This document shows positions 1-64,000 of a DNA stretch of 64,000 bases, piece after piece. Origin of the DNA: Gemmatimonadota bacterium (GTDB lineage Bacteria > Gemmatimonadota > Gemmatimonadetes > Gemmatimonadales > GWC2-71-9). Within the stretch, counting starts at the first letter, position 1, and the number at the start of each line of letters is the position of its first letter. The stretch spans positions 257-64,256 of the forward strand of contig JBDHAN010000009.1 of the NCBI GenBank assembly GCA_039588055.1, given 5' to 3'. The notes under the pieces were generated by a model that searched no databases, was not told the origin of the DNA, and saw only the letters and a program-made list of their open reading frames with translations. A program made the translations under genes and the position numbers.

Positions 1-1262
<1,262 letters not shown>

Positions 1263-2450
1263 CTAGGAGCCGCGCTCCACGGAGTCGCGGAGCTCCCCGG
1301 CCTTCGCGGGGTCTTCCCACGTGAACAGGTCCACGGAGCGCCCCGCAGAGTCGACGCGCTCGGGAGTGCGCCCGAAGTGTCCGTACGCAGCGGTGGCGCG
1401 ATAGATGGGATTCAAGAGATGAAGGGACTCGGTAAGGCTGCGGGGCCGCAAATCGAACACCTCGCTCACGGAAGCCTCGAGAGTCTCGGAGGGCACCGAA
1501 CCGGTGCCGAACGTCTCAACCATAACCGAGACGGGATCGATGACGCCGATCGCATAAGCGATCTGCACTTCGCAACGCCGCGCGAATCCGGCTGCGACGA
1601 TGGTCTTGGCAACCCACCGCGCAGCATAGGTCGCCGAGCGATCGACCTTCGACGGGTCTTTGCCGCTGAACGCCCCGCCTCCGTGTCGTGCCGCCCCCCC
1701 ATAGGTATCGACGATGATCTTTCGCCCGGTGAGTCCGGCGTCCCCCTGAGGGCCTCCCGTCACAAAGCGACCCGTCGGGTTGATGAGGTACGTGACGTTG
1801 CTCGTGTCGAGGGGATACTCGCTCAGCACGTGCTTGATCACGCGCTCGCGAACACCTTCTTCGATTTCTGCGTTCTGAACCGTCGAAGAGTGTTGGGTGG
1901 ACACCACAACGGCCTTCACGCCTACCGGCCGGCCGTCAGCATATTCGACAGTGACCTGGCTCTTGCCGTCGGGACGCAGCCAGTCCAACTCTCCCGACTT
2001 GCGAACCTCTGCCAAGCGCCGAGTCAGGCCATGCGCCAACATGATCGGCATGGGCATGAGCTCGGAGGTCTCATCGCACGCATATCCGAACATCATGCCT
2101 TGATCACCCGCTCCACCCGTATCGACGCCTTGGGCAATGTCAGGCGACTGCGGATCGATGGCCGCCAGCACGGCACACGTGTGGGCGTCAAAGCCGTACG
2201 ACGCGTCCGTGTAGCCGATGGACTCCACCGTTCCCCGGACGATCTCCGGAATGTTGAGGTGGGCCGTGGTCGTGACTTCGCCTGCCACGACGACCATGCC
2301 GGTGGTGACCAACGTCTCGCACGCAACGCGACCGCGTTCGTCGCACGCCAGTACGGCGTCCAGCACCGCGTCGGAAATCTGGTCAGCGATCTTATCGGGG
2401 TGACCTTCGGTCACTGACTCGGATGAAATGATGTACTTGTTGGGTGGCAT
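1263..2450 (-). CDS. metK: S-adenosylmethionine synthetase
   Basis: ORF 1263..2468. [32 protein letters not shown] and [27 protein letters not shown] motifs. ATG at 2450 is preceded by GGAG; the track start at 2468 is a TTG overlapping the ptsI stop. Confidence 0.95.
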
Positions 2451-2464
2451 GTCGCTCCGACGAA

Positions 2465-4288
2465 TCAAGCCGATCCTCTCGCGAAACTTCTCAACCTACC
2501 CGGGCCCACGACGCTGGGCAACCGCCCCGCCCGCAGCAACTCGAGATCGATGTACTTGACGATCGCTTTCTCGAGAACCGCCTCGACATGCGCCGTCGTC
2601 GAGGCCGAAAGGGCCTGGCGCGCGGCAGCCGCGGCCGCCGCCGCGTCTATCTGGCGCACGAGCCAGCGGATGAGCGGTAGCGTCGGAGGCGACACACTCA
2701 AGACGCGGAATCCCATACCAATGAGGAGAAACACCGACAGTGGATCGGATGCCATTTCGCCACACACGCTGGCTTCCACGCCGTGGGCTTTCGCCGCATC
2801 GTGCACCCGGGCCAGCATCCGAAGCACCGCTGGATGATGTGGCGTGAACCGACCAGCGAGTCTCGCGTTCCCTCGGTCGACCGCGAGCGTGTATTGTGTC
2901 AGGTCGTTGGTGCCGATACTCACGAAGTCGCTCAGCGGCACGATCTGCTCCGCGAGAATCGCGGCCGCCGGGGTCTCGATCATCACGCCCACCGGCAACG
3001 TCTTACCCACCGGAATGCCCTCACGTTCGAGCGCCTGCGCTTCGTCGGCCACGAGCTCACGAGTGCGCTCGATTTCCTCGATCGCGGTAATCATCGGCAG
3101 CATGAGTCTCACGTCGCCCGCCACGGTCGCCCGCAATGCAGCTCGGATCTGTGTGCGGAAGAACTCGGGATGGTCCAAGCACACCCGAATCGCCCGCCAC
3201 CCCAAGAAGGGATTCGCTTCCGGATCGGTGCGGAATGCCGTCGGGAACTTGTCACCACCCAGGTCGTACGTGCGCACGACGACCGGATTCGGCGCGAAGC
3301 GGCGCGCGACCTGCTCGAAGAACCGCGCCTGCTCGTCCTCTGACGGCATGGACGTGCGCCCCAGCACGAGGAACTCGGTTCTGAGCAGTCCGACACCTTC
3401 GGCCCCGTGATCCGCGGTTCCGTCGATCTCTTCCGGAAGGTCGATGTTTGCCCTGAGGGTCAGCCGCTCGCCGTCGACCGTCTCGGCAGGCTGTCCAACC
3501 ACCTCATCCAGTCGTTTCGCCAGCTGTTCACGAAGTCGCTCACTCTCTTCGGCTTCGGCGATCTCCGCTGGTGTCGGATCGATGAGCACGAAGCCGTGGG
3601 TCCCGTCGAGGATGACGGGCGTGCCGTCTTCAATGCGATCGAGACCGCTGGCTAACCCCATCACGCATGGAATCCCGAGGCTCCGCGCAAGAATCGCCGC
3701 ATGGGCGGTCTTTGCACCTTCGACACTCGCCAGTCCGGCCACCTGCTCGCGTTCGAGCTGGACAGTGAGCCCAGGTGTGAGCTCTCTCGTGAGCACGATG
3801 GCCGACGCGCTGTCCGGCCCGGCCAGACCGCGGACGACCGACTTGCCCATCAGCCTGTTGATTACGCGAATCTGAATGCCCGTCAGGTCGGCAACGCGTT
3901 GCCGCAGCAGGTAACTGTGCGACTGCTGCCATTGGGCACGCATCTCGAGGGTCTTGAACTCGAAGGCACGCGCTGCACTCAGCTGGTTCTCGCGGATCAA
4001 GGTCTCGACCTCGCCGATGAACTCGGGATCGTCGAGCATCAGGATCTGTGCGTCGAAGATCTTCGACTCCTCTTCGCCCGCTCGTCGCCGCGTACGGTGT
4101 TGGAGATCCTCGAGCAGATCCTTGACCGCCACAAGCGCATCGCGAAGACGGGAGATCTCCTCGTCGACCTGGTCGGCGGACACGACGTCGTGTGTGACGT
4201 CCGGAAGCTCCCACCGGATGACCCGTGCCGGGCCGATCACGATCCCCGGCGCGACGCCGACACCGTTGAGCACGCGGTCGCTGGTCAC
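2465..4288 (-). CDS. ptsI: Phosphoenolpyruvate-protein phosphotransferase (PTS Enzyme I)
   Basis: 607-aa ORF with [20 protein letters not shown] (active-site His region), [16 protein letters not shown] and CGEMA motifs. Confidence 0.93.
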
Positions 4289-4563
4289 TGTTCCACCAGC
4301 TCGCGGCCCAGGATTTCCACGAGCGCTTCGACGGCGCGGTCTGCGTCATCGCCTTCGGCGCGCACCATTACCGTGCTTCCGAACTCTGCTGCCAACGTCA
4401 TCACTCCCAAAATGCTCTTGCCATTGACCCAGTTTCCGTCCTTCCCGAGGGAAACCTCGGCATCGAACTTCCCGGCGACCTTGACCAGCTCGGCTGCCGG
4501 GCGGGCATGGAGACCCAGCCGGTTCCGTATCACCGTACTCTGCTCGATCTTCACGCGATCCAT
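4285..4563 (-). CDS. ptsH: Phosphocarrier protein HPr
   Basis: C-terminal 92 aa of ORF 4285..4830, from ATG (cat 4561-4563): MDRVKIEQSTVIRNRLGLHARPAAELV (His site) and NGKSILGVMTL (Ser-46-type HprK site). The longer ORF overlaps the IID gene. Confidence 0.9.
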   Translation of the reverse strand: MDRVKIEQSTVIRNRLGLHARPAAELVKVAGKFDAEVSLGKDGNWVNGKSILGVMTLAAEFGSTVMVRAEGDDADRAVEALVEILGRELVEQ

Positions 4564-5288
4564 CCTATGACGATCGCCACCGCTGCGGCAGCGAGCCCGA
4601 ATCGGAGGCCGCCGAACGTCGGAACGACCCACCGGGAGAACACCAGCGCCACAAGGGCAACCAAGACCATAGCCACCTGCGTCCGCAGGGTGAACCCCTC
4701 CGTGAGCCACTCGCCGACAATCGGCAACGCCATTCCAACCGCTAACGCCGCCAGCGGCCCCGCAAGGCGGAGTCCTCGTTGAATCCCCTTGGCGGTGAGC
4801 GCCTGCGAGACGTTGGTGCCCAGGCGCCACCCTTCTCGGAGACCCCAGGTGCGAAGCGTGATGTGAACCGCATTGAAGAGCCCCAGGAACGCGATCACCC
4901 CCGCCACGGGCGACACAAGGGACATGACGACCAGCCCGACGCCAGCGCTCACCGGCAGAACCCCGGCCCAGATCAGCTTGTCTCCTATCGAGCCCAGCGG
5001 TCCGATCAACGCGTGGGGCAGCCGCCGGATGGCGTCTCCAGAAACACCCTGCCGCTCGGCTTTCGCCACGGCTCCGATGGCAAGCCCAACCATATAGGGG
5101 TGTGCGTTGAAGAACTGGGTCGCGCGCCTCATGGCCGCCTTGTATTGCTCTCCGTCCGGTCCGCCAGGCAGGCGACGCAATAACGGCTCGATGGCAAACG
5201 CCGACCCGACCCCCACAAGCCGGTCATGATTGAAGGACGCCTGCACGACCAGGGTGCGGAACCACGCGCGAGCCAGTGCGGTCCTCAT
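4551..5288 (-). CDS. PTS mannose/fructose/sorbose-family IID component
   Basis: ORF 4551..5453. From the internal ATG at 5288 (ATGA overlap with the IIC stop): MRTALARAWFRTLVVQASFNHDRLVGVGSAF...FFNAHPYMVGLAIGAVAKAE, typical of ManZ-like IID; multi-TM. Confidence 0.85.
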   Translation of the reverse strand: MRTALARAWFRTLVVQASFNHDRLVGVGSAFAIEPLLRRLPGGPDGEQYKAAMRRATQFFNAHPYMVGLAIGAVAKAERQGVSGDAIRRLPHALIGPLGSIGDKLIWAGVLPVSAGVGLVVMSLVSPVAGVIAFLGLFNAVHITLRTWGLREGWRLGTNVSQALTAKGIQRGLRLAGPLAALAVGMALPIVGEWLTEGFTLRTQVAMVLVALVALVFSRWVVPTFGGLRFGLAAAAVAIVIGWIA

Positions 5289-5953
5289 AGCAGCACCACG
5301 CCCAGGAGGCCGGCCGCCAGCCCCACACCGAACCAGCGCAGTCCCGTTCCCCGCCCAACGGCGGAGACGAGGCCACCGGCTGCGGATCCTACTGCTGCGC
5401 CCATGACGACGACGGTCACCAGCAACGCAGACTCCAACGAGACCGGAGACCACCGATAGACCCCGAGAGCGAGGACGAGCCCGAGCGCCGTCACAACCAG
5501 CGAGCGCAGTGCATCTCGCAAGAACCCACGCGTGTGGGTCGCCACGACCGCGACGACATCGCCTTCGTCGAGGGCGTCCCGGAGGCGGCGCACGTCGACC
5601 GTATTGCCCCGCCGCACGATACGAATCCCCACCTCACCCATGTAGGCAACCGCGAGGCCAACGCAGACGGCAAGCCCGATCCCAAGCGCCGCGGGCGCGT
5701 GAGCTGCCGTTGCGGATGCGGCGACCGCTCCGACTCCATAGTCCGGATACCGCGCGGCACCAACGGGCAGAACATCGAGCGCAAAGAGCTCGAGAATCGC
5801 TCCGACCGTTGCCCCCGCCACCGGATCGCCGAGAATCACACCGCCGACCGTCCCAGCGACGATCGGCCGTGCGAACATGGCTTGGCCGACGCTCACCAGA
5901 TCGAGCCCGACGAAGGTGCCCCAGAGCAGCAACAACGCGAACTGCCCGCTCAC
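5285..5953 (-). CDS. PTS mannose/fructose/sorbose-family IIC component
   Basis: 222-aa hydrophobic ORF. FVGLDLVSVGQAMFARPIVAGTVGG...ELFALDVLPVGAARYPD matches the EII-Sor IIC pattern. Confidence 0.85.
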   Translation of the reverse strand: MSGQFALLLLWGTFVGLDLVSVGQAMFARPIVAGTVGGVILGDPVAGATVGAILELFALDVLPVGAARYPDYGVGAVAASATAAHAPAALGIGLAVCVGLAVAYMGEVGIRIVRRGNTVDVRRLRDALDEGDVVAVVATHTRGFLRDALRSLVVTALGLVLALGVYRWSPVSLESALLVTVVVMGAAVGSAAGGLVSAVGRGTGLRWFGVGLAAGLLGVVLL

Positions 5954-6423
5954 GCCCAGTGCTCCAGCGCCACCGCCTTCGCGGTGGGGACGTCTTGCGC
6001 CGTCACCTCAACGCCGCCATCGCGAATTTGGAGCAGCAGCGCGGCTTCATCGTCCGACAGATACACGTACGAGAGACGCTCCGACCGTCCGTTGCCATCG
6101 TGCAATCCACCAACGTTCACGTGTGTGATGATGTCGGTGCCGTCGCACAGGCGCCTGGCGGTCTCGACGTTGGCGATGAGGAACACCGTTCGGATGGCGT
6201 CACCATTCATCTCCGTCACCGCCTCGATGGCCTCGCTCACCGACATGAAGACGACCTCAACGCCGCCCGGGACGCCGAGTGCATACAGGTCCTGCTCCCA
6301 CTTGTTGCCTCGCACCTCGTCGTCGATCAGGACGATCCGTTTGGCGTTCAGGGCTTGCACCCAGCCGACCACGACTTGACCGTGAATCAGCCGGTCGTCG
6401 ATTCTCGTGAGGACGATGCTCAC
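5950..6423 (-). CDS. PTS mannose-family IIB component
   Basis: 157 aa. MSIVLTRIDDRLIHGQVVVGW carries the IIB(Man) phospho-His motif. Confidence 0.88.
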   Translation of the reverse strand: MSIVLTRIDDRLIHGQVVVGWVQALNAKRIVLIDDEVRGNKWEQDLYALGVPGGVEVVFMSVSEAIEAVTEMNGDAIRTVFLIANVETARRLCDGTDIITHVNVGGLHDGNGRSERLSYVYLSDDEAALLLQIRDGGVEVTAQDVPTAKAVALEHWA

Positions 6424-6791
6424 ACGTGCACCGTTCTGATGGATCGTTCCGCCGCGGATATGGCGCGCGCGGCGGCCTCCTCCGGCGTGAGCTCGCGGTG
6501 AAAGACGAAATCGAGCAGCATAGCCAGGTTGACGCCCGCTACGATGGCTACGTCATCGCGCGCTCGAAACTCGCGCAGCGTCGCGTGCAAGCAGCTGCTC
6601 CCTGGCATGTCCACGAAGACGACCGCGGGCTCTGACCCCACCGCGGCTCTCACGGCGGCACACAGGCCCTCGGGACTCTCGCCCGTGTTGCTCACGGCAG
6701 CCAATTCACCGTCGTCGCCGGTGATCTCCTTCACGGCGGCGACGAGCGCGCCCGCCAGGGTCGCGTGCGAGACGATGACACCTTTCAGCAT
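6420..6791 (-). CDS. PTS mannose-family IIA component
   Basis: ORF 6420..6887. ATG at 6791 lies 1 nt downstream of the hprK stop codon (6793-6795). MLKGVIVSHATLAGALV (IIA-Man His-10 motif) and VFVDMPGSS. Confidence 0.85.
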   Translation of the reverse strand: MLKGVIVSHATLAGALVAAVKEITGDDGELAAVSNTGESPEGLCAAVRAAVGSEPAVVFVDMPGSSCLHATLREFRARDDVAIVAGVNLAMLLDFVFHRELTPEEAAARAISAAERSIRTVHV

Positions 6792-6792
6792 G

Positions 6793-7761
6793 TCACTCAA
6801 AATCCTCAGCGAGGTACTCACGGAGCTCTGCCTGCTCCGCCATTTGCCGGATGAGTCGCTCGTTGAACTGCTTGGCGGAGTCCACACCGCTGTATCGCAG
6901 GAGATGGTTCATCGCGACGACCTCACAGATGACGGTGAGATTTTTCCCCGGGTTCAGCGGAATCACGACTTTCGGCAGCTCCACGCCGAGCACCGTGGTT
7001 GTCTTGCTGTGCAGGCCGGTGCGATCAACGTCTTGGGCGCTGTCCCAGTCCTGCAGCTCCACCACCACCTCAATCCGCTTCTGCTGTCGCACCGCCCGCA
7101 CCCCAAAGAGCGCCATCACATCGACCAAGCCGATTCCCCGAATCTCCATGTAGCGATGCGCCAGATTGTCGGCACGTCCAATAAGCACACCGGCTCCACG
7201 TTGCGTGATATAGACGACATCATCGGCCACGAGCCGGTGGCCGCGTTCCACCAAGTCCAGCACACACTCACTCTTCCCAATGCCGGACCTCCCGACAAAC
7301 AGGAGTCCGACGCCATACACGTCAGCCATCGATGCGTGCATACTGCTCGACGGCGCAAAGACCTCCGTCAGATACGGGGAGACTCGCCGGTAGAACTCTG
7401 ACGTGCGGAGCTTCGAGCGAATGATGGGAATCCCGCGCTCCCGTCCAAGACGAGACAGCTCGCGTGGCACCGTCTGTCCCTTCGTGACGAACACGCAGGG
7501 GAGCTCGTAACTCATGAACGTCTCGAGCGAGCGCTGTCGTTCGGCAGACGACAGGGAACGCAGGTATGCGATCTCCGTCTCGCCCAGGACGTGGAGCCGC
7601 TCAGTGGCGAATCGGGCCGTGAACCCTGCGAACACGAGCCCAGGACTCGAGACCTCGGGCACGAGAATCTTGCGATCGAGCCCCTCCTCGCCGGCCAGCA
7701 CCTGCAGCTGCAGCGAATCGCCTTTACGCTCCAACAGGTCGCGAACCGTCAACTGGGACAT
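6793..7761 (-). CDS. hprK: HPr kinase/phosphorylase
   Basis: 322 aa. GVGLLFVGRSGIGKSECVLDLVERGHRLVADD (Walker A plus the HprK signature) and MEIRGIGLVDV. Confidence 0.93.
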   Translation of the reverse strand: MSQLTVRDLLERKGDSLQLQVLAGEEGLDRKILVPEVSSPGLVFAGFTARFATERLHVLGETEIAYLRSLSSAERQRSLETFMSYELPCVFVTKGQTVPRELSRLGRERGIPIIRSKLRTSEFYRRVSPYLTEVFAPSSSMHASMADVYGVGLLFVGRSGIGKSECVLDLVERGHRLVADDVVYITQRGAGVLIGRADNLAHRYMEIRGIGLVDVMALFGVRAVRQQKRIEVVVELQDWDSAQDVDRTGLHSKTTTVLGVELPKVVIPLNPGKNLTVICEVVAMNHLLRYSGVDSAKQFNERLIRQMAEQAELREYLAEDFE

Positions 7762-7763
7762 CG

Positions 7764-8060
7764 TCAGCTCGTCCGCCGCGCCGGATGGCGCTCGTTCTTG
7801 TCGAGCTGGTTCCGCACCTTGTCCAACGCCCGGTCGAGGGCCGAGCGAAAGTCGTCCGCCTCCGCGGACGCCACCTTGACCTGGCCTCGCACCAAATACA
7901 GGTGAATCTCAACGACTTTCCGTCCGTGATCGGCGTCGAATACGATCTCTGCCCGTTGTGGCCGATGGGCCGCCTTCGCCGCCTTCGCGATCAGCGCTTC
8001 GGCTCTCGTTCGCAGCTCATCGGGAATTTCACAGTGACGCGCCGTCACAGTCGTTCGCAT
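7764..8060 (-). CDS. hpf: Ribosome hibernation promoting factor (short HPF/RaiA, sigma-54 modulation protein family)
   Basis: 98 aa. MRTTVTARHCEIPDELRTRAEALI...EADDFRSALDRALDKVRNQL fits the HPF fold pattern. Confidence 0.85.
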   Translation of the reverse strand: MRTTVTARHCEIPDELRTRAEALIAKAAKAAHRPQRAEIVFDADHGRKVVEIHLYLVRGQVKVASAEADDFRSALDRALDKVRNQLDKNERHPARRTS

Positions 8061-8063
8061 GGT

Positions 8064-9197
8064 CTATTCACTCCTTCCCGCCGGGGCGGAAGCCCCGACA
8101 GTGTCAACGAGGTGCTGTTCGGTCAAGTCTGCAGCTCGATCCCACGACAGCGAGGTCGCGAACCGGCGGCCGGCACTGCCGAGCCTGCTGACAAGGTGAG
8201 GGTCGCCACTCAGGCGACAGAGTGCTGCGGATAGGGCCTCCGGGTCGTCGTGGGGCACTAGTATTCCAGTTTCGTCTTGCAGGACGGACTCGCGCAAGCC
8301 GGGGCTGTCCGAGGCCACTGCCGGCGTTCCGCAGGCTGCGGCCTCCACATTGCTGATACCCCATCCCTCCTTGGGCGAAGGGAATACCACAGCCCACGCT
8401 CGCCGTAACAGGTCGCGCTTCTCCTCTTCCCCGACAAACCCGAGAAAACGCACGCACTCCGACAGCTGCAACTTGCGTGCGACGCCTTCCAGCCGGTCCC
8501 GGTCATCGCCGACACCCGCGATCATGAATTGCAGGGCCGGTACCGTCTTGCGCGCCAGCGCCACCGCCTCGAGGGCGATATGGAGCCCCTTGTACCGTTT
8601 GAGGCGCCCGACGTAGAGAAAGGTCGGATCCGTGGTTCGCGAGACCATCGGGTCAGGCGCATACCACCCGGCGTCCACACCTGGGTGAATCAGCCGAATC
8701 GCGTCACGATGTACCCCACGCCGCACCAGGTCGTCACGAGTGCTGTCGGATATCGCGTGAAACGCCTGACGTCGATAAAGTCGCGGAATCGGTTTCTCGG
8801 CGAGCCACACGATGGAGGCCACAGGCCAAGACGCCTCGCGAAACGCTGTCGTGCCGAACAGGTGCGGGATGATGACGTAGACCGGCAGGTCGGTGAGCGT
8901 CGGAAGGTAGAGTGGCAGTTTGTTGATGTCCTCCACCACGACGTCGAACTGCCCGTCGCTCAGCGCTCGCCGGACCGCGCCCCGGCCCACCAGCGCGAAA
9001 CTGTGGCGCCTCCCAAACCGGCGGACGAGAAGCCCGTCCACCACAGCCTCCGGGGACGCGCCAGGCCAACCGGACGTTACCATGGTGATGCGGTGGTCTC
9101 GTTCGGCAAGACGCCGGAATATCTCGAACAGATGAATCTCCGCTCCACCCGCCTGCGGATTTTCACGATCCAGCCAGTTGATCAGCAGGATGTTCAC
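8064..9197 (-). CDS. Glycosyltransferase family 1 (GT4-like)
   Basis: 377 aa. N-terminal MNILLINWLDRENPQAGGAEIH and C-terminal FPSPKEGWGISNVEAAACGTPAVASD (E-x7-E region). The GTG start overlaps the nusB stop (GTGA). Confidence 0.8.
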   Translation of the reverse strand: MNILLINWLDRENPQAGGAEIHLFEIFRRLAERDHRITMVTSGWPGASPEAVVDGLLVRRFGRRHSFALVGRGAVRRALSDGQFDVVVEDINKLPLYLPTLTDLPVYVIIPHLFGTTAFREASWPVASIVWLAEKPIPRLYRRQAFHAISDSTRDDLVRRGVHRDAIRLIHPGVDAGWYAPDPMVSRTTDPTFLYVGRLKRYKGLHIALEAVALARKTVPALQFMIAGVGDDRDRLEGVARKLQLSECVRFLGFVGEEEKRDLLRRAWAVVFPSPKEGWGISNVEAAACGTPAVASDSPGLRESVLQDETGILVPHDDPEALSAALCRLSGDPHLVSRLGSAGRRFATSLSWDRAADLTEQHLVDTVGASAPAGRSE

Positions 9198-9607
9198 AGG
9201 CGTCCAGCCTTCCGGGCAGCGGCATCGAGCACCCCGTTGACGAAGGCCGGCGCTTTGGCCCCAGCAAACCAGTGCGCGAGTTGCACCGCCTCACTGATCG
9301 CGACCCGCACCGGCACGGATCCGGCCGACAGTTCATAAAGTCCGATGCGCAGCACGTTGAGCTCGATGGTGCCGATACGCTCGAAGCGCCAGTTGTCGGC
9401 CAGCACCTCGATCTCCGCGTCGAGTCGCTCGACCTCCGACGCAACGGCATCCGCCAGCGCTTCGGCCTGCTCCACCGGACCGCGCCACGCCGGCCGACCA
9501 GCCAGCAGGTTGTGCACGACGCGCGGCATTGGCGGCCGGGCCTGCAATTCCCACGCGTACAGCAGCTGGAGCGCACGGGCCCGCGTCTTCGTCTCAGGTC
9601 TCAGCAC
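9194..9607 (-). CDS. nusB: Transcription antitermination factor NusB
   Basis: C-terminal ~137 aa of ORF 9194..10042: ETKTRARALQLLYAWE...ERIGTIELNVLRIGLYEL...VAISEAVQLAHWFAGAKAPAFVNGVLD. The proposed GTG start at 9607 overlaps the ribH end; the start is uncertain. Confidence 0.8.
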   Translation of the reverse strand: MLRPETKTRARALQLLYAWELQARPPMPRVVHNLLAGRPAWRGPVEQAEALADAVASEVERLDAEIEVLADNWRFERIGTIELNVLRIGLYELSAGSVPVRVAISEAVQLAHWFAGAKAPAFVNGVLDAAARKAGRL

Positions 9608-10073
9608 GATCGCCCAGGTCGCCGAGCGCCCGCAGCGTCTCGACGGCTGCGCGTGCCGCTTCCTCGCCCTTGTTGCCGGCGGCTCCCCCTGCGCGGGCCA
9701 GTGCCTGGGCCAGGGTGTCGCACGTGAGGAGCCCAAAGCCGACGGGAATCCCCGTTGTCGTCGCGACGTCCATGAGCCCATGACTGGCCGCCCCGGCGAC
9801 ATAGTCGAAGTGCGGCGTTTCACCCCGGACCACCGCACCCAACGCGACGGCCAGATGGTAGCGCCCCGACGCGAGTCCTCGGCCGACGACGACGGGCAAC
9901 TCGAACGCTCCGGGCACCCACACAACATCGATCTGGTCGGACGGGAAGCCTGCTCCGACGAGCGTGCTGTGTGCGCCGTCGAGGAGCTTTCTCGTGACGC
10001 CCTCATTGAAACGGCTGACGACGACGAGCGCACGCCCCGCACCGGACGCGTCGTCGCGGAAATCCTTGGTCAC
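9594..10073 (-). CDS. ribH: 6,7-dimethyl-8-ribityllumazine synthase
   Basis: VVVSRFNEGVTRKLLDGA...VWVPGAFELPVV...ALGAVVRGETPHFDYVA. The GTG at 10073 lies 1 nt after the ribBA stop; the remainder of ORF 9594..10409 overlaps ribBA. Confidence 0.88.
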   Translation of the reverse strand: MTKDFRDDASGAGRALVVVSRFNEGVTRKLLDGAHSTLVGAGFPSDQIDVVWVPGAFELPVVVGRGLASGRYHLAVALGAVVRGETPHFDYVAGAASHGLMDVATTTGIPVGFGLLTCDTLAQALARAGGAAGNKGEEAARAAVETLRALGDLGDRAET

Positions 10074-10074
10074 G

Positions 10075-11280
10075 TCAGTGCGCGAAGAGATGACCGAGCT
10101 TATCGCGCTTGGCGTTGATATAGGCGCGACTCTCGTCGTTCGCATCGGCCACGAGTGGCACCCGCTCGACGATCTCCAGGCCGTAGCCGTCGAGGCCGAC
10201 CATCTTCCGCGGGTTGTTCGTGAGCACACGAATCGAGCTGAGCCCCAAATCGATGAGGATCTGCGCGCCAATCCCGTAGTTGCGAAGATCGGGCGCAAAG
10301 CCCAGCGCTTCATTCGCCTCCACGGTATCGTGGCCTTGATCCTGGAGCTCGTACGCCTTGAGCTTGTTGACCAGTCCGATGCCCCGGCCCTCCTGATCCA
10401 GATAGACAATCGCGCCGCCTCCCCCTTCGGCGATCATCCGCATGGCCGCCTGCAGTTGGGGTCCGCAGTCGCAGCGATGGGACCCGAAGACGTCCCCGGT
10501 CAAGCACTTCGAGTGCATGCGAACCAGCACGTCGCGGCGACCGTCGATCTCACCAAACACGAGGGCAACGTGCTCCCGGCTGTCCACGTTGTTCTCATAA
10601 CCGACAATGCGGAACTCGCCGTGAAGGGTTGGCAGGCGGGCCTCGGCCACTCGTCGGACCAAGCGCTCGTTTTGCAGCCGATACGCGACCAGCTGGGCCA
10701 CGGTGACAAACGTGAGTTTGTGCTTTTCCGCGAACTGCTCGAGCTGCGGCCGACGCATCATCGTTCCGTCATCGGCGAGCACTTCACAGATGACACCGGC
10801 AGGATAAAGCTCGGCGAGCCTCGCAAGGTCGACGCTCGCCTCCGTGTGCCCGACGCGCTGCAATACCCCACCAGGACGCGCTCGCAGCGGGAACACATGA
10901 CCGGGACGCCGCAGATCCGAGGGTGCCGTGGCATCGTCGATCGCCACCTGAATCGTTTTCGCCCGGTCCGCTGCTGAGATGCCTGTCGTGACGCCAAACT
11001 GCTTGGCAGCGTCCACGCTCACCGTGAACGCTGTCTCGTGCGAGTCCTCGTTCCGCTCGGTCATCTGCGGCAGACCGAGAGCGACACATCGCTCGGGTGT
11101 GAGCGTGAGACACACCAACCCGCGACCGTACTTCGCCATGAAGTTGATCATGGCAGGTGTCGCATGGGCCGCAGCCCCGATGAGATCGCCTTCGCTCTCT
11201 CGGTCTTCGTCATCCGCCACGAGCACCAGCCGCCCGTGCAGAATGTCCTCTATGGCCTGCTCAATCGTTCCGAACGGCAT
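10075..11280 (-). CDS. ribBA: Bifunctional 3,4-dihydroxy-2-butanone-4-phosphate synthase / GTP cyclohydrolase II
   Basis: 401 aa. DDEDRESEGDLIGAA, GHTEASVDLARLA (DHBP synthase half) and RMHSKCLTGDVFGSHRCDCGPQL (GCH II half). Confidence 0.93.
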   Translation of the reverse strand: MPFGTIEQAIEDILHGRLVLVADDEDRESEGDLIGAAAHATPAMINFMAKYGRGLVCLTLTPERCVALGLPQMTERNEDSHETAFTVSVDAAKQFGVTTGISAADRAKTIQVAIDDATAPSDLRRPGHVFPLRARPGGVLQRVGHTEASVDLARLAELYPAGVICEVLADDGTMMRRPQLEQFAEKHKLTFVTVAQLVAYRLQNERLVRRVAEARLPTLHGEFRIVGYENNVDSREHVALVFGEIDGRRDVLVRMHSKCLTGDVFGSHRCDCGPQLQAAMRMIAEGGGGAIVYLDQEGRGIGLVNKLKAYELQDQGHDTVEANEALGFAPDLRNYGIGAQILIDLGLSSIRVLTNNPRKMVGLDGYGLEIVERVPLVADANDESRAYINAKRDKLGHLFAH

Positions 11281-11890
11281 CGACTCCTCCAGCGCGCCCA
11301 GCGTCCCGCTGCTGCACGACCTGGCGCACGTATTTCCCGATCATATCCGCTTCCAGATGGACCCGATCGCCCGGGTCGAGCGATCCAAGCGTTGTGTGCT
11401 CTCGTGTGAACGGAATGACAGAGAGCTGGATCACCGCAGTCCGCGGCACGGCATTCACCGTCATGCTCACCCCGTCCACGGCGATCGATCCGTATGGGAC
11501 CGAGACCTCCGCAACCTCGGTGGGCACCTCGATGTCGATCAGGAGCGCGTCATCCTGCTCCCGAGTCGCCAAGACGGCGCCGACGCCGTCGACGTGACCC
11601 TGCACCAAATGGCCACCGAAACGGTCACCCATCTGTATGGCGCGCTCGAGGTTGACCCGCTCTCCAGCGACCATGTCGCCGAATCGCGTGCGGCCCCTGG
11701 TGGTGACGACCGCCTCGACGTGAAACTGGGAGCCATCGGTCTCCACGACCGTGAGACACGCGCCGTTGACCGCAACACTCTCACCGACGGTGAGATCGGA
11801 ATACGGCGATGCGACGGTGAGCCTCAGCCGCTCCGCGTCGCGAGCGGCGGCGGTCACTGTCCCCAACGCCGTCACAATTCCGGTGAACAT
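11261..11890 (-). CDS. ribE: Riboflavin synthase alpha chain
   Basis: From ATG at 11890 within ORF 11261..12019: MFTGIVTALGTV...GESVAVNGACLTVVE...GSIAVDGVSMTV (duplicated lumazine-binding repeats). Confidence 0.9.
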   Translation of the reverse strand: MFTGIVTALGTVTAAARDAERLRLTVASPYSDLTVGESVAVNGACLTVVETDGSQFHVEAVVTTRGRTRFGDMVAGERVNLERAIQMGDRFGGHLVQGHVDGVGAVLATREQDDALLIDIEVPTEVAEVSVPYGSIAVDGVSMTVNAVPRTAVIQLSVIPFTREHTTLGSLDPGDRVHLEADMIGKYVRQVVQQRDAGRAGGVDAVRND

Positions 11891-12987
11891 AGCTCGCGAT
11901 CCACCACCAGTAATGTATCCGATCCCAGGGCGCGGCGCTCTGTGACGACCCACTTGGACGCCCCATCTAATGTCGTGGGTGTGTGGGGGCCAAAGGCTTG
12001 CAGTCCCCGCCCCAGCCAAACCGGCGTCTGGATCCAGTACACCCGATCGACCAGGTGCTCCTCCAGCAGCGCCGTCGCGACCGTCCCTCCTCCTTCGACG
12101 AGCACGGAGCCGGTGCCGCCCTCACGGAGCCGCTGGACAGCCATCGACAGCGTTGCAGCCGGTGCAACCGTCACCCCGGTGCCCGCCAAATCGCGCTCGA
12201 GTCGGGGGACAACACTGGGCTCGGCGAACACCACCGTCGGCAGGGTTGTTGCGGTCTGCACCAGGCGGAGGTCCCGCGACACGGCCCCCTCTCGGGCGAA
12301 GACGACCCGGACGGGCGGCACGCGCGGTCGGAGGGCACCTCTGACCGTGAGCTCAGGATCGTCCACTTCGGCGGTGCGGCGTCCCACCGCGATGGCGTCG
12401 AACCCTGCCCGAAGCCAGTGGACGTAGTCCCGAGCTGCCGGACCGGAAAGCCACTGCGAGATCCCCTCAAAGTCGGCGACGTATCCGTCGAGCGACGTCG
12501 CCAGCTTGAGTGCGATAAACGGTCTGTCCGGGCGGGCATGGCGCCACAGAAAGGCCGCATTGAGTGCCGCCCCCTCGTCTCGCCCGACACCTTCTTCGAC
12601 ATCCACGCCCGCGTGGCGAAGTTGCTCCGCGCCACCTTGCGCTTCTGGGTCGGGGTCCCGAACCGCGAACACGACTCGCGCCACACCCGCCGCCGCGAGA
12701 GCATCGGCGCAGGCTGCCGTCTTTCCCACGTGCCCGCACGGCTCGAGGTTCACGACGCACGTCGTGCCCGCGGGGTCAGCGCAGGCGGACAGCGCCTCGA
12801 CTTCGGCGTGGTGGCCTCCAAACTCAGCGTGAAACCCCTCCGCGACGATTTGTCCCTCCCGGAGCAACACCGCTCCCACCAGCGGATTGGGCGCCACTCG
12901 TCCCCAGCCTTGACGGGCCAAGGCGAGGGCCCGATCCATCGCCTGTCGCTCTAGCGCGGCCCGATCACTGGATCTCGACGCCGTCAC
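11872..12987 (-). CDS. ribD: Bifunctional riboflavin biosynthesis deaminase/reductase RibD
   Basis: 371 aa. MDRALALARQGWGRVAPNPLVGAVL...HAEVEAL...LEPCGHVGKTAAC (CMP/dCMP deaminase zinc site) plus a C-terminal reductase domain. The GTG at 12987 overlaps purM; an alternative ATG lies at 12939. Confidence 0.9.
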   Translation of the reverse strand: MTASRSSDRAALERQAMDRALALARQGWGRVAPNPLVGAVLLREGQIVAEGFHAEFGGHHAEVEALSACADPAGTTCVVNLEPCGHVGKTAACADALAAAGVARVVFAVRDPDPEAQGGAEQLRHAGVDVEEGVGRDEGAALNAAFLWRHARPDRPFIALKLATSLDGYVADFEGISQWLSGPAARDYVHWLRAGFDAIAVGRRTAEVDDPELTVRGALRPRVPPVRVVFAREGAVSRDLRLVQTATTLPTVVFAEPSVVPRLERDLAGTGVTVAPAATLSMAVQRLREGGTGSVLVEGGGTVATALLEEHLVDRVYWIQTPVWLGRGLQAFGPHTPTTLDGASKWVVTERRALGSDTLLVVDRELCSPEL

Positions 12988-13987
12988 CGGCGACCACCTC
13001 TCCGACCTCGAACGTTTCGACCTTGGCCTGAGCGGCCGCGGACCGCACCACCGACACCGCGTCAGGTGGCACGACGGCGATCATACCCAAGCCCATGTTG
13101 AAGACCTCGAACATCTCTTCGCGACTCACCGACCCGGCGCGTTCGAGCCACGTGAACACGGCCGGCGCCGGCCACGCGTCGGCGCTCACTGTCGCCGCGC
13201 ACCCGGCTGGAAGGGAGCGCCCAAGGTTGCCCGCAATGCCACCACCAGTGATGTGGGCCAGCGCATGAACGCGAGTGAGCGTCGGCGCAACCGCACCCCA
13301 GTAGCTACGATGAATGGCAAGCAGTGCCTCTGCGACGGTCGTGCCCAGGTCCGGAACGTCGCTCTCCGCATCCAGACCCAGCTGATTAAACACGATGTGC
13401 CGCGCAAGCGTGTAGCCGTTGGTGTGGAGCCCGCTGGACGCGAAGCCCACCAGCAGGTCGCCCACACGAACGCGATCTCCATGGAGCGCGTCATTCCCCG
13501 ACACAACTCCCACAATGGTGCCGGCCAGATCGTAGTGTCCGGGGCGATAGAGGTCCGGCATTTGGGCCGTCTCGCCGCCCACGAGCGACATGTCGTGGGC
13601 GCGGCATCCTCGTGCCACCCCCTCGACTAGCGCGGCGACCGTGTCTACTTCGACGTCCGCCGACGCGATGTAGTCGAGAAACGCCAACGGTCGCGCACCG
13701 TGGACCAGGATGTCATTCACGCAGTGATTGACGAGGTCTTCGCCGACGGTGTCGTGGCGCCCGGCCCGAATGGCGACGAGCACTTTTGTACCGACACCAT
13801 CCGTGCTCATGACGAGTGTCGGCTGCTCGACATCGGCCGGCAGCTGGATCATGCCGCCGAACGCGCCCAGGCGTCCGCTCGCCAATCTCGTTCGCGTCGA
13901 CGCAACGGAGGCCTCGATGCGACGTTTGGCCCGCTCAGCCGCGTCGAGATCGACACCGGCCTCTCGGTAGCGATCTGCCGTGCTCAC
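12965..13987 (-). CDS. purM: Phosphoribosylformylglycinamidine cyclo-ligase (AIR synthetase)
   Basis: 340 aa. YREAGVDLDAAE...STDGVGTKV...VNHCVNDILVHGARPLAFLDY...AHITGGGIAGNL. Confidence 0.93.
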   Translation of the reverse strand: MSTADRYREAGVDLDAAERAKRRIEASVASTRTRLASGRLGAFGGMIQLPADVEQPTLVMSTDGVGTKVLVAIRAGRHDTVGEDLVNHCVNDILVHGARPLAFLDYIASADVEVDTVAALVEGVARGCRAHDMSLVGGETAQMPDLYRPGHYDLAGTIVGVVSGNDALHGDRVRVGDLLVGFASSGLHTNGYTLARHIVFNQLGLDAESDVPDLGTTVAEALLAIHRSYWGAVAPTLTRVHALAHITGGGIAGNLGRSLPAGCAATVSADAWPAPAVFTWLERAGSVSREEMFEVFNMGLGMIAVVPPDAVSVVRSAAAQAKVETFEVGEVVAGDGVEIQ

Positions 13988-14023
13988 ATCTCGCCCTTAC
14001 TCGTCCTCAGTCATCGACCGACG

Positions 14024-14947
14024 CTACGGCTCGGGCTCCGGTTCGATGTCGAAGCGCACGAGATCGGAGAACTCGCGCACGCGCGCCGTGACTTCAGCCG
14101 GGCCGATTTCCTCGAGTCGCCGTACGGAGAACCGTTCCACCGCGAACGAGCCCATCGCTGAGCCGTAGACCATGGCGCGACGGAGATTCTCCGACGACAG
14201 ATCGTCCGTGCGAGCGAGGTGGGCCATGAAACCGCCCGCAAACGAATCCCCTGCTCCCGTCGGGTCATAGACCTCCTCCAGCGGATAGGCAGGGATGTAG
14301 AACACGTGCTCTCCGTCGACGAGCACGGCACCATAGACCCCTTGCTTGACGACGACCGTGCGCGGTCCGCGCTCGGCGATCCAGCGCGCGGCGCGATACA
14401 CGTTCCAATCACCGGAGAGCTCGCGCGCCTCGGCATCGTTGACCAACAACACATCGATCCGTTGCAGGAGTCTGAGGAGGGTGGATCGTTTCGACTGAAT
14501 CCAGTAGTTCATCGTGTCGCAGGCCACCAACGTGGGCTGGCGAATCTGGTCCAGCACGTTGAGCTGCAACTCGGGATCGATGTTGCCCAGGAAGATGTAC
14601 CGAGCATCAGTGAATTCCGGCGGGATCTTCGGATCGAATGCCGCAAACACCCCGAGGCGCGTTTCCAATGTCTCCCGATTCTGCAGGTCGTACGAATACT
14701 TCCCTTTCCATCGAAAGCTCTCGCCCTTGCGCCGTTCCACACCTCTGAGGTCGGCACCCTGCTCCTTCAGTCGGTCGAGCGCGTCGGTAGGAAAGTCGTC
14801 TCCGACCACGCCCACGACCTGCACCGGATGGAGAATCCCGGCCGCATAGCTGAAGAACACCGCCGAGCCACCCAGGGCATCCGCGGTTGCTCCGAAAGGC
14901 GTCTCCACCGAATCGAGCGCGATGCTCCCAACGACAAGAAGGCTCAT
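14024..14947 (-). CDS. PfkB-family carbohydrate/nucleoside kinase
   Basis: From ATG at 14947 (2 nt downstream of the argS stop codon 14950-14952) in ORF 14024..15085: MSLLVVGSIALDSVETPFG...DPTGAGDSFAGGF (PfkB signature 2). Confidence 0.8.
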   Translation of the reverse strand: MSLLVVGSIALDSVETPFGATADALGGSAVFFSYAAGILHPVQVVGVVGDDFPTDALDRLKEQGADLRGVERRKGESFRWKGKYSYDLQNRETLETRLGVFAAFDPKIPPEFTDARYIFLGNIDPELQLNVLDQIRQPTLVACDTMNYWIQSKRSTLLRLLQRIDVLLVNDAEARELSGDWNVYRAARWIAERGPRTVVVKQGVYGAVLVDGEHVFYIPAYPLEEVYDPTGAGDSFAGGFMAHLARTDDLSSENLRRAMVYGSAMGSFAVERFSVRRLEEIGPAEVTARVREFSDLVRFDIEPEPEP

Positions 14948-14949
14948 GA

Positions 14950-16566
14950 CTACATCCGTTCCGGCGCGCTCACACCCAGCAACGCCAAGCCGTTCGCGAT
15001 CACGATCTGCGCGGCGCGAGCCAAGACGAGCCGAGCTCGCTCGATGTCCTGACCCGACCCCAGGACGCGGTGGTGGTGATACCACCCGTTGACCATTCTC
15101 GCAACGTCCTCGAGATAGGCGATGATGCGATGAGGCTCGAGGAATTCCGCTGCTTTCTCGACCGTCGAGGGGAATTCCGCGAGGCGCTTGATGAGATCGT
15201 GTTCCACGTCCTCTTGGAGAACTGACAGATCGACGTTCATCGCCGTGACTGTGTCCGGCGCTACCGCGGCTGAGCGGAAGATGCCCGCCATGCGCGTATG
15301 GGCATACTGCACGTAGTACACCGGGTTCTCTTCCGATTGCCTCGTTGCGAGGTCGACGTCGAAGACAAACTGCGAGTCACCCCGCCGCATGAGAAAGAAA
15401 TACCGTGCCGCATCGACCCCGGTCTCCGTATACAGATCTCGCAGCGTCACGAACTCGCCGGCGCGCTTCGAGAAGCGGACCTCCTCGCCATGACGGGTCA
15501 CGCGTACGAGCTGCACAATGACGACTCGGAAAAAATCGTTCGACGCTCCGAGGGCGTTCATGGCCGCTCGCATCCGCGGCACGTAGCCATGGTGGTCGGA
15601 TCCCCACACGTCAATTGCTACATCGAATTCACGCTGCAGCTTCGTGCGGTGATAGGCGATGTCCGGAAGGAAGTAGGTGTAGGTGCCGTCACTCTTCTGC
15701 AGCACTCGGTCTTTCGAGTCGCCGAAGCGTGACGTGTCCAGCCACACGGCGCCGTCGCGCTCGTACACCAGATCCTGCCGTTTCAGCTCGGCGAGTGTGT
15801 CGTCGATGCTGCCGTGCCGATACACGTCCCGTTCATGGTACACGATGTCGAACCGCACGCCGAAGTCCTCGAGATCGCGGTCCTGCTCTTCCCGCTGCAC
15901 CCGTACCGCCATGTCGCGGCACCGGGTTGCACCCTCCGCTTCCGGCACATCTGCAAACGCTCGACCCTCCTCAGCCAGCACTCGATCGGCAAGCGCCTGG
16001 AGGTAGGCCCCCTGGTAGCCGCCTTCGGGGATTTCGGCCGTCCGCCCGACTGCTTGCTGGACGCGCGCCCACAGCGACTGGCCGAGCCGTTCGATCTGCA
16101 GCCCCGCGTCGTTGACGTAGAACTCGCGCGTCACGTCGTGCCCTGTTGCCTCGAGGAGTGACGCGATGGCATCACCGAGCGCGGCGCCACGCCCATGCCC
16201 GACGTGCAGTGGGCCAGTCGGATTGGCCGAGACGAACTCCACGTTGACCCGGCGCCCCGCGGCATCCGCGGAGCGTCCAAACCCGTGCCCGTGTTCGAGG
16301 ATGCGCTCCAGAACCGTGGTCAATGCCGTGTCGGCAAGCCAGAAGTTGATGAACCCCGGTCCAGCGACCTCTGTCCGCTCGACGAGGTCCGGTGGGGGGT
16401 CGAGCGCTTCGACTATCGCTTCCGCAAGCTGTCGAGGGTTGGCACGGGCATGCTTCGCCAGCTGCAGCGCCACCGTGGTCGACAGATCGCCGTGGGAGTT
16501 CTCCCGCGGACGCTCGAGGCGAATCTCCGTCTCCGGATGACCAAGCGCCGCCAGAGCGGCGCGCAA
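14950..16566 (-). CDS. argS: Arginine--tRNA ligase
   Basis: 538 aa. VEFVSANPTGPLHVGHGR (HIGH), the DALR anticodon-binding C-terminus, and ending ...GVSAPERM. The track start is a TTG, so the true start is uncertain. Confidence 0.92.
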   Translation of the reverse strand: MRAALAALGHPETEIRLERPRENSHGDLSTTVALQLAKHARANPRQLAEAIVEALDPPPDLVERTEVAGPGFINFWLADTALTTVLERILEHGHGFGRSADAAGRRVNVEFVSANPTGPLHVGHGRGAALGDAIASLLEATGHDVTREFYVNDAGLQIERLGQSLWARVQQAVGRTAEIPEGGYQGAYLQALADRVLAEEGRAFADVPEAEGATRCRDMAVRVQREEQDRDLEDFGVRFDIVYHERDVYRHGSIDDTLAELKRQDLVYERDGAVWLDTSRFGDSKDRVLQKSDGTYTYFLPDIAYHRTKLQREFDVAIDVWGSDHHGYVPRMRAAMNALGASNDFFRVVIVQLVRVTRHGEEVRFSKRAGEFVTLRDLYTETGVDAARYFFLMRRGDSQFVFDVDLATRQSEENPVYYVQYAHTRMAGIFRSAAVAPDTVTAMNVDLSVLQEDVEHDLIKRLAEFPSTVEKAAEFLEPHRIIAYLEDVARMVNGWYHHHRVLGSGQDIERARLVLARAAQIVIANGLALLGVSAPERM

Positions 16567-16595
16567 CGCGTCGCGGAGCCGATCCGTTGCCGTCG

Positions 16596-16874
16596 TCAGG
16601 ACTCTGCCCCGGTCTTGTTGGCGTCCGGCTTCTTGGAAGCGGAATCTGGTTTCTTCTCGGGAGGCTTGGGCACCGGTGCCTTCTTTTCACCCGCGCGCTT
16701 GTAGTCGGTCTCATAGAAACCGGAGCCTTTGAACACCACGCCAGCACCTCCCGTGATCACACGCTCACCCGGGGTCGCGCACTCCGGACATGTTGCACGT
16801 GTCTGGTCGGTGATCTTCTGAAACTTGTCGTACGTATGCTCGCACTTGGGACAGCGGTAGCTATATGTGGGCAT
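16596..16874 (-). CDS. FmdB-family zinc-ribbon protein with Lys/Pro-rich tail
   Basis: 92 aa. MPTYSYRCPKCEHTYDKFQKITDQTRATCPECA...KGSGFYETDY (CxxC...CxxC FmdB motif). Confidence 0.8.
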   Translation of the reverse strand: MPTYSYRCPKCEHTYDKFQKITDQTRATCPECATPGERVITGGAGVVFKGSGFYETDYKRAGEKKAPVPKPPEKKPDSASKKPDANKTGAES

Positions 16875-16909
16875 GGATAATCGTCCGTAACTACATGAGG
16901 TTGGCGAAC

Positions 16910-18472
16910 TTAGCCCAGCCGACCGCGGCGGTCAAGCGGCCCGCGAAACGTGCCCCACGCCTGCCGCAGGACGTCCGAGATCTCGCCGACGCTGGCGCGG
17001 GCTCGCACCGCATCGAGAATCATCGGCATGAGCGGTATGTCGCTGTGGGCATCCGTGGAAAGGCGGCCCAGCGACTCCCCCCACGCCGTGTCGTCGCGCC
17101 GAGCCCGTGACTCGCTGACGCGCCGGACCTGCACCTCTGCCAGAGACGCATAATCCGGCTCCTCAACAGGAACCGCGTCGTCCTCGTCTGCAAAGCGGTT
17201 GACCCCCACGACCACGACGTCCTCCGCTTCAACCTGCCGCTGATACTGGTAGGCGGACTTCGCAATGGCATCCTGCATGAAGCCGCGTTCAATCGCACGT
17301 GCGGCTCCTCCCAACTCTCCGACTTCCCCCAGCAGTGCTCTCGCCTCGAGCTCCAGCGTCGTTGTCAGACTCTCCACGTAGTGGGATCCGCCCAGCGGAT
17401 CCACGGTCTGGGCCGTGCCAGACTCATGTGCCAGAATCTGCTGCGTACGAAGTGCCAGTCGCGCCGCATCCGCAGACGGCAGTGAGAGGGCCTCATCGTA
17501 GCTGTTGGTGTGCAACGACTGCGTGCCACCGAGGATTGCCGCGAGTGCCTGGACGGCGACCCGCATCACGTTGTTCAACGGTTGTTGCGCCGTCAGCGTG
17601 GACCCACCGGTCTGCGTGTGAAAGCGGAGCCTGCAGCTCCTCTCGCTCGCGCCGTAGCGCTCGCGCAGAAGAGACGCCCACAGGCGCCGGCCGGCGCGGA
17701 ACTTCGCTGCCTCTTCGAACAAGTCGTTGTGCGCCGCAAAGAAGAACGACAGGCGCGGAGCGATGTCGTCGATGGTGAGACCGGCTGCGACGGCTCGATC
17801 CAGATACTCGAGGGCGTTGGCGAACGTGAAGGCGAGTTCCTGAACCGCCGTCGCGCCCGCTTCACGCATGTGATAGCCGCTGATCGATATCGGATTGAAG
17901 TTCATACCTTCGTCGGCCACGAACCGAAAGATGTCCGTAGTCAACCGGAGCGACGGATCGACGGAGAAGATGTAGGTGCCGCGAGCGACGTATTCCTTGA
18001 GCACGTCGTTCTGGATGGTTCCCCGCAGCGTCGATCGATCTCCGCCCCGCTCCTCGCACACCACGATGTACATCGCGAGGAGGATGGCCGCGGTGGCATT
18101 GATGGTCATCGACGTCGACACACGATCGAGAGGAATGTCCTCAAACAGGACTGCCAGGTCGTCCACGGTATCGATGGCGACGCCGGCCCGGCCGACCTCT
18201 CCTTCGGCGACCGGGTGGTCGGAGTCATATCCCATCTGTGTGGGCAGATCAAACGCTACCGAGAGGCCGGTTTGCCCAGCGTTCAGAAGCTCACGAAACC
18301 TGATGTTGGTTTCCTGTGCCGTCCCGAAACCGGCGTACTGCCGCATCGTCCACAGACGGCCGCGGTACATCGTCGGGTGAATGCCGCGCAGAAATGGGAA
18401 CACGCCGGGCGCGTCCGGTCCATACACGCCGTCGACCGGCAGCCCGGAAGGCGAGCGCCGCTCGTGAGTCAC
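16910..18472 (-). CDS. Methylmalonyl-CoA mutase-family catalytic (large, N-terminal) subunit, without a B12-binding domain
   Basis: 520 aa. FPFLRGIHPTMYRGRLWTMRQYAGFGTAQETN...GLSVAFDLPTQMGYDSD...TIQNDVLKEY...FFAAHNDLFEE. Confidence 0.9.
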   Translation of the reverse strand: MTHERRSPSGLPVDGVYGPDAPGVFPFLRGIHPTMYRGRLWTMRQYAGFGTAQETNIRFRELLNAGQTGLSVAFDLPTQMGYDSDHPVAEGEVGRAGVAIDTVDDLAVLFEDIPLDRVSTSMTINATAAILLAMYIVVCEERGGDRSTLRGTIQNDVLKEYVARGTYIFSVDPSLRLTTDIFRFVADEGMNFNPISISGYHMREAGATAVQELAFTFANALEYLDRAVAAGLTIDDIAPRLSFFFAAHNDLFEEAAKFRAGRRLWASLLRERYGASERSCRLRFHTQTGGSTLTAQQPLNNVMRVAVQALAAILGGTQSLHTNSYDEALSLPSADAARLALRTQQILAHESGTAQTVDPLGGSHYVESLTTTLELEARALLGEVGELGGAARAIERGFMQDAIAKSAYQYQRQVEAEDVVVVGVNRFADEDDAVPVEEPDYASLAEVQVRRVSESRARRDDTAWGESLGRLSTDAHSDIPLMPMILDAVRARASVGEISDVLRQAWGTFRGPLDRRGRLG

Positions 18473-19410
18473 CGCACAGCCGTCACGTCGGCTTCGGCAA
18501 CCACACGTTCGACGAACGCCACATCCTCCGACGACCCAAGAATGAGCGGTGTTCGCTGGTGCAAGTCGGTGGGCACGATGTCCAGAATCAACTGGCTGCC
18601 GTCCGACGCGCGGCCTCCGGCCTGCTCCGCGATGTATGCGAGCGGCGACGCTTCATAGAGGAGCCGGAGCTTGCCGTGCGGAGACCGCGTGTCCGCTGGA
18701 TACATGAACACGCCCCCGGAAAGCAGATTTCGGTGAAAATCCGCGACAAGAGAACCGATGTACCGGGCGTTCTTTCGTTCGGAAGGATCCTCGACGCCCT
18801 TGAACATTCGCACCACTCGACGGTAGCCCTCGGTCCAGCGCTGGTAGTAGCTCTCGTTGATCGAGTAATACCTCCCAACCGCAGGCGTCTTGATGTCGTG
18901 ATTCAACAGACGGAACTCGCCGATGATCGGGTCGAGTGTGAAGAGATGCACCCCATGCCCAGCCGTGTAGGCGAGCACCGTGCTCGAACCGTAGATCACA
19001 TATCCTGCAGCGGCCTGACGGCGGCCAGCCTGCAGGCAGTCGGCCAGCGAACCGGGGCCGCTTGCCGTCACCCGACGGTGAATCGAGAAGATGGTCCCGA
19101 TGGAGACATTCACGTCGATGTTTGAGGAGCCATCGAGCGGGTCGAACAACACGGCGTACCTGCCCGGATTCCGCTCCTGCGGAATGAGAACCGGTGCATC
19201 GTCCTCCTCGGACGCCATGACACAGACGCGACCCGAGAAGCCCAACGCCTGTTTCATCATCTCGTTCGCCAGCACGTCCAGCTTCTGCTGCTCCTCGCCC
19301 TGTACGTTGGTCTCGCCGTAGGCCCCGAGCACATCGATGAGGCCCGCGCTCCGCACGTAGCCGGAGATGACCTTTGCCGCTAGCGCGATGTCATAGAGCA
19401 ATCGTGACAA
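18469..19410 (-). CDS. fbp: Class 1 fructose-1,6-bisphosphatase, N-terminally short; it forms the 3' part of the 1049-aa ORF 18469..21618
   Basis: LSRLLYDIALAAKVISGYVRSAGLIDVLGAYGETNVQGEEQQKLDVLANE...VLFDPLDGSSNIDVNVSIGTIFSI...LRLLYEASPLAYIAEQAGG. There is no in-frame ATG/GTG near the expected start. The TTG at 19410 is my provisional start (see findings). Confidence 0.75.
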   Translation of the reverse strand: MSRLLYDIALAAKVISGYVRSAGLIDVLGAYGETNVQGEEQQKLDVLANEMMKQALGFSGRVCVMASEEDDAPVLIPQERNPGRYAVLFDPLDGSSNIDVNVSIGTIFSIHRRVTASGPGSLADCLQAGRRQAAAGYVIYGSSTVLAYTAGHGVHLFTLDPIIGEFRLLNHDIKTPAVGRYYSINESYYQRWTEGYRRVVRMFKGVEDPSERKNARYIGSLVADFHRNLLSGGVFMYPADTRSPHGKLRLLYEASPLAYIAEQAGGRASDGSQLILDIVPTDLHQRTPLILGSSEDVAFVERVVAEADVTAVR

Positions 19411-21618
19411 TTGACGAATCCGACACCCTAGCCTCCCCCCAATACCGTTGGAGCGATCGTCGTAAATCGAAAAGTAACTGCCGTCGGTCGTGATAGTTAC
19501 CGTGCCATCACGATCGGTGCGCCAAACATCGACGCCGTACTCCGCGAGACGTCGGAGCACCTCTGGCGCCGGATGCCCATACCGATTGCGCCCCACGCTG
19601 ATCACGCCCGCGCGCGGACGGAGCGTCTGAAGCCACTCGTCGGTCGTGCTTCCGGCAGAGCCATGGTGGCCGACCTTGAGGACGTCCACCTCCTTGAGAG
19701 ATTCGAGCAAGGTGCGTTCCACGATACTCCCTGCATCGCCGGCCAGGAGCGCGTCAAAGCACCCGTAACGTAGGTGAATCACGAGCGAGTTCTCGTTGGG
19801 CTCGAGCTGTCCCTCCACCCACTCGGACGACGGATGGAGCACCGCAATCACGACGGAATCCACCACGATCGTGTCACCGGCGCGGGCCGGCACCCACTGT
19901 GTGCCCATCGCGTCCACTCCTGCCAGGAACTCACGGTACACCGGTGACGCGAGCGGTTGCCCGGGCTCGACGACCATCCCGGCCTCATACGCACGCAACA
20001 CCGCGGGAACACCGCCCACGTGATCGGCGTCGCCGTGCGACACGGCCACGGCCGTAAGTCGCCGCACGGCGTTCCGCCGGAGGAACGGGACCACCACACT
20101 GCGGCCGGCATCACGCGTGGGTGTTCGGGGCCCACCGTCGACGAGGAGCCAGCGGTTCGCCGCCGTTCGAAGCACGATGGCGTCACCCTGCCCCACGTCG
20201 AGCACGTGGATCGTGAGGGTGCCTGGATCTCCGACGCCGGGCCAGGCACGCACGGCAACGAGCATCCAGCTGCCGGTCGCCGCCATCACGAGCATCCGGT
20301 ACCGCACCACGGGCCACCGTCTTCGGCGGCCGGCTACCCACATGCCCGCCGCGATCCCGATGAGCCAAGGCGTCGCAAACGCCCAACCTGGTGGGCCATT
20401 GAGATGCCCACCAGGGATTCGGCCACAGACGTATGCCACTCGCTCGATCAGGGCGAGCACCACTCCACTGCCACCCGCCAGCACGTCGCCGACAACGAGG
20501 CTGGCCAGCACGCCGGGCACTGCGACGGCTGCCAGTGGAATTGCGACCAGGTTGGAGATCAGCCCGACCGGGGCTACGGCTCCGAAGGCAAATGCGGTGA
20601 TCGGCGCAGTTGCCGCAACCGCTCCGCACGAGGCGACGGCGAGTCGGACCACGGCCACACGGCGGAAGCGCGGCACGAGAATTCTGCTTCCCCATCCCGT
20701 ACCGAGCACTGCCGCCACCGAGAGCCAGGCTCCGACCTCGCCGGCGGCACCCGGATTCACCTGAGTCACCAGCAGTACGGCGACCGCAAGCACGGCAAAC
20801 GGCGAGGGATGCCGCTGCCGCAAACGGGCAAGGGCGTAGATGCTTACGAATGCCGCCGCGCGGGTAGCGGGCGTCGGGAATCCGAGGAGCGTGACATAGC
20901 CCCAAGTCAGTGCGGCGGCTCCCGCCCACGCCCACCGCCTCACTCTCGCCACGCGGAGCAGCAGCACGAGCCAGCCGGCCAGCACGCCGACATGCAGTCC
21001 GGAGATTGCCAGCAGGTGCGCGATGCCTGCGTCGGCGAACTCGTAACGGAGTTCGGGTGCGATGTCTAACCGCCTGCCAAGCACTAGCGCCTCGACCAAA
21101 GGCGCGCGCTCGCCGTACAACGAACGGACGCGCCGTGCGACCAGGTCGCGCGTGACAAACCGCCAGTGACGGCGGCGGTGCAACTCCCGGACGTGTGTGA
21201 GTCGAAGCACGCCAGCTGCGTAGTACTGTCCCACCCCGACAAGCAAGGTCCCAGCGTGTACCTCGACGCCCGACACGTTGAGCCGTAGCGTTCCGCGACA
21301 CCCTTCAGGAGCATGCGTCACGGTCGCGGTGGTGGTTCGGCGCCGGCCCGGAGCGTCGTGCACCCGCATGAGCGCTGTCTTCGGCCCCGCCTCCCAGCGG
21401 GACCGGCAGGCCAAACGTGACCGCTCAGCGTGGAGGGTTCCGGTGACCGCACCGACGAAGCACGCGCCAAGCAATGCACCGCGCCACGCCTGCCACCGCC
21501 CGAGCGCGACACTGGCAACGGCCCATGCCCAGAACACCGCATCGGGCACCAAAAGAACGAGGCCGATCCAGAGACCGGCCGCGAAGACGACTGCCAGTTG
21601 GGAGACCGGCGGGATCAC
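19411..21618 (-). CDS. comEC: ComEC/Rec2 DNA internalization channel with C-terminal metallo-beta-lactamase domain; no stop codon before fbp
   Basis: 5' part of the 1049-aa ORF. Multi-TM competence domain (YEFADAGIAHLLAISGLHVG) and an MBL domain (IHVLDVGQGDAIVL...VSHGDADHVGG...LKVGHHGS...NRYGHPAPEVL). The 3' boundary is arbitrary because the frame stays open into fbp. Confidence 0.8.
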
Positions 21619-21639
21619 GCGCCGGCCCTCGAGCTGATG

Positions 21640-22974
21640 CTAGCCCACGACCGCCAGATCCCGTCCCGTCGTTGCGACCACGCCCGAGAACGTCGCGCCG
21701 GTGGTCCCCACCAACCGAACGTCGCGATAGCTCCCGATCCAAGACGGTGGACCATCGACCAGCACGACCTTGTTGGTGCGGGTTCGTGCCTGAAGCCGTC
21801 CTCCCCGTCGGGCGGGTTTTTCCACCAACACCTCATGGGTGGTTCCGACAAGCGAGAGGTTCTTGCGACGTGCCACGTCGCGAACGACCGCGATGAGCCG
21901 TTCCAACCGCTCGCCTGATGTGCGATTGGCAACGGCATTGCCCAGCTTGAGCGCGCCGGTGCCTTCGCGCGGTGAGTACTTGAAGGTGAAGGCGTCGTCG
22001 AATTGTACCTCGCGCACCAGACTCACGGTCTCGGCGAAGTCCTCGTCCGCTTCGCCCGGGAATCCGACAATGATGTCGGTCGTGATCGCCAACCCGGGGA
22101 TGGCAGAGCGCAAACGCCGTACGCAATCCAGATATGCGGCGCGGTCGTAGCGGCGCCCCATGCGCTTGAGCACGCGGGACGAGCCACTCTGTACGGGCAG
22201 ATGTACGTGCTCGCACACCGACTCCACTTCGGCCATGGCTGCGATGACGTGCTCAGTGAAGTCGTTGGGATACGGACTCGTGAACCGAACACGACGGATT
22301 CCGGAGATGCTTCCGACGGCGCGAAGTAGGTCGGCGAAGTCGCTGGTGCCGTCATGATAGCTGTTCACGGTCTGCCCCAGCAGCGTGACCTCGGACACCC
22401 CTGCATCCACCAGCCGTCGAACCTCTCGAGCGATGTCATCGAGCATACGGCTTCGCTCGCGGCCCCGTGTCATCGGAACCACGCAGAACGTGCACCGATA
22501 ATCGCAGCCACGCTGAACGGTGACGAACGCGCTCGGCTGCCCCTCCGTCCGTTGCGCCGGGACGTCTTCGTAGTGCTCCCACGATTTGAACACGACGTCG
22601 GTGACGCGCGTCCCCGCCTCCGCGCTCGCAATGAGATCACCGAGCCCTCGATAGCCATCCGGTCCGACGACCAGATCGACGTGTGGCGTCTGCTCGAGCA
22701 ACCGGTCCCCCAACCGCTGCGCCATGCAGCCGACCACGCCCAACACCACGCCTGGCTTCTTGTACCGCTTGAGCTCGCCCATTCGGCCGAGCACGCGCTG
22801 CTCCGCGTTGTCCCGCACGGCACACGTGTTGACCAACAGCACGTCCGCCGCATCGGGATCGTTGGTGGAGACATAGCCTTCCTGGCCGAGCTGGCCGAGG
22901 ATCAGCTCGGAGTCGGCCACGTTCATCTGGCAGCCGTATGTCTCGACGTAGACTCGCCGGCGAAACCTGGTCAT
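21640..22974 (-). CDS. miaB: tRNA-2-methylthio-N6-dimethylallyladenosine synthase
   Basis: 444 aa. YVETYGCQMNVADSE and the radical-SAM CDYRCTFCVVP motif, plus a TRAM C-terminus. Confidence 0.9.
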   Translation of the reverse strand: MTRFRRRVYVETYGCQMNVADSELILGQLGQEGYVSTNDPDAADVLLVNTCAVRDNAEQRVLGRMGELKRYKKPGVVLGVVGCMAQRLGDRLLEQTPHVDLVVGPDGYRGLGDLIASAEAGTRVTDVVFKSWEHYEDVPAQRTEGQPSAFVTVQRGCDYRCTFCVVPMTRGRERSRMLDDIAREVRRLVDAGVSEVTLLGQTVNSYHDGTSDFADLLRAVGSISGIRRVRFTSPYPNDFTEHVIAAMAEVESVCEHVHLPVQSGSSRVLKRMGRRYDRAAYLDCVRRLRSAIPGLAITTDIIVGFPGEADEDFAETVSLVREVQFDDAFTFKYSPREGTGALKLGNAVANRTSGERLERLIAVVRDVARRKNLSLVGTTHEVLVEKPARRGGRLQARTRTNKVVLVDGPPSWIGSYRDVRLVGTTGATFSGVVATTGRDLAVVG

Positions 22975-24218
22975 GCGGTGGGCTCAGCGCGCAGGTCACC
23001 GTCGGGCCGGAAGTCGAGACGGGCGACGAAACGACTCGGCGGCATCTGGTCGGTGGGGACATGCACCGTCAGATAGTCCTCGGTGAGCGCCTCGAAGCGA
23101 CCGTGCGAACGCCGAAGCACCACGACGTCGGCCACGCCACCGCTCCGGCTGTGTCGGTGCGCAGCGCCCTTCTCGGCGGCGACTCTTCGCAGGATTGCCG
23201 AGCGCGAGGCCGTGACGGCAGCATCCACCGGCGGACCGATTCGCTGCGCCGCAACGTCGGGCCGCTCGGAGTATGGGAACACGTGCAGGTATGTGAACGG
23301 GAGCGCCTGAACGAGATCCACGGTCGCAGCGAAATCGTCTTCGGTTTCACCGGGGAACCCCACCATGACATCGGCCCCCAGCCCGAGCGTGGGAAGTCGA
23401 TCGGCAATGCGCTCGATACAGGCCCGGTAGGTGCCGGCCGTGTACCAGTGCCGCCCCATGCGCTTCAGCACACGATCGGATCCGGACTGCAGTGGCGCAT
23501 GGAGGTGTGGCGCGAGGCGAGCGGGATCCGTCGCCATCAACTCGACCACGCGCTCCTCGACCTGCGTCGCTTCCAACGACGAAAGCCGAAACCGAGCGTC
23601 AGGCACGCGGGTGACCAGTTGCGCGACGAGGGTGCCCAACCCGATGCGATCGACCAGGTCCCTTCCGTAGGAACCGATGTGCACACCGGTAAGCACGATC
23701 TCACGGTGACGCCGCGCGAGCTCGGACGCCTCGGTGATGATCTCTTCCGGGTCCCGCGATCGGGATCCGCCACGAGCGACTGTCGTCGCGCAGAACGTGC
23801 AGTGCTCATCGCATCCATCCTGGATCTTAAGCCACGCTCGAGCCACACCGGAGAACGAGTGCAAGACCGCATCAATCGGCGTCGCCGGCAGTCCGAGCGC
23901 ATGCAACACTGGCTCGGGGGCACTGCCACCCGCGACCTGGACGACATTCGGAAGCGTCGCGAGGCCTCCGTCATCGCATGCCGCGGCACAACCCATGACC
24001 ACGGTGCGGACTTCCGGGTTGGTGCGGGCAATTCGGCGGACCAGGCCACGCATCTTGGCCTCGCTCACGTGCGTCACCGTGCACGAGTTCACGACTGCCA
24101 CGTCAAATTGTGCACCATCGACTGCAATGGTTGCGCCCGCATCCTCCAATGCCTGACGGACGACTTCCGTGTCGTATTGGTTTGCCTTACAACCGAAGGT
24201 GTGGAGGGAGACCCGCAT
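22971..24218 (-). CDS. mtaB: MtaB-like tRNA t6A37 methylthiotransferase (radical SAM)
   Basis: 415 aa. MRVSLHTFGCKANQYDTE, CDEHCTFCATT. 4-nt overlap with miaB. Confidence 0.8.
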   Translation of the reverse strand: MRVSLHTFGCKANQYDTEVVRQALEDAGATIAVDGAQFDVAVVNSCTVTHVSEAKMRGLVRRIARTNPEVRTVVMGCAAACDDGGLATLPNVVQVAGGSAPEPVLHALGLPATPIDAVLHSFSGVARAWLKIQDGCDEHCTFCATTVARGGSRSRDPEEIITEASELARRHREIVLTGVHIGSYGRDLVDRIGLGTLVAQLVTRVPDARFRLSSLEATQVEERVVELMATDPARLAPHLHAPLQSGSDRVLKRMGRHWYTAGTYRACIERIADRLPTLGLGADVMVGFPGETEDDFAATVDLVQALPFTYLHVFPYSERPDVAAQRIGPPVDAAVTASRSAILRRVAAEKGAAHRHSRSGGVADVVVLRRSHGRFEALTEDYLTVHVPTDQMPPSRFVARLDFRPDGDLRAEPTA

Positions 24219-25366
24219 CAGGGCCGAAGTACGACCCCGAAGGACAGCTGCCAGGCACGTTCCTTCGCCCCGGCCCCGTCCCGCAGCACGCGCTCGAGCG
24301 CGAACTCCAACATCGCACGCCCGCCGGCGAAGACGAATCCCGAGCCCGCGGAGAGGTCGATCTCGCGAGCCTGCTCGTCCGTGCGGCTGAACGGGAGCTG
24401 CGCGTAGCGAACACCGACTCTGAGGGGGATGGCAGACGTGCCGATGTCCGGGCCGCCGAACTCGAGTCCCGTGCCGACATCCCAGGTGTCAAATGCCGTG
24501 ATACCGGCACCCACGGGAATGTCATCATTGGCGGCCGCCCACGAACGCCAGCTCGCCGACGTAGAGAGTCGCAGTGTCGGGAGAAGCAGTGCGGAAAACC
24601 CGCCCGACACTGTCGTCGGAAGTTGAATCTCGATGGCGGGCAGCAGCGTTCCCGCAGCTTCCAACTTCGAGTCGCGGCGAACGCTCATTCCAAGCCTGAG
24701 TCGCTGAAATGGCGTGTACACCGCTCCCGCGGACACCCCCCATCCGGTGTACGACACGTCCCCGGACTGCGTGACGGGCACGTACTGCGGATCGTCAAAC
24801 GTGCGGATCCCCCGCTCCCGAGTCGAACCACTGAGCACATGGACCGCTGCGCCTACCTGCAGTGCGCGACTCACATACCATCCCAATGCGCTGCGAAGAT
24901 CTGCAACACCGCCATCCGATGACAAGCGATCGTCGACACCGACCACCTCACCGCGAATCAGCACGGAGTCACTGGTCGTCAACTCATAGGTTCGATCGGC
25001 GTAGAGCGAGTAGCTGAGTCCGAACGACAGCGGCGAGGATCCCAACTGTCCCTCGACGATGGCGAGCGGGAACCGCGTGTCGCGGAGGTCCCCAGTGGAG
25101 ACACCGTCGGCCTCGTATGCCCGACCGGTCGTCACGAAGTATCCGGAAACCGTCAGCCGTCGCTGCAGCGCGATGGCACCCGGATTCACCGTCGAACGGG
25201 GATCGACCGCCGCGGTCCCGTCGCCCATTGCACGCGCCGCGAGGCTCGTGGGCCGGTTGGGAAAGCCGATGCCCAGGACGCTATACACGGACACCTGTGC
25301 GACGGCTGGACGCACCCCCGCGGTTAGCAGCAGGACGACTCCAAGTACCAACCCGGAGCGTGTCAC
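24218..25366 (-). CDS. Predicted outer-membrane beta-barrel protein (FadL/PorV-like pattern), function unknown
   Basis: 382 aa. Signal peptide MTRSGLVLGVVLLLTAGVRPAVAQ and GIGFPN...ARAMGDGTAAVDPRSTVNPGAIA near the N-terminus, followed by alternating amphipathic strands throughout. Confidence 0.55.
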   Translation of the reverse strand: MTRSGLVLGVVLLLTAGVRPAVAQVSVYSVLGIGFPNRPTSLAARAMGDGTAAVDPRSTVNPGAIALQRRLTVSGYFVTTGRAYEADGVSTGDLRDTRFPLAIVEGQLGSSPLSFGLSYSLYADRTYELTTSDSVLIRGEVVGVDDRLSSDGGVADLRSALGWYVSRALQVGAAVHVLSGSTRERGIRTFDDPQYVPVTQSGDVSYTGWGVSAGAVYTPFQRLRLGMSVRRDSKLEAAGTLLPAIEIQLPTTVSGGFSALLLPTLRLSTSASWRSWAAANDDIPVGAGITAFDTWDVGTGLEFGGPDIGTSAIPLRVGVRYAQLPFSRTDEQAREIDLSAGSGFVFAGGRAMLEFALERVLRDGAGAKERAWQLSFGVVLRP

Positions 25367-26577
25367 GGTTGCTCCAAGAAACGCGGCACGTAGGTGATAT
25401 GGATGGCAGGGGCGCCGGCGGTGCTTTGACTCGAGCGCAACCGCACTTCACCCAAGCTCGATGCTTCAGGCGCTAGTCCCAGCAGGATCGATCGGGCAAC
25501 GGAAGAATCGTTCTGCCACGGAATTACGATCCGTGTGATGTCGATCCGCATCGTGTCGGCGCTTCCGACAGGAAGATCCGCAACCCCTCGAGTGACCGAG
25601 TCCTGCCCCACCCCGAACAGGGGCGACTTGAGCCCGACGTCAGCGCGCACGGCAAAGGTCCGCACCGTGACGCTGTCACCAGGACCACCGAGAACGGGTC
25701 CGTCCAGAACCATGAGGAGCGTCGCGCGGACCACGTCGGAGGAGTCCAGGATCTTCGGGGGGATGGCAACGCGCACGATCGTGCGGGCCGAGGGAATGCC
25801 GCCCACCACGAGTATGCCTGCGGCCGGGTCCGGCAATGGAGGTGCTACGAAGGTGTCGAACGCTCCCGACCGCGAGTCTTCGAGCACGATACTCGTGCCG
25901 GCCGAGTCGGCCGTGACGTAACGTCGCATGAACGGGCCGACGGCCACCGACGATTCCTGCGTCGCAAAGTCTGCGAACCCGCCGGAATCGGCACGGAGCG
26001 TGAGTCCCACCGCCAGCGTGAAGCTGTCCGTGACATACGCGGGGAAGGCCGCAACGGGAATGACCACCGACGGATTCCCCACGGTGTCGATGAGCGCGAT
26101 CGTGGCGACCTCTGTGCTGTCATCGATGAACGGCACCACGTCGTTGTAGCTCGTGCTCGAATCGAGCCCGATCGGCAGCCGGTGCACCACAAGAACCAAG
26201 CTGTCCCCGGTCGCCGAGAGCCTGAATTGCTCGAGTTCGAGCTTGAATGAGTCGACAGACTGTACGGGGATAAAGCCGGTGCCCGAGGCGATCGAATCGG
26301 AGAACGGAAAGAACTGGACGACGCCAACGCTGCTCCTGCCCGCGGGGTCGGCGACGATCTGCATCGTGCCGACCCTTTGCGGAAGGATGAAGCCTCGTCC
26401 CCATTCTTCCCGCTCGACGACTCCCGTCACGACCGTATCGAACACCTCGAGCTGGGCCGGTGGACAGAAGTTCGGGCAGGCACCGGGCGCCGTCACAGTC
26501 TCCTGACACGCCGCCGCAAGCAGCGCAAGCGTCGCCAACCAGGCGATGACGGCTGGACCGCTCCGACGCTCGATCAT
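25363..26577 (-). CDS. Predicted lipoprotein, function unknown
   Basis: From ATG at 26577 (ATGA overlap with the cdd stop): MIERRSGPAVIAWLATLALLAAAC (lipobox LAAAC). ~404 aa and beta-rich; I recognise no motif with confidence. Confidence 0.55.
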   Translation of the reverse strand: MIERRSGPAVIAWLATLALLAAACQETVTAPGACPNFCPPAQLEVFDTVVTGVVEREEWGRGFILPQRVGTMQIVADPAGRSSVGVVQFFPFSDSIASGTGFIPVQSVDSFKLELEQFRLSATGDSLVLVVHRLPIGLDSSTSYNDVVPFIDDSTEVATIALIDTVGNPSVVIPVAAFPAYVTDSFTLAVGLTLRADSGGFADFATQESSVAVGPFMRRYVTADSAGTSIVLEDSRSGAFDTFVAPPLPDPAAGILVVGGIPSARTIVRVAIPPKILDSSDVVRATLLMVLDGPVLGGPGDSVTVRTFAVRADVGLKSPLFGVGQDSVTRGVADLPVGSADTMRIDITRIVIPWQNDSSVARSILLGLAPEASSLGEVRLRSSQSTAGAPAIHITYVPRFLEQP

Positions 26578-26975
26578 TCCTCCCCGCCTTCCAGATCTGC
26601 CTCGAGAAACGCATCGGGCAGGAGCTCGGCCAAGGACCAGTGCCGGGAGCTCCGAGGGCCCGCCGACTCGATGTCCAGCTCCAGCCCGAACTCCGCCAGC
26701 GCCTGCCGACATGCGCCGCACGGGGCGACCGGTGGTTCTGACTGCGCGACAATTACGAGCCGCCGGAACTGCCGCACACCCTCCGCCACTGCCGCCCCCA
26801 GCGCCACTCGCTCGGCGCAGATGGTCACACCGAAGGAGGCGTTCTCGACATTCGCGCCAGCAAACACGCGGCCGTCGACCGCCTCGAGCGCGGCGCCGAC
26901 TCGATAGCGGCTGTAGGGGGCGTGGGCGTTCTGTTGTGCCGCACGCGCCGCCACCACCAGAGCCTCAGCGCTCAT
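26574..26975 (-). CDS. cdd: Cytidine deaminase
   Basis: 133 aa. HAPYSRYRVGAAL...CAERVAL...PCGACRQ (zinc-binding CAE / PCxxC). Confidence 0.9.
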   Translation of the reverse strand: MSAEALVVAARAAQQNAHAPYSRYRVGAALEAVDGRVFAGANVENASFGVTICAERVALGAAVAEGVRQFRRLVIVAQSEPPVAPCGACRQALAEFGLELDIESAGPRSSRHWSLAELLPDAFLEADLEGGEE

Positions 26976-28147
26976 GGTGCGACCTCAGCCAGAAAGGATG
27001 TACCCGTCTCCCACACGCCTCCAAAATAGTCAGCTACCGTGGCTCCGATATCCGCGAAGCCAGAGCGGTCGCCGAGCTCCACCGGTCGCACCGTCGGCCC
27101 CGCGACCAGCACCGGCACCATCTCACGGGAATGATCGGTGGACGGCGTCGTCGGGTCGTTGCCATGGTCTGCCGTGAAGATCATGAGATCGTCGTCTCGC
27201 AAGCTGTCTAAGAGGGCCGGCAATGCACGGTCGAGCTCCTGTAGCCCCTGATAGAACCCCTCAACGTCGTTGCGGTGCCCCCAGCTCTGATCGAATTCGA
27301 TCACGTTGGCAAACAGCAAGCCCGTGGTCATGCTCTCGAGCGCCTCGCCGATGCGTTGAAACGCCTCCGCATTCGTTGGCATGTGCGTGCTCGAGATGGA
27401 CCGACCGGCGAAGAGGTCGTCCACTTTACCTACCCCGACGCGCGGCACACCGTCTCGCGCGAGCACGTCCAACAGGGTATCGCCGGGCGGCACCAGCGAG
27501 AAGTCTCGCCGGTTTGGAGTCCGTTGGAAGCTGCCCGGTGATCCGGTGAAGGGTCGTGCGATGACGCGCGAGACGGCATGCTCGCCGCTCAACACTCGTT
27601 CTCGCGCCACCTCACACGCATTGTAGAGCTCGGCCAGCGGCACCCGATCCTCATGTGCCGCCACCTGGAAGACGCTTTCAGCCGACGTGTAGACGATCCA
27701 GTCGCCACTCGCGACATGTTCTCTGCCCAGCTCGTCGATGATGGCGGTGCCGGACGCCGCCCGATTGCCCAGCACGCCACGCCCCGTGGCTTCCGAGAAT
27801 GCCTCGATCACGTCCGGCGGAAACCCATCCGGATAGGTCGGGAAGGGTTGGTCCAGCACTAGCCCGCAGAGCTCCCAGTGGCCGGTGGTGGAGTCCTTCC
27901 CAGGTGACCGGGGGATGGCAACTCCATGTGCGGCGCCCGGTGCAGTGCACTCGATCCCCTCGAGCGGACGGCAGCACCCGAGCCCGAGACGCTCGAGATT
28001 GGGAAGCTCGAACCCGCCGACAGCCGTCGCTACGTTGCCCAACGTGTCGCTGCCGACGTCGCCGTAGCGATCGGCGTCTGGCGCAGCGCCGATGCCGACC
28101 CCGTCCAAGACAATGAGGGCAACTCTGCCCGAGCGCCGTCGGCTCAC
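26972..28147 (-). CDS. deoB: Phosphopentomutase
   Basis: VALIVLDGVGIGAAPDADRYGDVGSDTLGN...GKDSTTGHWE...FTADHGNDPT. The GTG start at 28147 overlaps the alr stop (GTGA); track ORF is 26972..28219. Confidence 0.9.
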   Translation of the reverse strand: MSRRRSGRVALIVLDGVGIGAAPDADRYGDVGSDTLGNVATAVGGFELPNLERLGLGCCRPLEGIECTAPGAAHGVAIPRSPGKDSTTGHWELCGLVLDQPFPTYPDGFPPDVIEAFSEATGRGVLGNRAASGTAIIDELGREHVASGDWIVYTSAESVFQVAAHEDRVPLAELYNACEVARERVLSGEHAVSRVIARPFTGSPGSFQRTPNRRDFSLVPPGDTLLDVLARDGVPRVGVGKVDDLFAGRSISSTHMPTNAEAFQRIGEALESMTTGLLFANVIEFDQSWGHRNDVEGFYQGLQELDRALPALLDSLRDDDLMIFTADHGNDPTTPSTDHSREMVPVLVAGPTVRPVELGDRSGFADIGATVADYFGGVWETGTSFLAEVAP

Positions 28148-29211
28148 GGGCCCACGTACTCGCGGGCGAGCCGCGTCTTCAAGCGAACGAGCGCCTCGTA
28201 GGCGATCGTGTCGCCCCACCGAGCGAACTCATCAATCGTGATCTCGCCCTCTCCATCGGTCCCCACGACCGTCGCCATGTCGCCCACCCGCACAGTGGAC
28301 TCCGGGCCAACATCGATCATGACGAAGTCCATCGTCACTCTGCCAACAATCGGAACACGCGCGCCGCCCAGCAGTACCTCTGCCCTCCCCTGCACGTTCC
28401 GCGGAATGCCATCGGCATAGCCGATCCCCAGCGTTGCGACGACAGTGGGCTTGGGTGCCTCCCACTCGGCCCCGTAGCTCACGGTCGCACCGGCGGGCAC
28501 GTGGCGCACGCTCACGACGGGTGCGCGCACGGTTGCGACCGGATTGGGGGCAGGCAGGTCAGGCGCGTGCTCGCCGCCGTAGAGAAAGATCCCGGGCCGC
28601 ACGAGATCGAGCTGTGTTTGCAGGCGCCACGCTCCGGCACTATTGGCGGCGTGAAGGAGGCTGGGGCGCCGCGGCAAGACTGCAAGCGCTCGTTCGAACC
28701 GTTCCCACTGCTCGTGAACGGTGTCAGACCCTTCGTCAGCGGCATAGAAGTGGGTGAACGCCCCCTCCAGCTTGTCAGAGTCGAAGTCACGCAGGGTGGC
28801 CTCCGCGTCCCACCGGACGCCACAGCGCCCCATGCCGCTGTCCACCTCGAGATGAAACGGCAGCGACCACCCACGGGCTGCCTTGGGGTCGTCCAGCACC
28901 GCCCGCAGATCGTGCGAGCGATACTGGGGCTCCAGCTTCGACGTGGCTGGCGTGAACACGAGAACGGGTCGGGTGATACCCACATCGCGCAGCTCAATCG
29001 CTTCCACCACCGTGGCAACCGCGTAGCCCCACGGATCGAGCGATTCGAGCGCTCGAACGACCGGGATCACCCCCAGCCCGTAGGCGTCGGCTTTGACAAC
29101 GGGAAGGAGAGCGGCGCCCCCGGCGGCTGCCTGCACCGTCTGCACATTGGCCAGAAGGTTTGCCAGGTCGACGCTGACCCAGGCGCGGTTGGACGTCACC
29201 TGCGTTGACAT
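28144..29211 (-). CDS. alr: Alanine racemase
   Basis: VVKADAYGLGVIPV (PLP-Lys motif), HAANSAGAW, GYADGIPR. ATG at 29211 (MSTQVTSNRAWVSVDL) is preferred over the track start at 29265, which would overlap mazG. Confidence 0.88.
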   Translation of the reverse strand: MSTQVTSNRAWVSVDLANLLANVQTVQAAAGGAALLPVVKADAYGLGVIPVVRALESLDPWGYAVATVVEAIELRDVGITRPVLVFTPATSKLEPQYRSHDLRAVLDDPKAARGWSLPFHLEVDSGMGRCGVRWDAEATLRDFDSDKLEGAFTHFYAADEGSDTVHEQWERFERALAVLPRRPSLLHAANSAGAWRLQTQLDLVRPGIFLYGGEHAPDLPAPNPVATVRAPVVSVRHVPAGATVSYGAEWEAPKPTVVATLGIGYADGIPRNVQGRAEVLLGGARVPIVGRVTMDFVMIDVGPESTVRVGDMATVVGTDGEGEITIDEFARWGDTIAYEALVRLKTRLAREYVGP

Positions 29212-29234
29212 GCTCTCGAAGGGAGGCGTATTGT
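29205..29234 (+). promoter_or_regulatory. Candidate sigma-70-type promoter for mazG (TTGACA-N18-TATTGT), giving a very short 5' UTR
   Basis: TTGACA at 29205-29210 (inside the first alr codons on the other strand) and TATTGT at 29229-29234. The mazG ATG at 29247 lies 13 nt downstream of the -10. Confidence 0.3.
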
Positions 29235-29246
29235 ACCGGCCCGAGT

Positions 29247-30032
29247 ATGCAAATGCAAGAACCATCAGCGGTTGGACGAATCATCGAGCTCGTGCGCGAT
29301 CTGCGGCAGCGGTGCCCCTGGGACCGCGCGCAGACGCGAGCCACCCTCAGACCCTACCTGGTCGAGGAGGTGCTCGAGCTGGATCACGCGCTCTCGACTG
29401 GAGATGCCGCACGGATCCTCGAGGAGCTGGGGGACGTCCTCCTCCACGTCGCCTTTCAAGTGGTGCTCGGTGAGGAGGCAAACCAGTTCGGCGCCGAGGA
29501 TCTCGCGCGATCCGTCGATCGCAAGATGTGGCGCCGGCATCCCCATCTCTTCAACGAACAGGGCGATGCGCGAAGCGGCGGCCACATCGAAGACACGTGG
29601 GAGCAGACCAAGATCGCCGAAGTGGACTCGGACGAGGCAAGCGTCCTGGACGGCTTGCCGCCGACGCTCCCCGCACTGCTCAAAGCCTTCCGACTGCAGG
29701 AACGAGCGGCTGGGGTCGGCTTCGACTGGCCCGACGCCCGGGGTCCTCTCGAGAAGGTTCACGAGGAGGTGGAAGAGCTCTCTCACGAGATGGAGGCCTC
29801 GGAGCACGCACCGGACGTCATCGATGAAGAGATCGGGGATCTCTTTTTCGCAGCCGTCAACCTCGCCCGCAAGCTCGGCTCCGACCCGCGAGCCGCGCTC
29901 GAACGCGCCAATGCCAAGTTCGAGCGTCGGTTTCGTCAGATCGAACAGTTGACCCGTGAGCGCGGGATCGACATGGGCCGCGCGACGCTGGAGGAGCTGG
30001 ATGGGTTGTGGGAGGAGGTGAAGAAAAGATAG
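29247..30032 (+). CDS. mazG: Nucleoside triphosphate pyrophosphohydrolase MazG
   Basis: ORF 29205..30032. RIIELVRDLRQRCPWDRAQT...YLVEEVLEL...ELGDVLLHV...EEIGDLFFA (two MazG EExxE repeats). ATG at 29247 chosen. Confidence 0.88.
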   Translation: MQMQEPSAVGRIIELVRDLRQRCPWDRAQTRATLRPYLVEEVLELDHALSTGDAARILEELGDVLLHVAFQVVLGEEANQFGAEDLARSVDRKMWRRHPHLFNEQGDARSGGHIEDTWEQTKIAEVDSDEASVLDGLPPTLPALLKAFRLQERAAGVGFDWPDARGPLEKVHEEVEELSHEMEASEHAPDVIDEEIGDLFFAAVNLARKLGSDPRAALERANAKFERRFRQIEQLTRERGIDMGRATLEELDGLWEEVKKR

Positions 30033-30036
30033 TTGT

Positions 30037-30081
30037 CAGTTATCAGTGAACTGAAGACTGAGAGCTGTAAACCGATAACTG
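30037..30081. other. Lower-GC convergent spacer with an 8-bp inverted repeat (CAGTTATC ... GATAACTG), a weak candidate bidirectional terminator
   Basis: Seen directly between the mazG stop and the asnS stop. The ~29-nt loop makes a canonical terminator doubtful. Confidence 0.2.
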
Positions 30082-30082
30082 G

Positions 30083-31378
30083 CTACGGATACAACTTCGT
30101 GATCATCCGCGGGAACGCGATGGCTTCCCGGATGTGCTGGATGCCGCAGATCCACGCGATGGTTCGCTCGACGCCGAGTCCAAACCCTGAGTGCACGTAG
30201 GTACCGTACTGCCGGAGGTCGAGGTACCAGCGGTAGTTCTCCTCAGGCAGGCTCAGCTCACGAATGCGGGAGAGGAGCTTGGCGCCGTCATCCTCACGCT
30301 GGCTCCCACCGATGATCTCACCGTACCCTTCCGGTGCTAGACAGTCGTTGTTGAGAACCGTTCGGGGGTCATCGGGGTTCTCCTTCATGTAGAACGCTCG
30401 AACGGCCTTGGGGTAGTTGAACACGAAGACCGGCCGGTCGAAGTCCTTCGCCAACGTCGTTTCCTCGTCGGCGCCGAGGTCGGCACCCCACGTAATGTCG
30501 GTGCCAAGCCCTTGGAGCTTCCCGATCGCGTCACTGTAGGAGATGCGGTGAAACGGTGGCGCCACACGCTCGAGGGGCGCAGTGTCCCGCTCGAGCTCGG
30601 CCAAGTCTTCCGAGCGACGGTCGAGACACCGAGCCACGATGTACGAAACGAACTCTTCCTGGAGACGCATGTTATCGTTTGAGTCGTACCACGCCATCTC
30701 GGGCTCGACCATCCAGAACTCGGTGAGGTGCCGGCGAGTCTTGGACTTCTCGGCGCGAAAGGTCGGCCCGAAGCAGTACACGCGACTGAGTGCCGCCGCA
30801 GCAGCCTCGAGATAGAGTTGACCCGTTTGCGCGAGAAAGGCCTTACCGAGATCGAAGTATTCTGTCTCGAAGAGCGTGCCAGCCGATTCGCCAATCGCGC
30901 CCGTGAGAATCGGCGTGTCGACCAGCACGAAGTCGCGCTCGTAGAAGAAGTCACGGATCGCCTGGACAACCTCATGTCGCACACGCATGATCGCGGTCTG
31001 ACGGCGACTCCGTAACCACAGGTGACGATGCTCGAACAGGAAGGCCGTGCCGTGTTCCTTGGGCGTGATCGGGAAGTCGACACTCGGGCCCAGCGTCTCG
31101 AAGGCTGCGACGGTCAGCTCGACGCCCCCGGGCGAACGCGAGTCGGCCTGCACCGATCCGGTGACGGCTACCGACGATTCCTGATCCGCGCGGCGGAAGC
31201 TTTCCCACGCTTCAGGATCCGCGTCGGCCTTGGACAGCACGCACTGGAGGAAGCCCGTGCCGTCGCGAAGCACGAGGAAGGCGATCTTCCCGCTCGACCG
31301 GGTCGTGGTGACCCACCCACGGACGGTGACGGTCTCGCCGACGTGCGACGGAAGATCGACAATGTACGGCGACGACAT
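30083..31378 (-). CDS. asnS: Asparagine--tRNA ligase
   Basis: 431 aa from ATG (cat 31376-31378) within the 627-aa ORF: MSSPYIVDL...VRGWVTTTRSSGKIAFLVLRDGTGFLQ...FGPTFRAEKSKTRRHLTEFWMVEPE...GGSQRE...GFGLGVERT (class II motifs). Confidence 0.93.
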   Translation of the reverse strand: MSSPYIVDLPSHVGETVTVRGWVTTTRSSGKIAFLVLRDGTGFLQCVLSKADADPEAWESFRRADQESSVAVTGSVQADSRSPGGVELTVAAFETLGPSVDFPITPKEHGTAFLFEHRHLWLRSRRQTAIMRVRHEVVQAIRDFFYERDFVLVDTPILTGAIGESAGTLFETEYFDLGKAFLAQTGQLYLEAAAAALSRVYCFGPTFRAEKSKTRRHLTEFWMVEPEMAWYDSNDNMRLQEEFVSYIVARCLDRRSEDLAELERDTAPLERVAPPFHRISYSDAIGKLQGLGTDITWGADLGADEETTLAKDFDRPVFVFNYPKAVRAFYMKENPDDPRTVLNNDCLAPEGYGEIIGGSQREDDGAKLLSRIRELSLPEENYRWYLDLRQYGTYVHSGFGLGVERTIAWICGIQHIREAIAFPRMITKLYP

Positions 31379-31441
31379 AGGGCCGAAATCGTAGCCCTCG
31401 CCTTCATCAGTGTCAACGCGTTCGGCTGCCCCGCTATACGC

Positions 31442-32536
31442 GTGCCGCCGCCGGCGCAAGAGCTTCAAACGTGGACCACCTACCTCGCCAGCCTTTCTCG
31501 CGCCCCGTCGGCCAACGAGGTCGTGCCCACCGATCCCCAACCCACGATCGCCTTCGACGTGGGTCGCGCCCCGTCGGGAGGGGTCGCCATCGGTGACAGC
31601 GTCATCGTGGCGCTCACGAGCGACAAGCGTCTCGCCGTGCTGCGACGCACAACCGGCGACCTCGTATGGCGGCGGCGGATTGCGGGGCCGGGAGCCGCCG
31701 GACCGCTTTTCATGGGCCGCCAGGTGTTTGTCGCCAGCGGCGATCGTGACGGAGCTGTAGAGGCCTACGACCTCCGACGGGGGAAGCGCCTGTGGTCTCG
31801 ACCCGTCGGCCCGGTCAGTGGGCCCCTCGGCGCGATCGGCCACGCCGTGTATGCAGCGACGTCGACGGGACGACTCGTGGCGCTCGACACGACTCGGGGA
31901 GATCCACTGTGGACCAGGGAGTTCCGCCACCCGCTCCGGGCAGGTGTCACCGTGGTCGGGCCGCACCTCTTCGTGGCCAGCGACGACTCATTGTTTCTGG
32001 TGCTGCGACGAACCGGGGAGCGCGCCGCTGCTGCGAGGAGCATCGGGGCTGTGCGACGACCGCCCGCGATTTCGGGCCGACTCCTCGTCACGGCGTCGCC
32101 GGACGGAATAGTCGCTGCCTACGCGCTCCCCACACTCGAGAGGCGTTGGCAACGCTCCGTAGCGAGCCCCGTCTTCGGCAGCCCCAGCATTGCACGCGAC
32201 ACGGTGTTCGTCGCAACACTGGACGGCGGTCTGTGGCGCATTCCGCTCGACGCGCCGTCCCAGGCCTCCGTACAGGATTTGGGCACACCGATGCGGGCGA
32301 CACCGGCGCCCGTGTCCGGCGGGGTGCTGGTCGGTACCTTATCCGGTGAGGTGCTCTTTCTCACGTCGGAAGGAGCGCCTCCAGCGTGGAGACTCGAGGT
32401 GAACGGCCCGCTCGAAGAGCCGCCGGTGGTTTGGCGCGGCACGGTCTATCTCATCGACGGGACCGGCCAGATCCGGGCCTGGGACTCGCACGGATCCGAC
32501 CCGGTGGAACGCGATCGGTCAAATGGCGTATGGTAG
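31442..32536 (+). CDS. PQQ-like beta-propeller repeat protein (BamB-like fold); start codon uncertain
   Basis: Distal part of ORF 31022..32536, with repeated ...G.L.ALD..TG...W motifs (GRLVALDTTRGDPLWT, GIVAAYALPTLERRWQ, GQIRAWD). The GTG at 31442 is the first start downstream of asnS. No clear signal peptide. Confidence 0.6.
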   Translation: MPPPAQELQTWTTYLASLSRAPSANEVVPTDPQPTIAFDVGRAPSGGVAIGDSVIVALTSDKRLAVLRRTTGDLVWRRRIAGPGAAGPLFMGRQVFVASGDRDGAVEAYDLRRGKRLWSRPVGPVSGPLGAIGHAVYAATSTGRLVALDTTRGDPLWTREFRHPLRAGVTVVGPHLFVASDDSLFLVLRRTGERAAAARSIGAVRRPPAISGRLLVTASPDGIVAAYALPTLERRWQRSVASPVFGSPSIARDTVFVATLDGGLWRIPLDAPSQASVQDLGTPMRATPAPVSGGVLVGTLSGEVLFLTSEGAPPAWRLEVNGPLEEPPVVWRGTVYLIDGTGQIRAWDSHGSDPVERDRSNGVW

Positions 32537-33056
32537 GATTGTGATGCGACGATACGTCTCCGCCTGGCTCACGACGACCGCCCTGTTCTGTGGTGTTGTC
32601 ACCTCAAGCACATCGTCGCTGCAAGCGCAGGACCTCGATCAGAGCTCCTCTCGCCCCTTCATCGCCCAGGTGTCCCATTGGGGACGTTGGGTGACGCTGC
32701 TCGGCGCTGGTGGCTTGATCGCCGTTGCTGCAGTTCGGCACGGCGAGGCACAGGACGCCTTGGCAGGTTTGGAGGAGTTCTGTGAGCAGGACTTGTCGGC
32801 GTGCACGGTGGTGCCGGGCGCGTCCGGCGGCGAGGCGTATGCGAGCGAGGCAGCGGAAGCCATGTATCAGGAGTACGCCGCACTCGAGCGACACGCGCGG
32901 GGATTCCTGCTCGGCGGTCAGGCGTCTCTACTGGCGTCCGGAACCATGTTCCTCATCGATCTGTTGCACGACAGCGGGGACTTCGACAACATCCCGTACA
33001 CGCCACTCGAGCTCTACACGAGCCCGAGGCAACTCGGACTCGCCGTTCGTTTTTGA
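32523..33056 (+). CDS. Hypothetical secreted/membrane protein
   Basis: 177 aa. Signal-like MRRYVSAWLTTTALFCGVVTSSTSSLQAQD, an internal TM (WVTLLGAGGLIAVAAV) and a C-terminal F. No motif recognised. Confidence 0.45.
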   Translation: MAYGRIVMRRYVSAWLTTTALFCGVVTSSTSSLQAQDLDQSSSRPFIAQVSHWGRWVTLLGAGGLIAVAAVRHGEAQDALAGLEEFCEQDLSACTVVPGASGGEAYASEAAEAMYQEYAALERHARGFLLGGQASLLASGTMFLIDLLHDSGDFDNIPYTPLELYTSPRQLGLAVRF

Positions 33057-33101
33057 GCGTCCTCGTCCGGTTAAGGCGTTCACCCAACCAAGGAGTCACC
33101 A

Positions 33102-33434
33102 ATGGCAAGTGAGCTCGCAGCCAAGCAGTGCATCCCGTGCAGAGGCGGCGTTCCGCCGCTCGAGCGCGCGGAGATCGACGCCCTGCTCGACAAACTCGGG
33201 GGTAACTGGACCGTCGTTGACGGCCACCATCTCGCAAAGGAATACAGCTTCCCCGATTTCGTCACGGCGCTCGAGTTCACGAACCGCGTTGGCTCGATCG
33301 CCGAGGAGCAGGGGCATCACCCAGACATCGCTCTCTCGTGGGGCAAGGTCGGTGTCACCATTTGGACGCACAAGATCGACGGCCTCACCGAGAGCGATTT
33401 CATTCTGGCGGCCAAGGCCGACCAAGCGCTCTAG
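33102..33434 (+). CDS. phhB: Pterin-4-alpha-carbinolamine dehydratase
   Basis: 110 aa. CIPCRGG...[27 protein letters not shown]...[16 protein letters not shown] lies 7 nt upstream of the ATG. Confidence 0.88.
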
Positions 33435-34216
33435 CTCGGTTTGCGCGCGCGCACGAACGCGCTCACAAAGCCTCCGACGCCGGGGACCGTGAAGCGACGC
33501 GTGACCTCCAGATTGACAGCCTCGAACCCAGCGTCCGCGAGTTTGCGGCGGTATTCCGACTCCTCGAGCGCTCCGGACACACAGGCTGACCACAGCTTCA
33601 TACTCTTGCGGGCGGCCTTTCCCAACACGCCTTGCGCGACAATGTCGCTCACCGCGAAGCGTCCTCCGGGGCGGAGCACGCGGAACGCTTCTCCGAGCAC
33701 CGCGTCTTTGTCAGCCGACAAGTTGATGACGCAGTTCGAGATGATGACGTCGACCGAACCGTCAGGCAGCGGGATGTCCTCGATCTCGCCCTTCAGGAAC
33801 TCCACGTTCTCGACGCCGGCCTCTTCCTGATTCTTGCGAGCGAGCTCCAACATTTCGTCGGTCATATCCAATCCGTAGGCCTTGCCGGTGGGGCCGACGC
33901 GTTTGGCAGAGAGTAGGACGTCGATGCCGCCACCCGACCCCAGGTCCAGCACGGTTTCGCCCTGTGCCAGCTCGGCGAGCGCCGCCGGGTTCCCGCAGCC
34001 GAGTGAGCCCTCAACCGCTCCTTGGGGCAGATCCGTCACCTCGCTCGGGTCATAGATCTTGGCGCTTACGGGATCGCACGACGCAAGGGTCCCGCAGCAG
34101 TCAGACCCTCCACCCAGCACCTTGAGTGCTGCATTCGCATAATGGTCGCGAACCGCGGCCTTCACGTCTTTGGTGTTCTTCGCCATCACACTGCTCGCTT
34201 TCTTATCAAGATCCAT
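33431..34216 (-). CDS. arsM: Arsenite S-adenosylmethionine methyltransferase
   Basis: 261 aa. [30 protein letters not shown] (SAM motif I), ISNCVINLS and SACVSGA conserved cysteines. Confidence 0.85.
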
Positions 34217-34242
34217 TGATGTATCAGGTCAAAAAAAGAGAC

Positions 34243-34569
34243 CTATCCACAGCACACCTCGAGGCTTCGACCGGCCTTCCGTTGTTCCTTGGCGAGCGTC
34301 GAGAGCGCCTGGGCTGTTTCCTCCAGCCGGTCGGCGTCGAGCGAGTAGAACATCCAGCGGCCTCGGCGCTTCGCCCGAACCAAGCCCGCTTCTTTGAGCG
34401 TCTTCAGGTGATGTGACAGGAGCGGCTGGGCCACGTCGAGCCGGTCGACCAGCTCGCAGACGCATGTCTCCTTCCCTACGAGCACTTCCAGGATGCGGAA
34501 GCGGGTGTCGTCGGACAGCGCTCGGCAGCAGGCGATCGAAATGTTGCGGCGGCTTGTCGCTTTGGGCAT
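34243..34569 (-). CDS. arsR: ArsR/SmtB-family metalloregulator
   Basis: 108 aa. ALSDDTRFRILEVLVGKETCVCELVDRLDVAQPLLSHHLKTLKEAGLV (the CVC metal site within the wHTH). Confidence 0.9.
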   Translation of the reverse strand: MPKATSRRNISIACCRALSDDTRFRILEVLVGKETCVCELVDRLDVAQPLLSHHLKTLKEAGLVRAKRRGRWMFYSLDADRLEETAQALSTLAKEQRKAGRSLEVCCG

Positions 34570-34606
34570 GAGGTTAATATATCAACAATAATTGATATGT
34601 CAATTG
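34570..34606 (-). promoter_or_regulatory. arsRM promoter with overlapping palindromic operator; predicted leaderless arsR mRNA
   Basis: Minus strand reads TTGACA (34603-34598)-N16-TATATT (34581-34576)-AACCTC-ATG. Two palindromes overlap it: ATATCAA-N6-TTGATAT (34579-34598) and AATTGA-N4-TCAATT (34590-34605). It is the only strongly AT-rich patch in this region. Confidence 0.65.
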
Positions 34607-34644
34607 AGGGGTGGAGGGGGTCGGTAGGGGCAGCAGAATAGAAG

Positions 34645-34743
34645 GACGGGAAGGACGGGAAGGACGGGAAGGACGGGAAGGACGGGAACGACGGGAGGGA
34701 CGGGAATGACGGGAGGGACGGGAGGGACGGGAACGACGGGAGT
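34645..34743 (+). repeat. Tandem 9-bp repeat GACGGGARN x11 (first four copies identical); a G3-tract array
   Basis: Read directly: gacgggaag x4, then gacgggaac, gacgggagg, gacgggaat, gacgggagg, gacgggagg, gacgggaac, gacgggagt. It lies between the recG stop and the arsR promoter. Confidence 0.95.
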
Positions 34744-34811
34744 TGAGGTCGACGGCTGTTTGCTGACGGCTGTAGGCTGTTGGCTGAAGACTGACGCCTG
34801 ACGACCTCCCG

Positions 34812-36896
34812 TCACCCCACTCGAAACAACTCGATCCCCCGCTCATACCGCCGCTCGATGCGTCGACGGAGTGCCGCGTGGCGCCGGTCGGTCAGGTTTT
34901 CGTCCGCGGCGATGAGTGCGAGTGCTGTCTTCCGCGCAGCTACAACGAGGTCGCCATCGGTCTCGAGGTTGGCGAATCGCAAGAGAAATCCTCCTGCCTG
35001 TCGAGTCCCGGCCAGCTCGCCCATGCCGCGATCCTTGAGATCGAGCTCCGCGATCTTGAACCCGTCGGTCGTCCGCGCGAACGGTCGCAGTCGATTGCGT
35101 TGGTCCGGCACATCGGTGAGCAACACGCAGTGGCTCTCCTCGGCACCGCGACCCACACGGCCGCGCAGCTGATGCAACTGTGCTAGCCCAAAGCGCTCGG
35201 GGTGCTCGATGACCATCACGGTCGCGTTGGGAACGTCGATGCCGACCTCGATGACCGTGGTAGCCACGAGCACGTGGACCTCGCCGTCCCGAAACGCCCG
35301 CATGACCTTGTCCCGCTCGTCCGCCTTCATTCGTCCGTGCACCAGGGCCACCATGAGCGGGTCCAGCTCCTTCTTCAATAATTCGGCCATCGTCGTTGCG
35401 GCCTTGAGGTCCACTTTCTCCGACTCGTCGATCACCGGATATACGACGTACGCCTGACGACCTGCCTCGCAATTCTCTTTCAGGAACGCGTAGACCTTCT
35501 GCCGCTCCCGACCGGTGCGGAGCCCGGTCTTCACGGGACGCTGCCCCTTGGGCTTCTGCTTGAGCGTCGAGATGTCGAGGTCACCGTAGAGCGTGAGTGC
35601 TAAGGTTCTCGGGATCGGCGTGGCAGAGAGGAGGAGCACATCGGGTGCCTCGCCTTTTTCAATGAGGGCCGCGCGTTGCTCCACACCAAAGCGATGCTGC
35701 TCGTCGATCACGACCAGGCCCAATCGCTGGAAGTCGGTCTGCTCTTGAAACAGCGCGTGCGTCCCCACGATCACGCGCGCCCCTCCTTCGGCGATCCGAC
35801 CGCGGATCGCCGCCTTCTCGGATGCTGACAGCCGACCCAACAGGATCTCGGGCATGATGCCCAGCGGAGCGAGGAACTCCGACAATGTTCGGCCGTGCTG
35901 CTCGGTCAACAGCTCCGTCGGCGCCATGAACACGGCCTGGTAGTCGTTCTCGACAGCGAGCAGCATCGCAAACAGTGCGACCACCGTCTTTCCCGTCCCC
36001 ACGTCTCCCATCAGCAGACGATGCATGCGTTTGTCACCAATCATGTCCTTGGTGATCTCGCGTACCGCTCGCTTCTGGTCGGCCGTCAGCTCGAACGGCA
36101 ACGAGTCTTTGAGCTGCGTGGTGAACGTCTTCGCTAGCTCGAAGTGCGGTCCCTTTTTCGCACTCTTCGCCACGTGTCGCGCGCGGGCGACGACGACCTG
36201 AAGATCAAAGAGTTCGTCGAGCGCCAGGCGGCGCCTTCCAGTCTCGGTGACGGACGGCGATGTGGGACGATGGAGGGCGACAAGCGCTTCCCGAAGGTCC
36301 GTGGCCCCCATCGACTGACGCAACTCTGGCGGCAGCGTGTCCTCGACCGTCTCGAGCATGGCATCCAAGTGCTCGGCGATCAGGCGACGGATCTGGCGAT
36401 GGCTCAACCCCTCCGTCGCGGGGTAGACGGGAAGCACCAACCCTTTGGCCACAGAACCTTCCGCGCCGTTCTCGTCGGCGTCGTCCGCGTCGGCCAGCAC
36501 GATCTGTTCTCGCGGCACGACTTGCCGACCGTGGTAGTACTTGATCGGCCCGGCGACCAGCAGGAGTTGGCCCTGTTGAATCACCCGATCGAGAAACGCC
36601 TGTCCCGGCCACGCACACTCGATGACACCGGTGTCATCGCGCAACACCGCGCGGAAAATCCGCAGGCGCCGCCGAGTCGGAACGATGGCCTTGGACACCA
36701 CGCGACCCACGATCGCCACTTCGCTCCCGACCGACGCCTTGGCGATGGGTGTCACCGACGTCGCGTCCAGATAGCGATGGGGAATGTGATAGAGCAGGTC
36801 TTCGACCGTCGCGATGCCCAGGCGCGCGAACGCTTCGGCCCGCAGTGGTCCCACACCTTTGAGGAACTGCACTGCGGTATCGGGTCTGAGCGCCAT
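34812..36896 (-). CDS. recG: ATP-dependent DNA helicase RecG
   Basis: 694 aa. Wedge/OB N-terminus, helicase motifs LMGDVGTGKT and VVIDEQHRFG, LLLSATPIPRT, HGRMK...VLVATTVIEVGIDVPNATVMVIE, QLRGRVGRG. Confidence 0.93.
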   Translation of the reverse strand: MALRPDTAVQFLKGVGPLRAEAFARLGIATVEDLLYHIPHRYLDATSVTPIAKASVGSEVAIVGRVVSKAIVPTRRRLRIFRAVLRDDTGVIECAWPGQAFLDRVIQQGQLLLVAGPIKYYHGRQVVPREQIVLADADDADENGAEGSVAKGLVLPVYPATEGLSHRQIRRLIAEHLDAMLETVEDTLPPELRQSMGATDLREALVALHRPTSPSVTETGRRRLALDELFDLQVVVARARHVAKSAKKGPHFELAKTFTTQLKDSLPFELTADQKRAVREITKDMIGDKRMHRLLMGDVGTGKTVVALFAMLLAVENDYQAVFMAPTELLTEQHGRTLSEFLAPLGIMPEILLGRLSASEKAAIRGRIAEGGARVIVGTHALFQEQTDFQRLGLVVIDEQHRFGVEQRAALIEKGEAPDVLLLSATPIPRTLALTLYGDLDISTLKQKPKGQRPVKTGLRTGRERQKVYAFLKENCEAGRQAYVVYPVIDESEKVDLKAATTMAELLKKELDPLMVALVHGRMKADERDKVMRAFRDGEVHVLVATTVIEVGIDVPNATVMVIEHPERFGLAQLHQLRGRVGRGAEESHCVLLTDVPDQRNRLRPFARTTDGFKIAELDLKDRGMGELAGTRQAGGFLLRFANLETDGDLVVAARKTALALIAADENLTDRRHAALRRRIERRYERGIELFRVG

Positions 36897-37792
36897 CAGT
36901 CGGCGAGCAACTGTTCGGCGAAACGTTCTGGAGAAAAGACTTCGAGATCGGTCAGCTTCTCTCCGGTGCCAACAAACCGAATGGGCACACCCAACTCCCG
37001 CTGCACGAGGAGCGCCGCGCCACCTTTGGCAGTGCTGTCGAGCTTGGCCAACACGATACCAGTGAGCGGCACCGCCTCAGCAAACGTTCTGCCCTGGCGC
37101 AACGCGTTCTGGCCAATGGTGGCGTCCAGCACCAGCAGGCTCTCATGCGGCGCGCCCGGACTGCGACGGGCTACCACGCGGACGATCTTCTTGAGTTCGT
37201 CCATCAAATCGCCGTGCGTGTGCAACCGACCTGCCGTGTCGATCAACACGACGTCGATGCGCCGGGCCTTCGCCGCCTCGATGGCATCGAAGGCGACGGC
37301 CGCTGGATCGCCACCCTCGGTACCGCCGACATATTCGACGCCGAGTCGCTCGGCCCACACGGCGAGTTGCTCTCGCGCACCCGCCCGATAGGTGTCCGCC
37401 GCCGCCAACAATACCGACTTTCCTTCTCGCCGCAGCCGATCGGCGAGCTTTGCGATGTTGGTTGTCTTCCCGACCCCGTTCACACCCAACACGACGATGA
37501 TCGCCGGTCCGCTTCCATCACCCAGTGTCAGACGCCCTGGATCATCCGGCGTCGGGAGATATTCCGACAGGCGGTCACGCAGCCACGTGCGAACGGCCGG
37601 CACTGATTTGAGTGCACCGCGCCGGAGCTTCTCTTCCAGCTCCTGCGTCACTTCGAACGCGGCAGGCCCGAAATCCGCTTCCACGAGAATGCGCTCCACC
37701 GCTTCCAGCGTGTCGTGGTCGAGGCCGCGGACCAACACGGCGACATCGGTGAGCGCGACGTCCTTGATACGCTTCCACAAGCCACCCCTCAC
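36896..37792 (-). CDS. ftsY: Signal recognition particle receptor FtsY
   Basis: NG domain: VVLGVNGVGKTTNIAKLA, LLAAADTYRAGA, VLIDTAGRL, IVLAKLDSTAKGG. The GTG at 37792 overlaps the upstream stop (GTGA); an alternative ATG lies at 37822; track ORF runs to 38032. Confidence 0.9.
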   Translation of the reverse strand: MRGGLWKRIKDVALTDVAVLVRGLDHDTLEAVERILVEADFGPAAFEVTQELEEKLRRGALKSVPAVRTWLRDRLSEYLPTPDDPGRLTLGDGSGPAIIVVLGVNGVGKTTNIAKLADRLRREGKSVLLAAADTYRAGAREQLAVWAERLGVEYVGGTEGGDPAAVAFDAIEAAKARRIDVVLIDTAGRLHTHGDLMDELKKIVRVVARRSPGAPHESLLVLDATIGQNALRQGRTFAEAVPLTGIVLAKLDSTAKGGAALLVQRELGVPIRFVGTGEKLTDLEVFSPERFAEQLLAD

Positions 37793-39624
37793 GGGAGCCC
37801 TCGCCGCTGGCGCCACGCCCATTCCCCGACCAGCGCGGCAAGCGCCAGCAGGAACATCCACCATCGCTGTCGGAGGAATCGCTCCTGGATCAGTCCGGCG
37901 CGAGCGCCAACCTGGTCGGAGAGCGTCGCTACCGAACTCGGTGGGAACTCCGCCGAATAGGATTCGACGACCGCCATTCCCGCATTCGTCGTGCCTTCGA
38001 CCGACCACGCATACGTTCCCGGCTCGAGCCACAGCTCTGCACGCCCGGCGGGGTCGGGAGCCACGACGTAACGCTCCTCGACGGCGTCACTTGTCAGGAT
38101 CATCGTTGCCGAGTCGGGAATGGACACGCCGGTCCACTCGACGACGAGCGGCGTGCCGCGGGTGGCGACACCGGTTCCGGCAATTCGGACGTCAGTGACA
38201 TCGGTACGATCGGTTTGGAGCAGCCAGTCCATGCCTGCCGATACGACGGTGCGAACCGCTTCCGCGCCGAGGCCGCCCCGCAACGCCCATCGCCAAAAAC
38301 CGGTCGCGGACGACACCAACGTTCGGCGTGATCCCACCGATGCGCTCAGCAGCACCGGCCGGGCGGCTCCGCGTCGCCCGCGCTGCGCAGTGAGCGCGAC
38401 CCACACGGTGGAATCTGCCTGCGAGGTCGCAACCCCGATGAGGGGAGGCAGTGAATCCCAGTCAATGCGGGCCAGGTCCGAGGCCAACGGCGACGCGGGC
38501 ACCGGTGTGGTCGCATACCAATCACCCATGTCAAACGCCGGATCGCCGTCTGCACCGGACGGCCACCACCACGAGGGTCCGCGCGGTCGGAATGCGTCAA
38601 GTGACGAGCGGCTTCCCCTGACTACGAGAAGCCCGGCGTTGCGCGCCGCACCCACCACCCGGGACTCCGGCACCGCGCGCACTGATCGCATTTCGATCCA
38701 TGCCGTCTCGCCGGTCCGCGCGTACCCCCGAACCGGTGCACCGGAAATCCGGTCAAACGTCTCGACCAGGAAACGGCCCTCCCAATCCGCGGGGTCCACG
38801 ATAATGACGACGGCGGGCTGGTCGGTCACCGTGATCACGCGCTGGCGGACATCGTCGCGCGCATCCTGGTCGCCCTCAGCCCCGAGGCGAAACGCGAGGA
38901 CCGTGGCCCCAAGCCCGAGCGACGCCGTCGGCAGCGTGACCCGGCGCCGTACCCGTGCCGGCGCCGACGGAAGTGGCAGCTGCCGCGCGACAACGCGCCG
39001 GGCACCATCATGAACCTCGAGCCACGCGCTATCGGCTCGCAGGTCACCGAAGGTGCCCACCGTCAGCATGACCGTTATGGAATCTCCCCGCTGCACGGAC
39101 GGAGGGACCGCGATCTCGAGCAAGGCCGCCGACGGTACGGTATCGCGAGCAAGAAGGACGACGTCGAGTTGACCGACCGGTGCCATTGCCATGGCGTTCT
39201 TGTCAGTGAGCTCTCCATCGGTGACGACCGTGATGGGGCGTGCGAGCCCACGGGCCACGGCGAGCGCCGGCTCGAGTCGGGAAACCCCGTCGGACGGTTC
39301 GACCGGCGCGCCTTCGCGAACGGAACTGCCAAAAACCAGCACCGTGCCTTCGGCGCCCGCCAACACCCGCGCCGTGTCCAGCGCGGCGGCCCAGCGCCCA
39401 CCCGCCGCAGCCATGGAGAGCGATCCATCCAGCAGGACGAGCGGTACCCCAGTCGTGGCCGGTCGCGCGCACCCGGGGTTGAACACCAAGAGGATCACGG
39501 CGCCCAGGCCAACCGTGCGGAGCGCGGCGAGGCCCACCCCTTCGAGACCGAGCCGCTCGTGGCGCAGATAGACAAACGCGGCGAATGCCGCGGTGAGCAG
39601 CACGCCGAAGACCGCCAACGTCAT
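37789..39624 (-). CDS. Membrane protein with an N-terminal double-TM (BatA-like) segment, a vWA-like DxSxS motif and a C-terminal TM anchor
   Basis: 611 aa. MTLAVFGVLLTAAFAAFVYL...LRTVGLGAVILLVFNPG, then PLVLLDGSLSM (MIDAS-like). C-terminal WWMFLLALAALVGEWAWRQRRG. Confidence 0.55.
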   Translation of the reverse strand: MTLAVFGVLLTAAFAAFVYLRHERLGLEGVGLAALRTVGLGAVILLVFNPGCARPATTGVPLVLLDGSLSMAAAGGRWAAALDTARVLAGAEGTVLVFGSSVREGAPVEPSDGVSRLEPALAVARGLARPITVVTDGELTDKNAMAMAPVGQLDVVLLARDTVPSAALLEIAVPPSVQRGDSITVMLTVGTFGDLRADSAWLEVHDGARRVVARQLPLPSAPARVRRRVTLPTASLGLGATVLAFRLGAEGDQDARDDVRQRVITVTDQPAVVIIVDPADWEGRFLVETFDRISGAPVRGYARTGETAWIEMRSVRAVPESRVVGAARNAGLLVVRGSRSSLDAFRPRGPSWWWPSGADGDPAFDMGDWYATTPVPASPLASDLARIDWDSLPPLIGVATSQADSTVWVALTAQRGRRGAARPVLLSASVGSRRTLVSSATGFWRWALRGGLGAEAVRTVVSAGMDWLLQTDRTDVTDVRIAGTGVATRGTPLVVEWTGVSIPDSATMILTSDAVEERYVVAPDPAGRAELWLEPGTYAWSVEGTTNAGMAVVESYSAEFPPSSVATLSDQVGARAGLIQERFLRQRWWMFLLALAALVGEWAWRQRRGLP

Positions 39625-39689
39625 GCGGCCCTCACCTCACGACGTCCGAGCTGAGCAGCGCGACTCCCTGCACTGGTGTCACACGTGGG

Positions 39690-40952
39690 TCAGTTGATAC
39701 CGGTCGCGAGCGCCGAAGCAGGAGGAGACTCAAGGAGACGGTCGAACTCCGAACGGAGGGAATCGAACTCCGCGCGTCGCGAATCGGGCACGGGATCGCC
39801 TTTGCCGTACCGGGCGGCCGCCCGCGGATCGACATGCCGACCATTCTGAATGAACTCGTAGTGTAGGTGCGGGCCCGCAGCGAGGCCGGACATCCCGACA
39901 TAGCCGATCACCTGCCCCTGCAGCACGCGCTGGCCGACTCGAAGGCCGGACGCCAGCCGACTCATGTGGGCGTACCGCGTCTCCACTCCTTTGGGATGCC
40001 GAATGGCGACCATCGCGCCGTACGAACCCCACCGTCCGGCCCGAAGGACGGTCCCGTCGCCGGTCGCGATGATGGGGGTGCCGGTGTTCGCCGCATAGTC
40101 CACGCCGAGGTGCGGACGGCTGCGCTTGAGGATGGGATGGAAACGATTCCGCGAGAACCCCGATGAGATCCGACGGAACTCGGCCGGATAGAGCTTGAAC
40201 GCACGCTTCAGCGAGTTGCCGTCGTCGTCGAAGTAGGCGTTTCGCCCGTCGCTGTCCGTCATGACGTACGCGACGTTCTCGGAACCTCGCGTCTCAATCT
40301 CGGCGGCCAGAATCCGACCGAAGCGCACGTCTCCGAGCTCCGAGGTCAGTCGCTCATAGGCGATGCGAAACCCGTCTCCCTCGTAGTTGTCACGGGTGAA
40401 GTCGATCACCCACCCGAACACGCCGTCCGCGAGATCCCACACGAGACGCGCGCGCTCACCGGCCGGGAGCACCGCGGGCTGGATGAGCTCGTCCACGGTT
40501 TCGTAGAGGGACGACCTGACCGCTCCGTGCGCCACCTCGGTCGTCACATCCCAGTAGATCTCCTGCGCCTCGCCGCGCCAGCCCTCAGCACTGTCACGGT
40601 CGACCGTCAGGAGCGTCGTGTCACCGAGCCGAACCTTGATGCGTGTCGGTGCGGAATCGTGCAGCAGGTAGCGGAACCCAAACACCTGACCGGCCACGAC
40701 ACGCCTGGGATCGATCTGCTCCGCGGCTGCCAGGACCTGGTAGAGCTCCTGGCCGAAGATATTGTGCCGCGCCAGCAATTCGGAGAGCGTCTCGTTCCGT
40801 TTGAGCGTGTCCGCCTTTTCGACGTACGCCGCCGTCACGTAGAGTGGTTGAGCGACCGGGAGTCGCTCACCGGCAAAGACTCCGCGGGCGGTCCACAGGA
40901 TCGCCAGCACGACCGCGCCGGCGAGGATTCTGCGGAGCCCGCGGCGGCTCAT
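39690..40952 (-). CDS. M23-family murein endopeptidase (MepM-like)
   Basis: 420 aa. N-terminal TM, then HLGVDYAANTGTPIIATGDGTV...GYVGMSGLAAGPHLHYEF (HxxxD...HxH zinc site). Its start overlaps the ftsZ stop by 1 nt. Confidence 0.88.
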   Translation of the reverse strand: MSRRGLRRILAGAVVLAILWTARGVFAGERLPVAQPLYVTAAYVEKADTLKRNETLSELLARHNIFGQELYQVLAAAEQIDPRRVVAGQVFGFRYLLHDSAPTRIKVRLGDTTLLTVDRDSAEGWRGEAQEIYWDVTTEVAHGAVRSSLYETVDELIQPAVLPAGERARLVWDLADGVFGWVIDFTRDNYEGDGFRIAYERLTSELGDVRFGRILAAEIETRGSENVAYVMTDSDGRNAYFDDDGNSLKRAFKLYPAEFRRISSGFSRNRFHPILKRSRPHLGVDYAANTGTPIIATGDGTVLRAGRWGSYGAMVAIRHPKGVETRYAHMSRLASGLRVGQRVLQGQVIGYVGMSGLAAGPHLHYEFIQNGRHVDPRAAARYGKGDPVPDSRRAEFDSLRSEFDRLLESPPASALATGIN

Positions 40953-42097
40953 CAGTCCATCTGCCGCCTGATGAAGGTCGGGATCTCCATCTCTGAAATC
41001 TCACCTTCGGGCGCTGCCGGCTGCGCGGATGGCGCCGTCGGTTGGCCTGTGGGCGCCGACGAGCGTGGCGCCCGCTGGGGGAACGGCAGCACGCCCGGCA
41101 CACCTGCCCGACCAAAGAAGGTCTCTGCCTGCGATGCAACCTTGTCGAACCCTGTGGCGATGACGGTCACGCGAAGCTCGCCGGCCATCGCGGGGTCGTG
41201 GACGGCACCGAAGATGATCTCCGCCTGATCGCCGGCTGCATCGTGTACGACTTCGCTGATCTGATTCACCTCGCCCAGCGTGAGATCCTCGCCGCCAACA
41301 ATGTTCATCAGCACACCGGTCGACCCGGAAATCGAGACGTTGTCCAACAGCGGGCTCGTGATCGCCTGCTGCGCCGCCTCGATCGCGCGATCTTCACCGC
41401 GGCCGACACCGGTACCCATGAGGGCCGACCCGCCGTTCTGCATAACGGTTCGCACGTCGGCAAAGTCGACGTTCACTAAGCCGGGGTGACTCACCAGCGT
41501 GGAGATGCCCTGCGTGGCGTGGAGCAGCACCTCGTCGGCCTTCTTGAGCGCCTCCTGGAACGGGACGTTCTTGCCGACCACGGCGAGCAGACGCTCGTTG
41601 GGCACCACAATCATGGTGTCCACCTGCTTCCGCATCTCCGCGATGCCGATCTCCGCCTGGCGCATCCGCTTGCGCCCTTCGAACAGGAACGGCTTGGTCA
41701 CGATGCCGACTGTGAGTGACCCCACGTCGCGCGAGAGCTGCGCAATGATGGGTGCGGCACCGGTGCCGGTGCCTCCGCCCATGCCGCAGGTCACAAACAC
41801 GAGATCCGCGCCTTCGAGGACTCGCAACACTTCGTCGCGGTTCTCCTCGATGGCCTGGCGGCCGATTTCGGGCCGCGCTCCAGCGCCCAGGCCGCGGGTG
41901 AGTTTCTTGCCGATCTGCACCTTCACGTCGGCCTTGTTGTGCAACAGGGCCTGGGCATCGGTGTTGACCGAGATGAACTCGACACCCGACAAGTGCTCCT
42001 CGATCATCCGGTTGACGGCGTTCCCACCACCTCCGCCGACACCAGCGACCTTCATGCGGGCGTTCTTTGACAGAGTTTCTTCGAGTTCGAAGACCAT
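40952..42097 (-). CDS. ftsZ: Cell division protein FtsZ
   Basis: 381 aa. VGGGGGNAVNRM, GMGGGTGTGAAP (tubulin signature) and the C-terminal IPTFIRRQ peptide. Confidence 0.97.
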   Translation of the reverse strand: MVFELEETLSKNARMKVAGVGGGGGNAVNRMIEEHLSGVEFISVNTDAQALLHNKADVKVQIGKKLTRGLGAGARPEIGRQAIEENRDEVLRVLEGADLVFVTCGMGGGTGTGAAPIIAQLSRDVGSLTVGIVTKPFLFEGRKRMRQAEIGIAEMRKQVDTMIVVPNERLLAVVGKNVPFQEALKKADEVLLHATQGISTLVSHPGLVNVDFADVRTVMQNGGSALMGTGVGRGEDRAIEAAQQAITSPLLDNVSISGSTGVLMNIVGGEDLTLGEVNQISEVVHDAAGDQAEIIFGAVHDPAMAGELRVTVIATGFDKVASQAETFFGRAGVPGVLPFPQRAPRSSAPTGQPTAPSAQPAAPEGEISEMEIPTFIRRQMD

Positions 42098-42118
42098 GCG
42101 TCCCTCGTTCTCGCCGGT

Positions 42119-43351
42119 TTAGAAGAACTCCTGCAGCCAGCGTTTGACCGGGCCGAACACCTTGTCGACGGTCGAGTCTCCCGACCCGTCGCCATGCACT
42201 CGACTCCGAACGCCGTAGAGAGCCAGTCCAACAGGCACCGCGTAGCGAGGTGCCTGCACGCTATCGACCAATCCCTTGATGCCGCGCTCGGGCACGCCCT
42301 TACGGACGGGCATCGCAAACACTTCGCGTCCCAACTCGACCACGCCGGCCATATGCGCCCCGCCACCCGTCAGAATCACACCGGCCGGCAGTCGCCCAGC
42401 ATAGCCCACTTGCTCGATCTGATCCGCCACCCGCCCGAAGATCTCGTCCAGCCGTTGATGCACGATGTGCGCGATCAGCTCCCGCTTCGTATGCCGCACA
42501 CCCTGCCCGGGCGTGCTGGGAAGCTCGACCATCTCCTCGGGCTCCACGAGCGGCGCATAGGCGACGCCCCACCGCTCCTTCAACCGCTCCGCGTCGGTCT
42601 GCGTAATCGAAAGTCCATGGACGAGATCACTCGTCACATACGATCCGGCACACCGATCCGACGCCAGATGTCGAAGCTTGTTGTCATGGAAGATAGCGAC
42701 GGTCGTCGATCCGCCGCCAAGCTCGACCAGGGCACATCCGAGCTCCCGCTCCTCATCAGTCAGCACCGCCTCCGCCGCCGCGAGGGGTTCGAGCACAAAC
42801 TCCGTCACGCGATAGCCGGCGCGCTCAATGGACCGCTTGAGATTCTGTGCGGCCTGCTTGTGGACGGCCACCAACTGCATCTCGACCTCGAGACGCATCC
42901 CGGTCATCCCGATCGGATCGTTGATGCTGCCCTGCTTGTCGACGGTGTATTCCTGCGGAATCGGCACCAGGAGCTCGTGTTCGTCTCCCAGACTCACCGA
43001 CAGCGCCGTCTCGTGCACCCGGCGCACATCGGCGGCCTTGATCTCATCCGCCGAGACGGATACGAGGCCGTTGGAGAGCTGCGTGCGGACGTTTTCCGCC
43101 GCGATGCCGCAGTAGAGTTCCGGAATCTTGATACCGGCCATGCGCTCGGCGTCGCTCACGGCACTCCCGATCGCCCTCGTGGTCTCTTCGATGTCCCGCA
43201 CCACGCCGCGCCGAACACCGGTGGTCCGCGCGAGTCCGACTCCCAGGATCTTGGCGACTGGCGAGCGCTCGTCACCGGACAGCTCGGCAATCACGGCGCA
43301 CGTCTTGGTGCTCCCAACATCCAATCCGGCCACGAGGGCTTCGCGCTTCAT
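42119..43351 (-). CDS. ftsA: Cell division protein FtsA
   Basis: 410 aa actin-like. LDVGSTKTCAVIAE, VELGGGSTTVAIF, GVILTGGGAHMAGV. Confidence 0.95.
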   Translation of the reverse strand: MKREALVAGLDVGSTKTCAVIAELSGDERSPVAKILGVGLARTTGVRRGVVRDIEETTRAIGSAVSDAERMAGIKIPELYCGIAAENVRTQLSNGLVSVSADEIKAADVRRVHETALSVSLGDEHELLVPIPQEYTVDKQGSINDPIGMTGMRLEVEMQLVAVHKQAAQNLKRSIERAGYRVTEFVLEPLAAAEAVLTDEERELGCALVELGGGSTTVAIFHDNKLRHLASDRCAGSYVTSDLVHGLSITQTDAERLKERWGVAYAPLVEPEEMVELPSTPGQGVRHTKRELIAHIVHQRLDEIFGRVADQIEQVGYAGRLPAGVILTGGGAHMAGVVELGREVFAMPVRKGVPERGIKGLVDSVQAPRYAVPVGLALYGVRSRVHGDGSGDSTVDKVFGPVKRWLQEFF

Positions 43352-44028
43352 GCCTCTCCTCGACGCACCACGATCAGCCCCTGGAAGCGGGCGTCCAGCT
43401 GCCAGAACGCGCGGCCTTCCTGCAGCAGGTGGCGGCGCACCGTCTCCGCCGCACGGATCTCCGATTGCTTCGGACGGGCCCTGAGGAGGAGCTGTTGATC
43501 ACCGAGCTCTACCACCACGGTTTGGCGACCGGCCCAGCGCACCCCATCCACCATCCCGAACAGCGCCGGATCGGTCTGCCTGATGAGTGCGAGTGCCTCC
43601 GTCAGCAGCGAATCGGGCCGTTCAACGATCGGCAGATCGAACGACGTCGCCGAGGGATCATAGGGGAGCGGCCGGCTCGACTCGTCGAGCGCAACGAGAC
43701 CCGATTCCCCGCGGGCGAACGCCACCGGCATCCGCTCCTCGAGGACGAACTGGAGCGTGCCGGGAAGGCGACGCCGCACGTCCGCCCGGGCCACTCCGGG
43801 CACGGCCTCTGCGCGACGATCCAGCTCCCTCAGCGAGGCAAACACGTTTCGATCCGACTCGATTCCGATGTGCGTCAACACTCGTTCCGGCGAGAGGTAT
43901 CTCACACCAACGATCTCAACCTGTCGTACCTGAAAAAAGTCGAGCTGCCGGAGTCCCAGCGGCACGACAAGATACGCACCTGCAACGACGGCGAGCCCTG
44001 CGCCCAGGAGGAGGAAACGGCGCTTCAC
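43348..44028 (-). CDS. ftsQ: Cell division protein FtsQ
   Basis: From GTG at 44028 (GTGA overlap with the murC stop): VKRRFLLLGAGLAVVAGAYLV (TM), then POTRA (FQVRQVEIVGVRYLSPERV). Position between murC and ftsA supports the call. Confidence 0.82.
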   Translation of the reverse strand: MKRRFLLLGAGLAVVAGAYLVVPLGLRQLDFFQVRQVEIVGVRYLSPERVLTHIGIESDRNVFASLRELDRRAEAVPGVARADVRRRLPGTLQFVLEERMPVAFARGESGLVALDESSRPLPYDPSATSFDLPIVERPDSLLTEALALIRQTDPALFGMVDGVRWAGRQTVVVELGDQQLLLRARPKQSEIRAAETVRRHLLQEGRAFWQLDARFQGLIVVRRGEA

Positions 44029-45404
44029 GCTGCCGCTCCGGAACGACGTCGAGCGAGCTCGCGACCTACGTCGGTGATATCCCCTGCACCCAAGGTAATA
44101 ACGACATCCCCTTTTGCGATCATTTGCTCCAGTTGATCCGGCAGGGCGGTTCGGCTGGCCACCCACTCGACCTGTCCACCGGCTCGCCGTACGGCCTTGG
44201 CCACGCGTTCTCCCGTGACACCACGAATCGGCTGCTCGCGCGCCGCGTAGACTTCGGTGACGACCGCGAGATCGGCCGTCGAGAGCGCGATGCCCATCGC
44301 CGGGCCGAGTGCTTTCGTCCGTGAATAGAGGTGCGGCTGAAACACCGCGACCAGTCGCGCCCCGGGGAACCGCTGTCGGGCCGCACCCAAGGTCGCGGCG
44401 ATCTCAGACGGGTGGTGCGCGTAGTCGTCGACGAAGGTGATGCCTCGGTGGGTGCCAAGCAGCTCGAACCGCCGACCCACGCCCTCGAAATCGCCGAGGC
44501 CCCGTGCCACCGCCTCGGGATCTGCCTCGAGGGCCAGCCCGACCGCAACGGTCATGGCCGCATTGCGGAGGTTGTGGAGACCGGGAACGCGGAGCCGAAT
44601 GTCCACCGATCGGTCGCCCGGAAGCTCGAGCCGCGCAGCGGTCTGCTCTGCATCTCGCCGCACGTCAGTCAGCCGGATATCGGCGTTCGCGACCGTGCCC
44701 ACACGCCAGAAAGGCCCCGTCACGGCCTTGGCGACCCGGTTGGCCCCCCGGTCGTCCGCGCCGACCAGCACCCGAGTGGCGGAACTCGCAAAGGTCACGA
44801 ACGCGGCCTCGAGCTCCTCGACGGACCCGTAGCACTCCAGATGATCGGGCTCGACGTTGTTGACCACAGCGACCGTCGGCTCGAGGGCCAGAAACGAGCG
44901 GTCGTACTCATCGGCCTCGACCACGAAGATCTGGTCTGCGCCGAAGCGCACGTTCCCGTCCCACGCGGCAACGCGGCCACCGACCAAGGCCGTCGGATCG
45001 ACGCCGGCCGCCGCCAACCCGTGAGCCGCCATGGCAGTCACCGTAGTCTTGCCGTGTGTGCCGGCCACGCCAACGAGCGTCGCACCCTCGACCACCATGC
45101 CGAGGGCTTTCGCCCGCGGGATGACCGGAATGCCAGCCGCTCTCGCCGCTTCGAGCTCTTCATGATCCGCTGGAACTGCAGCAGTATAAACGACTGCTCG
45201 ACAGCCGGTTACGTGATTCGGATCGTGTTCTTTCGACACTCTCGCGCCGAGTCGCTCAGCGTCGGGGGCTCCGTGGGGATCGGCGTCGCATCCGGTGACA
45301 GGCACCCCGCGGCGCAAGGAGACGAGTGCCACCGCACTCATTCCGGCGCCGGCTATCCCCATGAAATGGATGGGCCGGGGATCGTCCGGGGCAAAGAGGT
45401 GCAT
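44025..45404 (-). CDS. murC: UDP-N-acetylmuramate--L-alanine ligase
   Basis: 459 aa. IHFMGIAGAGMSAVA, GVAGTHGKTTVTAM and the Mur ligase C-terminal domain. Confidence 0.93.
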   Translation of the reverse strand: MHLFAPDDPRPIHFMGIAGAGMSAVALVSLRRGVPVTGCDADPHGAPDAERLGARVSKEHDPNHVTGCRAVVYTAAVPADHEELEAARAAGIPVIPRAKALGMVVEGATLVGVAGTHGKTTVTAMAAHGLAAAGVDPTALVGGRVAAWDGNVRFGADQIFVVEADEYDRSFLALEPTVAVVNNVEPDHLECYGSVEELEAAFVTFASSATRVLVGADDRGANRVAKAVTGPFWRVGTVANADIRLTDVRRDAEQTAARLELPGDRSVDIRLRVPGLHNLRNAAMTVAVGLALEADPEAVARGLGDFEGVGRRFELLGTHRGITFVDDYAHHPSEIAATLGAARQRFPGARLVAVFQPHLYSRTKALGPAMGIALSTADLAVVTEVYAAREQPIRGVTGERVAKAVRRAGGQVEWVASRTALPDQLEQMIAKGDVVITLGAGDITDVGRELARRRSGAAA

Positions 45405-45455
45405 CAGTGGACAGCCAATATAAGGGGATCGCGAAAGTCGCGAAAGGGGTTGGAC

Positions 45456-46550
45456 TTAGGGCACCAGGCCTAGAATGTGTCGAGCAATATTTTCGGCCGC
45501 TTTCGGGTGCCCTCGTGCACTTGCCGAGCGGCGCATCTCGGCGACCCTCTGCGGATCGCGGACAAGACCTGCCACCTCGGCAGCAAGCGACTGCCCGTTG
45601 ACGCGGGACTCGGGCAGATGGATGGCGGCTCCGTCTCGTGCGAGGGCCTTCGCGTTGCGTGCCTGGTGTCCGCCGGCAGCGCTGGGCAGCGGGATAAGGA
45701 TTGCCGGAATCCCCCACGCGCAGAGCTCTGCGGTGGTCATGGCGCCGGCCCGCGCGACCGCCAAGTCTGCCGCGGCGTAGGCGTCGGCGACCGGGTCCCA
45801 GAACGCGCGGACAACGGATCCCCCGGTCACCTCGTACTGCTTCAGATCCTCCCAGTTGGCAGGCCCGGTGCTCCATAGCAGGCTCACGTTGCCCAGCAGA
45901 TGCTCATCGACCGCCTGGGCGACCGCCGTGTTCAGGCTGCGAGCGCCCTGGCTTCCACCGATGACAAAGAGGGCCGGACGGTCGGCCGGAAGGCCCAGCC
46001 GTTCCTTTGCCTCCCTGCGGTCCGGACGCGGCTCCGGCGGAGGGGCGATGGGCGTTCCGAATTGGCAGACCTCGGTGGATGCGCCGGGCCGCAAGTGCAC
46101 TCTGGCCTCCGGAAAGCCCAGGTGGATCTGGCACGCCCAACGCGAGAGCCACCTCGTGGTGATTCCGGGATAGGCGTTCTGTTCCTGCAGAACCAGAGGG
46201 ATGCGTCGCCGCACCGCCTGGAACAGGATGGGACCGGCCGCATAGCCGCCGCAGCTGATGGCCAGGACGGGCTGCTCGTCCCGCAACAGTTGAGCGCCTG
46301 ACCGGAGGACTCGGCTCAAGATGATTGGCCACTTGAGGTTACGCCACAGCTGGCGGCGATAAATGGGCTCTACCGGCAGCAGGTGGTACCGATACGGTCT
46401 CGTGGGAAGGACTCGCGCCTCCACTCCCCGCTCCGCACCGACCAGCACGGGCTCGATGTCGGGCCGGGCTCGTTGGAGAGCGTCGGCCAGAGCCAAAGCC
46501 GGCATGAGGTGGCCGCCTGTGCCGCCTCCAGCAATGAGAATGCGGCTCAT
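45456..46550 (-). CDS. murG: Undecaprenyldiphospho-muramoylpentapeptide beta-N-acetylglucosaminyltransferase
   Basis: From ATG at 46550 (ATGA overlap with the ftsW stop): MSRILIAGGGTGGHLMPALALA...GGSQGA...ARAGAMTTAE. The 508-aa track ORF overlaps ftsW. Confidence 0.92.
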   Translation of the reverse strand: MSRILIAGGGTGGHLMPALALADALQRARPDIEPVLVGAERGVEARVLPTRPYRYHLLPVEPIYRRQLWRNLKWPIILSRVLRSGAQLLRDEQPVLAISCGGYAAGPILFQAVRRRIPLVLQEQNAYPGITTRWLSRWACQIHLGFPEARVHLRPGASTEVCQFGTPIAPPPEPRPDRREAKERLGLPADRPALFVIGGSQGARSLNTAVAQAVDEHLLGNVSLLWSTGPANWEDLKQYEVTGGSVVRAFWDPVADAYAAADLAVARAGAMTTAELCAWGIPAILIPLPSAAGGHQARNAKALARDGAAIHLPESRVNGQSLAAEVAGLVRDPQRVAEMRRSASARGHPKAAENIARHILGLVP

Positions 46551-47758
46551 CTCGACTTCGCAGATCTCTCTCGGCTCCGCGCCACGCTCATGATCACCCC
46601 GGTGGCCAGAAACGAGACAAGAAGACTCGAGCGTCCGTAGGAGATGAACGGCAGCGAGATCCCGGTGGTCGGGACCACGGCCAAGGTCACCCCGATGTGG
46701 AGGGCTGCCGCCAACCCGATCATCGTCGTGAGGCCGACGCCCACCAGGAGACCGAACATGTCTGGCGCCCGCCGAGCGATACGGAATCCCAGTGCGACAA
46801 AGAGCCCGAACAGCCCGACGATCACGAGCACGCCCAGGAAGCCCCACTCTTCCCCGATCGTGCTGAAGATGAAATCGGAGTAGGCGTATTGGAGGTAGCC
46901 CAGCTTTTGTAGGCCTTCGCCATATCCGACACCGACAAGCCGGCCCGCGCCGATGCCCGTGAGTGACTGACTGATCTGCCAATTCGCTTCGGCCGCATCG
47001 CCGCCCGCGCTCAGGAAGTTCACCATCCGCGCGAGCCGGTATTGGACTGAGGCGATCTCATGCCACACGATCGGGATGGCGAGGACGGCGAGCACGAGGA
47101 AGTGTCCGATGCGGGCGCCGGCCGCGAACAACACCGTGCCGGCCAGCAGCAGGACGACCGCACCGGTCGAGAGATCCGGCTCCAACACGATGAGGCCCGT
47201 GACGGGCACGAGGATCACGAGCACCGGCAGCAACCCGAGCTTGAACTCGCGCACGAGCTCGCCCTTCTTCGCGGCCAGCATCGCGACCCAGAGGACGACG
47301 GCGAACTTGGCGAGCTCAGAAGGCTGCAGGCTCAGTCCACCGACCTGTATCCATCGTCGCGCCCCGTTAATCTCGGGCGCAATCGGAGCCGCGACTGGGA
47401 GCACCGGCACCACGAGCAGCAGGGTCGCCACTGCCAGGACCGGCCACGCGAGCGGCCGCCAGTAGCGATAGTCAAGTCGCGCCACGATCAGCAGGACCAT
47501 GAGTCCCAACGCGACCCCGAGGAGCTGCCGCAGGGCGTAGACGCTCCCAGCCATCCCCTGCTGGACCGCCCAGATGCTGGACGCGCCATAGACTGCTGCC
47601 ACGCCGAAGACGGCAAGCGTGGCTGCGAGGATACCGAGGAGGCGGCTTTCCCACAGCCCTTCACCGTCGGAGCCGGCCCGCCTCAGGCGCTTTGCGCGAG
47701 CTCGCGGAATCGGTCCCCCCGCTCTCCGAAGTTGGCAAACTGATCGAAACTCGCACAC
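46547..47758 (-). CDS. ftsW: SEDS-family cell-division protein FtsW (peptidoglycan glycosyltransferase)
   Basis: 403 aa, ~10 TM. GARRWIQVGGLSLQPSELAK, SDFIFSTIGEEWGF. The start is uncertain (see finding). Confidence 0.88.
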   Translation of the reverse strand: MCEFRSVCQLRRAGGPIPRARAKRLRRAGSDGEGLWESRLLGILAATLAVFGVAAVYGASSIWAVQQGMAGSVYALRQLLGVALGLMVLLIVARLDYRYWRPLAWPVLAVATLLLVVPVLPVAAPIAPEINGARRWIQVGGLSLQPSELAKFAVVLWVAMLAAKKGELVREFKLGLLPVLVILVPVTGLIVLEPDLSTGAVVLLLAGTVLFAAGARIGHFLVLAVLAIPIVWHEIASVQYRLARMVNFLSAGGDAAEANWQISQSLTGIGAGRLVGVGYGEGLQKLGYLQYAYSDFIFSTIGEEWGFLGVLVIVGLFGLFVALGFRIARRAPDMFGLLVGVGLTTMIGLAAALHIGVTLAVVPTTGISLPFISYGRSSLLVSFLATGVIMSVARSRERSAKSR

Positions 47759-49029
47759 GCGGGCGACAGCAGCACGACGTCGCCGGCGGATGCCAGGGCA
47801 CCGGCTCGAGCGACCGCGTCGTCGAACTTGTCGATGCGCTCGACGGGCACCACACCGGCGATCGCAGCCTCGATCTCCCGCGCGGCCTCACCGTAGGCGA
47901 CGACCGCCCGGCAATGTGTACTCAGCGCCGGCTGCAGCATCGTGAAGTCTTCACCCTTCCCTCGCCCGCCGGCAACGAGGACGTAGGGCCGCGTCATCGC
48001 CTGCAGCGCCACGGTTGCGGCCGACACGTTAGTGGCCTTCGAGTCGTTGATCCACTCCGTGTCGCCCCGGCTCGCGACTCGCTCGAGGCGGTGGGCCGGC
48101 GCCGCAAAGCTTGCGAGTCCCCGCGCGATGTCGGGTGCAGCGACGCCTGCCGCGGCGGCCGCGAGCGCGCCCGCAAGCGCATTCGCCACGTTGTGGTCTC
48201 CGAGGAGTGGTAAGTCGGCGCGAACCAGCAGCATGTCACCGCCCAGCACGAGGATTGCGTCGTTCCGGTCATACCACGCATCGCGCTGTCGCTCGATGCT
48301 CCAGTAGCGATGCTGCCCAACAACGTTTGCCGCCAACTCCAGTACCGCCTGATCGTCACCATTCAGGACCCACGTGCACGACTCTGCGGCGTTGCGAAAA
48401 AGCAATCGCTTGTCCGCGTAGTACGACTCGAGATCCGCATACCGATCGAGGTGATCGGGCGCCAGATTCGTGAGCACGCCGACGGTGGGAGCGAGATGCG
48501 GCGCGTCATGCAGCTGGAACGACGACACCTCAACCACAAGCCACTCAGGGATGGACGCCTCGGAGGCCAGATCGGTGAGCGGCCGTCCGATGTTCCCGAC
48601 CGCGGCAGCCGAGAGACCGGCGGTCTCGAGGACGTGGGCGATCAGCGATGTGGTCGTGGTCTTCCCGTTCGTCCCGGTGACGGCGATGAGATTGCTGGAG
48701 TCGAGCGCCCGGAGTCCCAAGTCGAGCTCTGCAATGATCTCGACGCCTGCCGTCCGCGCCGCCGCAACCGGCGCCGCATCGGGGGCAACCCCTGGGGACA
48801 CCACGACCGCCGATGCCCCCGTGATGCGCGCTAGGTCATGTTTCCCGATATCGACCGCCACACCGGCCGATCTCAGCACATCGGCGGCACGTACGACAGC
48901 GTGCGTACTCGCGACGTCTGAGGCGTACACCCGGAGACCATGGCGCACGAGCCAGCGACTCGCCGCCACCCCGCTCTTCCCGAGCCCGACGACGGCGACC
49001 TCACCACGGCGCCAGGCATCTGGAATCAT
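47683..49029 (-). CDS. murD: UDP-N-acetylmuramoylalanine--D-glutamate ligase
   Basis: From ATG at 49029 (ATGA overlap with the mraY stop): MIPDAWRRGEVAVVGLGKSGVAASRWL...VTGTNGKTTTTSL. Confidence 0.92.
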   Translation of the reverse strand: MIPDAWRRGEVAVVGLGKSGVAASRWLVRHGLRVYASDVASTHAVVRAADVLRSAGVAVDIGKHDLARITGASAVVVSPGVAPDAAPVAAARTAGVEIIAELDLGLRALDSSNLIAVTGTNGKTTTTSLIAHVLETAGLSAAAVGNIGRPLTDLASEASIPEWLVVEVSSFQLHDAPHLAPTVGVLTNLAPDHLDRYADLESYYADKRLLFRNAAESCTWVLNGDDQAVLELAANVVGQHRYWSIERQRDAWYDRNDAILVLGGDMLLVRADLPLLGDHNVANALAGALAAAAAGVAAPDIARGLASFAAPAHRLERVASRGDTEWINDSKATNVSAATVALQAMTRPYVLVAGGRGKGEDFTMLQPALSTHCRAVVAYGEAAREIEAAIAGVVPVERIDKFDDAVARAGALASAGDVVLLSPACASFDQFANFGERGDRFRELAQSA

Positions 49030-50147
49030 CGAATCTTGAGCGTGGACAGGGCGAACAGGGCACAGAGAATCCCGATGATGTAGAACCGAGTCACGACCTT
49101 CGACTCCGCCCAGCCCAGTTTCTCGAAGTGGTGGTGCAACGGCGCCATCCGGAACACGCGATGCTGGTCGGCGTATTCCCGACCATGGCGCCGCTTTCTC
49201 CACCGATAGACGCCCGTTTGCAGAATCACCGACACCGTCTCAGCGGCAAACACGCCACCTACCAGGAGCAGCAGAAACTCAGATTTGAGAAGGATCGCGA
49301 CCGTCCCGAACGCGCCACCGATCGCCAGGCTCCCGGTGTCGCCCATGAACACCTGCGCCGGGTGGGAATTGAACCAAAGGAATCCGAGTGCCGCCCCGGT
49401 GAGGCTTGCGCAGAAGATCGCGAGCTCTCCGGCGCCGGGCAGATAGTAGACGAAGAGATACTCCGCCGTGTCGGTCCGCCCGAACACGTAGGCGAAGATG
49501 GCAAATGTCACGGCTGCGATCGCCGTGAGTCCGGTCGCCAACCCGTCGAGCCCATCGGTGAGGTTGACCCCGTTGCTGGTCCCGGTCACCACGAACGTCA
49601 CGAAGGCCACGTATATGACCGGAGGGAGTGTCACCAGTACGTACTTGAAGAACGGAACCGTTGTGGCATTCGGCGGCACGTCACCCCACACCGACTGCAC
49701 GAGGAGAAAGGTCCCCAACACGATGCCAAACGTCACCTGCCCGATCAGTTTGTAGCGCGCCACCAACCCGCGCGCCTTTCCCTCGATGAACTTGAGATAG
49801 TCGTCGACGAACCCGATGCACCCCATCCAGAGCGTCGCCACGACTGCAACCAGCACGAACTGATTGTCCAGCCGCGCCCAGAGGACGGCCGGCACCAACG
49901 TGCTGATGAGGATGATCAAGCCGCCCATGGTGGGCGTTCCGCGCTTTTCCTGGTGGGACGCCGGCCCTTCCGCACGGATGACCTGCCCGATGTGCCGTGC
50001 CCTGAGACCGCGAATGGTCGGCGGACCGATCACGAAGGCCAGGACGATCGCGGACACGGCCGCCCCTGCCGCGCGAAACGAGATGTAGTTGAACAAGTTG
50101 AAGATCTGGAAATCGGATCCAAGCGGCGTCAGGAGATGGTAGAGCAC
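49026..50147 (-). CDS. mraY: Phospho-N-acetylmuramoyl-pentapeptide transferase
   Basis: 373 aa. PTMGGLIIL, NGVNLTDGLDGLA, FMGDTGSLAIGG, PLHHHFE. Confidence 0.95.
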   Translation of the reverse strand: MLYHLLTPLGSDFQIFNLFNYISFRAAGAAVSAIVLAFVIGPPTIRGLRARHIGQVIRAEGPASHQEKRGTPTMGGLIILISTLVPAVLWARLDNQFVLVAVVATLWMGCIGFVDDYLKFIEGKARGLVARYKLIGQVTFGIVLGTFLLVQSVWGDVPPNATTVPFFKYVLVTLPPVIYVAFVTFVVTGTSNGVNLTDGLDGLATGLTAIAAVTFAIFAYVFGRTDTAEYLFVYYLPGAGELAIFCASLTGAALGFLWFNSHPAQVFMGDTGSLAIGGAFGTVAILLKSEFLLLLVGGVFAAETVSVILQTGVYRWRKRRHGREYADQHRVFRMAPLHHHFEKLGWAESKVVTRFYIIGILCALFALSTLKIR

Positions 50148-51493
50148 TACGCGTCACCACTCGGTATGAGATGCGGAATCACACGCTCGAGGCGCATTCC
50201 ACGCGAGGCCTTGAGCAACACGAACTCGCGCCCGTCCAGCCTGCGAGCGAGGCGCTCACCCAAAGTGGCGGGATCATCCGCGGTGAGCAACCGATCTCCC
50301 AGCTCGCTCGCATGCGATTCGAACGCCGTCACGAATGCTCCGGTCACGGCAATGAGCGCCGGTTGAGCCGCAGTCACGCGGTCCGCGACGGCGGCGTGCA
50401 ACTCGTCGCTCTTCGGGCCCAGCTCCAGCATCGTCCCGAGGACCACGACCAAGGGACGCCCGTGACACATTGCCTGGGCAGTTTCGAGTGCGGTCTCGAC
50501 TGAGAGCGGATTGGCGTTGTAGGCGTCGTGCAGCACGACCAGGTCACCGTGATGCAGCACTTCACAGCGGCCAAACGGAAGCTTCGTGCGTGACAACGCC
50601 TGCGCAGCATCGGCGGCCGGCACCCCCAGCTCCCGCCCGACGGCCAGCGCAAGCATCACGTTGTCCACCTGGTGAGAGCCAACGACGGCAAGCTTGAGGT
50701 CAGCGTTCTCGTAGCGGACGATCGGTTGCCCCTGGTCGTCGAGCTGCCACGCGGTTGGCCGCACGTCTGCAGCTGGGGCAACTCCCGCCACCACCACCTT
50801 TGCAACACGGGCCCGCGCTTCGACGGCCAGCTCGGGTGGCCGTGTACCGACGACTGCACAGGGAACGCCCGCGGCGAGGGCCAACTTCTCCTCCAAGACG
50901 TCTCGCTCGCTTCCAAACCCTTCGAGGTGCCCTGCTGACACGTTGGTGATCACGGTGAGCGTCGGCTCGATGATTCCGCGTAGCGTCGCGATCTCACCAG
51001 GGACGCTCGCTCCAGCCTCCACCACGAGAACCTCTGTGTCGTCCGGCGCCCCGAGCAGGGTCAGTGGAACGCCGATCAGGTTGTTGAGGTTGCCACGTGT
51101 CGCGTGCACGGACCATCGCGTGCCGAGTACCCCCGCCACCATCTCCTTCGTTGCGGTCTTGCCGTTGGTGCCTGTCACAGCCACGACCGGCCCCGTGAGC
51201 TCCCGGCGACGCGCTCGCGCGAGATTCCCGAGGGCCGCGAGCGTATCTGCCACCCGAAACGCGACCAGTCCATCCGGAACCGCCGCATCTTCGTGCACCA
51301 CAACCCCGCGCGCGCCTCGCGCAAGGGCATCGCCGAGGAAGGTGTGCCCGTCGAACCGCTCACCCACCAGTGCCACGAACAGCGCACCCGGTTCCAGCAC
51401 GCGGGAGTCCGTCTCGATCGACTGGAACACCGCAGGCGCGACGGGCGCCGTGTCCAGGACTCGCGCCACCAGCTCACTGGTCCAGCGGCTCAC
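50147..51493 (-). CDS. murF: UDP-N-acetylmuramoyl-tripeptide--D-alanyl-D-alanine ligase
   Basis: 448 aa. VTGTNGKTATKEM and DAYNANP, positioned between murE and mraY. Confidence 0.92.
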   Translation of the reverse strand: MSRWTSELVARVLDTAPVAPAVFQSIETDSRVLEPGALFVALVGERFDGHTFLGDALARGARGVVVHEDAAVPDGLVAFRVADTLAALGNLARARRRELTGPVVAVTGTNGKTATKEMVAGVLGTRWSVHATRGNLNNLIGVPLTLLGAPDDTEVLVVEAGASVPGEIATLRGIIEPTLTVITNVSAGHLEGFGSERDVLEEKLALAAGVPCAVVGTRPPELAVEARARVAKVVVAGVAPAADVRPTAWQLDDQGQPIVRYENADLKLAVVGSHQVDNVMLALAVGRELGVPAADAAQALSRTKLPFGRCEVLHHGDLVVLHDAYNANPLSVETALETAQAMCHGRPLVVVLGTMLELGPKSDELHAAVADRVTAAQPALIAVTGAFVTAFESHASELGDRLLTADDPATLGERLARRLDGREFVLLKASRGMRLERVIPHLIPSGDA

Positions 51494-52956
51494 TCGTGAC
51501 CCTCCGCTCCCATGAGCTCACGCACGACCTCCAGCTCGTCGAACGGCACTCGCGTTGTCCCGATCTCCTGATAGGTCTCGTGCCCTTTGCCCGCCAGGAG
51601 CACGACGTCTCCCGGCTCGACCATCACCAACGCGTGCCGAATCGCCTCTCGTCGGTCGCAGATGCGAACGTGCGAGGTCCCCTCCATGCCGGATTCGATG
51701 TCGTCGATGATGCGCTCGGGATCTTCGGTTCGCGGGTTGTCCGACGTGACGATGGCCACGTCGGCCGCGCGCGCCACCGCTTGCCCCATGAGCGGACGCT
51801 TGCTCCGGTCGCGATCTCCACCAGCTCCGAACACGACAATCAGGCGCCCGGCGGTCAGAGGGGTGAGGGCCGCGATTGCGCGTTCGAGCGCATCGGGCGT
51901 GTGGCAGTAGTCCCGAAGCACGGACGCCGGCCCGCTGGCGAGCAACTCCATACGGCCGGCCACTTGGGGTACCGTGGCGAGCGCGCGCGCGATATCTGAA
52001 GGGTCGACACCGAGTGCCCACGCTGCCGCGGACGCCGCCAGCGCATTCTGCACGTTGAAATCCCCGAGCAGCGGGCACCGCACACCCACGGCACGACCTG
52101 CGAACACCAACGTGGTCGACACCTCGTCGCGCCGGAGCTCGACGTCGCGCGCCTCAACATCGTACTCGGGCGAACGTCCATAGCTGATGCGGCGGATCTC
52201 ACTTCGCTGCGGCAGTGCCAGCCACGCCGGATCCTCTTCATTGACCACTTCGATCCCTCCGGGATGGAGATGGTCGGAGAGCTTCGCCTTCGCATCGCGG
52301 TAGGCGTCGAGGCTCGGGTGATAGTCCAGATGCTCGTGGGACAGGTTCGTGTACACCGCGGCCGCGAGACGCAGGGTTTCGAGCCGTCGTTGGTCCAGCG
52401 CGTGCGACGACGCTTCCATCACCACCGTGCTCGCTCCGCGGTCACGCAGCGCGGCCAATACGCCATGCAGCTCCACGGCACCCGGTGTGGTGAGGTTCCC
52501 GTAGCCTTGGAGTGCAGTGCCCAGGCCGTCGAACGCACCCAGTGTCCCGATCGACCCGGCGTCTCGAGCGGCGTTCAAGAGGTGCTTGAGAATCGCGACC
52601 GTGGTGGTCTTGCCGTTGGTGCCGGTGACGCCGATGACCCGAAGATCGTCTGCCGGCCGGCCGAACCACTCGCGTGCAACCACCGAGGCGGCGACGCGGC
52701 CGTCTCGCACGACGACCTGCGGAATAGCACTGTCGACTGGGGTCATGACCACGGCAACCGCCGCCCCACGCCCCCGCGCGTCCTCGACATACCGGTGGCC
52801 GTCCTCGACCGTCCCTGCGACGGCGCAAAAGAGCCCCCCCGCAACGACGCGCCGTGAGTCCTCGCTCACACCGGAGACCTTCACGTCGATGTCGGGCGCC
52901 GAGACCAGCTGCGTTGCCTGCCTGAGCGCCTCTACCAGAGCGCGAAGCGGCTTCAT
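51490..52956 (-). CDS. murE: UDP-N-acetylmuramoyl-L-alanyl-D-glutamate--2,6-diaminopimelate ligase
   Basis: From ATG at 52956 (ATGA overlap with the ftsI stop; track ORF runs to 53052): GVTGTNGKTTTVA, EASSHAL, GAGGDRDRSKRP, DNPRTEDP (the DNPR motif suggests meso-DAP specificity). Confidence 0.92.
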   Translation of the reverse strand: MKPLRALVEALRQATQLVSAPDIDVKVSGVSEDSRRVVAGGLFCAVAGTVEDGHRYVEDARGRGAAVAVVMTPVDSAIPQVVVRDGRVAASVVAREWFGRPADDLRVIGVTGTNGKTTTVAILKHLLNAARDAGSIGTLGAFDGLGTALQGYGNLTTPGAVELHGVLAALRDRGASTVVMEASSHALDQRRLETLRLAAAVYTNLSHEHLDYHPSLDAYRDAKAKLSDHLHPGGIEVVNEEDPAWLALPQRSEIRRISYGRSPEYDVEARDVELRRDEVSTTLVFAGRAVGVRCPLLGDFNVQNALAASAAAWALGVDPSDIARALATVPQVAGRMELLASGPASVLRDYCHTPDALERAIAALTPLTAGRLIVVFGAGGDRDRSKRPLMGQAVARAADVAIVTSDNPRTEDPERIIDDIESGMEGTSHVRICDRREAIRHALVMVEPGDVVLLAGKGHETYQEIGTTRVPFDELEVVRELMGAEGHE

Positions 52957-54869
52957 TTCGTGGACCGTGCGGTACTGGCGGTGATGGTAACGAGCGCACC
53001 AGGCGGCACGCTGTCTCCCGCCACAGGATCGCTGGTGTCCACGAATCCCCACCCGACCGCGCGGACGCGAAGACCGGCACCGTGGAGCTGACGCGAGGCC
53101 TGCCGCAATGAGAGCCCGACCACATCCGGCATGGTCCGCGGCGTTGCCGAGTCACGCGGCCGGACCACCGGCCACGGGGTAATCCACCGCTCGGGCGCTG
53201 CCTCCGCCGATCGCCGATCGACGGGTGCCGTTGCCTGTGTGAGTCGTCCCCGGTCCAGCGCGTCGCTCTGCGCGGCGAGCAGCTCCTGTAGCACGCGTCG
53301 CGTGACGGGTGCCGCGGTCAGGGCTGCATAGCCTTCGCGGGGGTCGGCGAGTTTCACGACCATCGCGATCTGCGGATCGTCAGCGGGAAAGAGCGACGCG
53401 AACGTGGCCGTGTACGACCCTTGGATGTACCCGCCTGGCCCTGCCAGGCGCGCCGTACCGGTCTTCCCTGCGACCTCATAGCTCGTGAGTGCCGCCGTCT
53501 CTCCGGTCCCGCCTTCGTACACGACGCCGCGAAGCATGCCGCGCAACTCGGCCGCCACCTCGCGCGACACGACGCGACGGACAGGCTGGGGCACGTGGCG
53601 GTATGCGACTCCCCCGCTGGGCGATCGGACTTCGCGAATGATCGTCGGCTGCATCATGAGCCCGTCATTGGCAACGGCGGCATAGGCCTGTGCCAGTTGC
53701 AGCGCCGTGACTGCCACCTCGTAGCCCATCGCCAGACTGACCGCACTGGTCCCACTCCACTGATGCGGGTGTCGAAGTATGCCCGGGGATTCAGCCGGAA
53801 ACTCGACGCCGGTCGGAGACCCGAGGCCGAACTCCCGCAGCATCCCAAACTGCTGGGCCGGCGTCAGGCGTTGTGAGAGCTTTGCGATGCCGATGTTGCT
53901 GGAGCGTCCGATCACGTCGCGCAGAGTGAGCCACCCCTCCTCGTGCTCATCGGTGATGATGCGCCCGTTCAGCTCGTACTCCCCGAGCTCCGCCCACACA
54001 CTGTCGTCTGGGCGAGCGGCACCCTCAGTGAGCAGGGCCGCAGCGACGAACAGCTTCGCGGTCGAGCCAGGCTCGAACACACCGGTCCACGCGCCGGCCC
54101 CGAGCTCTCCCTTCGACGCGATGGCAAGGATCTCACCCGTCTGCGGCTCCAACACCACGACGTCGCCACCGCGGGCGTCGTGCGTTTCGAGCGCGTCCTC
54201 CAGCGCCTGCTCCACGATTTCTTGGAGATCGGCGTCGAGCGTCAGATATACGTCATGCCCGGGCACCGGAAAGGCACCGAGTCGCGCTGGCGATTCATAC
54301 CGGGTGCCGCGCCGATCGCGCAGCACCACGGCGGTTCCCGGCGTGCCGGCCAACAGCGTGTCGAGCACGCGCTCGATGCCGCTCGACGGCCGTCCGTCAC
54401 TCCCCGGTCGCCCAGCGACGAGCCGGGCGAGATCCGGATGCGGATGGAAGCGTCGCAGCTCACTGGTGAGGTGCACGCCGCGGAGATCGCGAATCTGCTG
54501 CACTTGGAGCGACGTGTACGGCCCGGCGAAATACGCGTAGCGGCCACGAAGCCGACGCCGAACCGTGGCGAGCGGCACGCGCAACTCCTGTGCGATGAGC
54601 CGGGCATCTGCGGCGGGATCGCGGAGCTCGTTCGGCGCGACGCCGACGTGAAAGACTTCCTGGGTCAGGGCCAGCGCGGTGCCCTTGCGGTCATAGATGG
54701 TGCCACGACGGGCCGGGAGCTGCCGACGCTCCGTTCGGTGGGCGACCGCGGCCGCCGCGTGCTCGGAACCCTGGACGAGCTGCACTTGGGCAGCCCGGCC
54801 GACGAGCAACAATCCGGCGAGCACGAACGCCACCTGCACGAGCTGAAGTCGGGCGACCTGGCGTGCCAC
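52953..54869 (-). CDS. ftsI: Class B penicillin-binding protein FtsI (PBP3) with a C-terminal PASTA domain
   Basis: 638 aa. N-terminal TM, dimerisation domain, transpeptidase motifs (FEPGSTAKLF = SxxK, SSN, KTGTA). C-terminal MPDVVGLSLRQASRQLHGAGLRV...GDSVPPGALVTI is a PASTA pattern. Confidence 0.9.
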   Translation of the reverse strand: MARQVARLQLVQVAFVLAGLLLVGRAAQVQLVQGSEHAAAAVAHRTERRQLPARRGTIYDRKGTALALTQEVFHVGVAPNELRDPAADARLIAQELRVPLATVRRRLRGRYAYFAGPYTSLQVQQIRDLRGVHLTSELRRFHPHPDLARLVAGRPGSDGRPSSGIERVLDTLLAGTPGTAVVLRDRRGTRYESPARLGAFPVPGHDVYLTLDADLQEIVEQALEDALETHDARGGDVVVLEPQTGEILAIASKGELGAGAWTGVFEPGSTAKLFVAAALLTEGAARPDDSVWAELGEYELNGRIITDEHEEGWLTLRDVIGRSSNIGIAKLSQRLTPAQQFGMLREFGLGSPTGVEFPAESPGILRHPHQWSGTSAVSLAMGYEVAVTALQLAQAYAAVANDGLMMQPTIIREVRSPSGGVAYRHVPQPVRRVVSREVAAELRGMLRGVVYEGGTGETAALTSYEVAGKTGTARLAGPGGYIQGSYTATFASLFPADDPQIAMVVKLADPREGYAALTAAPVTRRVLQELLAAQSDALDRGRLTQATAPVDRRSAEAAPERWITPWPVVRPRDSATPRTMPDVVGLSLRQASRQLHGAGLRVRAVGWGFVDTSDPVAGDSVPPGALVTITASTARSTK

Positions 54870-54871
54870 CG

Positions 54872-55165
54872 CTAACGATCCCTCGTGCTGGGGCCTTCCA
54901 ACATCACGATCTCGCTGTCGGCCGGCATCCGGAGCCCAAGCGACTCTGCACGCGGAATGAGCACAGCACGGCTCTGCGCCTCACGGATTCGGCGCATCAA
55001 CGCGGCCTTCTGCGCCTCGACGACGGACCGTTCGGTCCGACGCTCTTCGAGCGCACGCGCGGTCACGTGTGCGGACGTCTGCCTCGCCGTCACCCACACG
55101 AGCACGGCGAGCACGAACAGCAACCATAGGCTGACCCAAAACCGACCTCTAGGAGTGGCCGCCAC
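54872..55165 (-). CDS. ftsL: Cell division protein FtsL
   Basis: 97 aa. Single TM (FWVSLWLLFVLAVLVWV) followed by a coiled coil. Position between rsmH and ftsI. Confidence 0.75.
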   Translation of the reverse strand: MAATPRGRFWVSLWLLFVLAVLVWVTARQTSAHVTARALEERRTERSVVEAQKAALMRRIREAQSRAVLIPRAESLGLRMPADSEIVMLEGPSTRDR

Positions 55166-56057
55166 AGAGGAATCCTCGGAGCTTGGCGCTGCGGGCTCGG
55201 GGGTTCATCGCGATCTCGCGATCCGACGACACGATGGGTCGCCGTGGATCGCGTTGCCCAAGGGCCCGTCCGCGGCACGTGCACACGGGTTGCCCGGGCG
55301 GACACACGCAGTCCGTCGCCCACTCTCGAAACATTCGCTTGACGATTCGATCTTCTCCCGAATGATAGCTGATCACGGCCAAACGGCCGCCGGGCACGAG
55401 TGCGGCGCGCACGGCAGGGAGCGCGCGCTCGAGCTGCCTGAGCTCGTCATTGACCGCCACACGCACCGCCTGGAACAGTCGCGCAAAGTCGGACGGGCCG
55501 CTGCGCGGCCCCAGCGCAGCTCGAATCGCGTTGACGAGATCATCGCTGATCCGGAACGGCTGCCGCTGACGCCGACGAGTGATGGTGGTGGCGAGCCGAC
55601 TCGCCTTCCGCTCATCGGCGTACTCACGGAATATGGTGGCGAGCTCATCTCGCGGGATGGTGTTCAGGAGATCGGCAGCCGTCGGCCCCGAGCGGTCCAT
55701 TCGCATGTCGAGCACGGTATTGGGCCGAAAGGAAAAGCCGCGACCGGCATCGTCGAAATGCCGCGAGGAGACGCCCAGGTCGAACAACGCGAAATCCGGC
55801 CCAAATTCCTGGATCCGCCGCAGGACCTCGGGCGCACCGAATCGGCCACGCACCCAGTGGATCCCCGAGGAGCCCAAGCGCTCTTGCGCTCCGGCGAGGG
55901 CGTCTGGGTCGCAATCCACGGCCAACACTTCAGCGCCGAGGTCCCGGAGCCGCTGGGTGTGCCCGCCATCCCCAACCGTTGCGTCGACAGCCCGCCTGCT
56001 GCCCGACGCCAGCTGCGCCACGGCGTCCGCCAGAACCGGAACGTGAGGCGCGGTCAT
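55149..56057 (-). CDS. rsmH: 16S rRNA (cytosine1402-N4)-methyltransferase
   Basis: From ATG at 56057: MTAPHVPVLADAV...DATVGDGGHT...FDLGVSSRHFD...ISYHSGEDRIVK. The longer track ORF runs through tRNA-Asp. Confidence 0.92.
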   Translation of the reverse strand: MTAPHVPVLADAVAQLASGSRRAVDATVGDGGHTQRLRDLGAEVLAVDCDPDALAGAQERLGSSGIHWVRGRFGAPEVLRRIQEFGPDFALFDLGVSSRHFDDAGRGFSFRPNTVLDMRMDRSGPTAADLLNTIPRDELATIFREYADERKASRLATTITRRRQRQPFRISDDLVNAIRAALGPRSGPSDFARLFQAVRVAVNDELRQLERALPAVRAALVPGGRLAVISYHSGEDRIVKRMFREWATDCVCPPGQPVCTCRGRALGQRDPRRPIVSSDREIAMNPRARSAKLRGFLCGGHS

Positions 56058-56083
56058 CACCGGTCCCTGTGCCGATAGACAGC

Positions 56084-56110
56084 GGCCCCGCGTGCTGAGC
56101 GCGCGGGGCC
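56084..56110 (-). terminator. GC-rich stem-loop (about 12 bp) between tRNA-Asp and rsmH; no U-tract
   Basis: GGCCCCGCGTGC-TGA-GCGCGCGGGGCC read directly. It lies 30 nt downstream of the tRNA 3' end and 27 nt upstream of the rsmH ATG. Confidence 0.3.
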
Positions 56111-56139
56111 GGAAGGAATCAACGTTGTCATGAGTCGAG

Positions 56140-56213
56140 CGGGGCTGACGGGATTTGAACCCGCGGCCTCCGGTGTGACAGACCGGCACTCTAACCAGCT
56201 GAGCTACAGCCCC
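56140..56213 (-). tRNA. tRNA-Asp (anticodon GTC)
   Basis: Minus strand: GGGGCTG TA GCTC AGCTGGTTA GAGT G CCGGT CTGTCAC ACCGG AGGCC GCGGG TTCAAAT CCCGT CAGCCCC G. Full cloverleaf folded by eye; CCA is not encoded. Confidence 0.9.
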
Positions 56214-56266
56214 ATGCCACCGAGTGGCGCCGCAATGTAGACCCGCTCAGACCCGATTTCAAGCAG

Positions 56267-58018
56267 CTAGCGGCAGCTATAGGCCTGCCTGAGTTGCGGT
56301 ATCCGCCCTTCGAACGCCTGGAACTGCTGTAGGAACTGCTGCGCCTGCTGGGGCGCCAGGGACGCGCCGAGCTCCAACGCCCTCTTCCCGCGCGAAATCA
56401 TGCTGGCTTCCTCTTCGACCAGCTCACACGACTGCGTCTCGGTCACCTGTGGGTCGAACTCGTAAATCCGGAACATCAGGCCGAGACCCAAGAAGAAGTT
56501 GCTCTGCTGGCTCAACCGCTCCAGCACATCGTTTTCGACCGCCTTTTCGAGCCACGCCACGGCGACCGGAATCTGCTGGCGCGTCTGCACCAAGGCTGAC
56601 CCCTTCTGGTAGTACATGACGGCAGCGTTCATCAACACTGACGGCTCACGGCTCGCGGTGGTCGCCCGCTCGAGGAACTCACCACCTTTGAACAACCGCG
56701 CCGTGTCGAGCGGTGTCGCCGTGTCGATCGGCAGGTCCTCGAGCAGGATGTTCGCCGCCGCAAGGGCGCTCCGATAATCCGTGGGGTCGAGCTCGATCAG
56801 GTGATCGTAGACGGTGACCACCGAATCGAGCATGCCAGCTGCTGCGAGGGCGCTCGCGTGGGCGCGCCACAACGAGACGGCGTCGGGGGCGTGCCGCACC
56901 GCCTCTCCCGACCACTCCAGCATGGCTGCCGTGTCCGACAGCGCCTGTGACGCCCCGACGATCTGCTGATAGAACACCGAGTCGCCGACCAGCGTCGTGT
57001 CGATCTCGTACTGGCTCGCCAATGATTCGAGCGCGCAAGCCCACAAACCGCCCTCGATGCAGGCCCGGGCTTTGAGCTGCAGCATCCCGAGGTCGGTCGG
57101 GTTCTCCGCGAACCACGCGTCGGCCAAATCACGCGCTAGTTCGTGTTCCCTCAGAGTAATCGCACCCGCCACCACGCCCATGCGGAGTTCGCGGTTCGCG
57201 CCGTCGACACGACTCTGCCGCGCGAACGCGGTCAGCGCTGCGACCGAATCTCCACTCTGTTGGTGCAGCCGGCCGAGGCGCTCCCACGCTTTCACCATGA
57301 GGGAATCACCTTGGACTGCGAGCTGGAGATAGGCGATCTGACTGTCCACCGGCTGACGCAACGCTTCAGTGACGATCTCAGCGCACATCGCCGCAGCGGG
57401 ATGGTTTGGATAGATCTGGAAGGCCCGACTTGCTCGCTCCATTGCCCGGCCGAAATCGCCGTTCGCTGTGCGGTCGGAGCACTCCCGTGCAAACTGCGCC
57501 GCGCGCACTTGATTCTCGAGGCTGTCGACGACGGTCTCGGCGAAGGTTCGGGGCGGATCGCCGGGGGTGCCCCGCACAGTGGTCCACCCAGACATACCCG
57601 AGCGACCGAGATCGACGATGTGGAAGTTCGCCATCGGCACCGGCCCTTGGTGCCAGACGCTCCCACTGATGTATGCGTCAGACTGGAGTGCCCGTGCGAG
57701 GCGTTCCTCATCGGCCCGGCCCAGCACTTGGTCGCACCGGTAGGCCGACTCCTCGAGCACCTGGCAAATCACATCGTTCTGCAGCACGCGCAACTTGTGA
57801 CGCATCTTGTTGCGCATCCGCTTGCGGACTTCATCCGCCAACTCGGCCACGTAGGCCGTGTCAGTGCCGTCGCCAGGGCTCGGGATCAGAAACAGCACTT
57901 TCTCATTCGAGCGCGGCACAGCAAGCTGCGCGTTCGCACTCGTGACCGCGGTCGTCACCGCCATGGCGGTACCGAGCAGGGTCAGCATGCCTCGTCTTCT
58001 CAGTCGTGTCCACCGCAC
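56267..58018 (-). CDS. Secreted TPR-like repeat protein
   Basis: GTG at 58018 is preceded by AGGAGGAG (7-nt spacer). It gives VRWTRLRRRGMLTLLGTAMAVTTAVTSANA|Q as a signal peptide, and the rest is alpha-helical with TPR-like repeats. The 714-aa track ORF extends across tRNA-Val and is not credible. Confidence 0.7.
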   Translation of the reverse strand: MRWTRLRRRGMLTLLGTAMAVTTAVTSANAQLAVPRSNEKVLFLIPSPGDGTDTAYVAELADEVRKRMRNKMRHKLRVLQNDVICQVLEESAYRCDQVLGRADEERLARALQSDAYISGSVWHQGPVPMANFHIVDLGRSGMSGWTTVRGTPGDPPRTFAETVVDSLENQVRAAQFARECSDRTANGDFGRAMERASRAFQIYPNHPAAAMCAEIVTEALRQPVDSQIAYLQLAVQGDSLMVKAWERLGRLHQQSGDSVAALTAFARQSRVDGANRELRMGVVAGAITLREHELARDLADAWFAENPTDLGMLQLKARACIEGGLWACALESLASQYEIDTTLVGDSVFYQQIVGASQALSDTAAMLEWSGEAVRHAPDAVSLWRAHASALAAAGMLDSVVTVYDHLIELDPTDYRSALAAANILLEDLPIDTATPLDTARLFKGGEFLERATTASREPSVLMNAAVMYYQKGSALVQTRQQIPVAVAWLEKAVENDVLERLSQQSNFFLGLGLMFRIYEFDPQVTETQSCELVEEEASMISRGKRALELGASLAPQQAQQFLQQFQAFEGRIPQLRQAYSCR

Positions 58019-58066
58019 GGCTAGACTCCTCCTGGTTTTCGGCAGATCCGTTGGCCAAACCACCGA

Positions 58067-58141
58067 TGGGCGAAGAGGGATTCGAACCCCCGACTTCCTG
58101 CTTGTAAGGCAGGCGCTCTGGACCAGCTGAGCTATTCGCCC
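58067..58141 (-). tRNA. tRNA-Val (anticodon TAC)
   Basis: Minus strand: GGGCGAA TA GCTC AGCTGGTCCA GAGC G CCTGC CTTACAA GCAGG AAGTC GGGGG TTCGAAT CCCTC TTCGCCC A. Cloverleaf folded by eye; CCA is not encoded. Confidence 0.9.
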
Positions 58142-58152
58142 GCCGAACCCGC

Positions 58153-58338
58153 TCACAGTGCGAGGCCTAGCGGAAACAACACGCAGTAGCCAAGCACCAG
58201 GAGCACCGGAGCCAGCGCTGTCGACCCTCCTGCCAGCAGAACATACCCGACGACCAACGAAACGACAGCGGCACCCAGCAAGGCGTAGTTCCGCGTCCGG
58301 AACCGCAGTCGCGCGGGCGATCCGACCCTCTTGTTCAT
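58153..58338 (-). CDS. Small two-TM membrane protein (DUF3098-like pattern)
   Basis: 61 aa. MNKRVGSPARLRFRTRNYALLGAAVVSLVVGYVLLAGG...LAPVLLVLGYCVLFPLGLAL. The basic segment, NY, and two TM helices resemble DUF3098 as I recall it. Confidence 0.5.
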   Translation of the reverse strand: MNKRVGSPARLRFRTRNYALLGAAVVSLVVGYVLLAGGSTALAPVLLVLGYCVLFPLGLAL

Positions 58339-58371
58339 AGACCCCCACCGTAACCTGAGGTTCCAGAGGCG

Positions 58372-59187
58372 TCAAGTTGTTGAATCCCAATACTGTTCGG
58401 GTACTACCCACCCCTCGTCGAGAGCCTGTCGACGACCCTCGTCACGGCGACGACGGCGGGCCCACAGGGCTGCCAGGAGCAGGGCGACGAAGGCCCAGAA
58501 GACGGTGAGCGACGAGGCCAAGAGGAGCCAGCCATAGCGTCGTCGCAGGTCTCGGCGCCAGAGTTCCTCGAACTGGCTCAGTGTGATCTGGTGTGTCGCG
58601 CGGAGCGCGAGATCGAAATCGGCAGTGCCTTGGAGCGTTGCGATTAGTGGCTCGAGCCCTCGCCCACCACCCAGGCGTTCGAGCAGGACGACGGCTGTCG
58701 TCGCCAGCGCGTAGGAGGCTTCGGCATCGGAGGCCGTGCCCGTTCGAATGTGCCGATTCAAGTCTCGCAGTGACGGCACCACACCCCGAAGCAGCGCCCA
58801 GTTCACCCGCAGCGCCTCGACACGGTCCCACTCACCGGCCGCCCGAGCCGCGTAGCCCTCGTCAAACCAGCGGGGCACGCGCTGGACCACGCTATGTAGC
58901 GCCAGATGCGCCAATTCGTGGCGCAGCACACGCCGGTGATCTCGCGTCAGCGTCAACACAATGGTGTTCGCCGCCGGAAAAGCTGCCGCGACGCCCCATT
59001 CCGGTATCCGGCCCGCCGTGAGCGAATCGAACTGATCCGGCCGCTCGGCAACCACCAGGCGGATCGGTCGCCGCTGGGGATTCGGGATGCCGGGCCACGG
59101 CCCCGCTCGATCGGCCATTTCCGCCAGAGCAATCGCCACGGATTCCGATCCGGGCCAGAACACCGCCGTGACACGTCCGACGTGCAC
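58372..59187 (-). CDS. Putative gluzincin (peptidase MA-like HExxH...WFxEG) with a C-terminal TM anchor
   Basis: 271 aa. VLRHELAHLALHSVVQRVPRWFDEGYA, then TM WLLLASSLTVFWAFVALLLAALW followed by RRRRR. Confidence 0.55.
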   Translation of the reverse strand: MHVGRVTAVFWPGSESVAIALAEMADRAGPWPGIPNPQRRPIRLVVAERPDQFDSLTAGRIPEWGVAAAFPAANTIVLTLTRDHRRVLRHELAHLALHSVVQRVPRWFDEGYAARAAGEWDRVEALRVNWALLRGVVPSLRDLNRHIRTGTASDAEASYALATTAVVLLERLGGGRGLEPLIATLQGTADFDLALRATHQITLSQFEELWRRDLRRRYGWLLLASSLTVFWAFVALLLAALWARRRRRDEGRRQALDEGWVVPEQYWDSTT

Positions 59188-59231
59188 GACGTTCGGTGAA
59201 TTGGCCTGTAGGAAGAAGAGGACGAAACCGA

Positions 59232-60092
59232 CTAGCGTGGGGGCTCCTGACCCTGGGCCACGAGGTCCAACGTCTCGTGGCAGCGCTTGCCCCAGGGGTT
59301 GAACTTGTTGGCCTCATATCCTGCGGTCCATGTCCGCTGCGCGCCTTCGCGATCACCGGCGTACCAGAGTGAGCGACCCAACTCGTAGTAGGCCTCGATC
59401 AGATTAGGCCCCAGCTTGAGCGTCTTCTCGAAAAATGTCTGCGCGTCTTCGTACATCTCACGCTCGAGATAGACCAGACCCAGATAATAATGGGCGTAGA
59501 GTGTGGCTTTCTTGTCATTGTCCAGCCGGATAGCCTTCGACAGATGTTCGATTGCCTCGCCGAACATCTGCTTCTTCAGGCAGACGTACCCAACATTGAT
59601 GCGTGCCAGCGAATTGGTCGGCTCTTTGTTGAGCACTTCGTGGAACGTGGCGAGTGCCGCATCGTACTCCTCATGCAGCATCTGCGCCCATCCGAGCAAC
59701 GACTCTGCCCGGAGATTGCCGGGCGAGAGGGAGAGCGCTTTGGTGAGCGCCTGAATGGCTCCCCCGTAGTCGCCCAACGAGATGAGGCTCCATCCCTTCT
59801 CGATGAAGGTCGATGCACCGATGTGGTCTGCGTGCAAGCCCGGCGCACTGCTCGTGAATTGCGGTGCCTGTCCCCGTCCCTCGTCCTGAGCCACTTCCTT
59901 GTATCGATCCACGAGCACGCGGATGTCCTCCTTGAGCGTGCTCAAGTCCGCGATCGCTTGATCGACCGCCTTGAACAGGGCAATGATGTCCTGCTTGAGT
60001 CGGTCACGCTGCTCACCGCTCTCCGCTTCGTCGAGCCGCTTGGCGATATGGTCGTACGATGCGCGCAGCGAGGCCATTGTCGTTTCGCTCAT
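59232..60092 (-). CDS. Coiled-coil plus TPR repeat protein
   Basis: 286 aa. N-terminal heptad-rich helix (RLDEAESGEQRDRLKQDIIALFKAVDQAIADLSTLKEDIRVLV), then about 5 TPR units (AIQALTKALSLSPGN, ALATFHEVLNKEPTN, AIEHLSKAIRLDNDK, AQTFFEKTLKLGPN). Confidence 0.7.
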   Translation of the reverse strand: MSETTMASLRASYDHIAKRLDEAESGEQRDRLKQDIIALFKAVDQAIADLSTLKEDIRVLVDRYKEVAQDEGRGQAPQFTSSAPGLHADHIGASTFIEKGWSLISLGDYGGAIQALTKALSLSPGNLRAESLLGWAQMLHEEYDAALATFHEVLNKEPTNSLARINVGYVCLKKQMFGEAIEHLSKAIRLDNDKKATLYAHYYLGLVYLEREMYEDAQTFFEKTLKLGPNLIEAYYELGRSLWYAGDREGAQRTWTAGYEANKFNPWGKRCHETLDLVAQGQEPPR

Positions 60093-60129
60093 GGTCGCAT
60101 CCCCGACCGGTCGCCAACGTACTCTCGTG

Positions 60130-61752
60130 TCATGGCAACGCCGTTACGGTTTCGAGATTCGTCCGCGCGAGCTCGTGACTCGGGTTGAGCTCGAGCGCAC
60201 GATTCCAGTACTCGCGTGCCAGCCCGCGTTCCTGTCGCTTGTAGGCGATGTTGCCCAACTTGAAATACACATCGTCGCCAAGCGACGGCTGTTGACGTAC
60301 GGCTCGCTGGTACGATTCCCATGCGTCATCGTAGCTCGCGGAGCGATAGAGCAGATCCCCCAAATTCTTCGACAGCTGCGGCACTCCGAGCTCGTCGAGC
60401 AGCGCCTCGCGCAACACGTCAGCGGCCCGGTCTATTTCCCCACGGGCTTCCAACACGACGGCGAGGTTGTTGGTGAGCGACACTTGGCCCGGATGGGTTT
60501 CGAGTCCCTCCCGCAGCAGTCGTTCGGCGTCGTCCAAGCGATTGAGGGCCGCCGCCGACAACGACCGCGCCCAATACCACAGGGCGGGCAAGGTCGCGCG
60601 CCCGGCGACATCACGTGCCTCGTCGAGCCGACCCGCCGCCACCTCGAAGTCGCCTCGGTGCAACGCCCCGATGCCCCAGCCCGTGAGGATCCGCGGGTCG
60701 CGAGGCGCCAGAGCCGCAGCTTCCGCGTAGGCCCCGTCGGCCTCCTCATACCTGCCGGCCTTTTCGTAGGCGAGCGCGAGGTTCGCGAGGACGTTCGCCC
60801 GGGCGCCGGCGTGATCGACGGCCTGGCTCAGGTAGGCGGCCGCCGCCTCCCAGTGTGCCTGCTTGAGCGCGATCAGGCCGAGATAGAAATACGCCGTCCC
60901 GTCGGCCGGCCGCAGGTCCACGACGCGGCGAAACTCGCGGGTCGCCTCATCCAGCATTTCGGTCTTGTAGAAGGCGACACCGAGGTTGCGATGCTCGTCG
61001 GCGCGCGCCTCACCGACGGCCGACGTGCGGGGTGCCTGACTTTTACCGACGCGGTGCGCGAACCCGGCTGTTACGAGACCGTAGATGGCTTTGCCCACCT
61101 CGAATTCAATGAGACCCGACTCCTCGACGAGTTGAGCAACGTCGTGTTGCCCATCGATCAAGGGAACGATTCGCTCCTGTTCCCGCGTGAGTGACACCTG
61201 CGAGGCTTCGAGACGCTCCCGGTCTACCTCGAAGATGATCTGGAGTGACGGAATCTTCTTCTCGATGAGGCTCCACTCGTCGACACGGCGGGCGCCTTCG
61301 AGCAAGAGCGATTCCGGATTGATGCTGACGACAAAGTCCTGTTCGGCCGGGAGAATATCGCTCTCGAACGTGAAGTGCCCGCGCGTCCAAGTGAACAGGA
61401 AATACACGGCTTCCTCGATCTGCACCCGCATGTAATGCTCAAGGTCCCCCTGCGAGATGGCGCCCTGCGTCACCAGAATCTCACCGAGTCGCCTCTCGCG
61501 CTGCCTCGCTTGTTCGTCGATCCCGGCCTCGAGTTGCGTATTGGATATCCGTCCGTTCTTGAGCAGGATGTCGCCGAGGCGGTCCCGTCGATTGACGACC
61601 GAGGCATAGACGATGCTGCCACGATCGAAATAGATGTACCCGAGGTTCGTCCGATCGGTCACGGTGAGGCAGCCCGACTTCTGACCCAGTGCCAGGAGCT
61701 GCAGCACGTCCGCCAGCGAGGCTTCTTTCAGGCTTCCCTTAATCGCCATCAC
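60130..61752 (-). CDS. DUF4388 (PATAN-type) domain protein fused to a long TPR array
   Basis: 540 aa. IKGSLKEASLADVLQLLALGQKSGCLTVTDRTNLGYIYFDRGSIVYAS matches the DUF4388 N-terminal pattern, and the C-terminal ~300 aa are TPR repeats. The start (GTG 61752 or ATG 61749) overlaps the upstream stop. Confidence 0.7.
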   Translation of the reverse strand: MMAIKGSLKEASLADVLQLLALGQKSGCLTVTDRTNLGYIYFDRGSIVYASVVNRRDRLGDILLKNGRISNTQLEAGIDEQARQRERRLGEILVTQGAISQGDLEHYMRVQIEEAVYFLFTWTRGHFTFESDILPAEQDFVVSINPESLLLEGARRVDEWSLIEKKIPSLQIIFEVDRERLEASQVSLTREQERIVPLIDGQHDVAQLVEESGLIEFEVGKAIYGLVTAGFAHRVGKSQAPRTSAVGEARADEHRNLGVAFYKTEMLDEATREFRRVVDLRPADGTAYFYLGLIALKQAHWEAAAAYLSQAVDHAGARANVLANLALAYEKAGRYEEADGAYAEAAALAPRDPRILTGWGIGALHRGDFEVAAGRLDEARDVAGRATLPALWYWARSLSAAALNRLDDAERLLREGLETHPGQVSLTNNLAVVLEARGEIDRAADVLREALLDELGVPQLSKNLGDLLYRSASYDDAWESYQRAVRQQPSLGDDVYFKLGNIAYKRQERGLAREYWNRALELNPSHELARTNLETVTALP

Positions 61753-63704
61753 ACCAACTCCTCGATCATCCGGTCAACCGGGTCAGGCCAATCCCACACG
61801 ACCTTCTCCCGGCTCGTGACGCTCGCGAGCGGCGATGTCAGCACGCCGCTCGTCCGAACGGCGCGCGACGCTGTGTGCATCGCGCCGAGCGCCCCGTCCA
61901 TGAGCGCGCTCACGAACGCCATATCGGGTTCACGATCCTCCGCCTGGGCAGCACGCACGACGCGCTGCACGAGACTCTGCACGGCGCGGATGGAATCGGC
62001 GGGCCGGTCAGCCAGGTAGTCCACGACGCTATCGTATACTTCGTGATACTTGGCCTCGAGTCGCTGCCGGACCAAGGACCGGCGCAACTCGCGATCCGGC
62101 GGACCCAACGCCGCAACGAGTCCGCCTTCGAGGCGCGTGACGAGGCGGTTGTCCAGCCCCTCAACGTCCCGAGGTGGCTGCGACAGCGTGAAGATCAACT
62201 GTAACTGCTTCTGATGCAGCGTGTTGTAGAGATGAAAGATCTCTTCCTGCGACCGTTCCTTGCCAGCGAGCCCGTGAAAATCGTCCAGCAGCAGTGCCGT
62301 CGCACTGCGATACCGTTTCCGCCACGCTTCGACACGATCGCCGTCGATGGCATCGAGCAACTCGTCGACGAACTGCTGTGCGGACAGACACGCCACACGT
62401 GATCCAGCGGTGCCGGCTAGTTGATTGCCGATGGCATGCAAGAGGTGCGTCTTACCCACCCCCAACGGCCCAACCAGGACGAGTGGGTTGTAGGCGGTCC
62501 CCGGCGACGCAATCACCGCATTGGCCGCGCCGAGTGCCACCTTGTTGCACTCGCCACCGACCAGCGACTCCAGAGTCCATGCCTCCGACGGCCCCGGGGG
62601 CGGTCGGCCTTCCTTCAGCGCCAGCTGAACGAGTTCGTCGGCTTCCCGGAGGCGCTCGGGATCGTAGAAGACGGGGTCGCTCACCCGATTCGGATCGACC
62701 CGAACCATGGCGCGTTGGAACGACCGCAGCCGGTCGATGTCCCGCTCGTAGTCGCGAATGGTTCGCTCGACACCGGACGGCACGTCCTGCGTGAGCAAAC
62801 GCTCCAGGCGGCCCGTGCGATATCCCTCTCCGCCCCACCGCGTAATGGCGTCGGCGACTCGCGCCCGCCACGCCTCCACCTGTTCCTGAACGGAGTGACT
62901 CACACCGCTCAGGAAGTCACCGAATTCGTCGCCGGGCCGCGGTGTCGGGCGCATGGCTCCCGAGATCGCCACCGGGCGGGTCGGCACCTCACCGGCCAAC
63001 AGCTGGTGTGCCGCCTCTGCCGTGAGCGGCGTTTCACTCAGCGCCTGGTAGGCGACCAGGCGATTCAGGAGGCCGAGAAGCTCGCGGACGTTTTGGACGT
63101 CGAAGTCCGCCACGGCCTCGAGCACCGCCGGCTCCAACTCGACCCCGCGCTCGTCGGCCCGGCGCTTGAGAATGGTGATCCGAGTCTCGCAGTCCGGGAT
63201 GTCCATATCGACAACCAGCCCACCGTCGAAGCGCGACAGCAGGCGATCGTCCAGCTCCTGGATCTCAGTCGGCGGACAGTCGCTCGTCAGCACGACCTGT
63301 TGGTTCGCCGCCTGCAGCTGCTCGACGATCGTCAAGACCTCGGATTGCATCTCTCGTCGATGCGTGAGAAACTGCACATCGTCGATGAGTAACACATCCA
63401 CGCGCGCGAACCGCGCGCGAAGGGCCTCGATCTGCCCGGCACCCACGGCAGCGTTATGCTGCTCCACGAACTCATCCAGTGTGACGTATTCGACATCCAC
63501 ATCCGGTTGGAGATGGGCGGCGAGCTGGCCGATGGCCATGAGCAGATGCGTCTTGCCGAGGCCACTTTCCGCGTAGATGAACAACGGATTGTAGGCCGTA
63601 CCCGGGGACTCACTCACCGTGCGAGCCGCGGTCACGGCGAGCCGATTGGCCGCCCCGACGATGAACGAGTCGAACGTGAAACGGGGGTTGAGCTCCTCGG
63701 TCAC
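61749..63704 (-). CDS. Tandem DnaA-type AAA+ ATPase (two DnaA domain-III modules; no domain I, II or IV)
   Basis: 651 aa. Module 1: LNPRFTFDSFIVGAANRLA...NPLFIYAESGLGKTHLL, VLLIDDVQFL, VVLTSD, DRLLSRFDGGLVV, NVRELLGLLNRL. Module 2: NPLVLVGPLGVGKTHLLHAIG, ALLLDDFHGL, LIFTLSQ, NRLVTRLEGGLVAAL, SIRAVQSLVQRV. The GTG start overlaps the mglA stop (GTGA). Confidence 0.85.
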   Translation of the reverse strand: MTEELNPRFTFDSFIVGAANRLAVTAARTVSESPGTAYNPLFIYAESGLGKTHLLMAIGQLAAHLQPDVDVEYVTLDEFVEQHNAAVGAGQIEALRARFARVDVLLIDDVQFLTHRREMQSEVLTIVEQLQAANQQVVLTSDCPPTEIQELDDRLLSRFDGGLVVDMDIPDCETRITILKRRADERGVELEPAVLEAVADFDVQNVRELLGLLNRLVAYQALSETPLTAEAAHQLLAGEVPTRPVAISGAMRPTPRPGDEFGDFLSGVSHSVQEQVEAWRARVADAITRWGGEGYRTGRLERLLTQDVPSGVERTIRDYERDIDRLRSFQRAMVRVDPNRVSDPVFYDPERLREADELVQLALKEGRPPPGPSEAWTLESLVGGECNKVALGAANAVIASPGTAYNPLVLVGPLGVGKTHLLHAIGNQLAGTAGSRVACLSAQQFVDELLDAIDGDRVEAWRKRYRSATALLLDDFHGLAGKERSQEEIFHLYNTLHQKQLQLIFTLSQPPRDVEGLDNRLVTRLEGGLVAALGPPDRELRRSLVRQRLEAKYHEVYDSVVDYLADRPADSIRAVQSLVQRVVRAAQAEDREPDMAFVSALMDGALGAMHTASRAVRTSGVLTSPLASVTSREKVVWDWPDPVDRMIEELV

Positions 63705-64000
63705 CGCGGAGCCTCCTCGCTCAGTTTCCGCAGTACGAGCTCCGACACCGCCTTCAGCGTCTCGAACACGCCGACACCCCGGAGCGCATCCGAGGCAAAA
63801 CTCGGCACACCCCAGAAATTGAGTGCGTCGTCGAGCTCGCTCGGAGTGAGGATGAGGTCACCCGGAAGGTCCTGCTTGTTGTACTGAAACACCAATGGCA
63901 GCGAGCGTGCGTCTTCTTCGAGCTCGATTAGGTTGGCCTGCAGGTTCTGGAGGCTCGCAATGTTCTCGTCGAGTTGCCGAGCCTGACTGTCGGCGACGAA
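63701..64000 (-). CDS. mglA: MglA-type Ras-like small GTPase, C-terminal 99 aa; N-terminus lies beyond the window
   Basis: The frame is open to the window edge: FVADSQARQLDENIASLQNLQANLIELEEDARSLPLVFQYNKQDLPGDLILTPSELDDALNFWGVPSFASDALRGVGVFETLKAVSELVL. It is closely parallel to MglA (FVADSQ, QYNKxDLP, GVGVFxTLKA). Confidence 0.85.
   Translation of the reverse strand, partial: FVADSQARQLDENIASLQNLQANLIELEEDARSLPLVFQYNKQDLPGDLILTPSELDDALNFWGVPSFASDALRGVGVFETLKAVSELVLRKLSEEAPR

Follow-up and report, generated by a model that had tools for sequence, protein, structure and literature searches.

Genes and features of the locus

The 64,000-nucleotide stretch of Gemmatimonadota DNA that was analysed (the window) carries four co-directional genes at positions 58153-61752. 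As the initial annotation had described, all of them are located on the minus strand, with a tRNA-Val at the far end of the string. Two minus-strand genes further upstream provide the context. The first one is the 3′ part of mglA (63701..64000), encoding a Ras-like GTPase and cut by the end of the window; in tblastn searches this fragment showed 61-82% identity to the C-terminus of a gene with Arf/Ras matches in relatives. The second one (61749..63704) encodes a tandem DnaA-type AAA+ protein of 651 aa with two Bac_DnaA ATPase modules (Pfam Bac_DnaA, E 3.9e-99, two matched stretches). In all relatives, an Arf/Ras-matching gene was found upstream of the tandem AAA+ gene. Since the contig of the window comprises just 64,535 bp (P0121), the genes upstream of mglA are out of reach for this genome.

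The first of the four genes encodes a PATAN(DUF4388)-TPR protein with a MshEN-type insert (60130..61749, minus strand; Pfam and NCBIfam matches). Counted from a GTG, the ORF has 540 aa (60130-61752), but translation starts in reality at the ATG at 61749, which is invariant in relatives and gives a product of 539 aa (MAIKGSLKEASL). The exact 539-aa product is recorded in a JGI contig, and orthologs are present in at least 578 GTDB species genomes, including full-length ones with 37-41% identity in low-GC lineages such as candidate division WOR-3. The stop codon of the tandem AAA+ gene shares one base with this start (TGATG), and the two genes always adjoin each other in relatives; judged by their sequence, they are translationally coupled. 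The DUF4388 (PATAN-type) N-domain and the TPR array following it were both recovered. DUF4388 (PF14332) matches residues 5-161 with an E-value of 3.6e-38 and 130.8 bits against a cut-off of 25, covers profile positions 1-122 of 122, and contains an insert of about 35 residues. The TPR array extends over approximately residues 250-535 (60145..61002, minus strand), with matches to several Pfam TPR families between residues 260 and 526. A PatA-type response regulator (PATAN-REC) was rejected as a candidate, as no Response_reg match was found and the C-terminal half consists of TPR repeats (Pfam, NCBIfam).

Within the PATAN domain, a MshEN-type tandem c-di-GMP motif insert, which the initial annotation had overlooked, was identified at residues 57-110 (61420..61581, minus strand). 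The MshEN motif consists of two tandem 24-residue sequences of the form RLGxx(L/V/I)(L/V/I)xxG(L/V/I)(L/V/I)xxxxLxxxLxxQ (PMC5013675). Here, motif I (RLGDILLKNGRISNTQLEAGIDEQ, residues 57-80) and motif II (RLGEILVTQGAISQGDLEHYMRVQ, residues 87-110) contain the R, L, G, LL/LV, G, L, and Q of this tandem pattern, and two tandem motifs are kept in 83 of 88 loci. Departures from the consensus are found at G+1, which is R or A and not hydrophobic, and at the last L, which is I or M; the spacer has 6 residues versus 5 in MshEN. The NCBIfam model NF053729 ('c-di-GMP_motif, MshE-related') matches with 48.3 bits (cut-off 38), and a phmmer search against the PDB aligned both motifs with MshE (5htl, E 8.7e-6). 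The predicted model of the PATAN domain is moderately confident, with a pLDDT of 70 overall and of 80-89 in the insert. Its four-helix insert superposes on c-di-GMP-bound MshE (5htl_B; 54 columns, rmsd 1.0 Å, 37% identity) and also on PilF GSPIIB. From motif and model, the PATAN-TPR protein looks like a candidate c-di-GMP sensor which has not been described before.

The second gene (59232..60092, minus strand) encodes TPR286, a predicted cytoplasmic protein of 286 aa whose helical N-terminal region is followed by a TPR domain. The annotated TPR domain was confirmed by Pfam TPR matches over residues 95-255. The N-terminal 75 residues or so gave no domain match in the profile search, and TPR286 has no hydrophobic segment. 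A 281-aa TPR protein encoded between cheB and cheW in WOR-3 is 40% identical to it over 197 aa (E 1e-55), and in relatives the start of the TPR286 gene overlaps the stop codon of cheW.

The third gene (58372..59187, minus strand, as the ORF from the first canonical start) encodes a HExxH gluzincin of 271 aa with a C-terminal TM helix and an Arg-rich tail. The presumed Peptidase_MA_2 assignment (PF13485) was verified with 42.7 bits against a cut-off of 32.4, and the C-terminal anchor is also seen, as a hydrophobic segment near residue 230 followed by RRRRR. The protein contains HELAH (residues 90-94) and, about 20 residues downstream, the third Glu ligand E110 in WFDEGYA; H90, E91, H94, and E110 do not vary among 32 homologs. 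Its AlphaFold model (pLDDT 88.4) matches the clostridial collagenase M9 peptidase domain 4ar8 (Foldseek, E 6e-5) as well as M61, M30, M1, and M4 enzymes. The nearest solved folds, those of the M9 collagenases, share the catalytic-domain fold and the HExxH plus downstream Glu, but the sequence identity is just about 12-15% and the TM-score about 0.5; unlike them, the HExxH protein is small and consists of one domain, with a membrane anchor at its C-terminus and a predicted conserved cytoplasmic tail. Flagellinolysin (NF033876) was rejected, since it reaches 35.1 bits against a cut-off of 205 and aligns in the zinc-site region alone.

The HExxH frame is open for 42 codons further upstream, back to 59313, and a probable 5′ extension (59188..59283, minus strand) was recognised from the open frame and the homolog alignment. 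It is signal-peptide-like (...GAPTLVGFVLFFLQA/NSP...) and overlaps the 3′ end of the TPR286 gene. The stretch aligns with the N-termini of ATG- or GTG-started homologs with clear signal peptides (P0149, P0220, P0229, P0237, L087, L088, and L089). Neither the window nor loci L002-L007 have an ATG, GTG, or TTG in front of it, and the candidate starts are the non-canonical ACG at 59238-59236 (AGGAG-N5-ACG) and CTG at 59283-59281. The intervals between the ORFs had been given as 33-44 nt and measure 37, 44, and 33 nt, but the 44-nt one in front of the HExxH ORF is probably not a gap and would code for part of the signal-peptide-like stretch. The peptidase domain most likely faces the periplasm, which departs from the picture first drawn. 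A canonical start is missing in front of the signal peptide of the window's copy, which could be poorly expressed or decaying. A sequence scan revealed no terminator-like or promoter-like sites in any of the intergenic gaps, which is weak evidence.

The fourth gene (58153..58338, minus strand) encodes a mini-protein of 61 aa. The two TM segments assigned to it are seen as hydrophobic segments, but its assignment to DUF3098 (PF11297) falls just short of the threshold, as the match reaches 23.7 bits against a cut-off of 25 and spans profile positions 2-29 of 67. Similar to the small DUF3098 proteins are its size, its two TM segments, and the N-terminal F/NY motif region at these positions; its loop is shorter, and the first half of the profile alone is aligned. 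Sub-threshold DUF3098 matches (E<0.1) were obtained for 15 of 24 members of the family, none better than that of the window's copy, and the mini-protein also weakly matches DUF3040 and an SCO2097-family morphological protein. The gene is real and strongly conserved, with 54 loci sharing a nearly invariant ...APxLLVLGYCVLxP... sequence. As annotated, the string ends at the tRNA-Val(TAC) (58067..58141, minus strand; ARAGORN and Rfam), which directly follows the mini-protein gene in the window, after 11 nt, and in relatives. The tRNA lies 1-60 nt behind this gene in all 35 Gemmatimonadota-type loci scanned, whatever stands further downstream, and forms an invariant right border of the conserved block.

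Gene order in relatives and in other phyla

The gene order is conserved far beyond this genome, as had been anticipated: mglA, the tandem AAA+ gene, and the PATAN-TPR gene stand side by side in 70 of 72 loci. Downstream of the PATAN-TPR gene, 61 loci have a TPR286 ortholog, and the mini-protein gene followed by tRNA-Val was found in 55. The HExxH gene is facultative, being present in 44 of the 55 loci that cover the mini-protein gene and absent from 11 (20%).

In relatives, the string forms the tail of a cluster of about 20 genes. Its 5′ part consists of cheW-cheY-cheA-cheC, genes for a 905-aa TPR protein and a second PATAN protein, and three MglB/Roadblock genes, so that the mglB/roadblock genes suspected upstream of mglA do exist there. 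The 3′ part consists of mglA, the tandem AAA+ gene, the PATAN-TPR gene, a cheR-cheD-cheB-cheW-cheW block, the TPR286 gene, the optional HExxH gene, the mini-protein gene, and tRNA-Val. The six-gene order of the initial annotation is therefore a reduced form, since 53 of 61 loci have the five che genes between the PATAN-TPR and TPR286 genes. The closest relatives (L004 and L005) possess three Roadblock genes and no che genes. From these comparisons, the che genes have been lost in the lineage of the window, with switch and output retained. MglA, a Roadblock-type GAP, and Che proteins are encoded together in relatives; in the window just the 3′ end of mglA is visible.

A core of mglA, the tandem AAA+ gene, the PATAN-TPR gene, cheRDB, and a TPR28x gene is found again in candidate division WOR-3, where pilMNOQ and a pilT-like gene are its neighbours. 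The WOR-3 locus L085 reads pilMNO-x-pilQ, efp, pilT-like, mglA, AAA+, PATAN-TPR, cheR, cheD, cheB, TPR281, cheW. In locus L084, a pilT-like gene and an intervening biotin-carboxylase gene are followed by mglA, AAA+, PATAN-TPR, and cheRDB. The WOR-3 and L084 clusters lack the HExxH gene, the mini-protein gene, and tRNA-Val; as the HExxH gene is also missing from a fifth of the loci, these elements may be lineage-specific add-ons.

Proposed function and alternative explanations

The four genes make up the conserved end of a large and so far unstudied cluster around the cell-polarity GTPase MglA. We favour, with moderate confidence, the reading that they are the distal part of an operon-like cluster which combines a MglA/MglB-type polarity switch with a c-di-GMP-sensing, TPR-scaffolded output and an optional envelope peptidase. 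This reading is supported by the TGATG overlap, the short gaps free of terminator-like sites, the synteny with its Che and Roadblock context, the cross-phylum core, and the way the HExxH and mini-protein genes follow the cluster and not the dcw genes. Further points in its favour are the c-di-GMP motif, the peptidase fold with its invariant catalytic residues, the signal peptides of the homologs, and literature precedents. The MglA-linked polarity or envelope module proposed at the outset is supported in part, by the domains, the literature links, and the synteny; the reduced order, the facultative HExxH gene, and a locus without mglA (L087) depart from that picture. Both of the precedents named at the outset are documented in the literature, namely the neighbourhood of PATAN domains and MglA/MglB (PMC4316618; 10.1101/2021.06.11.447907) and the TPR partner of MglA in Bdellovibrio (PMC3983030).

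The PATAN-TPR protein would act as a cytoplasmic scaffold or effector, with its helical insert binding c-di-GMP. Its PATAN core and TPR array may dock a partner, which could be a pilus-motor ATPase, MglA-GTP, or the tandem AAA+ protein; the linkage to MglA is genetic. Such docking would parallel the TPR effectors of MglA, SgmX (PMC7519303, PMC7668184) and Bd2492 of Bdellovibrio (PMC3983030), and the cyanobacterial PATAN regulators, which bind PilB1 (10.1101/2021.06.11.447907; PMC9090330). TPR286 may be a second adaptor which goes with the Che proteins, its gene standing directly after cheB or cheW in relatives. The HExxH protein would be exported and act as a zinc peptidase in the periplasm, held at the inner membrane by its C-terminal helix, with the short conserved Arg-rich tail (RRRRRD..RR.ALDEGW.VP) exposed to the cytoplasm, where a TPR protein could bind it. 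The two-TM mini-protein could serve as a membrane partner, and the switch would receive its input from a Che pathway (CheW, CheY, CheA, CheC, CheR, CheD, and CheB) in most relatives. The process under control is most likely the activity of polar type IV pili or the identity of the pole. No pil or MCP genes were found within 10 kb of the Gemmatimonadota-type clusters, so the case for type IV pili as the output depends on the gene neighbourhoods in WOR-3 and L084 and on known precedents.

The missing pil genes would also suit an envelope or division machine, serving polar growth, budding, or division and not motility, on which MglA and Che act as no more than regulators, and in some lineages only. 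Directly downstream of the block, most Gemmatimonadales have genes for a secreted TPR protein, tRNA-Asp, and rsmH-ftsL-ftsI-murE, and the weak matches of the mini-protein to DUF3098, DUF3040, and the SCO2097 family point in the same direction. The Gemmatimonadota locus L087 keeps the genes for AAA+, PATAN-TPR, TPR284, HExxH, and the mini-protein next to the dcw cluster without mglA, mglB, or che genes, so the block is not strictly dependent on MglA. Locus L086 contains TPR299, the mini-protein gene, and tRNA-Val, lacks the HExxH gene, and continues with DUF302, a tRNA cluster, and YkuD-PBP2, thus with an L,D-transpeptidase and PBP2. Nevertheless, we hold this explanation to be unlikely. The adjacency to dcw genes may be inherited gene order in one order, the WOR-3 core stands beside pilMNOQ and a pilT-like gene, and the characterised MglA, PATAN, and MshEN precedents all concern type IV pili. 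In locus L088, cheB, HExxH, mini-protein gene, and tRNA-Val are followed by genes which are not envelope-related (FTR1, amidohydrolase). Going by the gene order in L088, and for the mini-protein alone in L086, the HExxH and mini-protein genes track the Che/Mgl cluster and not the dcw genes, which border neither of these two loci.

The same two loci bear on a still less probable explanation, in which the PATAN-TPR protein and TPR286 alone belong to a MglA/Che module and the HExxH and mini-protein genes make up a small envelope unit of their own, unrelated to this module and perhaps connected with tRNA-Val. It would fit the absence of both genes from the WOR-3 and L084 clusters, the 11 loci of 55 without HExxH, and the constant adjacency of the mini-protein gene to tRNA-Val. 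Against it, the mini-protein gene, with the HExxH gene if present, ends the Che/Mgl cluster in L086 and L088 despite different downstream genes, the HExxH gene of L088 abuts cheB with zero gap, and the HExxH frame shares bases with the 3′ end of the TPR gene in L089 and in the window. Chance adjacency of unrelated genes, with synteny reflecting shared ancestry only, would accord with most of the 80 loci belonging to a single order with common flanking genes, but it is very improbable and already largely refuted by the recurrence of the core order in a different phylum with 33% GC, by the stop/start overlaps, and by block-wise gains and losses that follow module boundaries.

Comparison with known systems

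The favoured polarity-switch reading has its closest parallels in systems that control pili or define poles. In Bdellovibrio bacteriovorus, a c-di-GMP receptor reportedly feeds the same pole-defining complex as MglA and the TPR protein Bd2492, and c-di-GMP is said to be sensed by a degenerate GGDEF protein. The candidate sensor described here is, in contrast, a MshEN-type insert in the PATAN domain of the TPR protein itself. The likeness to the Bdellovibrio MglA/Bd2492 and RomR/CdgA hub lies in a MglA with a TPR partner (PMC3983030).

With the Frz, MglA/MglB, and SgmX system of M. xanthus, the cluster shares a Ras-like GTPase with Roadblock-type partners, a CheA/CheW/CheR/CheB input, and large TPR proteins, which are candidate effectors here; the known output in M. 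xanthus is the control of polar type IV pili (PMC3441718, PMC7519303, PMC7668184). Unlike in M. xanthus, everything is encoded in one cluster, which includes three Roadblock genes, a tandem DnaA-type AAA+ gene after mglA, and genes for CheC and CheD. Its TPR proteins contain PATAN domains, and in the lineage of the window the cluster is devoid of che genes. RomR, FrzZ, and FrzS homologs were not seen in the clusters.

The MshEN receptors (V. cholerae MshE, T. thermophilus PilF, PilB) resemble the PATAN-TPR protein in the two tandem 24-residue RLGxxLLxxGxIxxxxLxxxLxxQ motifs, which form a four-helix unit in the model, with a sequence match to 5htl and a structural match of the model to 5htl and 8pdk at about 1 Å rmsd. 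Whereas MshEN is N-terminal in secretion or pilus ATPases, the motif is inserted here within a PATAN domain, and MshEN_C, the second half of MshEN, is missing from the insert. Finally, the cyanobacterial PATAN-REC proteins (PatA, PixG, PixE, and LsiR) share the N-terminal PATAN/DUF4388 domain and the genetic link to Che-like systems, and they bind the pilus motor ATPase PilB1 (10.1101/2021.06.11.447907; PMC9090330). They differ in their receiver domain, which is absent from the PATAN-TPR protein; the latter has a C-terminal TPR array of about 290 aa and a helical insert with a full MshEN motif.

The gene string and its right border

The four genes lie consecutively on the minus strand and end at a tRNA-Val(TAC) gene (58067-58141), exactly where the initial annotation had placed them. 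The ORF list gives PATAN-TPR, a DUF4388 (PATAN) protein with TPRs (60130-61752, minus strand, 540 aa from a GTG), TPR286 (59232-60092, minus strand, 286 aa), the candidate peptidase HExxH (58372-59187, minus strand, 271 aa) and mini (58153-58338, minus strand, 61 aa), which is followed by the tRNA after 11 nt. The first gene stands, its length of 540 aa does not: its true start is the ATG at 61749, giving 539 aa, since the sequence MAIKGSLKEASL is invariant among relatives. A look-up of the exact 540-aa GTG product returned no record, and the exact 539-aa ATG form is on record in a 2.7-kb contig. The stop codon of the tandem DnaA-type AAA+ gene (61749-63704, minus strand) and the PATAN-TPR start overlap by one base (TGATG), which is a classic coupling arrangement. 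The gaps of 33-44 nt noted before hold as ORF spacing (37, 44 and 33 nt), with the exception that the 44-nt gap encodes a signal-peptide-like stretch and is probably coding. No terminator- or promoter-like sites were found in any gap of the string by a consensus scan, which is weak evidence. The contig of the window comprises 64,535 bp, and for this genome there is no sequence upstream of mglA.

A 714-aa ORF listed at 56267-58411 (minus strand) is an artefact whose extension runs across tRNA-Val. Between tRNA-Val and tRNA-Asp (56139-56213), a gene at 56267-57988 (minus strand) encodes a TPR protein of 573 aa that has a signal peptide (MLTLLGTAMAVTTAVTSANAQ) and is found at the same position in many relatives. 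The division and cell-wall (dcw) cluster (51490-56189, minus strand) starts directly past tRNA-Asp with rsmH (listed ORF 55149-56189), followed by an ftsL-like gene (54872-55165), ftsI (52953-54869) and murE (51490-53052), all on the minus strand. As the listed rsmH ORF overruns tRNA-Asp, its real start is located further downstream. An mraZ gene was not seen in the interval from tRNA-Asp to rsmH.

The PATAN domain and its MshEN-type insert

The annotation of PATAN-TPR as a DUF4388 N-domain fused to a long TPR array was borne out by Pfam, with DUF4388 matching residues 5-161 over the entire model (E 3.6e-38) and the TPR array lying C-terminal to it. Within the PATAN domain, about 35 residues remain as an insert in the Pfam alignment. 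This insert corresponds to NF053729, an MshE-related c-di-GMP-binding motif (NCBIfam, 48.3 bits, cut-off 38), and the sequence has two 24-residue motifs in tandem, RLGDILLKNGRISNTQLEAGIDEQ (motif I, residues 57-80) and RLGEILVTQGAISQGDLEHYMRVQ (motif II, residues 87-110). Both fit the definition of the MshEN motif, RLGxx(L/V/I)(L/V/I)xxG(L/V/I)(L/V/I)xxxxLxxxLxxQ (PMC5013675), with R/A after the central glycine and a spacer of 6 instead of 5 as deviations. In a phmmer search against the PDB, both motifs align to V. cholerae MshE (5htl, E 8.7e-6) and also to PilB and PilF. Residues 1-249 were modelled with AlphaFold at an overall pLDDT of 70 and at 80-89 for the insert. The model has four helices, which superpose on c-di-GMP-bound MshE over 54 columns with an rmsd of 1.0 Å and 37% identity, and also on the GSPIIB domain of Thermus PilF (Foldseek, predicted model). 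The two motifs recur together in 83 of the 88 loci examined, including those of another phylum. Although NF053729 detects the motif, a connection between the PATAN insert and MshEN is not described in the searchable literature.

For the PATAN core, Foldseek gave no global PDB match. Behind it lies a winged-helix-like subdomain (residues ~170-236, window ~61042-61242, pLDDT ~88) with local matches of ~71 columns to a Pol III winged helix and to subunits of the GATOR1/SEA complexes, which are regulators of Rag GTPases; these matches are too weak to interpret.

A second PATAN protein is encoded upstream of the Roadblock genes in relatives (L082:4335-5762, with equivalents in L083, L086 and L088). 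It has an MshEN-like helical insert as well (HRLGELLLRAGKITEGDLTRMREQQ ... RQLGAILVEAGALSRKELERQVRIQ), which is more degenerate, its motif II beginning with Q and not with R. Such an insert could thus characterise this PATAN subfamily as a whole. The same PATAN-MshEN N-domain occurs in other architectures (P0246, P0251 and P0270, 950-1530 aa; P0241, P0248 and P0258, ~1450-1490 aa), among them long proteins with a terminal CarboxypepD_reg domain and another group in which four to six PATAN domains follow each other in tandem.

The candidate envelope peptidase, TPR286 and mini

The gluzincin-like character proposed for HExxH on the basis of HELAH and WFDEGYA is well founded, as the protein matches Peptidase_MA_2 above the cut-off, and HELAH as well as E110 in WFDEGYA are invariant in 32 homologs. 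Sequence comparison with the PDB gave nothing meaningful; the nearest solved folds to its confident model (pLDDT 88.4) are gluzincin catalytic domains, namely those of clostridial M9 collagenases (E 6e-5) and of M61, M30, M1 and M4 enzymes.

Signal-peptide-like N-termini are found in HExxH homologs that start with ATG or GTG (L088, MRATGRTLARVRTFVLAGAALLPHALPAQ; L089, L087, P0149, P0220, P0229, P0237). In the window the HExxH frame is open for 42 codons upstream of GTG-59187 (59188-59313, minus strand), and translation of the 44-nt gap gives TLVGFVLFFLQA/NSP, which can be aligned with these signal peptides. In the public annotation, P0121 (263 aa) begins even further downstream than GTG-59187 and therefore lacks a signal peptide. 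Neither the window nor its closest relatives L002-L007 have an ATG, GTG or TTG ahead of the signal-peptide-like stretch. In all of these, AGGAG-N5-ACG is conserved, overlapping the TPR286 end CCA CGC TAG and using the rare proline codon CCA, and a CTG at 59283 of the window aligns with the Met/Val start of other homologs. Initiation probably involves a non-canonical codon or coupling to TPR286. Read-through of the stop codon was dropped, since the stretch that continues the frame lacks hydrophobic character, and a programmed -1 frameshift from TPR286 was dropped because the putative slippery site varies (GAG CCC CCA, CCA CCA, CCG CCA, CCG CTA). The peptidase domain is predicted to be periplasmic, with the C-terminal helix spanning the inner membrane and the tail RRRRRD..RR.ALDEGW.VP (invariant W242, R245, R252, L256, G259 and W260) probably in the cytoplasm.

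TPR matches over residues 95-255 agree with the annotation of TPR286; no domain match was obtained for its N-terminal ~75 residues, and no hydrophobic segment was detected in the protein. The mini protein has the two TM segments ascribed to it and is strongly conserved across 54 loci. Its assignment to DUF3098, a family on which a literature search returned essentially nothing, falls narrowly short of the cut-off (23.7 bits, cut-off 25, half of the profile aligned).

Cluster conservation and possible function

The PATAN-TPR N-domain was found in at least 578 species genomes by a genome scan; among the best 80 of these, 78 carry Gemmatimonadota-lineage names, the others being L017 ('bacterium') and L075 (Myxococcales). 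A consensus order was derived from gene calls on two long contigs and tblastn mapping of all loci. It starts with cheA, cheC/X, a TPR protein of ~905 aa, the second PATAN protein, three Roadblock/LC7 (MglB-like) genes, for which a look upstream of the window had been advised, and mglA. It continues with tandem AAA+, PATAN-TPR, cheR, cheD, cheB, cheW, cheW and TPR286, and closes with HExxH, mini, tRNA-Val, the secreted TPR protein, tRNA-Asp and rsmH-ftsL-ftsI. In L090, cheW and cheY precede cheA. No MCP or pil genes were found within reach around the Gemmatimonadota clusters, L090 included. A 943-aa ORF directly upstream of cheW-cheY-cheA (L090:5846-8677) was ruled out as an MCP, being lipoprotein-like without a Pfam match; its third-position GC is 0.66 compared with ~0.85 in its neighbours.

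The genes mglA, AAA+ and PATAN-TPR are contiguous in 70 of 72 loci, and a TPR286 ortholog lies downstream in 61. The suggested six-gene order is therefore retained as synteny, but not as an uninterrupted string: che genes separate PATAN-TPR from TPR286 in 53 loci, are absent from seven (the window, L004, L005, L013, L049, L073, L087) and partial in one (L012), and HExxH is present in 44 and absent from 11 of the 55 loci covering mini. L004 and L005, the nearest relatives of the window, also lack cheA and cheC, and their cluster starts after lspA-rluD.

Among distant representatives of 50%-identity clusters, one from each, full-length PATAN-MshEN-TPR orthologs were found at 37-41% identity. L085 of candidate division WOR-3 (GC 0.33) reads pilM, pilN, pilO, x, pilQ ... 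efp, pilT-like, mglA, AAA+, PATAN-TPR, cheR, cheD, cheB, TPR281, cheW; TPR281 and TPR286 share 40% identity over 197 aa (E 1e-55). L084 (GC 0.34) reads pilT-like, accC-like, mglA, AAA+, PATAN-TPR, cheRDB. PATAN-TPR and TPR286 are thus members of the MglA/AAA+/Che core across phyla. In L086 (GC 0.70), the full Che/Mgl cluster is followed by TPR299, mini, tRNA-Val, DUF302, a tRNA cluster, YkuD and PBP2, without HExxH and dcw; in L088 (GC 0.70), cheB is followed by HExxH, mini, tRNA-Val, a lipoprotein and FTR1, without TPR286 and dcw. The Gemmatimonadota-type block invariantly ends in mini-tRNA-Val, usually with HExxH in front, whatever lies beyond. L087 (GC 0.67) consists of rluD, AAA+, PATAN-TPR, TPR284, HExxH, mini, tRNA-Val, a TPR protein and rsmH, without mglA, mglB and che, which shows that the AAA+-to-mini block can persist without MglA. 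This locus (JGI 3300036760, Ga0373620_0000521) is of the Gemmatimonadota type, has kept the dcw cluster and shares its left border lspA-rluD with the che-less L005.

Given the observed linkage, overlapping junctions, folds and motifs, a model can be proposed in which Che proteins would provide the input, lost in the lineage of the window, MglA/MglB the switch and the AAA+-to-mini block the output. PATAN-TPR would sense c-di-GMP and serve the polarity switch as a scaffold or effector, TPR286 would be an adaptor tied to the Che proteins, and mini a membrane partner. HExxH would be a facultative zinc peptidase in the periplasm, with a cytoplasmic tail that TPR domains may bind. In Bdellovibrio, Bd2492 is reportedly a TPR effector of MglA. 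The process controlled is most likely polar type IV pilus activity, because of the WOR-3 context, the binding of PATAN regulators to PilB1 (10.1101/2021.06.11.447907; PMC9090330) and the TPR proteins reported as MglA effectors, SgmX (PMC7519303) and Bd2492. As the main rival, a role of the block in polar growth or division is suggested by the adjoining dcw or PBP2 genes and by L087, which has the block without mglA. A self-contained trans-envelope machine made up of AAA+, PATAN-MshEN-TPR, TPR286, HExxH and mini is rather improbable. In such a machine, the tandem DnaA-like ATPase would remodel a c-di-GMP-gated PATAN/TPR scaffold, which would capture the cytoplasmic tail of the inner-membrane-anchored periplasmic zinc peptidase and so trigger envelope proteolysis locally at one pole; MglA/MglB and Che would be dispensable regulators acting upstream. 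On this reading, the helical insert of PATAN would represent a new class of c-di-GMP receptor, and a widespread one, since 556 cluster representatives (50% identity clusters) match the PATAN-MshEN search with E<=1e-30.

To our knowledge, MglA/MglB switches have been dissected almost solely in Myxococcus, Bdellovibrio and Thermus. Here, a poorly studied phylum holds the whole putative pathway in one operon-like array, with Che input, GTPase switch, three GAP-like Roadblock proteins, a novel tandem AAA+ protein, PATAN/TPR effectors and envelope proteins, and natural deletion variants (che-less, HExxH-less, MglA-less) separate input, switch and output. The embedded MshEN motif is a concrete and cheaply testable candidate route of c-di-GMP to an MglA-type switch; if binding were confirmed, it would provide a ligand for thousands of DUF4388 proteins. 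The neighbourhood of PATAN and MglA/MglB, mentioned in the initial annotation, is stated in PMC4316618 and, according to citing papers, was reported earlier (Makarova et al., 2006). The searchable literature yielded neither the composite cluster nor the MshEN motif in PATAN, and a study of Frz evolution (PMC4546325) contains nothing about such clusters. The cluster resembles a Frz/MglAB/SgmX-type polarity module and, with its putative c-di-GMP input, that of Bdellovibrio. It differs from these in its single-cluster layout, in having three Roadblock genes and a tandem AAA+ gene of the DnaA type, in the PATAN-TPR proteins with an embedded MshEN motif, and in the tail of predicted envelope peptidase and mini ending at a tRNA gene.

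Follow-up and report, generated by a model that had tools for sequence, protein, structure and literature searches.

A tandem DnaA-type AAA+ protein in a conserved MglA–PATAN–TPR gene module of Gemmatimonadota

Described systems closest to the locus

Hda, which acts at the replisome, consists of one DnaA-type AAA+ module of approximately 230–250 aa, carries an N-terminal clamp-binding motif and gives an arginine finger to the ATP site of DnaA in trans. The 64,000-nucleotide stretch of Gemmatimonadota DNA analysed here (the window) encodes a 651-aa protein that, like Hda and HdaA, combines a DnaA-type AAA+ module with the absence of a DNA-binding domain, and a similar finger donation is proposed below for its second module. 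It differs from these proteins by its two modules per chain, the lack of a clamp motif, the phylum and the gene context. With DnaA itself it shares full-length Bac_DnaA matches as well as Walker A, Walker B, box VII and sensor-2 in both modules. However, the AAA+ core is present twice, together with a middle domain and a C-terminal peptide of its own, and the gene lies in a signalling operon instead of beside dnaN. Two modules per chain, the one often catalytic and the other structural or regulatory, are also found in type II AAA+ proteins (p97/Cdc48, NSF, ClpB), but these form stacked hexameric rings and belong to another AAA+ clade, whereas both modules here are of the initiator clade. A double ring of the p97 or ClpB kind was rejected, with Foldseek comparisons to p97, Rix7 and ClpB giving an rmsd of 25–35 Å and a TM below 0.35. 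No sign of a ring or of an unfoldase pore loop is seen in the tandem DnaA protein.

MglA-type GTPases are distinguished by TVPGQ replacing DxxGQ, by NKxD and by FVADSQ. The locus resembles the MglA–MglB polarity modules of Myxococcus, Thermus and Bdellovibrio in having a bona fide MglA with two Roadblock genes upstream. Its several TPR proteins are reminiscent of MglA–MglB systems with TPR effectors (SgmX, Bd2492), and the che system present in the same cluster in most lineages of the Frz-like system of MglA modules. Unlike the described modules, this one has among its fixed members a DnaA-derived ATPase and two PATAN proteins with a c-di-GMP motif; RomR and RomX were seen in none of the clusters examined. 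To our knowledge, no described MglA system has an AAA+ ATPase. Neighborhoods combining PATAN genes with mglA and MglB have been surveyed earlier (Makarova et al., 2006; Wuichet and Sogaard-Andersen, 2015), and GAU_1409 of Gemmatimonas aurantiaca T-27 is entered in Table S2 as PATAN>MglA>-PATAN> (Wuichet and Sogaard-Andersen, 2015). These surveys do have PATAN genes on either side of mglA, but they neither name nor discuss the gene that follows mglA and precedes the second PATAN gene. In the published literature that was retrieved, no description of a tandem DnaA-AAA+ protein was found, in line with an earlier note on this DNA. The Gemmatimonadota tandem DnaA-ATPase gene is conserved and unstudied.

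Architecture of the tandem AAA+ protein

Features of the locus are collected in Table 1. Scanning the halves of the protein against Pfam gave two full-length Bac_DnaA matches, at residues 5–166 (model positions 1–162 of 162, E = 6.3e-55) and approximately 375–531 (positions 4–161, E = 2.9e-43), bearing out the earlier note, which had read two DnaA-domain-III modules in one ORF. Its statement that domains I and II and the C-terminal DnaA-box-binding helix-turn-helix are missing likewise stands. Bac_DnaA_C (PF08299) gave no match at E up to 1 in the whole 651-aa protein or in its thirds, and in hhalign comparisons with domain IV neither the tail nor the middle domain reached a probability of 1%. 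As to domain I (DnaA_N), module 1 begins at residue 5 and hhalign of the middle domain gave a probability of 0.5%. Lacking domains I, II and IV, the protein has neither the means to recognize DnaA boxes nor a known surface for helicase loading.

Table 1. Features of the tandem AAA+ gene and its neighbors (window coordinates)
Feature	Coordinates	Strand	Description or basis
mglA, 3′ part	63704..64000	-	last 99 codons; stop TGA 63701-63703
Tandem DnaA-type AAA+ gene	61749..63704	-	651 aa, GTG start, stop included
Module 1, residues 5-237	62994..63692	-	AAA+ base and lid; Pfam 6e-55
Connector, residues 242-257	62934..62981	-	predicted disordered (pLDDT <50)
Helical middle domain, residues ~258-366	62607..62933	-	~105 aa, family-specific
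Module 2, residues 375-602	61899..62582	-	AAA+ base and lid; Pfam 3e-43, motif census
C-terminal tail, residues 607-651	61752..61886	-	predicted disordered (pLDDT <50)
Tail end motif, residues ~628-651	61752-61823	-	V[RK]SREK.VW.WP....R[VL][IV]E[ED][LM]x-COOH
PATAN(DUF4388)-TPR protein, 540 aa	60130..61752	-	Pfam DUF4388 3.6e-38 and TPR
TPR protein, 286 aa	59232..60092	-	conserved cluster member; ORF, Pfam, synteny
Peptidase_MA_2 protein, 271 aa	58372..59187	-	conserved cluster member; Pfam 7e-11, synteny
Hydrophobic (membrane) protein, 61 aa	58153..58338	-	conserved; ORF and L001 orthologue
Last TPR protein of the cluster	56267..58100	-	~600 aa in relatives
rsmH	55149-56189		dcw cluster, next after last TPR gene
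ftsL, then ftsI	52953-54869		dcw cluster, beyond rsmH

Aligned with each other over 220 aa, the modules share 35% identity (E = 2e-40), and their best match at the DNA level is 34 nt at 82%, which indicates an old duplication, neither recent nor made by assembly. The public collection contains an identical protein (P0001) and over 160 relatives of full length.

Module 1 matches B. subtilis DnaA (8btg) with E = 2e-54, is approximately 42% identical to its domain III, and superimposes on 8bv3 with a TM of 0.94 and an rmsd of 1.6 Å (Foldseek). Its ATP site is complete and DnaA-like, with Walker A K51, Walker B D108/D109, sensor-1 S141-D142 and sensor-2 R207. Together with the box VII arginine finger R158, which varies across the family, all motifs that had been assigned to this module are thus present in the window protein. 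Module 2 retains Walker A K418, Walker B D474/D475, the arginine finger R524 and sensor-2 R573, so that the motif set read for it holds in these four; LIFTLSQ, taken for its sensor-1, is unconserved, the Ser-Asp of DnaA being gone in most members. The marks of DnaA domain III (Walker A and B, sensor-1, box VII finger and sensor-2) are therefore all found, with sensor-1 in module 1 only. In a census of 164 related sequences, many of them more than 55% identical, the Walker A lysine of module 1 is present in 163 and the arginine finger of module 2 in 157, while the module 1 finger is Arg in just 107 and Gly in 39. All nine members without the module 2 Walker A lysine still have the module 2 finger. 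With the sequences clustered at 50% identity, the 43 cluster representatives show the same trend. Module 2 additionally retains the ssDNA-contact residues of DnaA: it has K222 and the KERSQEE motif, and its equivalent of B. subtilis I190 is hydrophobic. This is compatible with a DNA-related activity. In module 1 the I190 equivalent is H, N or Q, its hydrophobic residue being lost.

Two claims of the earlier note had to be revised: that a linker of ~150 aa joins the modules, and that the protein contains nothing else. The connector is variable in length and sequence and gappy in the family alignment. It is followed by a helical domain conserved family-wide (consensus DEFxDFLS...W...W..EGYRT.RLE.LL...FERD..RL...F.DPDR), which is kept in relatives of as low as 32% identity and which AF2 models on its own with a pLDDT of 85. 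This domain has no Pfam match, and with a best Foldseek match to the PDB at E = 3 it has no solved-structure counterpart there. The C-terminus carries a conserved peptide that starts exactly 19 residues from the end in 130 of the 164 members, a fixed register as would be expected for a docking peptide. Protein length and motifs persist with the middle domain and the tail from 100% down to 32% identity. AF2 gave the whole protein a pTM of 0.45, meaning that the relative placement of the two modules is not predicted. Matches to PADLOC defence-system models are at the P-loop level alone (27–30 bits) and do not place the protein in a defence system.

Gene neighborhood and distribution

The window holds the 3′ part of the gene upstream of the ATPase gene, its N-terminal half lying beyond. 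The encoded fragment matches M. xanthus MglA (6h17/5ymx) over residues 101–192 with E = 2e-20 (phmmer against the PDB) and carries FVADSQ and NKQD, in support of its assignment as an MglA-type GTPase. The full-length orthologue in locus L001 matches MglA with E = 1e-76 and has TVPGQ. Both gene junctions are as first read: the mglA stop overlaps the GTG start of the ATPase gene (...CGG TGA / GTG ACC, 63701–63704), and the ATPase stop overlaps the start of the PATAN-TPR gene (GTGA, 61749–61752). Residues 58–109 of the PATAN-TPR protein match the tandem MshE-type c-di-GMP-binding motif (NCBIfam NF053729, 48.3 bits vs a cut-off of 38), and both PATAN proteins of the cluster score above this cut-off. 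Further downstream, the Peptidase_MA_2 protein has a hydrophobic C-terminal segment, and the small membrane protein has an L001 orthologue of 61 aa with an identical C-terminal sequence. The true start of the last TPR protein is uncertain, as its maximal ORF reaches 58411. There is no second DnaA-like gene within the window.

The middle domain of the ATPase is encoded in at least 268 species genomes (genome scan, confirmed relatives). The best 80 of these loci are all from Gemmatimonadota, and wherever upstream DNA is present in them, mglA is found at −599 to −608 nt (80/80). The order Roadblock-Roadblock-mglA-ATPase-PATAN/TPR occurs in every locus with enough upstream DNA and is also fixed (Roadblock-mglA-ATPase-PATAN) at 36–41% protein identity; orthologues of the PATAN-TPR protein lie at +1.9 kb in loci reaching that far downstream. 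Two Robl_LC7 genes are directly upstream of mglA in L001, L084 and L088, outside the window itself, and tblastn found the pair in Gemmatimonadales-type loci that extend far enough. The earlier note had suggested looking for mglB upstream of mglA, and two MglB-type Roadblock genes are indeed there in related loci. The whole module comprises approximately 12 genes, which in L001 include eleven genes, from the receiver to PATAN, with gaps of at most 5 nt. It is located between rluD and the dcw cluster, with ileS-lspA-rluD on the other side. No dnaN/recF/rpmH synteny is seen in the window or in any Gemmatimonadales-type locus, where the neighbors are mglA, PATAN, TPR and dcw genes; this agrees with what had been claimed of the neighborhood. 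The linkage to mglA, invariant in the 80 Gemmatimonadota loci as far as upstream DNA is present, does not extend to the deep branches L082 and L086. These are without mglA and Roadblock genes but retain a TPR protein of ~850 aa, orthologous to the large TPR partner of the other contexts. MglA can thus not be a universal partner.

In most lineages the module lies within a che-type cluster. In L088 and most Gemmatimonadales loci, the ATPase gene is surrounded by the full complement of CheW, Y, A, C/X, R, D and B. L001 and L084 have a smaller set, and L002–L005, the closest relatives of the window, have none of these genes. An MCP gene was seen in none of the clusters examined. One relative (P0228) contains a receiver domain and has Hpt and REC genes around it, and an MshEN c-di-GMP receptor domain is part of two others (P0175 and P0185).

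Proposed role and alternative readings

The gene context and motif pattern suggest that the protein, derived from DnaA domain III, is an ATP-dependent switch or assembly factor in a Gemmatimonadota-wide MglA/MglB (Roadblock)-PATAN-TPR module and does not act in replication, a reading to which we assign a probability of approximately 0.5. The earlier proposal, in which the protein cooperates with MglA as a second switch or as a nucleotide-dependent scaffold, would fit this context and motif pattern as well.

A direct effect on the true DnaA is less probable, although it is the strongest of the alternatives. The protein would then be a domain-III-only mimic that co-assembles with DnaA filaments, caps them or stimulates their hydrolysis, through an Hda-like arginine finger or a Soj/ParA-like action on domain III. 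The resemblance of module 1 to real DnaA, almost as near as that of DnaAs to each other, speaks for such a regulator, as do the box VII and sensor-2 arginines of both modules and the ssDNA-contact residues of module 2. The locus also always adjoins the dcw cluster, but this adjacency is common to the ileS-lspA-rluD side and may be merely positional. On the other hand, the beta-clamp-binding motif (QL[SP]LPL type) is absent from the N-terminus, MTEELNPRFTFDSF, as read by eye. The Hda model TIGR03420 reaches 176.8 bits summed over the two modules against a cut-off of 194.8, and other Hda models 30–85 bits against cut-offs of 268–300. Moreover, replication genes occur in none of the loci, the recurrent partners being signalling and TPR proteins.

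It is improbable that the modules bind ss- or dsDNA unspecifically in an ATP-dependent way, tethering an MglA/che complex to the chromosome as a nucleoid-bound scaffold. FrzCD, the Frz receptor of M. xanthus, is located on the nucleoid, and the full che sets without a receptor gene leave room for a structural role. Module 2 also keeps initiator-specific ssDNA-contact positions. Isolated domain III of DnaA, however, binds DNA weakly and depends on a filament for it. The protein lacks a helix-turn-helix and a basic tail, module 1 is without the hydrophobic I190-equivalent residue, and the window's own clade is without any che genes.

The absence of mglA from two branches could be taken to mean that an unrelated ATPase was inserted into a conserved operon, or that a DnaA duplicate is decaying there, adjacency being without shared function. 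We consider this slightly more doubtful still, because the features conserved down to 32% identity, the junctions that overlap or abut both neighbors in the window and in those loci whose junctions were inspected, and the large TPR partner that is orthologous in all contexts point to purifying selection within the operon. Finally, that the gene encodes the replication initiator, as in its JGI name ('chromosomal replication initiator protein DnaA') and by the NCBIfam DnaA equivalog TIGR00362 (481 bits vs a cut-off of 343.9, exceeded because the scores of two modules add up), or that its duplication is an assembly artefact, is refuted by the domain scans and comparative data: domains I and IV and dnaN are all absent, as the earlier note had argued, the diverged modules of the window protein show no DNA repeat, and more than 160 independent assemblies share its architecture.

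As a switch or assembly factor, the protein would pair its two modules into an asymmetric pseudo-dimer, in which module 1 would be the working ATP site and module 2 would mainly supply the arginine finger to it, comparable to the trans action of Hda on DnaA. Hydrolysis would hinge on partners that set the position of module 2 against module 1. Candidates for such partners are MglA-GTP and the PATAN or TPR proteins, whose docking sites would be the C-terminal peptide and the middle domain. Inputs would be the nucleotide state of MglA and, via the PATAN proteins, c-di-GMP, with a che-type phosphorelay added in most lineages. The module as a whole would most likely govern cell polarity or a process linked to the pole or to division. 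If the protein instead regulates DnaA, initiation would be coupled to MglA, c-di-GMP and che signals as well as to the neighboring division genes.

The duplicated DnaA core and its middle domain

Searched as a whole against Pfam, the ATPase matches Bac_DnaA (PF00308) in two stretches (E 3.9e-99). With the protein divided into thirds, residues 5-166 span positions 1 to 162 of the 162-position model (E 6.3e-55) and residues ~375-531 span positions 4-161 (E 2.9e-43), as the earlier note had read from the sequence. The DnaA-box-binding helix-turn-helix (Bac_DnaA_C), which the note had reported missing, is indeed found at no threshold in the whole protein or its thirds, and the middle third has no Pfam match at all. 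Besides this gene, the window holds no further DnaA-like coding region. By domain, both modules fall into the DnaA/Hda AAA+ group. Among solved structures, the best relatives are those of domain III from true DnaA proteins, i.e., those of B. subtilis (8btg/8bv3; E 2e-54, Foldseek TM 0.94, rmsd 1.6 A), Thermotoga (2z4r) and Aquifex (2hcb/3r8f), while Hda structures match far more weakly. The ATPase is a DnaA-derived double AAA+ protein that lacks a DNA-recognition domain and is under purifying selection.

The two modules are 35% identical over 220 residues (E 2e-40) and share at most 34 nt of DNA, at 82%. An assembly duplication was rejected on the basis of this protein identity, the absence of a DNA repeat and the presence of the same architecture in >160 assemblies. 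A crude neighbor-joining tree splits the core family into one clade per module; the low-GC branch may or may not have duplicated independently.

The anatomy of the protein was taken from an AlphaFold2 model built with 61 homologues (mean pLDDT 83 and a low pTM of 0.45; see the table). The note had described two modules joined by a ~150-aa linker and nothing else. The two modules stand, but the linker is mostly a conserved folded domain, since the predicted layout has a helical domain in this region, and a tail with a conserved peptide is present as well. The middle domain can be aligned throughout the family, even where overall identity falls to 32%; it has (near-)invariant positions DEF..F, W, W..G and L, and is predicted in isolation with a pLDDT of 85. 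It has no structural neighbor in the PDB (best Foldseek E = 3). A degenerate DnaA domain I or IV was rejected for both the middle domain and the tail (hhalign probability <1%, no Pfam match, Foldseek E = 3). The tail ends in the peptide V[RK]SREK.VW.WP....R[VL][IV]E[ED][LM]x-COOH, which starts exactly 19 residues before the C-terminus in 130 of 164 members. Such a fixed register is, judged from the sequences, the signature of a putative docking motif anchored to the C-terminus, and the peptide is a candidate ligand of some TPR protein of the cluster. Two further classifications were discarded: Foldseek matches are sequential only, with ~30 A rmsd, which does not fit the double-ring geometry of p97/ClpB, and PADLOC shows only weak P-loop matches to defence systems.

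Positions of the ATPase, its predicted parts and the associated gene products
Feature	Location	Strand	Remarks
ATPase ORF	61749..63704	(-)	651 codons, GTG start
Module 1, AAA+ base and lid	residues 5-237		AlphaFold2
Predicted disordered connector	residues 242-257		AlphaFold2
All-helical middle domain	residues 260-365		AlphaFold2
Module 2, AAA+ base and lid	residues 375-602		AlphaFold2
Predicted disordered C-terminal tail	residues 607-651		AlphaFold2
PATAN-TPR protein	60130-61752	(-)	tandem MshE-type c-di-GMP motif at residues 58-109 (NCBIfam NF053729)
Peptidase_MA_2 protein	58372-59187	(-)	hydrophobic C-terminal segment; fixed cluster member
61-aa hydrophobic protein	58153-58338	(-)	conserved C-terminus (LAPVLLVLGYCVLFPLGLAL); fixed cluster member
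Last TPR gene	56267-58411	(-)	maximal ORF 714 aa
Other PATAN c-di-GMP motif proteins	L001:6627-7784 and L001:11923-13542		NCBIfam NF053729

To compare the ATP sites, B. subtilis numbering was mapped onto 164 full-length members, which are related sequences. The Walker A lysine is kept in 163 members in module 1 and in 155 in module 2, the two Walker B aspartates in 164 and 162 (module 1) and in 156 and 152 (module 2), and the sensor-2 arginine in 156 and 150, respectively. The sensor-1 Ser-Asp pair is present in module 1 (143 and 145 of 164) and lost in module 2, where L/A/M/S and A/N/V/S are found. The arginine finger (B. subtilis R264) is an arginine in 157 members in module 2, and in module 1 an arginine in 107 and a glycine in 39. 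All nine members without the module 2 Walker A lysine retain the module 2 finger. The same trend is seen in 43 representatives of 50%-identity clusters (lysine 43/43 and finger 26/43 in module 1; lysine 36/43 and finger 37/43 in module 2). These counts place the strongest constraint on the ATP site of module 1 and the arginine finger of module 2, a pattern that would be expected if module 2 completes the catalytic site of module 1. Hda completes the catalytic site of DnaA in this way.

A conserved MglA/Roadblock/PATAN/TPR gene block

The ATPase gene overlaps or abuts its neighbors on both sides, mglA and a PATAN-TPR gene whose product carries a c-di-GMP motif. As the note had stated, its GTG start overlaps the mglA stop (CGG-TGA / GTG-ACC, 63701-63704) and its own stop overlaps the start of a DUF4388/PATAN-TPR gene (GTGA, 61749-61752). 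The upstream gene, of which the window holds 99 codons, was correctly called MglA-type: it aligns with residues 101-192 of Myxococcus xanthus MglA (E 2e-20). The complete orthologue in the reference locus L001 is a genuine MglA (E 1e-76 to 5ymx, TVPGQ present).

Synteny was determined by tblastn of the best 80 loci with the gene products of L001, a 1.76-Mb contig. Upstream of the ATPase gene the order is invariant: large TPR (-6.1 kb), PATAN-TPR (-3.4 kb), TPR (-2.2 kb), two Roadblock genes (-1.4 and -1.07 kb) and MglA (-0.6 kb). It is equally invariant downstream, with PATAN-TPR (+1.95 kb), TPR, Peptidase_MA_2, the 61-aa membrane protein and TPR, followed by rsmH-ftsL-ftsI. Wherever a locus reaches 600 nt or more upstream, mglA ends at the ATPase start, and the arrangement is kept in relatives that are only 36% and 41% identical (loci L084 and L088). 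The ATPase is a fixed member of a block of ~12 genes. The block is flanked upstream by ileS-dksA-like-lspA-rluD and is always located between these genes and the dcw cluster (rsmH, ftsL, ftsI, murE and others), which occupies ~44000-56189 (minus strand) in the window and follows the block in L001, L084 and L088; no mraZ was seen ahead of rsmH in loci with gene calls. On its downstream side the window corresponds, gene for gene, to the short form without che genes found in its closest relatives (L002-L005). From their hydrophobic segments, the 61-aa and Peptidase_MA_2 proteins suggest that part of the module is anchored in the membrane. Read at its greatest length, the last TPR gene runs across the 61-aa gene and into the end of the peptidase gene; its orthologues measure 583-602 aa, and its real start is probably near 58100.

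The MshE-type motif is a helical insertion of the PATAN/DUF4388 domain (RLGDILLKNGRISNTQLEAGIDEQ ... RLGEILVTQGAISQGDLEHYMRVQ). The window protein and the two L001 proteins score 48.3, 46.8 and 58.5 bits on NF053729 and exceed the cut-off of 38, which makes both PATAN proteins of the cluster candidate c-di-GMP receptors. Chemosensory genes are a variable addition, the complement among Gemmatimonadota loci ranging from full to none. A full set surrounds the block in L088 (323-3867 and 13577-17863) and in most Gemmatimonadales loci, with CheW, CheY, CheA and CheC/X upstream; the second PATAN gene is followed by genes for CheR, CheD, CheB, a small AAA protein and two CheW proteins. The AAA protein of these sets measures 265-272 aa (AAA_16/AAA_22). 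L001 has a reduced set and L084 only a receiver and CheC; L002-L005 have no che genes, and their large TPR gene directly follows rluD. CheR, CheB and CheD need a receptor, and no methyl-accepting receptor gene was seen in the che sets around the ATPase gene.

Distribution and deep branches of the family

A word-indexed search gave >100 full-length relatives (640-662 aa, 55-81% identity), and all named organisms among them are Gemmatimonadota. When representatives of 50%-identity clusters were searched exhaustively with HMMER, dozens more clusters aligned end to end at 32-54% identity. Scanning one genome per species with the middle domain confirmed at least 268 relatives, a lower bound biased towards the relatives of the window because the query consisted of 10 closer sequences; the best 80 of the 268 loci are all Gemmatimonadota MAGs. 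The relatives are named 'DnaA/Hda family protein', 'ATP-binding protein' or, by JGI, 'chromosomal replication initiator protein DnaA'. With 481 bits, the ATPase exceeds the cut-off (343.9) of the NCBIfam DnaA equivalog TIGR00362, because the scores of the two modules sum. The JGI naming is a systematic mis-annotation of many members, an error that can lead origin prediction and the rotation of genomes astray in Gemmatimonadota MAGs. A different tandem protein, P0186 (673 aa), combines two Bac_DnaA modules with Bac_DnaA_C and has no middle domain, so duplication of the DnaA core arose or was kept in more than one architecture.

Linkage to mglA, which the note had put up for a survey of related genomes, holds for those of the best 80 Gemmatimonadota loci that have enough upstream DNA, but it is not universal, as two deep branches lack mglA. 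The low-GC branch of P0181, which among named relatives is closest to a MAG labelled Candidatus Cloacimonetes, has the order CheW-CheY-CheA-AAA-CheW-CheC/X-TPR(823 aa)-PATAN-ATPase, and neither MglA nor Roadblock is encoded at the locus. The branch of P0139 has only a TPR(867 aa)-ATPase pair. At its locus (L082:3765-4667), this pair is found downstream of two bactofilin genes and tsaD-gatC-gatA; beyond it lie three large ORFs of 200, 729 and 563 aa, none of which matches Pfam. The che set of L086, the other deep locus without mglA, spans L086:1136-6540. The large TPR proteins are orthologous in all three contexts (collinear, 30-34% identity, E 2e-107 and 6e-82). In the deep branches module 1 and module 2 alike are fully DnaA-like and the sensor-1 of module 2 is intact, so decay of this motif occurs in the branches found linked to mglA.

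Further relatives link the tandem DnaA core with signalling through fused domains. In P0228, which is encoded among Hpt and receiver genes, the P-loop of module 2 is degenerate and a receiver domain forms the C-terminal part. P0175 (1876 aa) and P0185 (1990 aa) start with an MshEN c-di-GMP receptor domain followed by a DnaA module; a low-complexity Glu/Ala/Lys-rich stretch of >1,100 residues, which looks like a coiled coil, separates their two DnaA modules.

Proposed role and significance

Overall, the description in the earlier note is essentially right and its interpretation reasonable. With a probability of about one half, the ATPase would be an ATP switch in the MglA/Roadblock/PATAN/TPR module. 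It would work as an asymmetric pseudo-dimer formed by the site of module 1 and the finger of module 2, in which partners bound to the middle domain and to the C-terminal peptide may control hydrolysis or assembly state. The protein would integrate the state of MglA, c-di-GMP and, where present, the che phosphorelay, with an output that is probably related to the pole or the division site.

Other readings give the protein a role at the DNA. Module 2 retains the residues by which DnaA contacts single-stranded DNA, namely K222, the KERSQEE motif and a hydrophobic side chain at the position of I190, and may therefore have a DNA-related activity. Among them, regulation of the true DnaA, coupling initiation to these signals, is unlikely but the best placed. 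Somewhat less likely still is a phylum-specific spatial cell-cycle regulator that couples the MglA polarity switch, c-di-GMP and chemosensory input to chromosome replication. Under control of MglA-GTP and the PATAN/TPR proteins, the ATPase would join DnaA filaments or cap them, or keep DnaA at one pole, as a built-in 'DnaA plus Hda' mimic, such that initiation would be licensed only in the right compartment of bacteria that bud and divide asymmetrically. That the ATPase is a DNA or nucleoid tether for a signalling complex is improbable. Adjacency without shared function is more improbable again. The ATPase as initiator itself, or as an artefact, is refuted. As the note had argued, it differs from DnaA in having neither domain I nor domain IV and no dnaN context. 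It differs from Hda as well, scoring below model cut-offs, lacking the clamp motif and having two modules. By its GTPase and Roadblock genes, the operon is an MglA-MglB system. The ATPase is best classed as a duplicated AAA+ core of the initiator clade that was recruited to a signalling module with a small GTPase.

Full-text searches combining MglA with DnaA, Roadblock, PATAN or Gemmatimonadetes/Gemmatimonadota returned no paper on an MglA system with an AAA+ component or DnaA-like ATPase. One survey that covers the phylum reports occasional PATAN neighbors of mglA, and Gemmatimonas aurantiaca T-27 (GAU_1409) appears in its Table S2 as 'PATAN>MglA>-PATAN>' (Wuichet and Sogaard-Andersen, 2015). 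The legend is ambiguous; should the dash denote an unclassified gene, it is the ATPase gene that was left unnamed there. The family and its operon are real and conserved, and apparently undescribed.

Specialists in either field would find the association unexpected, and it lends itself to direct tests; the function is inferred. MglA/MglB-type systems have so far been understood as a GTPase, a GAP and effectors. If the proposed switch is true, the ATPase would be the first of the AAA+ class to be placed in such a small-GTPase module, adding a second nucleotide switch, and a clear case of a replication-initiator ATPase core exapted for signalling. The asymmetry between a catalytic module and an arginine-finger donor would offer a natural model for the evolution of Hda-like activation. 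Gemmatimonadota, a phylum named for its budding cells, has few genetic tools, and the literature search found no polarity mechanism for it. The ~12-gene module, fixed between rluD and the division/cell-wall cluster, would provide a concrete genetic entry point to polarity in these bacteria.
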